Of a stretch of DNA of 34,806 bases, positions 1-34,806 are shown one piece after another. This stretch comes from Chrysochromulina tobinii (lineage: Eukaryota), in assembly GCA_001275005.1 (NCBI GenBank), contig JWZX01002066.1, forward strand, positions 1-34,806, given 5' to 3'. Within the stretch, counting starts at the first letter, position 1. Each line of letters starts with the position of its first letter. The notes beneath the pieces were generated by a model, which saw nothing but the letters and a program-made list of their open reading frames with translations, had not been told where the DNA came from and ran no database searches. A program made the position numbers and the translations under genes.

Positions 1-1125
1 TCATGCCAGGGCAGACCGATGAAGGCTCACGCACTCCCATGCCTGAAGCCTCTCATGATCTGCACCCTGCCGCGCAGCCCTTACGCACAACAACACGACG
101 CGATGCGCTGCTGCTGCCACGCTCATGGACCACGCTACTGCTTACCGCTGCTGCCACACCACTGCTGCCACTCTGCCTCTACCGCACTACTTTGCAAAAC
201 CACTGCGTGCTGCGTGTACGCTGATGACGCCACACTGCTGCTGCCTCGCTGCTGCTACCTTGCTATCCTCGCCTCCAATTCTCCAACAAAGCAAAACAAA
301 GCAATCAACCAAGCCATACCCTCTACCTCCAAACTCCGCCCTGCCCAATCCACAGAGACTCGCCTAGAGTATAATCAGGCTCGCAACCTTCAACTTTCTG
401 TCACCGCCACCACCGCACCCGTCGCCTCCATCACCACCCCTGTCGACCTCGCCGCAAACGCCATCGCCTCCACCGCTTTCGCCTCGCCAACCAGCATACC
501 TCCTACCCGACCTCATGCCATATCTTATATACGTCACCACCTTGTAAATCCCGCAAGTATTTCCCGTATCTCGACTGTATCTCGGCGAATATCTCGCATA
601 AATCTCGCATGATTAACCAATATCGCGCCCGACATTCCTACCAAAAAAGTTTACAAGGCTGTATACCACAATCCGAACAGACTTCCATACCCAACACACC
701 CACACACCAGAACACAAAGTAACCTAACGTCACCACTCCTCCCCACAGGGGAAGAGTGGGACCACCCTCCTCTACGGGGGTGGCCACGACGTCCAACACC
801 GCCACAGCAAAAAAAAGAAACCTCCCAACCCACCCCCCGTCGGGAAAGCGGGGTTCGAGGTGTGGGTTCTTACTAAGGGGGGTCTAGTTAGTGTGCACCA
901 CAGCAGACTGTACTGTACCGTAGTACACACCCATCTCGTTCGGGTCACCTCGTTGAGGCCCTAGGGTGCGTGCGTGTATAGGTATGGTCCGGTCACCAAA
1001 AGCAAAATTTTCCTACCTACCCGAATGGAGATGTCGCCAGCAGCCGTTAAAGGGTCTAAACAAAAGGCAGTCGGCCGACGGCTCACGACATGTCGCGATA
1101 CCTTCTCGTGTACATGTACAAATTA

Positions 1126-1180
1126 ACCTACTGTGTACCTACTGTACCTTCTGTACCTACTGTACCTACTGTACTGTACC
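1126..1180. repeat. (CTACTGTAC)n-type minisatellite upstream of the RdRP
   Basis: cctactgtgtacctactgtaccttctgtacctactgtacctactgtactgtaccc; a related tract lies at ~907-925. Confidence 0.8.
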
Positions 1181-1401
1181 CTGAAGACCTTTTTACCCCC
1201 TTGTCCCAAACCCTGACTGAGTGACTGATATGACTGAGCTGACTGCCTGAACCGGGACATCAGTCGAACCCCTTTTCCAAACATTTCCGTGTGAAATTGG
1301 GTGTCGAATTCTAAACATTGGCTGTGAAACTGGCGCGGGTCGGCCGCAAATCGGCCACAAAGGGAGCGGCGGGAGCGCTAAACGGTTTCTCACGCTTCTC
1401 T

Positions 1402-4400
1402 ATGTCGGCACGCAACGCGAACGCGTGTGCTAGCAGTAGCTATGCAGCCATCTCATCGGCCGCTGGTAGCAGCAGCAGCGGCGCTGGATCGAGGCCAGGG
1501 AATCAAGCTATTTACGATGAACTGCTTGCAGATTTCCTGAGAATGGGTTTTGAGTACAACTCCATCGAGCGGGCACTTCTCACAACCAACATTAGCGACA
1601 CGGCCTATGAGTGCTCTCGCGATGCTTGTCTCGCCATGCTTCTAGGTGGCTCGGGTGAACCTTTCATGTCGAATGCCGACGAAGGTCCTGTGCAGAGCCT
1701 CATGGACCTGACAGGCTGCGACGCACGCGAAGCAGCAAGCGCGCTCGAGCGCTGCAACGCGAATGTGTCCGAGGCAGCCGAGCTGCTGTTCAGAGATCTG
1801 GAGGATCTCGAGTCCGAGCTTGCGGCCCTGCGCATCGCGGATCTTGAGACGGTGCGAGTCTCAGAGCGCGCAGAGGCCGAAGCGCGTGATGCGGCGCTGG
1901 CGGAGGAAATCGAAGCGCGAGAGCGACAAGCACTCGGAAACGGTGCCTGCTGCACCGCGCTCGCGTCAGATGCGGCGCTCGCTGCCGAGCTTGCCACGGA
2001 GATGCATGCAGAGGGAGCTGTTGCGTCAGATGCGGCGCTCGCTGCCGAGCTTGCCACGGAGATGCATGCAGAGGGAGCTGTTGCGTCGGATGCGGCGCTC
2101 GCTGCCGAACTCGAAGCGCAGATGCATGCAGAGGCGCGGCAGCATCGTGCGCATGCGGAGGCCCGCATCGCTGACGACGAGGCGCTGGCGGAGGTGTCGT
2201 GGAGGCTGTCGATGGCAACGACGGCATCGGAGGCCGTGGAGGCTGCGCTGCAAGAGCACTCGTCAGCCCTCTTTGCTGCCGAGCTTGCGGAAGTGGACGC
2301 CGAGGGCGCGGTGCGAACGGAGCGCCGTCTCGAGCAGCAAGCGGAGCAAGTCGAGGCGTGGGAGCTGTCGGTGATAAGTGCCCGCGAGGAGCGTGCTCGG
2401 CAGCTCGGTGCAGTCTCCTCCGAGTTGTCGGCGCGCCACTTGGCGTATGCGCAAGCAAGGCAGCGGTCCATCATTAACGGTTACGCTGAACGCGTCGAAG
2501 TGGCGACGCTCAAGCTGCATGCATTCATGGGCGATGACAGCCAGAGGGTGCTCGACCTGAGTCGTTTGAGTGCACCTGGGCGGGCCCGCATCGAGGCGCT
2601 CGCTGCAGAGCTGTCCTCGGCGTCGTCAATGCGGCTCCAATGCACTGTCGATCACAGCGGTCCCGATCCCGTCTTGCGCATTCGCAAACGGACTCGACCA
2701 CCGGGCACAGCCTTGCCAGCTGCGACGCCAGCCAAACCGCCGGCCGCACCGCCAGCAGCCGACAGACTGGCAGCGTCCGGTGAGTCGCTCCATCTGCCGT
2801 ACAACAGCCATGTGAGCAGTGCCGGCTACACCAGCAACTTGCGTGTGGTGGGCGCCAGCAATGCGTCGCCCAAGTCTCTGGCTGCTGCTTCTGCTGAGAC
2901 AGAGCCGTCGTCACAGAGCTGCGCTCAGAGCACCGCGGCAGCGCCGCAGCCGCAACATCAACAGCCACGCCCACCAGCTCCGCCGTATGGCGACGTGCCG
3001 CTCGGCGTCTGGTGCGCGCTGCACGAGCTGCCGTTTCGTGTCAAGTACGAGGTCGAGGTACTTGTGGGGCTCAAGAAGATGGTGCGATGGGCGCTGCTCC
3101 CCGAGGCGTTTGTGCATGAGCTGCTCAAGTGCGTCGCCGAGGATGGCGAGGCCGTGTGCGTCTCGGTGCTGCGCAAGATGCAGGCAGAGCCCCTGCAGCC
3201 CGTGCTCGACTGGTTCCGGTCAGCGCGAGAGAGCTGCAGTACGCTACGATACGTGAACTTCTCTCCAGGGGTGCTTCATCAGCGCCCTTTGTGGAGCACG
3301 CTGCGCTCCGTCGAGGTACTACGGGCGGTCCATTGCTGTCCTAGTGGCAGGACAATTGCCCGCCCGGCCGAGTATCAGTCGTCCAACCGCGTGCTGCGGC
3401 TTGTCGGAGACCTCTATGGGACGGACCATTTGCTACGTGTCTCCTTCGTCAACGACGGTGTGCACACGCCCATCACGCTTCGCGGCTTGCACTGGGGGGG
3501 CGGTGAGGCGACGCCTGCGGCGGCGCGCGCCACAATCGCACGCTGCTGGCGCGAACGGCGGCTCGCGAGACGCGGCGGTTCGCAAAGTGTGGCGGCACGC
3601 AGCAGTGATCTCGACACGGTGCAGCGCCCACATTCCACGTTCCACGTACCACATTCCAAGTGGGAAGCTGTGAGTAGCGCGCTGCGTGACGGGCTGTGTG
3701 TCGGCGGCGAGCTTTTCCGATGGCTTGCGCCTTCCGCCTCCCAGATGAAGAAGGGAGGCATGTGGTTCGTGCGCGAGTCCGAGCTGAATGCCGCCCTGCT
3801 TCGTCGCTGCTTGGGCGACTTTAGCAAGCTCGCGACCCCGGCTCTCTATCTGGCGCGACTCGGCCAATGCCTTTCGTCGACGTATGTGTCGACGACGATA
3901 CAGCAGGAGGAGGCTTGGGACATGGAGGAGGTAGAGGACGTTGTGAGTGAGTCGGGCGAGATCTTCTCTGACGGCGCTGGATTCTGCTCATACAAGCTCC
4001 TTCAACTGCTCTTCGACTCACTGCACCGCCCGCCTCCCCAGAGCAGCGATCCGCCCCACCTTCAAACCCTCCTTGAGCGGCCGGGGAGTCGCCTACCATA
4101 CTCTGCGGTACAGGTGCGCTGCGGAGGCCGAAAGGGGGTGGTGGCCCTCCGGATGGGCACCGAGGGACGTGTCTTGTACACGCGGCCCTCGATGCACAAG
4201 TTTGATGCGAGCATTCGCGAGCTCGAGGTTTGTGAGTGGGCCACGTGGCACGCGGGCTACCTCAATCGGCCGCTCGTTGCGCTGCTCGAGCACCGCGGCG
4301 TGCCGTATGCTGTGCTGGAGCGCTACCAGAGCCAGTACCTCCGCGAGCTTAGTCAGTGCCTGACGAGCCAGCATCACGCCGAGCGGCTGCTTTCGAGCCT

Positions 4401-6198
4401 TGTTGGACTCATCGTCAAGGGCGGCGAAGCTGGTGTCGATGGCGTCGATGGCAGCGACGGTGACGCCTGCGGTGGACCACTTGGCACGGCACTGACGCTT
4501 TTGCGGCATGGTGTGCCCCTCGAGGAGCCGTTCGTGGCCGGCCTCTTGCGGTGCATCCGCGCTTCGCTAGTGCGTGGCGTCGTCGACAAGGCGCGCGTGC
4601 TCGTGCCGGAGGCGGCGACGCTGATAGGGGTGATGGACGAGGAGGGGGTGCTTGAGTACGGTGAGGTCTTTTTGCAAGTCCAGCCGCCGGATGCCCCCGA
4701 CGATGCGGGGCCACAGGTGATAGAGCAGAATGTCGCCGTCTACCGCAGCCCTGGCAAGCACCCAGGTGATGTACTTGTGCTTCGGGCAGTGCATCATCCA
4801 GCGCTCTGCCATCTGATCAACGTTGTCGTCTTCCCGCGCGTTGGGCCGCGCCCCCATCCTTCGGAGCTCAGTAGTGGCGACCTCGATGGCGACAAGTATT
4901 TAGTCATCTGGGCGCCGTCCATTGTCGACAGCATGCAACCAGCGCCTCCCGTGCCGCCGACTGCAGACCTGTGCCACCGACCGGCGCATAAGCAGCCCAC
5001 AGCAAAGCCAGCTTATAAGCAGCCCACAGCAAAGGCCTTTGCACGCCGCATGCCCCCACTGCCGCCACCGCCACCTTCCGAGCATGCGCTCCTCCAGCAA
5101 GTGGCACAGTGGGAGGTGGCCAAGGCATCGAAGCCACAGCCTGCCACCTTGGGTGACTTTTTGGCTCGAAGCGCACCACGACGGCGCGGCTTGAGCGAGG
5201 GCGAGATGGCCTCTCACGGCAAGATCCTCGAGGCAGCTCGCGAGGCACGAGCCGAGGAGCGCAGACAGCGCTTCCAGATCGAATTGATGCGTCGCATAGG
5301 CGTGGCGGAGGACGCGAGCGCCGTTGCGAGCGCCGTGCACCAGCAGCGGCTGGAGCGCGCGGCCATCCGCTGGTACATCTTCTTTGGCCAGCGCAATAAC
5401 GTCGGGACCATCTCCAACACATGGCTCGTGTACGCCGACCGCTGCGGAGTCGATCATCCGGAGACGCTTGAGCTCTGCCGGTTGGCGCAACTCGCCGTGC
5501 AGTTCGTCAAGACGGGCGAGCCGGTCGAGCTCGACCCGAGGCGCTTCCCCCCTCACGCTGCGCGCCCAGACTTCATGGCGCCCTCGCACACCGGCAGCGG
5601 TGAGGGTGAAGGACGGTATGTGTCTCAGCGCGCGCTCGGCAAGCTGCATCGAGCCGCTGTCGAGGCGACCACCGCAGAGGCCACACCCGCAGCTGCCGCC
5701 GATGCATTGGTCGCCTCTTCCCTCCTTGCCCAGCAGCTTCATGCCGCTGGCTTTGAGGTGCACCTGCCCGCGGCGAGGGCAGCACGCGACGCGTACAATG
5801 AAGAGGTTGCGTGGCACCTCGCAATGTACGGTGTAGCGACGGAGGCAGAGCTCCTTAGCGGGCGAGTGGTCGCATTCGAGCACGATTGGGTGGCGACCGA
5901 TGACTCCCAGGAGGCCGAAGAGGCACTACGCCGCTCCATCCACGCGCTGTGGGCCTGGGCGCGCCGGCGATTCCGCGTGGACGTGGAGGCGGCAGTGAGC
6001 GCTGCTCTACCAGCAGACGATGAGAGTGGTGGCGGCGGCACCGGCGAGAGCACCGCGACCCTGAGGCAACGCATGACACGACAAGTGGCATATGCGTGGT
6101 ATTCAGCGGGGAAATGGCTCGGGGAGGAGCCACCCATCAATGATCGCCTCGCGCTGCATTCGTTTGCGTGGGTCGCGTGGCCGTTGCCATATCTATAA
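1402..6198 (+). CDS. Cellular (RNAi-type) RNA-dependent RNA polymerase, ~1598 aa, with N-terminal UBA-like x2, MIU-like repeats and an R3H-like domain
   Basis: Uninterrupted ORF, first ATG at 1402. RdRP motifs in the expected order: SNRVLR, SASQMK, ARLGQCLSST, FSDGAG, QVRCGGRKG, RPSMHKF, LIGVMDEEGVLEYGEVF, RSPGKHPGD, VVVFP, SSGDLDGDKY (DLDGD at 4879-4893), then VGTISN and PDFM. Confidence 0.93.
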   Translation: MSARNANACASSSYAAISSAAGSSSSGAGSRPGNQAIYDELLADFLRMGFEYNSIERALLTTNISDTAYECSRDACLAMLLGGSGEPFMSNADEGPVQSLMDLTGCDAREAASALERCNANVSEAAELLFRDLEDLESELAALRIADLETVRVSERAEAEARDAALAEEIEARERQALGNGACCTALASDAALAAELATEMHAEGAVASDAALAAELATEMHAEGAVASDAALAAELEAQMHAEARQHRAHAEARIADDEALAEVSWRLSMATTASEAVEAALQEHSSALFAAELAEVDAEGAVRTERRLEQQAEQVEAWELSVISAREERARQLGAVSSELSARHLAYAQARQRSIINGYAERVEVATLKLHAFMGDDSQRVLDLSRLSAPGRARIEALAAELSSASSMRLQCTVDHSGPDPVLRIRKRTRPPGTALPAATPAKPPAAPPAADRLAASGESLHLPYNSHVSSAGYTSNLRVVGASNASPKSLAAASAETEPSSQSCAQSTAAAPQPQHQQPRPPAPPYGDVPLGVWCALHELPFRVKYEVEVLVGLKKMVRWALLPEAFVHELLKCVAEDGEAVCVSVLRKMQAEPLQPVLDWFRSARESCSTLRYVNFSPGVLHQRPLWSTLRSVEVLRAVHCCPSGRTIARPAEYQSSNRVLRLVGDLYGTDHLLRVSFVNDGVHTPITLRGLHWGGGEATPAAARATIARCWRERRLARRGGSQSVAARSSDLDTVQRPHSTFHVPHSKWEAVSSALRDGLCVGGELFRWLAPSASQMKKGGMWFVRESELNAALLRRCLGDFSKLATPALYLARLGQCLSSTYVSTTIQQEEAWDMEEVEDVVSESGEIFSDGAGFCSYKLLQLLFDSLHRPPPQSSDPPHLQTLLERPGSRLPYSAVQVRCGGRKGVVALRMGTEGRVLYTRPSMHKFDASIRELEVCEWATWHAGYLNRPLVALLEHRGVPYAVLERYQSQYLRELSQCLTSQHHAERLLSSLVGLIVKGGEAGVDGVDGSDGDACGGPLGTALTLLRHGVPLEEPFVAGLLRCIRASLVRGVVDKARVLVPEAATLIGVMDEEGVLEYGEVFLQVQPPDAPDDAGPQVIEQNVAVYRSPGKHPGDVLVLRAVHHPALCHLINVVVFPRVGPRPHPSELSSGDLDGDKYLVIWAPSIVDSMQPAPPVPPTADLCHRPAHKQPTAKPAYKQPTAKAFARRMPPLPPPPPSEHALLQQVAQWEVAKASKPQPATLGDFLARSAPRRRGLSEGEMASHGKILEAAREARAEERRQRFQIELMRRIGVAEDASAVASAVHQQRLERAAIRWYIFFGQRNNVGTISNTWLVYADRCGVDHPETLELCRLAQLAVQFVKTGEPVELDPRRFPPHAARPDFMAPSHTGSGEGEGRYVSQRALGKLHRAAVEATTAEATPAAAADALVASSLLAQQLHAAGFEVHLPAARAARDAYNEEVAWHLAMYGVATEAELLSGRVVAFEHDWVATDDSQEAEEALRRSIHALWAWARRRFRVDVEAAVSAALPADDESGGGGTGESTATLRQRMTRQVAYAWYSAGKWLGEEPPINDRLALHSFAWVAWPLPYL
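1963..2132 (+). repeat. 60-nt coding tandem repeat, ~3 copies (ASDAALAAELATEMHAEGAV)
   Basis: Sequence from 1981 and from 2041 is near-identical; the third copy diverges. Confidence 0.95.
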
Positions 6199-6420
6199 CA
6201 ACGGTCTACTGGCATGATGCAAAGTGAAACGACCCGCAGCGCGATGAGGCTGACGTTCACAACCTTGATTCCGACGAATCGAAGTGATTTCGCGCGACTT
6301 CGCGACTTGTCTGCGAGTCTGACATAAATCTGCAGAAAATAAATCTGCAGAATAGCGTACAAAATAGAGAAGAACAGAATAACCTACTCGTACTTAAAAT
6401 TGGACGCGCGATCGTCGCGA

Positions 6421-8626
6421 TTACCAGGTACGCGCTATCTCATCGTGATATGATGCCAGATATGTTGCTTGACTCGCTCTTTCATTCGTTCCGGCGCCGC
6501 TCCCGTCTTGCTCGTCCATGAGCACATCATAGGAAAAGGCGCGGCGGTCAGCGCCGTGCGGCGGGTCGGCTTCGGCACCGCTCCCGCCTTGCTCTTCCAC
6601 CAAGACGTCAAAGTGCGGATCATACAGGCGCTCAAAGGGCGGCATGTCGGGGTGGTCGCAGCAGCGGCAAGCCAGGCAGGTGACGAGGGCGCGCGTGCTC
6701 TGTGCGGGGCAGAGGACGAATAGCAACGAAATGAGCGTAGCGCTCACGAGCATGAGCACCAACGGCAGCCGCTGGGCGGTCTGTTGGACGTCGAGGATCG
6801 CGTGTGCTTTGTCGGCGCTTCCGTAGTAGTTCCACATGATGTCGGCATCGTGCGCGAGGGTCGACAGCTGCTCTGCGGTGCGCACGCCAACCCCCGAAAG
6901 GCGCTCCAGAAGGGTCGGCGGCGACGAGGGTGAGGGCGGCGGCGATGGCGGGTCGGGCGGCGGTCTTGGAGGGGAAGGCGGCGTGGGGGGTGGCGAAGGC
7001 GGAGCGCGTGGCAAGGGCGGTACGGACGGCGGTGGCGAGGGCGGCGGTGATGGAGGTGGCGAGGGTGAGGGAGGAGGCGGCACCGATGGCGAAGGCGGTG
7101 CGGGCGGTGGTGGAGAGGGAGGTGAGGACGGCGGCGTCATGGGAGGTGGCGGCGAGGGCAAAGGCGGTGGGTGTGCGGGCGGAGGCGGCACCGATGGCGA
7201 AGGCGGTACGGGCGGTGGAGGGGAGGGCGGCGAGGACGGCGGCTGCAAGGGCGGTGGTGGCGACGGCGAGGGAGGTGGCGGCATGAACGGCAGGGGAGGC
7301 GAGGGCGGCAGCGGAGGGACAGCGGGGGGCGGTGGTGATGGGCCGGGCGAGGGTGGCGTGGGTGGCGGCGACGGTGGCGTCGGCGGGCTCGGACAGGGGG
7401 ATAGCGGCTGAGGCGGTAGCTGCGGCGGCAAAGACGGTAAGGGCGGCGGCGGCGGCGGCAGCGAGGGTGGATGCGAGGGCGGTGGCGGCGGCGGAGGTGA
7501 GGGCGGCAGAGATGGAGGTGGCGAGGGTGAGGGAGGAGGCGGAGGTGAAGGAGGCAAGTACGGCGAGGGTGGCGGCGACGAGGGGGGCAACGGGGGAGGT
7601 GGCGAGCAGGGCGGCGACGACGGAGATGGAGGTGATGGCGGTGGTGGCGATGGTGGTGGATGCGGCGGCAACGGCGGTGGCGACATTGGCGGTGGTGGCG
7701 ACGGTGGTGGTGGCGATGGTGGTGGCGGTGACGGTGTTGGCAGAGACGGCGGTGGAGGTGATGGCAGCGGTGGCGAAGGTGGTGGTGATCGAGGCGAGGG
7801 TGGCGGCGGTGGCGGCGGGTGCCAGGGCGGTCGCGGCGGCGGTGGCGGCATCTGAGGTGCAGGTGCCACCGGTGGTGGAGGCAGGGCTGGGGGCGGCACA
7901 GGCGGCGCGGGCGGCTGCACCCAGAAGCTGCCCACGGAACGCAGCTCGGAGACTCCCAGATAGGCGGCAGAGATCATGAGAAGCCCACCCGCGCCGGTCC
8001 CAAGTCGCCAGCACGAGTGCGCCGGTCGCGACGAGGTGCCGGCCGTCGATGGCACGCCCACGGGATCGCCTTCGGTGGACGCAGCCGCCGCTGCAGCAGC
8101 TGTCAATGGCAGGGGCGGCGGAGGCGCCGCCGGCCTTCGCCGCCCGCCTCCTCGCCCTACCGCCCCCTCCTCTTCCTCCTCAAACAGCCTCCGGAGCGGC
8201 GACGGCGTCACCGCGGCGCGCTCGACCGCGGCCGCTGACGCCGGCTTCAAGCCGGAGGTCTCGCCAAAGACGAAGCCAGCGGCCTCGCCAGAGGCAAAGC
8301 TGGAAGTCATGCCAGAGGCAAAGCCGGAGGCACCTTCTCCAATGGCGCCGTCACGGGCAACTGCTCCAAGGGCGCTTTCACGGGCAACTTCTCCGATGGC
8401 GCCGTCCTGGGCAACTGCTCGGCGCTCGCTCTCGCATGGCGCCGTCTCGGGCGGGCCGAGCAGCGCGCTGGTTCGAGGGGCGATGGCACTGTCAGGGCTG
8501 CTGTCGGCCGGACGCAATGCTGTCCGCGAGAGCCACGCGAGCGAGTCCGCACCTTCGTCCACATCATATCGGTGCTCCTCCGCCGACGCTCGCCTGGCGA
8601 GTGGACGGACGATCGGTGCGGACGGC

Positions 8627-8681
<55 letters not shown>

Positions 8682-9519
8682 CGCGAGCGCCTAGAGGAGG
8701 TGGTCCGCGTCGCGCGAGCGCTCGCGCGTCGCGCATCGTCTCGAGCTTGAGCGCGACCGTCTGCGCCTCATGCACGCTCAGCGTACTGCCCGCCTCGCTC
8801 AGGAGCAGCTCGTAGATCGCCTCGGCCGCATACGAGGTAGGGTCGAGCTTCACGCGTAGATTCGCGGCCGAGAGCAGGTCCACCGGATCTCGCGAGACGG
8901 CGAAGCATGCGTCGAAGTACTGGAGCGCCGCATCCAAATCGCCCTCTTCATATGCTGCGTGAGCGCACCGACGCATCAGCCGCACAAACGTGTCGCGGTC
9001 GCTCAGCCCCCGAGCGGAGAGGCGCGGCAGCGGCGATATGAGCTGGCCGACCTCGTCTTGCAGTTGGCCCAGCCCCAGGCGCACGCCGGTGCGGCTCGCA
9101 GATTGGACTGCTCGGGTGCGCTCCTCACAGCGCGCCCGGGCTTCGGCAAGTTTGCGGCTGATCAGCTCACGATGAGCATCGGTCAACGAGGAGACGCCAG
9201 CCGTGCGGCCTTGGAGAAGCTCGGAGTAGATCGTGGCAGCTACTGAGCACTGGCCTGCATTGAGGCGCATATTCACGGACGAGATCAGCATGGCCACGTC
9301 TTCCTTGGTGTTGTAAGCGCTCTCAAAGAAGGCGTGTGCGAGCCAGTGCCGCTCTTCAATGTTTGCGAACCGGCCCAAGTCAGAGCACCATTGATGAACG
9401 AGATCGCGCTCCGCAGCTCGCAGCCTGGGCGGGCCAAGGCGTGAGCGAGGCCTAAGTTGCTTTACAACAGCGGCATGCTCGGCCGAAATTTGCCATTTCC
9501 AAGACGGCTCGCAACGCAT
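6421..9519 (-). CDS. Membrane protein with two N-terminal TPR-like helical repeats, a poly-Gly linker and a long extensin-like (SPPP)n rod between two hydrophobic segments
   Basis: Single ORF, first ATG at 9519. Paired repeats AHAFFESAY...LISSVNMRL...AATIYSELL and LQYFDACF...LLSAANLRV...AEAIYELLL. Hydrophobic segments GLLMISAAYLGV and LPLVLMLVSATLISLLFVLC. Pro/Ser tract ~6910-7915. Confidence 0.75.
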
Positions 9520-9729
9520 GACCTCACTTGTCGCCACCGCGACGAAGTGGACGGTCAGCAGTCGGGTAGCCCGGTAGCATAAGGTCGGCCGAACACAGGC
9601 GATCGAGACGGCGTTTTTTCATGTTAATACACACAACACGTACAAAGCCGTTTTTTCACAGACTCCAACACGTTCACACATCAAATTATTCACAGCCAAT
9701 TATCGACCATTCACGCCCGGGTCTGTGTC

Positions 9730-9754
9730 TCAAGTCAAGTCAAGTCCAGTCAAG
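9730..9754. repeat. (TCAAG)n microsatellite in a divergent intergenic region
   Basis: tcaagtcaagtcaagtccagtcaag. Confidence 0.85.
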
Positions 9755-9929
9755 ACATGAGGCGACGCACCCAATTTCGTCGGGGGAAACGCAGAACTGG
9801 AAATGGACTGCGAACACAGAACAGATGGGGTTTTCGTGCCCCGGAGATGAATTGCGAAAGTCATCATCACGACAAGTTTCGTCGTGACCTCGGGCGAGTT
9901 GGCGATAGTTGGCGCGCAACACGGCCGAA

Positions 9930-10811
9930 ATGCTTCTGGCGGCTCTTGCCGACAAGGCAGCCGCCATTCTCACCGATCAGCGCGCGGCATTCCTGCGCAG
10001 GCAGGATGCTAACGTCGAGGCGGCAATTGAGCAGGCTCGACCCGTGCGGCGCGAGAAACGACTCGCGGCCATCCTCGGCAACTTTACGCTTGCACGTGAC
10101 CCACGCATCGGCCCCAAGTACCAAATTGAAGTGGTGCCACTCGCGCTGTGGCGACCCGCCGCGTTGTGCGACGGCGATGACGACGAACACGCCGAGCCCA
10201 TGCACGTGCCAACCCAGGTCGTCGAGGCCGAGCTGGCCGAGCAGCGCCGCTCCGAGAAGGGCAGCGAGCTCACACAGGACGAGGCCGAGTTTGTGGACTC
10301 GCGCTTCTACCGCGCCAAGACGGACGCCGCGCCGGCGCCCTCGGCAGCTCCGTTGCCTCCTGACCCGCTGGCCGCGGCGGCTGATATGTCTACTGACCCG
10401 CTGGCCGAGGCGGCGTTGCAGTGGGAGGCGCAGGCTGCCAGGCTGGTGGCCACTGCACAAGCGACAGCCCTCGCGGGCCGCGCGCGCGCACTCGACGAGT
10501 GGACGCGGCACGCGCGCGCTCGACTGCGCGTCAGGCTGCTCACTGCTTTTGTGAGCGCGGCGGTGCACGGCTACGCTGACGTGGCGGCCGTTGAGCGATG
10601 CTATTCGCAGGCGCAACACTTTGCGAGCGTAGTGGAACGTCTGTGCTGGGTGGAAGCTGTGGAAGCTGTGGAAGCTGTGGAAGCTGTAGAAGCTGTGGAA
10701 GCTCAGGCGGCGGCGCAGGCGAGCGGAGTGCCAGGGGCAGGCGCCGCAGAGGCCGACCCGATGGCCACCGACGCGAGCTTGGCGGAGGAGGCCGGGAAGG
10801 ACGGGGCCGAG

Positions 10812-10864
<53 letters not shown>

Positions 10865-11187
10865 CGCGGCCGTGTTTGGCAGGTACGCGCGCCGCCTCTT
10901 TCGTCAGATTTTGGCCGTCGAGGGCTCGAATCAGCAAATGTTGCTCGCTGCCCAAACTGCGGCGGCCGAAGGAGCGCCTAGCATTGTGGCGGCGGCGGCG
11001 ACCGTAGCGGCGCCGACAGCGGGGGACGACGTTGGCGCCCACCACGGTGCCTCTCCGGCCGCTGAGGGAACCCCCATCCCCGCTGCTGCGGCGGCGGCGG
11101 CCGCGTCGGTGCGGATGCCGTCATTGCCTGCGCCCGCAGCGCCGTGCGTCATACCTGATAGCCTCGACGGCATCGATCAGCCCATCC

Positions 11188-11243
<56 letters not shown>

Positions 11244-13881
11244 TCCGGCGCCGCTTTGGATGCCCTCGAGACCACGGCCACGGCCGGAGCGCAGGCGGGC
11301 TGGCTGCCGCCGCCGCCTCTGGCCGCCGTGCCGGTGCCCATCGACGCGGCGCTCGTGCGCAGCGTGCGCGCTTTCGACGGTCGCCCCGCGCGCGAGTTCA
11401 CAGGAGCGGCGGGTTGGGAGGCCGTCGAGGCCGGCCTCGAGGCCTACAAGAGTGCGAGCTTGAGCTTCGACGGGCTGGTGGGACTGCTTGCGCACGCGCT
11501 CTCGACGCCCGATTGCGTCACGAGTGTGCCCGACGTGTATGGCCAGCTGCATCTGAGTGTGCTCGAGCGCGCCGAGCGGCTGCACGGGGTGGCCCTGTCT
11601 GCCGAGGCACGGGCGGCACGGGAGCGTGCGAGGGAGGAGGCGAGGTCTGCACGTGCCCTCGCTGCCGAGGTGCGCACATGGCTCGCGCGTGTCACGCGCG
11701 CCGTCGAGCACGGCTTCGGCAACGCATCGAGTACGCTCATGGCGTACACGTTTGCGCGCGGCTACGGCGACGCCGGCACCAAGGGCGGCGGTGTCGGCGT
11801 CAGCCTCAAGGGCTTTGGCCGAGGCGTAAGCGCCGCGGCCGCCGAGGCCCGCGCCGTTGACGATGGACTGTGGACACGGGCGCTCGGATGCCTGCCACGC
11901 CACTCTGGAGGTGTGGCTACCCTCCATTCGATGGCGATGGTGGCCGTCGCTCGGCACGCGGACATCTCGGTCGAGATGGCGCCGCCCGCCGGAGCTGAAG
12001 AGGGAGCATCGCTCGAGGAGCTAGGGAGGGTGGCTGCCGCGGCGGCGCGTGAGCAGTGCGCGGGCGTGATCAGCGCGCTGCGCGGCTGGCGGCGGACGCA
12101 GCAGCCGTGGGCAGAGGCGCGCGTGCGTGAGCACATGGCAGAGCGCCATGTGCAGTCCGAGGTGCGCGCGGTCCTTGAGTCACTCCTCAAGCAGGTGGAT
12201 CGTGTCCTCAAGCCGGCCAATCGCGAAGGACGCATCGAGGAGCAGGTGGCGGCGGTCCTCTCCGCCCTCGTGGCCCGTGTGGTACGTATAGTCGAGCGCG
12301 ATGAGAAGTCATCCAAGTCGAAGAAGAGGAAGGCAGAGGAGGAGAGGAGGAAGGCGGAAGAGGCAGCGGCAGCGGAGGCGGCCAGAGCGGAAGCGGCGGA
12401 AGCAGCGGCGCGCTCCGAGAAGCTCCTCGCGTCACTGGCCAAGTACCTCGAGCACTGCGGCGGCTCGGCGGAGATGATCACTGGCTGGTACACGATGACT
12501 GAATTCCGCAAGGAGGGCGCCACTGCAGGCACCTATGACTCGTACTTCTTCAACAAGAAGGTGAGCGGGAGCGCAGCGCCGTCGTGAGCGCGGCGCCGTC
12601 ATGAGCGCGGCGCCCTCGCGCGCACAGCCCTCGCACGCACAGTCTTGAGCCTATTCATATTCACAGCCTCATTGAGCCCTCACTCGCCCCACCCTGCCCC
12701 CACCGGCGCAGGGCAAGCGCTTCCGCTCCCGCGCCGAGGTCGCGCGACATTTCAACCTGGAGGCCGCTCCCGCCAAGCGCGAGTCCAAGGGGGCGGAGGC
12801 CAAGGCGGCGGACAAGGCGGCGGCGGCCGAGGCGAAGCGGGCGGCCAAAGAGGAGGCGCGTGCCGCCAAGACGGCCAAGGGGCGCGCAGAACACACAGAG
12901 GCAGCCGCGCCGACGAGTCGATTTGGCCGCAAGCGGAGCGCGCCGTCATGGCACTCGGACCCGTACGGCGCGGGCGCCTTCGCGCGCGAGGACGAGCTGC
13001 GCGGGCGTGGCCGCGGCGTTGCCGTCGTCGATGCCAGCTTGGTCGACCACGGCGCTGACAGCAGTGCGACTGGAACCTCCACGGAGGTCCCGTTAGAGGA
13101 GCTCTGGAAGGCCCTGGAGGCCAGCGCCAGCGCCGCTTCACCTGTGGATCCTCCCGCATCGGCCACGGGCGGTCGAGGGTGCGGCACCGGCGGCGGGCGC
13201 GTCGGCGGGCGCGTCGGCGGGCGCGGTGGTGGGCGCGGCGGCGCCGCTGGTGGACGTGGCAGCGCGTCGCTCACCAAGCTGGCGGACGAGTGGCCGGTGG
13301 GGATGCGCGTCGAGGTGCAGCAGGAGAGCGACGTGCATTTTGGCGCGTGGTTTGAGGCGACAGTCTATGGACACAAGGCGCCCGATAAGCTGCGGGTCGA
13401 ATACGAGGAGCTCTGCGAGGATGATGCCGAAGCGGAAGACGTGGCCGACCTGCCCGGGCTGAAGCGCGACGAGATCGCCAAGCGAGTGCGCCCGCTGCCG
13501 CCGCAGCCCGCGGACGGCCGTTGGCTGGGCGCGCTCAGCGTGGGCGATTTGGTGCAGCTCTCATACATCGGCGGCTGGTGGGACGTGAAGGTGCTTGAAG
13601 TGCGCCCGCAGCCTCTATTTGACGAACCTCAATGGATCGTCAAGTCGGTCGACTTTGAGGCAGTCCACACGGTCGACGCGGCGGTGCTGCGCCCCCACGC
13701 ACAGTGGGATGGCGCGAGCAAGGCGTGGCGCACCCCTGCCGCCGGAGGTACGGGACCACCCAACGCCGACATGGGAGCATCTCCAGGTGCAACACCAATG
13801 GAGCCGCCGCCGCCGCAGCAGCAGCAGGGATTCCAGCAGCATCTGCTGCAGCAGCTGGTGCAGCATCCGCAGCAGCTTCAT

Positions 13882-13912
<31 letters not shown>

Positions 13913-14382
13913 AGCTCTTGCACCAACAGCACCAGCACCAGCACCAGCACCAGCACCAGCACCAGCACCAGCACCAGCACCAGCACCAGCAGGAGGAGGA
14001 GGAGGCGCGGGCGGAGGCGATGCAGAGAGAGGCAGCGACACGGGCAGCGGCGCAGCAGCAGCACCAGGCGATGCGCGGTGCCGATACGGAGGCGGCACGC
14101 GTGTTGCGTGCAGAGGAGAATAGGAAGCGCGAGGAAGAGAAGACCGTCAAGAAGGAGGAGGAGAAGAAGCGCAAGGCGGAGGAGAAGCAGGCTGAGAAGG
14201 ACATGAAGAAGCAGCGTAAGCTGGGGGGCGGAGGGGCGAGCAGCGCCTCCACTGCCGTCGCCACCGTCATCAGCGTCAGCGACGTCATCAGCGACGCCGC
14301 AGAGTGCCAGAGGACAGATGCAGGAGGGGCAGAGGGCGCAGCGGTGCAGATTGTGGCGGCCGCAATCGTCTCGGCACAGTGA
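9930..14382 (+). CDS. MBD-domain plus tandem Agenet/Tudor-like chromatin reader, 2 exons (9930-12560, 12712-14382), ~1433 aa
   Basis: Removing the phase-0 GT-AG intron 12561-12711 joins two ORFs in frame and restores an MBD: GWYTMTEFRKEGATAGTYDSYFFNKK|GKRFRSRAEVARHFNL. Agenet-like WPVGMRVEV...GAWFEATV...LRVEYEEL...VRPLPP and LSVGDLVQLSYIGGWWDVKV...LRPH. ELM2-like PRIGPKYQIEVVP at 10101-10139. Poly-Ala, poly-His and (HQ)n tracts. The true start is uncertain. Confidence 0.82.
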
Positions 14383-14782
14383 GCGACATGCCCGCGACAA
14401 GGAGCGCCGGACGCTCAATACCACACGGAGTTGGAGCGAAGACCGTCCAGCCCACATGGACTCGTCGGCCTGCGCGAGTTCGGGCCACACGGCGCAGCGG
14501 TGGCGTGGGGCGGAGACATGGGGGTGATCTGATGCGTTGTGGGAGGGTTCCGTTTCGTTTCCGTTTTTTCGACACGCCGCTTCGCGCGACCTCACTTGGA
14601 TGCGCTGCGATGGTGCGTGCACGGCTTCCGGTTGCCTTGCTCTTCTGTTATTTCTCCGTGTTCAGAGGAGTTCCACCAAGATTAATAACCACCACCATGA
14701 TTTTCTTTTTCTTCGAACCTATTCACTTGATGTTATGTACCAAACGAGACGGTACGTCATGCGATGATGTACCGTACTTTAC

Positions 14783-15032
14783 GGTTTGTCGTTTCCTGCG
14801 TTTGCGTACGCAGAAACCTGTTTACGCGAGGGGGTACGTATACGCACCCACTGTGTATACACACTACCGCTCGCGTAAACGCACCTACCCGCGTATACGC
14901 ACCCTGGGGTGCGTATACGCACGTACCTGCGTATACACACCCACACCCGCGTACAAGCACGTGTGCGTACACGCGGCGTCGGGTGCGTATACGCAGAGAC
15001 GCGACGAACGTCATGGTACTACCTAAGGTAGT
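14783..15032. repeat. Cluster of palindromes and inverted repeats rich in GTATAC/GTAC, possibly a MITE remnant
   Basis: Perfect IR gtttacgcgag (14820-14830) / ctcgcgtaaac (14870-14880). Perfect 14-bp IR 14891-14904 / 14907-14920. Hairpin actacct-a-aggtagt at 15018-15032. Confidence 0.7.
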
Positions 15033-15904
15033 CGAGTAGGAGAACCTAATCCAATGAGCAAATTATTTGGTATACAAGAAAGACTTTCGGGGTCGGCCGA
15101 CCACCGGCTCATCGTGTCGCGGGTCCCCCGGCTAAGGTAGCATAGTACTGACGTGTGACGAAGGAGCGCGTCTTGCTCTGAGGCGAGCGGATCGCCGGCG
15201 TACATGTGAAAGATTCGGCAACATGGAACTCAACATGGTCTCCCGTTTCTGGAGGCATCTGTGGCGGGAGCACTGTGATTGGTCCAGGGTCCCCGAGCTT
15301 TTGAGGCAGCATTATCCGTATGTACGCCGGTCCGTTGTCTTGGGTGTCAAATTTTAACCAGTGGCTGTGACGCGCCGATCGCGATTTATACCTGCCGATT
15401 GGGTGGCGTGACATGAAACAGATCATGCAAAAAATACCGTGCATACATGTAGTAGCCCCCGAGGAGCAGCACCCGGTGCCGTGGTCACGCCCCGCTAACC
15501 GAACGAACTAAGCGGGTTTCGCGCCCTCGGCTGCGAAGCCAGCAGCACACAGGGCTCCAGCTGCTCGGTGCTCGCTCGTCCATTGCGCTCGTCGCCATGC
15601 CCTCCCCCGCCCGGCCTCGCAGGCTCCAGCTGCTCGCCCGTCGCCCCCCGCTCGCCGCCGGTCTCATCGGCTCCGGCTGTATGCATCCCCGCCCGCCGCC
15701 GGCCCCAAAGTCTCCGGCTTCGAAGAGCTCCGCGGTCCGCTGCCCCGCTGCCCCTGTCTCCTGCCGCCGACGGCGCGACCGGCAGCGGCACCGCCGAGCG
15801 TTCTGCGCCCACTCCCGCAAGGAGCTCGTCAATGCGCTTCCTCATCTTCAGACGCGAGCGGATGCAGGAGGCGCGCTTACGGTAGAAGCTTGTTAGGGAT
15901 AGGG

Positions 15905-17827
15905 TCAGTTGAAGGGCCAGTTGAAGGGCCAGGAACCGTTTTTCTCGACGTTTTTCTTCCCATGTCCAGAGAAAAAGTTTGGCATAGTCTTGCTAACGCT
16001 CTTGTAAGTGGACTCGTTAGCACAGCTGGCAATGTGCGTCTCCAGCTGGGACGCGAAGTCGATGGCATCTGTGATGGGAACCCACGGAGCGATCACCACG
16101 GAGGCTTCCTCGATCGTCGCCGTGTACGACGCTTTGTACACCAACTTGAGCTCGCGCACGGACTGGGTCAGCTTGCCCGACTTGGACGTGACGTTGAGAT
16201 CCTCAAAGGCCTTCAGGGGCACCGTCTCTCCAGCGACCACCTTGCTGTCCATGCGCTCCTCGTACGTTGTCACAATCTTGTCGAGCTCCGGCATGCTGTC
16301 CGTCGATGCCAAGAAGTTGAACGTCCCGCTCCTCCCGTTCGTCCCGTTCGTCCCGTTCGTCCCGTTCCCCATCCTCTTCGTCGAGGAGCAGCACTTGAAG
16401 GAGCAGCACTTGAAGGAGCAGCAGTTGAAGGAGCAGCACTTGAGGGAGCAGCACTTGAGGGAGCAGCACTTGAAGGAGCAGCACTGCAGTGCACATCACA
16501 CACATTTGAACCGCATCTGAGAGCGCGCGCCGCGGAGCATCTTGGGAGCCGCGCACTGCGCTGCGATCGGGGCATGAGTGCGCCATGCGCGATCATCACA
16601 TTCCCGTTCGATGCGGTACGATGCCGCACCTCTTTGCAACAATCCTTGAACGTGCACCGGCACGCGGAGCACGAACACGACGGGCACCACGAACACGACA
16701 GGCACCACGAACACGACAGGCACCACGACGGGTTACAGCAAGCGCACCAGCAGCTTGCCCACCAGCCACTTGCGCTCGAGCCGCTTGCCTTCCAGTCGCT
16801 TTTCTTGAAGCTCTCGCCGTTGAACTTCGCAGCCGCTTCGGCCACGTCGGCCGTCGTGAGGTGCACGTGATAAATTGAGTTCTGCACAGCACACGCACGC
16901 AGGGGCGACTCGTCGTCCAGCGCGAGGGCGAGAGCGCAAGGGCGCACACGCGCGCGGTTCAGAGGTCCTCTCTCCTCGCACGGCTCCCGCACCCCAGTGG
17001 GGCAGATGAAGCAGTAGAAGCAGACAGTATGGGACGAGGTCTGATGGGGAGGAGCATGCTGGTGCGGGGATCGTGCCCGCCATGAGTCTCTCACCTTGCA
17101 CAGATCGATGGTCGTGAAGAAGCCGTCGAGGGTGTGCTTCGCCGAGACCTGCTTTAGGAGAGTCTGCTCTGTGCCGACTATGTCCGAGTGCTTGCGCATG
17201 CCAGATTCGGAAATGTTCACTTGATTCGTCTCCGACATCATGATGACCTTGAGCTTGTGATGGCCCTGCGAGGAGGCGGTGATGAACAGGACGCCCTGCC
17301 GGCCGACCATATTCTTGCCGTTCACGTTGTTAAACGCGATCACATCGATGGACGTGACGATCGTCTCGCCCTGCATGAGGTACGCGTTTACCAAGTCTTT
17401 CGTGGCGGTCGTCGGCAGCGCGGTGGCGCTCTTCAAGTCGGTCTCCCTGACCATGGCGAAACGCTCGGCCACGACCTTCGAGTCGGACATGAGCGGAACC
17501 TCGTCGGTGGCGGCCGCCTTTGACACTCCTTTGACCCATTCACCCTGGACAAGGATCTTGTCGGGCGTATCATCAGGGCGAACCGAGAAATCCTGCGCAT
17601 AAAGTACAGGATGACAGGAGCGCAGGAGTGGGCGAACCAACAAGACGAATCGACGGTCAACTGCAAAAGGCGAAGCTCGAAGCACGCACGGATGGAATCT
17701 TGGCAGCCAGCGCTAATTCAGAGGCATACTTGGGGGTGTACTCATAGACTGGAGCTTGGAAGCCTCCCTCAGATGTGTTAGACGTGGCGACGGCGTCAAT
17801 ATCAACCACAACTTGAGACTCCTCCAT
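15905..17827 (-). CDS. Hypothetical protein, 4 exons (17827-17690, 17592-17095, 16881-16630, 16483-15905), ~488 aa, with a central cysteine string
   Basis: Three phase-0 GT-AG introns (97, 213, 146 nt) link ORF pieces in frame. The spliced product contains SCWCACCNPSWCLSCSWCLSCSWCPSCSCSACRCTFKDCCKE|CCSFKCCSLKCCSLKCCSFNCCSFKCCSFKCCSST. Confidence 0.72.
16379..16483 (-). repeat. 15-nt coding tandem repeat x7 encoding CCSxK
   Basis: gagcagcacttgaag-type units on the + strand. Confidence 0.95.
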
Positions 17828-18744
17828 CTCCGTTCTTCTCAACCACAACAGCTGCGCAGGCGCCTGCGTCGAGAAGAACGGGCCGAACTTTGATCAGGAT
17901 GTGCAGAAAAATCAGAGGGATGCGCGGCTCTTGCGAGTGCCTGCAAGGTGTCCTCTCCGCGCATCAAGAGAGCCACTAACACCTATTACTGTGATCTCAT
18001 TTCAGCTCTCTTTTTTTACCTCTTAATTTTGAACCTTCTTCGACATGCAAGCACGTAAAATTCGGTCCACGACACGCTATATGGCGACACGCGACACGGC
18101 CACTCACCCCATTAAAGTTGTGCGAAATTGGTATTCACCGTATTCTAGTCCTCGTGTGCTGACTCCTCGTCGGTCGAGGACTTGCGGGACCACAGGGTTC
18201 CGGAGTATTGCGGACGATCCGTCCTTCGCGTTTGCCTCGTCGTACGTATCGTCGCCGTACGTGAGGGCCTCGTCGCGTGCCTTGGTTCCGGCACCAAACT
18301 CGGGCATCGCCCGTTGATCTTCGTAGATCGTTGTTCGTTGACTTACCATCCGCTACCATGGGAACGGGAGCCCTTGGCTCCGCGGACCCTTGCATGCCGC
18401 TCAAGGGGTCCAGCGAGTAGACCTGATCCCTCTGGAGCGGGTTGAAGTTCGTAAGAGGTTCTTGGATGTCGCTACTGGACAAACACTCTTCGACTCGCGC
18501 GCGGAGACTCCGCGCGCCCTTTCACCGGGACGGCGCTTGACGTAACTCTACGTGCATGCGACCGGAACGTCCCGGACCCGGTTTACCGACTCGCAGGATC
18601 CTAATAAGAAAAACCACCACAAATTGGGGCGCCCCCGCAGGTTCAATGGGTATATGGGACGGGGAATTTCGTCAGCTCCGTGACGATGGACGAAACTTGA
18701 CGAAACCGCGGACGGGCGCGAGGAGACTTAGCAACTGGGAAAAA

Positions 18745-19230
18745 ATTGGGATGGACCAGTTTGTGTGGGACTTCCCAGCTTGGGTGGTGTGTCCCGGAGA
18801 GGGAGTGGGATGACCCACCGCTGGGTCATCCCACTCTTTCATGGGACGCCCCAGGCGGTTGAGACGTCCCACGCGATGTGGGACGTCCCACGTGGGTGGG
18901 CTGTCCCAGTTTGGCTGGGTTGTCCCATTTTGGCTGGGGTGTCCCAGTTTGGCTGGGGTGTCCCAGCTGTGGGTCATCCCACTTTGAAGCGAGCTGTCCC
19001 ACGCCAAGTGGGCCGTCCCAGTGCCCTGTGGGACGTCCCGCGTGGGTGGGCTGTCCCAGTTTAGCTGGGTTGTCCTAGTCTGGCTGGGGTGTCCCAGCTT
19101 GGCTGGGGTGTCCCAGCTGTGGGTTATTCCACTTTGAAGCGAGTTGTCCCACGCCAAGTGGGCCGTCCCAGTGCCCTGTGGGACGTCCCGCGTGGGTGGG
19201 CTGTCCCGGTTCGGGTAGGTTGTCCCGAGT
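18745..19230. repeat. 150-bp tandem repeat (~2.2 copies) built from TGGG..CCCA / TGTCCCA palindromic subunits, with degenerate flanks
   Basis: tgtgggacgtccc starts at 18877, 19027 and 19177 (exact period 150); the copies differ by a few substitutions. Confidence 0.92.
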
Positions 19231-19809
19231 TTTGCTGAGTTCTTGTCCTAGCGAGTTAGAATTGCTAACGTTAAGGGCCATTCACTGTTGAGGTGTTTAA
19301 CACTAACAACTTAACAACAATAAGAATTGTTAACAACAACGCTTTAATGTTAAGGATTTTCCCTTCGTAGCTGGTAACCAACGATTTCGAAGGATAGTGC
19401 AACTCCTTATGAATAATTAAAGGAGGGTTAGTTTGAAAACCTGATGGGGAGAGAGGTGGGGACGGTATGAAAAACGTGAGCCTGTAGGGGCTGTTAAAAG
19501 GCTCTGAAATAGCTTGGGACTCGCGCAGAGGGCGTCTCGAGCCCTCTCCTCCCTCCCCTAACTGAGATCTCAAGGTATAGGGCACCTGATTTCTTGATTT
19601 CTTGATTATCCTGATTTCTTGATTTCAACACTTCTGATCATCCCTTGTCGACTTTCGAAGTCACCAAGTCAAATCGAACCGGCTTCTTTGTAACTGTAAA
19701 ACTGAAGAACTAATCTGAAGCGACGTATCTTGCTGAGTACAATTACTGACCGACGTTACAGACGGGGTACATCATGTACATCAGACGGACTACATCATGT
19801 ACACAACAC

Positions 19810-21705
19810 CTAAAAGATACCGTACAGATCCGGCGCCCATATGTATGGCTCTGAGCGCACCTCGCGCTCTGGCTCGGCAAACCTGGGAGGTCTAAACACA
19901 GGCGCGCGGTGCATGGCCGTGTCTACACTCATCACCTCATACTTATTCTGCAAACCATATCTGGTCCTGTACGGCACCTCGCGGTACCCTCCGCTTCGCT
20001 CATCACGTACGAGTGTCTCTGTGCTCGCCCATAGCCAGCGCAGGAGCATGAGCTCGTGGCGCCGGCCGTGCTCATCGACGCATGCAAATGCGAGACATAG
20101 CTCGCCAAACCAGTTGTCCCACCCGATGTCAGTAAACTTCGGGTCTATAGCCACAAATTCGGGGTGCGCGTTGGGTTGATGACCAAAGATGGACGCGTTG
20201 ATGGTGGGTGGGTTTGAACTTTCTCCAGTTTGCTGTACTTTGGGCTGCGAGGGCGGGAGCGAGGGGGATGGTTGGAGGGCTGGTGTGAGCGGTGTGGCAT
20301 GGCTCGCGCAGGCAGTGGTGGCGGCGCGGTGAGTTTGAGGAGACCTGTGCGAGGCGCACCGTTGGCCGCGGCGTGCGCCTGGACTCCTTGGGAGAAACCG
20401 CTGATGTGCTTGTTGAGCATCTTGAGGTGGTAGCCGTGGTTCATCATGAAGTCGAGCGCGATCTGCTCGCCGGCCCTCGGCTGCCGCCACCGACGCACAC
20501 GGGCCAAAGATGCCCGGCGCGACGGCCTTGACGATCGCACGCCCACCCGATCGCGAATGGAAGCGACAAGGGTCCGCCAAGTTGAGACAAGAGCGCGTCG
20601 TAGATGTCGACTGTGCCAGTCCAGTGGTCATTCACCTGGTCGCGTGTGAAGCACTGCAGCGACTCGAAGAACTTCAGATGTACCCTTGACTGGCTGATTG
20701 CGGTGCCTAATTCCATCGCACTGCACTGATGGTTTCTTGCCGCCTCTAGCAGAAGCTGCCTGAGCAGGGCGTGGCTCGGGCGGATGCTCGCCGGCCCTCG
20801 GCTGCCGCCACAGACGCACACGGGCCAAAGATGCCCGGCGCGACGGCCTTGACGATGGCCCACGGGACGACTTCGGCGGCCGCGCCAGGGCCGGGCTCCG
20901 CCCTCGCAATCTCCACGTGGCCCTCGTCATTGGCGGTGGCCACGACCAGGACGCTCTTGGCGGCGCAGGCGGCGGTGAACACGGCGATCCGTTCGGGCGT
21001 CGGGGGCTTCGTGGGGGTGAGGCCTGCGGCTCTGTTGGCGCGCTTGTTGGCGTGCGACCATGGCCACGTGCCGGCCTGCGCTGGCCTTGCTCAGGTGAGA
21101 CTGGGGGCAGGCGCAGCCCCCGGGTTCTCGGCGGCCCCCCGCAGAGCGCCAGAGCCCACCGTAGCTCCCGATAGCCGAGACGAGTTGGTCTGCGCCATGC
21201 GACTGTACTGGAGCATGTACTCTGATAATCGTGATGAGAATGTACGCATCACAAATCATCTCGAAGGTCGAAGCGTGCATCCTGGATGACAGCATGACGC
21301 ACGCGTGCAGCTAGTTGTCCAACATGGCCTTGTACTCGTCGCTCATGAGCTTGCGCGCCTCTGCGCGCTCGCTGCAGCCCATGGCGTTCGTCCAGTGGGA
21401 CGCCAGAGGCGCCTTGGTTGTTTTCCCGATGCCCTCGCGGTCGGTGATGAAGCGCCGTGTGAGCATGTCGCTGATACCAATGGCTGATACGCTGCGCGCT
21501 GCGCCGCGCGCTCGGCCTCCGTGGCCGTGACCTCGCGACGCGACACCTTGGCGACCGATAGGTCGGGGTCTATGGCCGCGCCGTGCAGCACCTTGGCGAA
21601 GATGCGGCAGCCCTCTGCCTCCACATGGTCCCGCGCCGCCACCGTGACGGCGGCGTGCATCCGCACCGTAGGGTGGTCACATTGGCCGGGCGACCAGATC
21701 CCCAC
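19810..21705 (-). pseudogene. Degenerate transposase-like remnant; C-terminus resembles the BAH-like tail of Plavaka/CMC-type transposases
   Basis: Protein-like fragments in several frames with stops and frameshifts. The last segment reads FVAID...WFGELCLAFAC...HELMLLRWL...YEVMSVDTAMHRAPVF...YIW. It is next to a repeat array and lower-GC DNA. Family call is by pattern recall only. Confidence 0.45.
20464..20856. repeat. 72-bp direct repeat pair (20464-20535 and 20785-20856), one mismatch
   Basis: tgctcgccggccctcggctgccgccac(c/a)gacgcacacgggccaaagatgcccggcgcgacggccttgacgat, copies separated by 249 bp. Confidence 0.95.
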
Positions 21706-22075
21706 CTCAGGGGGTCAAATGGGCGCCGTTTTGGGCGTTCTGTTACGTAATTACGGATTTACGGATTTACCCCCCTCCCTGAGCGCCCTCGACACGCTCC
21801 GACCCGGTCACACACGCGTAACTCCGAATCAAGTCCACCGCGGCCGCCGGGCGTCACGTCGACTTACGGTCTAGGCCTCTATTGTGCAATGATAAAACGT
21901 AAATTAGCCGACACGCCCGCCTCCAATTGCCGACGCGTCTGCCTGCCGGGCTCCGGGCTCCGCACGCCTCCGCAGCGCACCTCCTGCCGCGCTGGCGCGC
22001 TGCCCCCACAAGCTTGCCCACACAAGCTGCCTGCAATCTCTATCGAATCTCTCTCAAGCTCGGACCTCAGAGCGC

Positions 22076-23081
22076 TCACAGGCCCTGTGAGTAGTACGCG
22101 AGCGCCGTGTTGCCGCACGGGTTGACGCCGGGCACGGTGCCGTACACCATGAGCCCACCCCAAAAGCCCGCGAGCGCCTCGCCGCCTGATGAGGGGCGCC
22201 ATCAAGCACAATCAGCGAAACACTCAGTGCAATCAAGTGGGCATCGCGAGCATGCGAGAGGGCTGTGGGAAAGAGGTCGGTGCCAACCTGATGAATGTCG
22301 CACTCAAGCCCAATCAGAGGCAATCAGGAGTCATTAGGGTGAGGTACCCACCACGGTTGCGGCAGATGGCCGCATCCTTGAGCAATTGGGTGTACAGGAG
22401 CTTCGAGCGCGGGTACGCCTTCTCGTCGCCGGCGGCCGGGATGGTGACGAGCCGTTGGGTGCCGGTGCTCTCGTTGAGCGCGAAGAAGAAGCTGTTGAGC
22501 GCCTGCCGTCCTGCCTCCCACGTCGTGTACACCTCCGCCACGTCCTTGGCTGAAGGGCCCGCCACGTTGCCCGTGGTCGCGCCGCGCCGCGCCTGCCGTG
22601 AGAGCTGGAACATGCTCTGCTGGAACTTGTCGAGGGCGGACTGCATGTCCTCGCCGCCCAGGTCGGGCGGGAACGCGAGCGCGAGGATCTTCATCGGCGT
22701 CACGAACTCGCGCTCGAGCCGCGAGACCGATGCCGCGCTGCCAATGTCGGATGACGCCGTGAGCTCGCCGATGCGGTCCCACCGGCCCGGATTGTTGAGC
22801 CAATCCTTGAGCTCAAAAAGGTAAAAGTCTGCGTCCAGCTGCAGCTGCGGCAGATACTGCAGGTACGCCTGCTTCGCCTTGGGCGGGATCTCGTCGAGCA
22901 GCCCGATGTCCGCCTTCTTGAGCGAATTGGGATCGACCATCAATTGCTCGAGCGCGAACGCGGGCGCCGCGGCAAAGGAAGCTGCTGCCATAGCATTGCC
23001 AAGCAGGGCGCGCCGCGTCTGCACGCCGGCTGTCGCCGGCTGCAGCGACGCGCTTGCGCAGAGAACCACCGCGAGCAGCAT
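22076..23081 (-). CDS. Nucleus-encoded thylakoid lumen protein (signal peptide, short transit peptide, twin-arginine signal), 2 exons (23081-22352, 22185-22076), 279 aa
   Basis: N-terminus MLLAVVLCASASLQ...TRRALLGNAMAAASFAAAPAFA has RR, a hydrophobic stretch and an AxA site. Phase-1 GT-AG intron 22351-22186 gives ...ICRNRG|GEALAGFWGGLMVYGTVPGVNPCGNTALAYYSQGL*. Confidence 0.82.
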
Positions 23082-23750
23082 GACTTTGGTAAGAGTCGTG
23101 GGAACACGTTAACACGATGACGAAACCAATTCCGAATTCTTCCCCGCACTTCTCCTTTACTGGCCGCAGGCCACTTACCCCCCCCTTACAGGCCGCCCAC
23201 CGCTCCGTTTCGAATTTACATGAATAATTTCGCAATTCTTGTCCCCTCTGCCGATCGATGCAAATCGATGCCTACATTGTACTCTCATGTAGGCAACACA
23301 CACCACTTACCCACCGCTGCTTTGATGCCAACATGCCATCACCACCCTCGCACCTGTGGTCCTGCGCGTGGAGCCGTGGACCTCCACCAAAACCGCCGCG
23401 ACACTTTCATCACGCTCGATCCGCTCTACCCGAGGGTCTACCCGCTGCCCACCGCACCCCGTCCTCGCTCCTCCTCTGGAGGGCGCTGCCGCCCGCGCTG
23501 CCCTCCAGAGCACCGGCAGGCTGTAGACGCTCGACGGCCTCCGTGCCGTGCTCCGTCTTAAGCTCCGTCGGCAACCCGACCCCCGCGCGCCAGCACGGTC
23601 CAGCGACGGTGCAGCTCGTGCACCTCCACCTGCGACCTGGCCTCGTTTCGAGTGGCTGCCGGGTGGCCTCGTCTCAAGCGATCTCCGTCAGCCGCGGATG
23701 CCGGATAGCGCGATAGGGCCGATAGGCGCGCCGCGGATTGCGCACAGATC

Positions 23751-24155
23751 CACCATTGAGCCGATTTGTCTTGAATCCATGCTCGAATCGCGACCTACAC
23801 ACGCGCGCTCACGACGGCGCCCCGTGTCGCTACTTAGCTTCTTAGGCGGCCCTCAGGTCCGCACCATTGTGCATTGAGCCGATTACAGTCTTGAATCGCG
23901 CCCTATGTACACACGCGCGCTCACGACGGCGCCCCGTGTCGCTACTTAGGCCCTCAGGTCCACCCCATTGAGCCGATTGGTCTTGAATCGCGCCCTACAC
24001 ACGCGCTCACGAAGGCGCTCAACACCGATCTGTCTCGGAGACGGACGCGCTCACGACGGCGCCCAGTCGCCACTTAGGCCCGCAGCTTGGTCGCCTCTGC
24101 TAGCCGCCCCATCGCTACTTAGGCCCGCAGCTTGGTCGCCTCTGCTAGCCGCAGC
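23751..24155. repeat. Degenerate ~90-120-bp tandem array at the 3' end of the TPR gene, including a duplicate of the stop-codon region
   Basis: attgagccgatt..gtcttgaatc x3; cgcgctcacgacggcgccc x3-4; acttaggcccgcagcttggtcgcctctgctagccgc x2. Confidence 0.85.
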
Positions 24156-26662
24156 TTGGCCTTCAAGACGGTCCCCTCGAGCGCCGTCTTGAGCTGCTCG
24201 CACGCCGCCCCTGCGGCCGTGCTGGGCGCCGTACCGGGCGCACCGCCCGCCACGGCGGCCGCCGCACTCACGGCGGCCGCGGCGGTGGCGAGCGATGCGC
24301 TGGCGTCCTCCGCGGCTGAGAGAGCTGCCTGCGCCTCCGACGCACAGCGTTCGAATGCCTCCCGCGCCTCCGCTGGCTCCGTCGCCTCCGCGCCAAGCTT
24401 CAGGTGGCACGCCGCGAGGTTGTTGCACAGGAGCGCCAGCACCGAGCCTGCCGCGGCGGCCGTGTACGCCGCCGCCGCGGCCGCGCTCGCTGCAGCAGCC
24501 GGCTTGGCCGCCTTTTTGGCCGCCTTGCTCGCCACCGAAGCTGCCGTCTGCGCCACGTCAAGGCGCTTCTCCGCTTCCCGCCGGAGCGCATCGAAGAGGA
24601 AGCTCGCGCCCGGCACGGCGCCGCTCGCGAATAGCTTGCCTGCGCGCTCACGCTCGTCTGCCATCGCCGCCGTGCGCGCTGTCGCCTCCGCCGCCGCTGT
24701 CGCCACCGCCGCGTCGACAGCGCGCGCGTCGGCGACGGCCTCCACCTTTTGGTCCGCCTCCGCCTTCGCCTTTGTCGCCGCCACCGCTGCCGCCTCGGCC
24801 TCCGCCTGCGCCTTCGTCTGCGCCGCCGCCATTGCCTTTGCCTCCGCCCTGGCTTTCGCCTGCGCTTCCGCCTCCGCCTTCGCCATTGCCTTGGCCTCCG
24901 CCTTCGCCTTGGCCTCCGCCTCCGCCTTGGCTTTCGCCTCCGCCTTCTCCTTTGCCTCCGCCTTGGCTGCATCGACCGCGGGCGGCGCCTTGCGTGGTGC
25001 GGGCGGGGGCTTCCCTACTTTGGCAGCTGCCTTGGCAGCTTTGAGCGCCGCCGCCCTTGCCTCGGCCTCCTCGGCGGCCTTCAATGCGCGCTCAGCCGCT
25101 ACGGCCGCCGCGACCGCCGCCTCCTCCGCGGCTGCCGCCTCTGCCAGGGCCGCCTCTGCCGCCTCTGCCGCCTCCTGGTCCTCCTCTTCCACAGCCTCTT
25201 CTTCCACAGCCTCCTCCTCCTCCTCCGGATCCCCACAGCCCTCTTCCACAGCCTCCTCTTCCACAGCCTCCTCCTCCTCCTCCGGATCCCCACAGTCGTT
25301 ACCTGCCTTCGCGCTAGCTGACGCAGAGTACCCCACCCGAGCCACTACCGCCGCCGCCGCCGCCGCCGGCGCTGTCGTCGCCGCTGTCGTCGCCGCCGCC
25401 GCTGTCGTCGTCGCCGCCGCCACCCCGGACGGCACTACCGCCTTGTCCTTCTTCTTCTTCTTCTTCTTCTTCTTCTTCTTTGCATCTGCAGGTGCCTCTC
25501 CGGAAGCTACGTCGCCGTCCACGTCGTCGTCATCGTCTTCCTGTGCGGCCGCCACCTGCCTAGCCGCCACCAGCGCAGCCGCCGCGGCCTGCGCTGGTGC
25601 AGCTGCCGCCTGCGCTGACGCTGCCTGCGCAGGCGATGGCGCTGGCGCCGCCGCCTTCGCAGCCGCCGCCTCTTCCTTCGCTGCCGCCGCCTTCACCTTC
25701 TCCGCCTCCTCGCACGCGGCCTCAATCTCAAGCAGCTTCGCACCGACTTCGGGCATCTCGGGCATCAGCTCCTTCGCGGTACGCATCGAGTCGAGAGCAC
25801 CGGAGAGCTCGTTGGCCTGATGAGCGAGGCAATCAGAGCCCATCAGTTGCTATCAAGGGAGGCCATCGAGAGGTCGAGAGCACCGGAGAGCTCGCTGGCA
25901 TGCAGCCGCATTGTGGGGGAAAGCGTGTGGTAATCAGTGGTGATGAGTGGTGATGAGTGACCTGCAGCCGCAGGCATCCGAGCCTGTAGTGCGCCTTGCC
26001 CCATTCGGGAGCGAGCTCTGCCGCCTCCTCCGCGTCCGCCTTAGCCAGATCCGAGTAGCCCAGCTGTGTGTAGCACACCGAGCGGTTGCCGAGGAGCTTA
26101 GCGCGCTCCAGGTCCGCAATCTGCGTGATCTCGAGTGCCTCCGAGTAGAACGCTCGCGCGGCGGTCAGGTCCTGCTTCTGCATCGCCAGGTTGCCTCGCT
26201 CCTGCAGAGGGAGGGTGAAAGGGTGAGCGAGAGGGTGTGCGAGAGGGTGTCTGGGGTCAACTGATAATGAGACTCGTCAGGGTCATGAGAGAAACACCTC
26301 CGCGCGCAGCTCAATCAATCGCACTCAGTCCGGCACTCAGTACGGCTACCTTGAGTGAGAGGAACATCTCCGCGCGTAGCTTGTCCTCCTCCTGATAGAT
26401 CTTCGCCTGCTCAACCATCGCCTTGCGTGCGACGTGCACCGTGTTGTCGACGATCTCACCCTGCTTCTGCTTCTTCTCTTGCGCTTCCTGCAGGTCTTTA
26501 TTGCGCTGCGCGACGGCAGCCGCCGCCTCGGCCGCGGCCGCCTTGTGTTTCTCCACCTCGGCCAGCTGCGCCGCGAGCTTCTCCTTGGACGCCTGCAGCT
26601 CAGCCAGCATCGACTTCGTCTTCGCGTTCGCGGCGTCGAGCGCCGCAACGTCGAGGGCGGAG

Positions 26663-26697
<35 letters not shown>

Positions 26698-27165
26698 GCC
26701 GCCGCCGCCCGTGCCGTTGGCGGCGCTACCTGGTGGCTGGCTTACTGGGGATGTGAGCGCCTTGATGCTTGCGGCCACATCGTCGATCTCGGCAAGCTTC
26801 CGATCGAGCGCGCTCAACTTCTTCCCTGCACGGCCGGGAAGGCCGGCGCCGTCGAGGAACATGCGCTTGAAATCGGCTGGCTGATCCTGGAGCCGCGCCT
26901 CGAGCTCAGCCATGGCGAGCATGGTGCCCGCTTGATCGCCGCGCTCCTTGGCGGCCTCCACCTTGGCGAGCGCGAGCTTGAGCTCCGGCGGCATGCCCAG
27001 CATCTGTGCAGGAGGCTGCGGCTTTCGGCTATCGTCCTCGTCGTCCGAGTCGACGATCTTGTCGAACTTTTTATAGTCGAGGCCGCCGCTGGCGCGACGG
27101 CGCGCGTTGCCTGTTGTCGAGGAGGCCAGCCACGCGTCGCGGGCGTCCATCTTCGGTGTCGGCAT
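24119..27165 (-). CDS. TPR-repeat co-chaperone-like protein, 3 exons (27165-26350, 26201-25962, 25816-24119), ~917 aa
   Basis: Phase-0 GT-AG introns rebuild a classic TPR: LSLK|ERGNLAMQKQDLTAARAFYSEAL...LLGNRSVCYTQLG...ADAEEAAELAPEWGKAHYRLG. Second TPR-like LLCNNLAACHLKLG near the C-terminus. N-terminal LDYKKFDKIVDSDDED motif; Ala/Glu/Lys-rich coiled regions. Confidence 0.85.
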
Positions 27166-27897
27166 CGTGGTGGTTGGCCGTTGCCGCGTCGCGACCGGAG
27201 CGACCAGGGCAATCAATTACATCCCTCATCACGCCTCCCATGCCCCCCGCTCTGTGGGGAAACGAAAAGGCCTGCGTAGTTGTTGCGATACAATGACTGT
27301 GGGATTCCTACGAGTCGATTCCTTCCTCGGTTCTGGTGAATCGGGAATGACGTGTCCCTGTCCAGGTGTTTTCCTGTAGACCTGGGTACGTTTTCAGTCA
27401 GTCAGTCAGTTTCGTCGCGGACGCGGTCCCCCCGCGCTCACCACACCACCGTCCGTCTCAAATGACGGCTCCGTTCCCCTCGGTCAACACAAGTACTGAG
27501 TACTCGCTCGCTCGGGCTACTCAATTTTGCTAGTGCGGGTCTGGTCTCACGATCGGCATGGACATGCACAGTCGCTGAGCAGGGTGAGCATGACCATGAG
27601 AGATGAGTCTCCGGCCGGGAGTCTGAGTCTCTCCTCCACTCTAGTACCGCAGCTCGTGTACGTTACTACGCTTTGCGCACGGCCAGACCGCGGCGCGCGC
27701 GCGGGCGCAGTCGAAGGTGCGAGGACACTCGACTCATACTCACTGTGTTACTGAAATTAACACGACGTGTGACAACTCGGAGTTCTCAACTGACATATTG
27801 AAGCCTATACATGATTACGCGAGGGGGTGTCCCGCCCGAGGTCCCGCCGGCTGGGCCGCAGCAGTGGTCCCGTACTTTACATGCGTACTTTGCTTGT

Positions 27898-30800
27898 TCA
27901 CTTCGTCGCCTTGCTCCGTCCCCAGCCGAACGCACTCATCACTTTCACGGAAGTGACTACGGATTTCGCGGCGTCTCTTACGACGGGCACCGGCCGCACT
28001 TCCTCTGGCACGAGGACCTTCGGCGGCTCATTCGGCGGCGGTGCGGCATAGATCGAGGGTGACGAATGTTCCGATGAAGGTTCTAGCCTTGGTTGCGGCA
28101 TCGATCTGAGATAATTCGCCTCCGCCTCCCTCGCCTTCGCCTCCGCCTCCCTCGCCTTCGCCTCCGCCGCCTTCACTCTCACCAACACAGCCTCCCTCGC
28201 CTCTTCCTGGTTTGAAGCAAACGCCACCACCCGTGGGGCGCGGGGTGGCGGGGGCACCTGTGGAAGGGGCGCGAAGTGCTCGCCTGAACGCTCGGCACGG
28301 CGCTCCGCACGAGCCGCCACAGGCGCCAGAGACACTGAAAGGAGACGAGGGTCTGTCGGCGCCACGGCCGCATGAAGACGCGAGAGTCGGGTGGCCGCTT
28401 GCTCGAAGAGCATGCGCCGGGCTTCCAAGCGAGTCGAAGCAAGGTCACCGAGCACATCCTCAAACTGGTCCACCATCGGCTCATTCGCTTGCATCGGATC
28501 GTCGTCTGGTCTGCCTTCGTCTGCCTGGCCGTTAGCCACTGCCTTGTCCAAGGAGGCCAGGGCGGCGGCGAGGGAAGCCAACGGGCCTCCGCCCTCCTGC
28601 TCACCTTCTTCGATGCCATGCTCGAAGCCTCCCTCGTAGCCGCCTTCGTAACCACCCTCGTAGCCGTGCTTGCCGTACTCGCTCCCCTCCCCTGCATGGT
28701 ACTCGCCCCCCTCCCCTGCATGGTACTTGTCGGCTCCGTGCTCGCGTGGCAGCTCGTGAAACTTCGCGTTCTGCCGGTGGCGCCGTGGCGCGCGTATTTC
28801 GCTGGGGGAGTCTGAAGGCGGGTGGATCATTCTTGCTGACATTTGCCGCACTGCTGACCATGGGCTGGTTTGCAGCAGCAGCTGCATGAGTACTTCCTTC
28901 ATTGCGGCGTGCGCCTGTACCTCCATGTCGGGTGTGCGCCCAGGCCTTTGCGCGTGCGTCGATTGGATACGACCCAAGAGATACTCTGCCGTTGCGCCCC
29001 ACGCCGCCGTCTGCGCCTCGTTGCTCGGGTCGGGGTGTACCTCGAGCAGCTCCAGTCCCGCGCGCTGTCCGAGCAGCCGACGCGCCGTCTCGCGCAGCAC
29101 CTCGTCCGCGTACGGCGCGAACCCCACGTCGACGCGCACGAGCTCGAGCTGCGTGAGCGGCTTGCCGTAGATGTTGAGGGTCGTGGACGGATTGCACACG
29201 TCGCACAGCACATTGACATGGTTTCCAATGAGCTTACGCGCAGCCGCCTCGCGATACTGTAAGGGGTTACCCGCCGCCGTCAAGTCCACAGCTTCACGTG
29301 TAGCTGCCGTCGTCGATCCCTTGCCCAGCGCCTTGCGCAGCATCGCCCAGTGCGGCGCCGTCGCAGCGATGGTTGCGGTCAGGGCCGACTGCCCGACCTC
29401 GGCCAGCACAGCGAGCGTTGCGTTGCCGGCAATGAAGCTCATGTCAGGCTCGCGCCCGGGCTTTTGCTCCGGCGTCGACTGGATTCGGCCGATGAGGTAC
29501 GTGGCGGCCTTGTGCCACGTGGTGCACTGCTCATGGTTGTGCAGATGCAATTTCGCCTCAAGGGCACCTGAACCTGCGCGCTTGCCGAGCAGCCGTCGGA
29601 CTGTCTCCTGCATGAGCTCGTCCACGTACGGCGACAGGCGAGGGTCGACACGCCCAAGCTCGAGCTGCGTGAGCGGCTTGCCGTAGATGTTGAGTGTCGT
29701 GGACGGGTTGCACACGTCGGCCAGCACTTTGTGCCGGTTGCGGAGCAGCCTCTCGGCGGCCTCCTGCCTCGCCATGTGGGGAAAAGGCTTCGCGCGGCCG
29801 TCGGCCACCGAATCAAACCCGGCGCCTTGTTCAATCAGCAATTCGAGACCTGCCCAGACTCGCGACGCGTCGAGATGGGCGCGTGGCCCGGCCACCTCCC
29901 GAAGCACCGCCTTCATCGCCGCCGCGGCGGCAGGAGGCATATCAGGTGTGCGCCCGGGCCTCTCATCGTCCATCGCCTGCAGCCGCCCGCACAGGTAATA
30001 TGCCGTCGCACCCCACGCCGCCGTCTGCGCCTCGTTGCTCGGATCGGGGTGTACCTCGAGCAGCTCCAGTCCCGCGCGCCGTCCGAGCAGCCGACGCGCC
30101 GTCTCGCGCAGCACCTCGTCCGCGTACGGCGCGCACCCCACGTCGACGCGCACGAGCTCGAGCTGCGTGAGCGGCTTGCCTTCAATGTTGGTGATCGGGG
30201 ACGGGTTACACAGATCGCGTAGCACGCGATCATGGTTTCCAATGAGCTTTCGCGCAGCCGCCTCGCGCGCCGCTTGCGAATGAGCCGCTGCAGCGCCCTC
30301 TGCCGGTGCGCCTGAGCTCTCGCGCTCCTCGAGCGCATCTTGAAGCATCAGCCAATGAGGCATCGAGAGCTTGTGCGCCAACGTCAGGCTGCTGCACGCG
30401 ATCTCTTCGAGCACCGCGAGCATGGAGGCCGCAGCCTCGGGGGACATGTCTGGAGAGCGGCCAGGCTTCTGCTCAGGCTTCGACTGGATGCGAGTCTGGA
30501 GGTAGCGCCACACCGTCGCCCACGCGTTCGCCTGCGTCGGATTGTTCATCTCGCAGCGCACCTCGTGCGTCTCGGAACCTCGCCGCGGGCCGAGCAGCCG
30601 GCGCGCGCACTCGAGAAGCGCCTGGTCGGCGTAGATGCGGCTGCCTTCGGGCACGCGCTCGAGCACTTGCTGCGTGCGCGGCTGCGGGTGCGACAGGTCA
30701 TAGAGGAGGGCCTCGTGGTTACCGACGAGCTTGCGCGCCGCCTCCATTCGAGCATCATACGCGTGGGAGGCCGCTACGCCGCACGCCTCAATCTCGAAGC

Positions 30801-31077
30801 CGAAAGACTCGTGCATCTGGGTAGCTTCTTCGAGCATGACTATGAGCGAATGCCAAAACGGCTCGTGTTCGGGGATGCTCGCCTGGGGCGCGCCTCTGGT
30901 GCCGTCACTCCTCAGGCCGTCGCCGTCGACGATGAGGCCTAGCTCCATGGCCGCCCTCAGCTTTCGTTGTGCTTTGGACGTTGGGCCTCCGCTCTCGTCG
31001 TTCATATCCAGCATGGAGCTGATGGCCGTCTGCCATGCTGGTGGAGCCCCAGTGTCGACCATGAAGTCCATGGCCAT
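27898..31077 (-). CDS. Hypothetical 1059-aa protein with four tandem ~120-aa helical repeats
   Basis: Single ORF. Repeat pattern R.EAA.(K/R)L..N...L.D...P...Y.D..L....RRLLG.R.G...W...YL..R(I/L)Q....PGR.PDM...A...VL at ~30750-30395, 30270-29890, 29773-29390 and 29257-28875. Confidence 0.85.
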   Translation of the reverse strand: MAMDFMVDTGAPPAWQTAISSMLDMNDESGGPTSKAQRKLRAAMELGLIVDGDGLRSDGTRGAPQASIPEHEPFWHSLIVMLEEATQMHESFGFEIEACGVAASHAYDARMEAARKLVGNHEALLYDLSHPQPRTQQVLERVPEGSRIYADQALLECARRLLGPRRGSETHEVRCEMNNPTQANAWATVWRYLQTRIQSKPEQKPGRSPDMSPEAAASMLAVLEEIACSSLTLAHKLSMPHWLMLQDALEERESSGAPAEGAAAAHSQAAREAAARKLIGNHDRVLRDLCNPSPITNIEGKPLTQLELVRVDVGCAPYADEVLRETARRLLGRRAGLELLEVHPDPSNEAQTAAWGATAYYLCGRLQAMDDERPGRTPDMPPAAAAAMKAVLREVAGPRAHLDASRVWAGLELLIEQGAGFDSVADGRAKPFPHMARQEAAERLLRNRHKVLADVCNPSTTLNIYGKPLTQLELGRVDPRLSPYVDELMQETVRRLLGKRAGSGALEAKLHLHNHEQCTTWHKAATYLIGRIQSTPEQKPGREPDMSFIAGNATLAVLAEVGQSALTATIAATAPHWAMLRKALGKGSTTAATREAVDLTAAGNPLQYREAAARKLIGNHVNVLCDVCNPSTTLNIYGKPLTQLELVRVDVGFAPYADEVLRETARRLLGQRAGLELLEVHPDPSNEAQTAAWGATAEYLLGRIQSTHAQRPGRTPDMEVQAHAAMKEVLMQLLLQTSPWSAVRQMSARMIHPPSDSPSEIRAPRRHRQNAKFHELPREHGADKYHAGEGGEYHAGEGSEYGKHGYEGGYEGGYEGGFEHGIEEGEQEGGGPLASLAAALASLDKAVANGQADEGRPDDDPMQANEPMVDQFEDVLGDLASTRLEARRMLFEQAATRLSRLHAAVAPTDPRLLSVSLAPVAARAERRAERSGEHFAPLPQVPPPPRAPRVVAFASNQEEAREAVLVRVKAAEAKAREAEAKAREAEANYLRSMPQPRLEPSSEHSSPSIYAAPPPNEPPKVLVPEEVRPVPVVRDAAKSVVTSVKVMSAFGWGRSKATK

Positions 31078-31239
31078 TGCAAGCGGAATGAAGACCGCCC
31101 GCGAACGTTCGGAGATTTTGAGGAATTCATGTAACGGTATCGGAATGAATAGAAGAATGCGGAATATTAATGAAATTTTTTATTTACAGCCTCTGATGAG
31201 CCAAGATGAGCTCGATGCAGCGCGCGACTCTCTACCACC

Positions 31240-31986
31240 CTAGGCTTCCGCGGCCTCCTCCACCTGCCTGGACGGTTGCGGTTCCGCCGGTGCTGCTGGG
31301 GTCGGTGGCGGCTGCGGCGCCACGAGTGGGTTCTCGCCGGTCGGCGGCGACTGGGACTCTGCCGTTAGGGTTGGCGGCGGCTGCGCGAGTTCCGCCAGAG
31401 GGGTCGGCGGCGGCGCGGGAGCCTTCGAGCCGCCCAACTCTTCCTGCTTCACTCTTGTGAGCAGCCGAAACAACAGCGGCTTGGGCAAGAAGGCGGCCGC
31501 CAACTTGCCCTTTTCGTCGGTAGCCTCGAGCAGGCCTCCGCCGCTGAGCAGCGCGATGATGGTGTCTATGAGCCGCTCCTGCCGCTGCGGATCTTTCGTG
31601 TCCGCAAGCGCTTTGCACGCGGTGTGCATCGGCGTCGCGCCATCCTCCTTCAACTCTTCCGCGGTGCCCTTTCGCACTCCGGGCTTGGCGCCCTCTCGCA
31701 GCAGCAGCGTGACGACAGCTGCATGTGCGCAGCCCGCGGCAATGTGCAGCGGTGAATTGCCCTCCGTGTCGGGCCGTGCCAGAGCCAGAGCGCGCGCCTC
31801 GGGCTCCGGCGGCAGCGCAAGCTCCACGCACTCCGAGCTGCCGCCCATGCACGAGCGGTGGAGCGCCGTCCAGCCAAATCGATTCTTCTGTTTGTAATCA
31901 GCGCCGTCTTCGTAGCACCGCCGCACCTCGGCCACATCGCCGGCCTCGCACGCCGCCCAAAGCTTCATTTGGCTCGGCTTGAGCAT
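31240..31986 (-). CDS. Ankyrin-repeat protein, 248 aa, with a Pro-rich tail
   Basis: LWAACEAGDVAEVR, GWTALHRSC, GNSPLHIAA...VVTLLLREGA, GATPMHTAC; ATG at 31986. Confidence 0.9.
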   Translation of the reverse strand: MLKPSQMKLWAACEAGDVAEVRRCYEDGADYKQKNRFGWTALHRSCMGGSSECVELALPPEPEARALALARPDTEGNSPLHIAAGCAHAAVVTLLLREGAKPGVRKGTAEELKEDGATPMHTACKALADTKDPQRQERLIDTIIALLSGGGLLEATDEKGKLAAAFLPKPLLFRLLTRVKQEELGGSKAPAPPPTPLAELAQPPPTLTAESQSPPTGENPLVAPQPPPTPAAPAEPQPSRQVEEAAEA

Positions 31987-32058
31987 GGCGACGAGCGGGC
32001 AAAAAAACACCCGCACGGATGGTGTCGGCGGAATGCCGTTGATAAGTCGCAAGAGTAT

Positions 32059-32080
32059 GTCAAGTCAAGTCAAGTCAAGT
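32059..32080. repeat. (TCAAG)n microsatellite in a divergent intergenic region
   Basis: gtcaagtcaagtcaagtcaagt. Confidence 0.85.
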
Positions 32081-32226
32081 TCTGTGGGAATGCGGCTTCG
32101 TCAACCACCGCCCATGGGCTTGTACTAGTAAGAACCCCCTGGCGACGCCTGGCAGTTTCGTTAATTCATGCGGACCCCTCGATCGCAAAAACAAAGCGAC
32201 TCACAAACGGAGAGTTTACCGGCGTC

Positions 32227-34806
32227 ATGTCGAAGACCGCGACCAATGCGCGGCCCGCCGCGCCCGTTTCGGATGCCGCACGGCTTCGCGCTGCGCGAAC
32301 CAGGGGCAGAGAAACGAAGGCCAACTTGCCATTGCCAATGAGCAAGCCTGAGAATACGAGCGAGGCTCACAAAGGGCACAGCGTCGAGCACAAGCTGGGC
32401 ATGTTCAAGGGCGTGCTCGTGCCCACGTGCGAAAACATGTGGGGCGTCATCATCTTCTTGCGCTTCTACTTGATCGTCGGCTACGCGGGCCTCGGCCTGA
32501 CGATCCTGATCGTGACGCTCTCATTCGGCGTCGCACTGACGACCGCGCTGGCCATGTCGGCGATCGCCACGTGCGGCTCACACACTGCCCATGGTGTCTA
32601 CATGATGCTCGTGCGGGCCCTCGGCAAGGAAATCGCCACGGCTACTGGCATCGTCTACTTCCTAGGGTTCGTCTGCCTTGCTGTCCTAGAGTGCCTCGGT
32701 GCATGCGAGGAGCTCTTTGCGCTTGACGAAACCCTCAAGCTGACCGGGAGCTTCCGCTTCCGCAACTTCGATGTGCGTCTGTGGGGCTCGATCTTCATGC
32801 TCTTCTGCGCCCTCTCCAATTACGCGGGCACCAAGATCGTCTCGCAGATCGGGGTCCTCTTCTTCATCATCGTGCTGTACACGCTGATCTCGTTCTATAT
32901 CTCGCTCATCGGAGCTCCAAATCTCGAGTCGTATGATATGTCGCTCGGGGTCTTCGAAGGCAGCAGCAGCGACGCCATGAGCAGCTACGCCAACAGCAGC
33001 TACACCAACAGCAGTGCCATCAACGCCTCCTACCCCGGCACCGGTTCCGGTATAGTTGGCCGGCGCCTAGCCCCAGGGGGCTACATTAAAGCATCTGGCC
33101 TCTCGACCACCAACTTCTATAACAACTTTGGACCCAATTTTGGTGGCGAGTATGACTTCTCGACGTGCCTCGCCATCTTCTTCCCTTGCTTCACGGGCAT
33201 CCTCTCGGGCGCCAACCGCGCCGCCAAGCTGCGCGATCCGGTAGCTTGATGACACCTGATGACCTCATAGGACCTCTGAGGACACCTCTTGATTGCCTCC
33301 CTCATCCGATAGCTTGATGACAACTGATGACCTCATCTGATCTCTGTTGACAGCTCTTGATTGCATCCTTCATCAGGTGGCTTCGATCCCCGTGGGCACG
33401 CTCGGCGCCATCTGCGGCAGCTACGTCATGTACATGTCCTTCATGTTCCTCTGGGCGGGCGTAGGCTCCCGCGCGTACCTGCAGCAGGACCATGGCCAGA
33501 TCAACACGCTCCTCTATCCCTCGGTGGCTGCCGCGCAGGTTGGCATCCGCAGCTCGAATCTCTGATGACCTCGGATGGCCTCGGATGATCTCTGATGACC
33601 TCGGATGGCCTCGGATGATCTCTGATGACCTCGGATGGCCTCGGATGGCCGCGTCGCAGGTTGGTATTATCGTCTCGAGCCTCGGGCAGGCGATGCAATG
33701 CTTAACAGTAGCCCCGATGCTCCTCGCCTCTATCTCTGCCTCGGGCACGATCCGCTACCTCAAGCCCTTCGCCGTCCTCACTGACGGGGAGCCCAAGCGT
33801 GCCCTTGGCCTCTCCTGGCTCATTGGGGCTCTCCTCGTGATTCTGGGCGAGCTAAACCTGATCGCGCCGCTCCTCTCTATGTAAGCAAGCACCTGAAGCC
33901 GCCTTGCCCAGCATGCGGGCGCTCACCACGGCGCCTTTGCTCATCACGGCGCCCGCGCTTCCCCACAGGTGCTTCCTGTTGACCTATGCCTCGATGAACC
34001 TCAATTGCTTCTTCCTCGACTACCTCAAGGATCCCACCTGGCGGCCCCGCTGGAAGTACTTTCATTGGTCGAGTGGGCTCGCAGGCTTTGTGCTGTGCGT
34101 GACCGTACAGTTCCTCATCGATTGGATCTACGCGATCATTGCGTGGGTCCTGTGGCTCGTCCTCCTCATCTTCATCGTGCGCACCACTGCCTCCGTCGAC
34201 CATCACTCACCACGGCGCCAGATGCTCACCACGGCGCCTGCGCTTCCCCACAGGTGCGCACCACTGCCTCCGTGGACTATGGCTCAGCAATACACGGCCT
34301 GCGCTTTCGCGTGGCTGTCAAGTCGCTCCTCTCGATCGACATGGCCGCGCATTCGGACAATAATTGGAAGCCGCAGCTGCTCCTGCTCTATACCTTGCAG
34401 GTGCTTATTTAACCCTGCTCTTTACCTCTGATGCTCATACCTCTGATGCTCTAAGCCGCTTTCCTATTCCCTGCAGGAGGTCGACCGGACTGCCGATCGG
34501 CCCACGACGGCGCCCACGACGGCGCCCACGACGGCGCCCGAGGACGTCTCTCTTGCCGAAGATTCGGCCAAGTCGCCTAATATGGCAATGAGCCGAGTCG
34601 CCGAGTCGCCTATTATGGCAATGGCGCGCGCGCCCTCGAGGGCGCTCCAGGCCGGCGGCGTGGGTGCTGGCTTGGGCCATGGTGTCCAACACGGCGCCCG
34701 CGTCGGCGCTGTGTTGGGCTCAGAGGATCCACGAGTAGCACAGCTGCGGAGCTTGCAGGCACAGGAGGCTGCGATTGCCGGCGCCGCGGCCGCCGCCCCG
34801 GACGGC
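32227..34806 (+). CDS. Cation-chloride cotransporter (SLC12/CCC family), 3'-partial; exons 32227 (or 32338)-33240, 33377-33538, 33660-33880, 33969-34176, 34254-34400, 34477->34806
   Basis: KLGMFKGVLVPTCENMWGVIIFLRF, FFPCFTGILSGANR...LRDP|VASIPVGTLGAI, LNLIAPLLSM|CFLLTYASMNLNCF, PTWRPRWKYFHW, NWKPQLL. Five GT-AG introns keep the frame. Confidence 0.92.
33241..33376 (+). repeat. Intron made of exactly two diverged 68-nt units
   Basis: gtagcttgatgacacctgatgacctcat...ttgattgcctccctcatccg followed by atagcttgatgacaactgatgacctcat...ttgattgcatccttcatcag. Confidence 0.9.
33559..33650 (+). repeat. Intronic 30-nt tandem repeat x3 (atctctgatgacctcggatggcctcggatg)
   Basis: Directly visible within CCC intron 2. 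Confidence 0.95.

Follow-up and report, generated by a model that had tools for sequence, protein, structure and literature searches.

Background

How RNA-dependent RNA polymerases (RdRPs) choose their templates is an open question. Among the described systems, the plant enzymes RDR1, RDR2 and RDR6 (PF05183; RDR2, PDB 7roz and 7eu0) resemble the protein analysed here in having a DLDGD core with a helical domain ahead of it. They differ from it in the N-terminal region, where the arm of our protein combines a pair of UBA-like domains with MIU-like helices and a predicted R3H fold, and where RRM, PH_RDR2, RDR6_2nd and related families are unmatched. The helicase-fused RdRPs of oomycetes and Dictyostelium also carry a lineage-specific N-terminal module on the RdRP core, but the fused module is a DEAD-box helicase and not a set of ubiquitin-binding domains (PMC4791657). 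A likeness in logic only is offered by Cue2 (PMC9841427, PMC13232801), in which N-terminal ubiquitin-binding bundles stand before an RNA-acting enzyme; Cue2, however, has CUE and UBA domains and cuts RNA, whereas the present protein is a polymerase with putative binders, and no homology between the two was found.

The Emiliania small-RNA study reports one RDR with DLDGD, and the part of the text available to us does not mention N-terminal domains (PMC4839659). In the literature searched, which included few subscription journals and excluded supplements, we found no description of a UBA/RdRP architecture or of a haptophyte RdRP arm; UBA and RdRP come up together in a paper on GW182 (PMC5594548) and in one on a choanoflagellate Tudor-DCD protein (PMC7641849). 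An arm of putative ubiquitin readers on an RNAi RdRP is apparently undescribed so far.

Results

An RNAi-type RdRP with a long N-terminal arm

The window, that is, the whole stretch of DNA analysed, comprises 34,806 nt of contig JWZX01002066.1 of Chrysochromulina tobinii and is GC-rich. The frame of the RdRP gene extends from stop to stop over 1315-6198, with the first ATG at 1402, and its product is 1598 aa in length. The features of the gene are as follows:

1402-6198, + strand: RdRP ORF, uninterrupted, 1598 codons, RNAi-type RdRP with an N-terminal arm
1513-1647, + strand: UBA-A (aa 38-82), a UBA-like helical bundle with an MGF loop and a long helix2-helix3 loop
1684-1794, + strand: UBA-B (aa 95-131), a UBA_4-type domain without MGF
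1888-1926, + strand: MIU-like helix 1 (aa 163-175), pattern D-x-x-L-A-x-x-I, helical in the model
1963-2134, + strand: 60-nt triplication carrying MIU-like helices 2-4 at 20-aa spacing
2491-2694, + strand: predicted R3H-fold domain (aa 364-431) with an R-x-x-x-E signature and a basic last strand
2695-2982, + strand: linker rich in Pro, Ala and Ser, in which the alignment shows a short conserved motif, YN-x-H
2983-3237, + strand: helical domain ahead of the core, common to other RdRPs by clade profile
3349-5655, + strand: RdRP catalytic domain (Pfam PF05183), DLDGD at 4879-4893

The presence of an RdRP core, claimed in an initial annotation made from the sequence, was borne out. The match to PF05183 covers aa 650-1418 with 387 bits (E 2e-115; Pfam cut-off 23.8), the catalytic DLDGD is found at aa 1160, and the remaining core motifs are also kept. 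A profile of the clade described below matched the solved structures of RDR2 (E 8e-85) and QDE-1 (E 1e-20), and in the helical domain ahead of the core 21 of the 139 other RdRPs were matched by the clade profile with a domain E<1, the best at 5e-4. As far as its sequence can tell, the protein is an RNAi-type RdRP by every test made.

Short RNA contigs lie along the RdRP frame, the arm included (for example 1407-1697, 1659-2057, 2622-2824 and 2934-3249), and parts of the arm were covered by such pieces in all four RNA runs; therefore, the gene is probably transcribed. No splice joint was seen in the pieces along the frame, and none of the pieces listed spans both the arm and the core. On the 5' side of the gene, RNA contigs match 817-1013 and 1297-1328 and then diverge, at higher depth, as dispersed repeats would.

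Two UBA-like domains

Two UBA-like segments had been proposed ahead of the core. The claim holds for UBA-B as a 47-aa fragment, which matches Pfam UBA_4 with 28.6 bits (cut-off 21.8); the score was 23.8 bits within aa 1-516 and 21.4 bits, just under the cut-off, in the whole protein. It holds less well for UBA-A, whose profile remained below the cut-off (E 0.03 to both Pfam UBA and UBA_7) although MGF is present after helix 1, at aa 48-50 (1543-1551). The MGF loop is a UBA hallmark (PMC13232801); in UBA-B the corresponding loop is TGC. UBA-A was modelled as three helices with a pLDDT of about 38-57, and for aa 33-180 the Atlas gave no more than a hint, to a UBA cluster (0.83). Leave-one-out profiles located UBA-A correctly in all four tests, but with only 1-11.5 bits, and in one of the four the score fell below that of the best unrelated RdRP; for UBA-B these profiles were weak in three of the four. 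When both UBAs were used to search PDB sequences, designed repeat proteins came out on top and were judged to be noise, followed by 1wj7 and 2dal (E 0.13 and 0.19, respectively), which we take to be UBA domains.

MIU-like helices and a 60-nt triplication

An MIU consists of a helix with an acidic start, a central Ala and flanking hydrophobic residues. Outside the UBAs the arm has four helices of the form D-x-x-L-A-x-x-[LI], at aa 163, 190, 210 and 230. The initial annotation had counted four to five; the fifth candidate, near aa 258, does not fit the pattern. It had also traced three of the helices to a recent triplication of 60 nt, and this was confirmed, the repeat at 1963-2134 having 2.9 copies with 93% matches; in nine close variants counted, the 60-nt unit is present in 2 or 3 copies. 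A loose MIU-like pattern, which was picked after the helices had been inspected and three copies of which stem from the one triplication, occurred six times in the window protein, including two occurrences inside UBA-A, against 0.17 in shuffled sequences. One of the four loose matches outside the UBAs also fits a strict pattern, and all four are helical in the model, which shows most of aa 108-375 as long helices. The MIU-like helices of the window protein are rich in alanine. Complex prediction with ubiquitin and aa 150-245 gave a score of 0.00 in two runs, in which the fold of the partner was uncertain and no controls were included; we count it neither for nor against binding.

A predicted, degenerate R3H fold

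The R3H domain is defined by Arg-x-x-x-His in helix 2 (PMC3505976, PMC7708074). The segment that had been read as R3H-like with E replacing H does have R-x-x-x-E (2581-2595), and its model has the R3H fold; the canonical RxxxH is lost, and Pfam gave no match at E<=10. The fold is alpha-beta-alpha-beta-beta, as in the R3H domains of SMUBP-2/IGHMBP2, PARN, SPAG7 and chain sh of the FAP-80S complex (presumably Fap1), and appears in the single-sequence model (pLDDT about 60-72) as well as in an AlphaFold model built with an 8-row alignment (pLDDT 85.8). Foldseek with this model was led by five R3H-bearing chains, all at E>0.001. In a VIA-align comparison against 48,161 chains the top four were all R3H proteins, SPAG7 (Z 7.8), FAP-80S chain sh (7.8), PARN (7.7) and SMUBP-2 (7.2), values which lie below the clear-match level of Z 8 and can reflect a common arrangement; since four different R3H proteins rank first, the R3H signal is consistent all the same. 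SMUBP-2 was superposed on the model with an rmsd of 1.9 over 59 aligned residues, and the Smr, Alba, S8 and SepF folds, which stay as weaker candidates, ranked under the R3H chains (Z 4.8-6.8). Foldseek with the 516-aa single-sequence model of the N-terminal region gave nothing at E<=0.001, and an Atlas search with the R3H-like part gave no usable match; in the 516-aa model the pLDDT is below 50 from aa 431, in the linker, to the end at aa 516.

RxxxH is missing in all five lineages in which the segment could be compared, with R-x-x-x-E in the window protein and no R/H pair in the four relatives, and because the signature is lost across the clade, binding of nucleic acid by the domain is uncertain. 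Between the window domain and three counterparts the identity is 18-23%, and the window domain scored -2 bits against their profile. In leave-one-out tests the segments of the relatives P0003, P0004 and P0029 were strongly linked to one another (20-59 bits), and the profiles did not link those of P0001 or P0247. The arm is predicted, on the strength of the models, to contain a degenerate R3H fold.

The arm is shared by a clade of relatives

When the core was used in a word search, three proteins came up, an allele and two homologs with 49% and 47% identity. A scan of 1.84 billion representatives gave 3,749 matches, and the best 150 of the 3,749 were used; within these 150 the top matches, the allele excluded, have 46-58% identity and the rest about 30-41%. 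Only three identical copies of the RdRP gene were found in a metagenome scan. In a FastTree tree of the 84 sequences (of 139) with a long enough core, the six close ones form a clade (support 1.0, stem 0.88), in which P0027 is the sister of the window protein (support 0.84). P0027 falls in the same 90% cluster as a EukProt protein of the haptophyte Prymnesium polylepis; the clade with the arm is likely to be a haptophyte clade.

Four lineages, that of the window protein included, have the whole N-terminus (P0001, P0003, P0004 and P0247), and all four have UBA-A, a second UBA-like domain, at least one MIU-like helix and an R3H-like segment. The loop of UBA-A is MGF in the window protein and FGF, MKF and MGM in the three relatives in which its equivalents were aligned. 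In P0004 the two UBA types occur in swapped order. UBA_4 was matched in P0004 with 34.4 bits and in P0003 with 17.4 bits, below the cut-off; in P0247 the UBA left just a UBA_7 trace (E 0.17). In four of five lineages the strict MIU-like pattern is matched once or more outside the UBAs, the helices of P0003 fitting only the looser pattern there. P0029, a fifth and partial lineage, starts among the helices; it includes the helix and the R3H-like segment, and seven further fragments of the clade are without the arm region. Judged by its recurrence in these sequences, the UBA/MIU/R3H layout is a real character of the clade and not a quirk of one gene.

Three short ORFs (P0174, P0175 and P0176; 83-96% identical to the arm) contain parts of it only and then run into unrelated sequence; they may be truncated alleles, fragments of paralogs or cases of reuse of the arm. 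The N-terminal fragments P0032/P0247 and the C-terminal fragment P0026 are on contigs of the same two sizes and meet at a point of the core where P0029 also ends, which suggests an intron in the relatives at a site that is intronless in the window gene.

Other RdRPs

Of the 141 lower-ranked RdRPs, the 106 with at least 190 residues before the core were scanned and the 35 shorter ones were left out. No UBA family was matched at E<=0.01 in any of the 106, in a scan that a UBA as weak as that of P0247 would escape, and the strict MIU-like pattern had two matches in their 41,117 N-terminal residues. Because the layout recurs in distant relatives and was unseen in the 106 other RdRPs, the domain calls made above are stronger than they would be for a single protein.

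RRM or PH-like domains occur in many of the 106, and the RdRPs scanned also showed helicase, kinase, nucleotidyltransferase and NYN domains. It was thus too narrow to suppose an RRM at most on characterised RdRPs, given these domains and the DEAD-box fusions already cited (PMC4791657). In the window protein and its clade there was no match to RRM, PH_RDR2, RDR6_2nd or related Pfam families at E<=1, and two of the three tree neighbours of the clade (P0033 and P0039) carry RRM. The simplest reading is that the UBA/MIU/R3H arm replaced an ancestral RRM/PH arm.

Among the other RdRPs, P0041 is the closest neighbour of the clade in the tree (support 0.87). It bears a RanBP2-type zinc finger at the N-terminus (E 8e-4, under the cut-off) and, at the C-terminus, a NYN nuclease of the Zc3h12a-like type (E 3e-10); the zinc finger could be another case, independent of the arm, of a module for binding ubiquitin or RNA on an RdRP. 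In P0104, P0127 and P0141 a single chain unites the RdRP with helicase domains and with a nucleotidyltransferase that resembles poly(A) polymerases.

Possible role of the arm

We propose that the two UBA-like domains and the several MIU-like helices would bind polyubiquitin by the avidity of weak sites, and that the arm would dock the RdRP on ubiquitin-marked RNA-protein complexes, of which stalled ribosomes would be the foremost candidate. The predicted R3H-fold domain may contact the RNA and help to hold it, as R3H does in IGHMBP2 (PMC3505976), and the docked enzyme would use the trapped mRNA as a template for dsRNA, which would feed siRNA production. It is common for weak ubiquitin-binding domains to stand in tandem arrays of mixed type and to gain avidity in this way (PMC7226360), and the swapped UBA order in P0004 and the variable number of helices are as expected of a multivalent array. 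By analogy, the best precedent for an array of this kind in front of an RNA-acting enzyme is offered by Cue2, which reads ubiquitin on collided ribosomes through its N-terminal CUE domains (PMC9841427). In plants, ribosome stalling channels transposon RNA to RDR6, and the available part of that report leaves the recruiting step undescribed (PMC12535099). These three lines, avidity arrays, Cue2 and plant stalling with RDR6, speak for docking on mRNPs that carry ubiquitin marks.

Ubiquitin binding by the arm is probable, the two classes of putative ubiquitin-binding module co-occurring in all four lineages with a whole N-terminus. For recruitment of the enzyme to ubiquitylated mRNPs we estimate a probability of roughly 0.45. 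The choice of ribosomes as the marked complex is tentative and rather doubtful, as nothing in the sequence points to ribosomes over chromatin or granules, and the full chain of events, in which a haptophyte RdRP would directly read ubiquitin on stalled ribosomes and turn the trapped mRNA into dsRNA, must be put forward as speculative.

The UBA-like bundles and helices might instead be adapters or a coiled-coil stalk, binding partners or dimerising the enzyme and not reading ubiquitin. Such a role would suit the missing MGF of UBA-B and the long helices modelled over most of aa 108-375, and there are precedents: GW182, itself an RNA-silencing protein, has a UBA-like domain for which the available text defines no ubiquitin role (PMC5594548), and yeast HBS1 retains the fold and is judged unlikely to bind ubiquitin (PMC13232801). 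We regard it as unlikely, since UBA-A keeps MGF or a close variant in four lineages, clear acidic-L-A-x-x-[LV] helices are found at the same place in P0247/P0032 and P0004, and a stalk alone hardly explains why two types of module recur together. More improbable is an arm that is a chance open frame or part of a mis-joined gene, outside the expressed polymerase. The lack of a bridge between arm and core by one RNA contig among the pieces listed and the existence of truncated arm copies as separate short ORFs (P0174-P0176) would agree with it, but the frame runs for 1598 codons without a stop, single ORFs at 47-49% core identity show the same layout, and unspliced RNA pieces cover parts of the arm in all four runs, which also contain spliced RNA from a neighbouring gene; taken together, these make it hardly credible.

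If the arm does bind ubiquitin, the bound mark might also be on chromatin (histones or silencing factors), with the enzyme acting co-transcriptionally in the formation of heterochromatin. Both fission yeast and plants have nuclear RdRP complexes. MIUs recruit RNF168 to chromatin (PMC11602139). By its fold, however, the domain on the RNA side matches R3H proteins, among them PARN, SMUBP-2 and the ribosome-complex chain, and a Pfam scan of the protein found no chromatin-reader domain; we give this possibility a small chance. Ubiquitin binding might, in turn, regulate the enzyme (autoinhibition when ubiquitylated, turnover or storage in granules) and have no part in template choice. Hrr1 and ZNFX-1 bind RdRPs. 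ZNFX1, an RNA helicase and E3 that is tied to RNAi in C. elegans and related to Hrr1 of S. pombe (bioRxiv 10.1101/2025.10.14.682297), makes an RNA helicase E3 of this type a candidate writer for ubiquitin-rich granules, and ubiquitin conjugated to a protein is known to be bound within the same molecule (PMC7226360). Regulation of this kind seems improbable to us, as the arm has no RRM/PH match, so that some other part would have to select the templates.

Docking on ubiquitin-marked mRNPs, the reading we prefer, would bear on template choice, for which the fusion supplies a candidate signal kept across a divergent clade, and with putative readers this signal becomes testable with small recombinant domains. 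If the ribosome model is true, ribosome quality control would be hard-wired to siRNA production within one polypeptide, showing how an RdRP can recognise aberrant RNA. Should the link to ribosomes not hold, an RdRP under the control of ubiquitin would still bring a new input into RNA silencing. The clade further indicates a subfamily of RdRPs in a group of algae that is of major ecological importance and whose RNAi machinery has received little study.

Neighbouring loci in the window

Nothing in the neighbouring frames suggests a mobile element around the RdRP gene. The RNA runs gave no cover at 19300-21811, which was not taken as evidence. The gene at 21859-23089 (- strand) is expressed, and its 166-nt intron (22185-22350) was spliced in all four RNA runs; its product has 57 mostly unnamed homologs and no Pfam domain and, read from its N-terminus, looks like a plastid-targeted protein. 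A frame of 1093 codons at 27898-31179 (- strand) contains a threefold internal repeat, with units of at least about 300 nt at a spacing of about 500 nt, and no Pfam family above the cut-off. The frames at 12676-14382 (+ strand), 31756-33249 (+ strand), 31243-32064 (- strand) and 25836-26276 (- strand) gave matches to the Agenet, amino-acid permease, ankyrin and TPR families.

Follow-up and report, generated by a model that had tools for sequence, protein, structure and literature searches.

How can an intron come to contain the exon–exon junction that exists only once that intron has been removed? Outside introner lineages it is, to our knowledge, not known where most new introns come from. 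The question is raised here by a 145-nt intron in a TPR-repeat protein gene of the alga Chrysochromulina tobinii, carried on the minus strand of a 34,806-nt stretch of genomic DNA (contig JWZX01002066.1, hereafter the window). A sequence-only reading had noticed that 38 consecutive bases inside this intron resemble its own joined exons, and had proposed that they were left either by reiterative duplication with inserted modules or by mRNA- or cDNA-templated repair into the intron.

An intron that carries a copy of its own spliced junction

The resemblance is real. The intron-internal segment 25873-25910 matches the joined exons 25790-25816 and 25962-25972 at 36 of 38 positions, and similarity ends sharply on both sides. 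On the minus strand, the two mismatches are a CAG to CAT change at 25900, the final base of the upstream-exon copy, and an A to G change at 25895, base 5 of the downstream-exon copy. When 19,958 random exonic 38-mers were allowed any placement in the 145-nt intron, the best reached 23/38, and in a fixed register none of 19,958 random 11-mers got to 10/11. DNA contigs from two runs (X9 and X11; assembled contigs, not raw reads) cover 25492-26654 with 0 differences, so the 145-nt intron is not an assembly artefact.

RNA confirmed that 25962 is joined to 25816. Two of three runs (X12 and X14) contain a 145-nt joint with minus-strand GT..AG ends, and its flanks of 26 and 30 nt mean that it extends past the 11-nt inner copy. 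The third run (X13) has only the unspliced form at 25817..25961, and X12 and X14 contain unspliced contigs as well. The element is a spliceosomal intron that is removed from RNA at its GT..AG ends. The spliced frame of the TPR gene is open, and by eye its length across the junction equals that of homologues P0002-P0004; retention of the whole intron, or of either of the two units described below, shifts the frame into a stop.

Read 5' to 3' on the gene strand, the locus consists of the upstream exon end (X), a GT with a 4-base stub, module A, a copy of the exon end (X'), a copy of the downstream exon start (Y'), module B, and the downstream exon start itself (Y) (Table 1). These parts form two units, one of 62 nt (stub, module A and X') and one of 83 nt (Y' and module B), either of which would have made a complete intron while the inner AGs were still intact. 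The lengths of Y' (27 nt) and of the 83-nt unit fall within the quartiles of the wider family described below (18-29 and 69-83). From its match to the exon start, the stub is likely the tail of a second duplication, and the GC with which Y' starts is possibly a former donor.

Table 1. Coordinates of the TPR-repeat gene, of the parts of its second intron and of a single-unit intron elsewhere in the window
Feature	Position	Strand	Description
TPR-repeat protein gene	24119..27165	-	3 exons (27165-26350, 26201-25962, 25816-24119), from Pfam TPR_8 (1.2e-8), homologues and ORF ends
Intron 1 of TPR gene	26202..26349	-	148 nt; RNA joint in runs X12, X13, X14 and X15
Intron 2 of TPR gene	25817..25961	-	145 nt, GT..AG; RNA joint in runs X12 and X14; open spliced frame
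Upstream exon end (X)	25962..25972	-	Source of the 11-nt inner copy; CAG at end
Donor stub GTCA	25958..25961	-	3/4 bases as in downstream exon start and its copy (GCCA)
Module A	25911..25957	-	10-nt repeats, one branch-like CTGAT, A-type acceptor end with AG reading AA
Copy of upstream exon end (X')	25900..25910	-	10/11; CAG>CAT
Copy of downstream exon start (Y')	25873..25899	-	26/27; starts GC
Module B	25817..25872	-	Branch-like motifs at -39, -29 and -19; acceptor CTCATCAG; high-copy family
Downstream exon start (Y)	25790..25816	-	Source of the 27-nt copy
Single-unit inferred intron	34177..34253	+	77 nt: 23/24 next-exon copy plus A-type acceptor module

Both spacers around the junction copy had been described as ending in acceptor modules. 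This holds outright for the second, module B, which terminates in CTCATCAG, the acceptor in use; the first, module A, terminates in CCCCACAA, an A-type acceptor end that has lost its AG and reads CACAA. Module B is abundant, with a summed DNA-contig depth that reaches 1252 in bin 25827-25887, unique bins having 46, and it gave 292 BLAST matches across the window and fetched loci that had themselves been selected by a module-B motif. Module A has only a 19-nt match in the fetched loci. No local source for either module was found within the window; look-alikes lie elsewhere in the DNA run at 49/54 and 33/36, the latter between 25925-25960 and a DNA contig elsewhere in the sample.

Other introns and features of the window

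Intron 1 of the TPR gene contains an exon copy too, with 26286-26311 repeating upstream exon bases 26356-26381 at 23/26. Unspliced RNA contigs occur at both introns of the gene (25817-25961 and 26202-26349), while 19300-20333 and 32225-33258 lack RNA depth; together this weakly hints at intron retention. In the closest homologue of the TPR protein (P0002, 79%), the TPR block is present twice with identical sequence, reflecting either a real duplication or an assembly error. The named homologues of a neighbouring gene are from haptophytes: one is from Prymnesium parvum (57%), the other from an MMETSP record that is Scyphosphaera-like.

For the single-unit intron at 34177..34253, no RNA joint was seen among the rows listed. 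Three further plus-strand introns, inferred with approximate ends, resemble their flanking exons. The one at 33241-33376, in an amino-acid-permease-family gene, consists of two similar 68-nt units, the first of which has, in place of an AG, final bases that resemble the exon end. Those at 33539-33659 and 34401-34476 have 3' ends like the upstream exon end, and the former also starts like the downstream exon and has a 10-nt tandem array inside. Two acceptor ends of one gene (33938-33972 and 34223-34257), 285 nt apart, are identical at 33 of 35 positions including 4 bases past the AG, which makes them a candidate local copy. On the minus strand, 22186-22350 is a composite intron with three consecutive acceptor-like ends; its spliced reading comes from homologues P0016 and P0043, which imply that the donor precedes the obvious GT by a few bases.

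Elsewhere the window contains an intron-free 1598-aa ORF (1402-6198, plus strand) that carries the RdRP domain of eukaryotic RNA-dependent RNA polymerases (Pfam, 2.3e-115) and has a UBA-like match that is weak, a 150-nt tandem repeat (94%) of 19-nt subrepeats within low-GC, apparently non-coding sequence (18746-19226), and an unannotated 1059-aa ORF (27898-31077, minus strand) with three internal repeats of ~300 nt that are 70-85% alike. Rfam gave two weak matches only, far under the gathering score and both outside the 145-nt intron.

Exon copies followed by acceptor modules recur across related loci

We surveyed 134 metagenome loci (798 kb), taken from among the matches listed (~2900 stretches estimated), together with the window. 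The loci were picked by a 19-base module-B motif and so are a selected rather than a random sample, their introns were inferred without RNA, and the survey thresholds were set after the data had been viewed. Motif matches in viral contigs (8) and prokaryote genomes (12) were regarded, on the basis of the record names, as due to chance and were excluded from all counts.

A copy of the next exon start (score at least 10) lies upstream of 116 of 351 non-redundant terminal acceptor modules (98/304 of type B and 18/47 of type A), against 0.11% of 1751 shuffled pairs. This copy begins with GT in 81/114 cases and with GC in 14/114 (95/114 together). A stricter pass yielded 141 units in 75 loci, 116 of them from the culture series plus the window and 25 from other samples; one double-counted unit (L047) is included here and in the 55 units used below to look for module sources. 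Each is an inferred intron or intron unit made of a next-exon copy (median ~23 nt) followed by a repeated acceptor module. Ninety-nine units are simple, 32 are stacked on another module and 10, including 25817..25961, have a full junction copy. An excess over shuffled junctions is present in these motif-selected loci and the window, with 10 of 141 units against a null of 4/4315, and L038, L090, L087 and L027 hold further candidates. Nine other loci of the 141-unit set share the two-step anatomy of the 145-nt intron, and both of its intermediate states are present as separate introns in related loci, which supports the proposal of reiterative duplication with inserted modules.

The CAG to CAT change in the inner copy had been read as the removal of a cryptic acceptor. 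The base change itself stands, and selection for it is plausible rather than demonstrated; among the nine other junction-copy introns, the inner copy still terminates in AG in L035, L052, L064, L085 and L110.

Of 247 repeat-flanked modules identified in an independent scan, 145 passed the quality filters. An acceptor end precedes GT or GC in 53 of these and other bases in 7, AG|GY lies inside the duplication without an acceptor end in 37, a donor-like stub forms the end in 12, and 36 were unclassified. The 37/145 with AG|GY are mirror units, in which the exon-end copy supplies the AG; in 18 of them the second copy is not directly followed by a module. When the AG|GY and donor-like classes are taken together (49 cases), a module does follow the second copy in 28, which means that there the duplication fell across an existing donor.

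Removing the units leaves an open frame in 82/97 cases, compared with 41/97 if they are left unspliced. Copy length falls as module length rises (rho -0.60; median unit 76 nt), which fits the trade-off expected under intron-length filtering. Among units whose copies are shorter than 45 nt, duplications are evenly spread between 10 and 44 nt. Insertion sites resemble splice sites, with G at -1 in 86% compared with 26% of exonic GT, and this could be explained by selection or by mechanism. Donor-improving mutations in the copies show no excess at +2 to +6, and earlier use of GC donors gains no support from them. Units joined back to back at AG|GT with no exon between them occur in L064, L085, L035 and L052 and in the 32 stacked units; by sequence, these joins are candidate recursive-splicing sites.

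Nine strain pairs at other loci revealed no intron-free allele and no presence/absence difference of a whole single unit. They differ only in unit copy number (L042/L088) and in 10-nt repeat changes. As for the window itself, no run beyond the culture series contains it, and the four other metagenome runs listed cover almost none of it, which is not evidence that it is absent there. At L042:1497-1590, a 94-nt copy-plus-module unit is present twice, as against once in L088, in strains that are 6 substitutions apart in 1370 bases.

Order of events and template

Junction-copy introns at other loci bear on both the order of events and the template. In L035, L067, L085, L110 and L090 the stub after the donor agrees with the intron copy and differs from the exon; in L064 it agrees with the exon. 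L087 sides with the majority and, having an indel, is uncounted. In 5/6 clean informative cases the post-donor bases thus follow the older intron copy, and mRNA- or cDNA-templated repair is not supported. In L021, L067, L086, L090 and L038 the exon end lacks an AG, so the donor-side unit there was not an intron alone or first. From these alignments, the usual history would have begun with the acceptor unit, followed by a duplication across its donor, made from unspliced sequence. Since such a second duplication copies the exon end together with the start of the existing intron, no mRNA template is necessary. The initial argument that the contiguous copy needs spliced mRNA or an intronless ancestor accordingly fails, as two stacked duplications yield the same sequence. 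The 145-nt intron is itself uninformative on order, its stub being 4 bases long and its exon end reading CAG, and the reverse order is possible there.

Make-up and source of the inserts

Modules contain on average 1.9 branch-like motifs, compared with 0.1 in the copied part, and have a period of 10 nt. Among 106 modules there are 92 different 5' hexamers and 28 different 3' 9-mers, the latter falling into two main types, and 58/106 end in CCTCATCAG. An A/T run of 6 occurs in 0/106, and there is no poly(A) tail. Inverted matches of 7/7 in the end 15 nt occur in 8/101 modules against a null of 0.4%, a small excess. At the 5' join of the module, microhomology of at least 3 nt is present in 34/121 cases, compared with 7.5% expected.

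Some inserts resemble a nearby intron. The best match of a module is a near neighbour in 9/55 cases against 1.15 expected, and acceptor ends are identical over at least 25 nt in 7/206 near pairs (150-2000 nt apart; one, L044, may be a single compound intron), 0/400 farther or opposite-strand pairs and 71/29,625 between-locus pairs. The seven look-alike near pairs have 4.4 common bases past the AG compared with 2.3 (p 0.00015), which fits an unspliced template. For module similarity of near against other pairs, the unstratified p is 0.055, and by type the values are 0.019 and 0.0006. The over-sharing of acceptor ends and the microhomology at joins point to copying by template switching or break repair, not to a uniform transposon.

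A two-step model and its alternatives

We consider it reasonably probable that the 145-nt intron arose through two successive duplication-plus-insert events in unspliced sequence, with pieces of introns brought in as inserts by template switching. Both events would have struck one exonic AG|GC. The first would have duplicated 27 exon bases and placed module B between the copies, creating an 83-base GC-AG intron with a donor supplied by the duplicate. The second would have duplicated ~15 bases across that donor with module A between the copies, shifting the donor to a new GT and leaving the copies of exon end and exon start adjacent inside the intron. The model predicts that the inserts are fragments of introns already present (acceptor ends and branch-site repeats), often from an intron of the same gene, and copying would proceed by microhomology-guided template switching while a staggered break or stalled fork is repaired. 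Selection would retain only the events that splice cleanly, and both inner AGs would have been lost later by point change. A direct repeat of the adjacent exon is found at the far end of the insert, as gain by staggered break or template switch requires. Intron gain by duplication plus insertion is likely still active in the lineage.

The main rival is a non-autonomous element or a reverse-transcribed intron RNA, and it remains so because the acceptor end is so fixed. Here the anatomy would be the same and the agent different: two insertions of an introner or a SINE-like RNA, possibly excised intron RNA entering by target-primed reverse transcription, each with a long target-site duplication. 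The fixed 3' end, the variable 5' end and duplication length and the 5' microhomology are as in SINE/LINE-type elements; an element or RNA 3' end would also fit the common CCTCATCAG ending and the 7/60 acceptor-ended units that have no GT or GC after them, module B is high-copy, and Chrysochromulina MAGs contain introners according to excerpts of bioRxiv 10.1101/2022.06.06.494994. Clean units are in sense orientation in 37/43 and 16/19 cases, a bias equally expected from selection. We nonetheless judge this explanation unlikely. There are at least two unrelated 3' ends, interiors are mosaic, and poly(A), a common 5' end and a single master sequence are all absent; 85/145 units have no acceptor end by the pattern used (some trimming errors included). 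A free RNA that stops at AG would not be expected to produce same-gene sharing or common bases past the AG, and the introner duplications given in the published portions consulted are 3-8 nt (bioRxiv 10.1101/2020.10.14.339549, 10.1101/2022.06.06.494994).

A single complex repair event, in which several template switches laid down the stub, modules A and B and both copies together, is less probable still. The one mismatch in each copy (1/11 and 1/27) makes their relative ages inseparable, and polymerase theta is known to make templated insertions over multiple rounds (parts of PMC7165422); against this, the stub and the intron copy share a derived base absent from the exon in 5 other loci, which implies time between events, and each half occurs alone in many loci. 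We give very little credence to the idea that a fragment of mRNA or cDNA covering the spliced junction was inserted mid-way into an older intron. The 38 bases would adjoin only once the intron is spliced out or before it was gained, and the TPR gene is transcribed, but such a paste predicts neither the 99 simple introns that start exactly at an exon copy nor the stubs that match the intron copy in 5/6 clean cases at other loci, and both the 27-nt part and the 83-nt unit lie in the family's normal ranges. Chance similarity or an assembly artefact, which a GC-rich genome rich in repeats might favour, can be set aside given the random maximum of 23/38 and the identical sequence of the RNA contigs and of the DNA contigs from two runs.

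Comparison with known routes of intron gain

The two-step duplication model has relatives among described systems, each of which we compare here from the portions of the cited sources that were available. In Daphnia pulex, introns are gained by repair of staggered double-strand breaks (Li et al. 2014, PMC4202315) with repeats of 4-12 bp and AT-rich inserts of mostly unknown source, and successive staggered insertions at one site form a category of their own (legend of Fig. 3F). The alga shares with Daphnia the direct repeat common to new intron and adjacent exon and the successive insertions at one site; its repeats, however, are 10-44 nt long, and its inserts are recognisable intron ends and branch-like arrays, some of them common to a neighbouring intron.

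In the introner-like elements of Symbiodinium and Polarella (bioRxiv 10.1101/2020.10.14.339549) and the introners of Chrysochromulina (bioRxiv 10.1101/2022.06.06.494994; 4 bp in the example), one splice site comes from the target-site duplication. The excerpts describe short duplications of a fixed length per family (3-8 nt), one family sequence and often terminal inverted repeats. As in those introners, the insert here brings one splice site and the duplication the other, in both polarities and with GC donors. Unlike them, the alga's units have duplications of variable length, mosaic interiors and no common 5' end. A duplication that supplies a splice site was thus found, and a fixed duplication length and end-to-end likeness were not.

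Oikopleura dioica has 4 nearly identical within-gene intron pairs among ~75,000 introns, attributed to reverse splicing of whole introns (as cited in excerpts of PMC3879977). Intron sequence is copied locally within a gene in both organisms; the algal introns, by contrast, share only their 3' part, and a long duplication of exon sequence accompanies it. Another listed route of intron gain is the tandem genomic duplication of an AG|GT site (PMC3296678, in part); in our mirror units, likewise, an AG|GY is duplicated and its two copies provide the donor and the acceptor. They differ in that an insert with many branch-like motifs separates the copies, and in the commonest unit this insert provides the acceptor. 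Templated insertions by polymerase theta, as summarised in parts of PMC7165422, are typically 3-30 bp and copied from immediately flanking DNA, with distal templates in <0.1% of repair. The algal units resemble these in repeated rounds and, as an excess across loci, in microhomology at joins and putative local templates, whereas their inserts are ~30-80 nt and the look-alike sources lie 150-900 nt off or farther.

We found no description of this intron pattern in haptophytes in the literature covered, which represents subscription journals and preprint supplements incompletely. The main text of PMC12130899 makes no mention of 'haptophyte' or 'Chrysochromulina', and the accessible part of the Gozashti 2022 supplement has 0 matches to the acceptor motif. 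Relative to simple repeat-flanked introns, what the present introns add is the compound form, the evidence on order and the signal of a local source.

Discussion

The junction copy is real and recurrent, and most likely a by-product of new introns arising by duplication and insertion. It archives the order of events, and the duplication, the insert and sometimes the donor intron are still readable at >100 sites in 0.8 Mb. With culture DNA, RNA and near-identical wild strains, gain by break repair, by a mobile element and from an RNA template can be directly tested against one another. Exon copies inside introns can also misdirect read mapping and gene prediction.

More tentatively, and as a possibility that we rate below the two-step history itself, introns in this lineage may be copied without a transposase, with acceptor ends and branch-site arrays from introns already present, frequently of the same gene and possibly via pre-mRNA, templating repair at breaks that duplicate 10-45 bases. 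If so, introns would seed introns, grow by stacking and make back-to-back AG|GT sites at which recursive splicing might take place.
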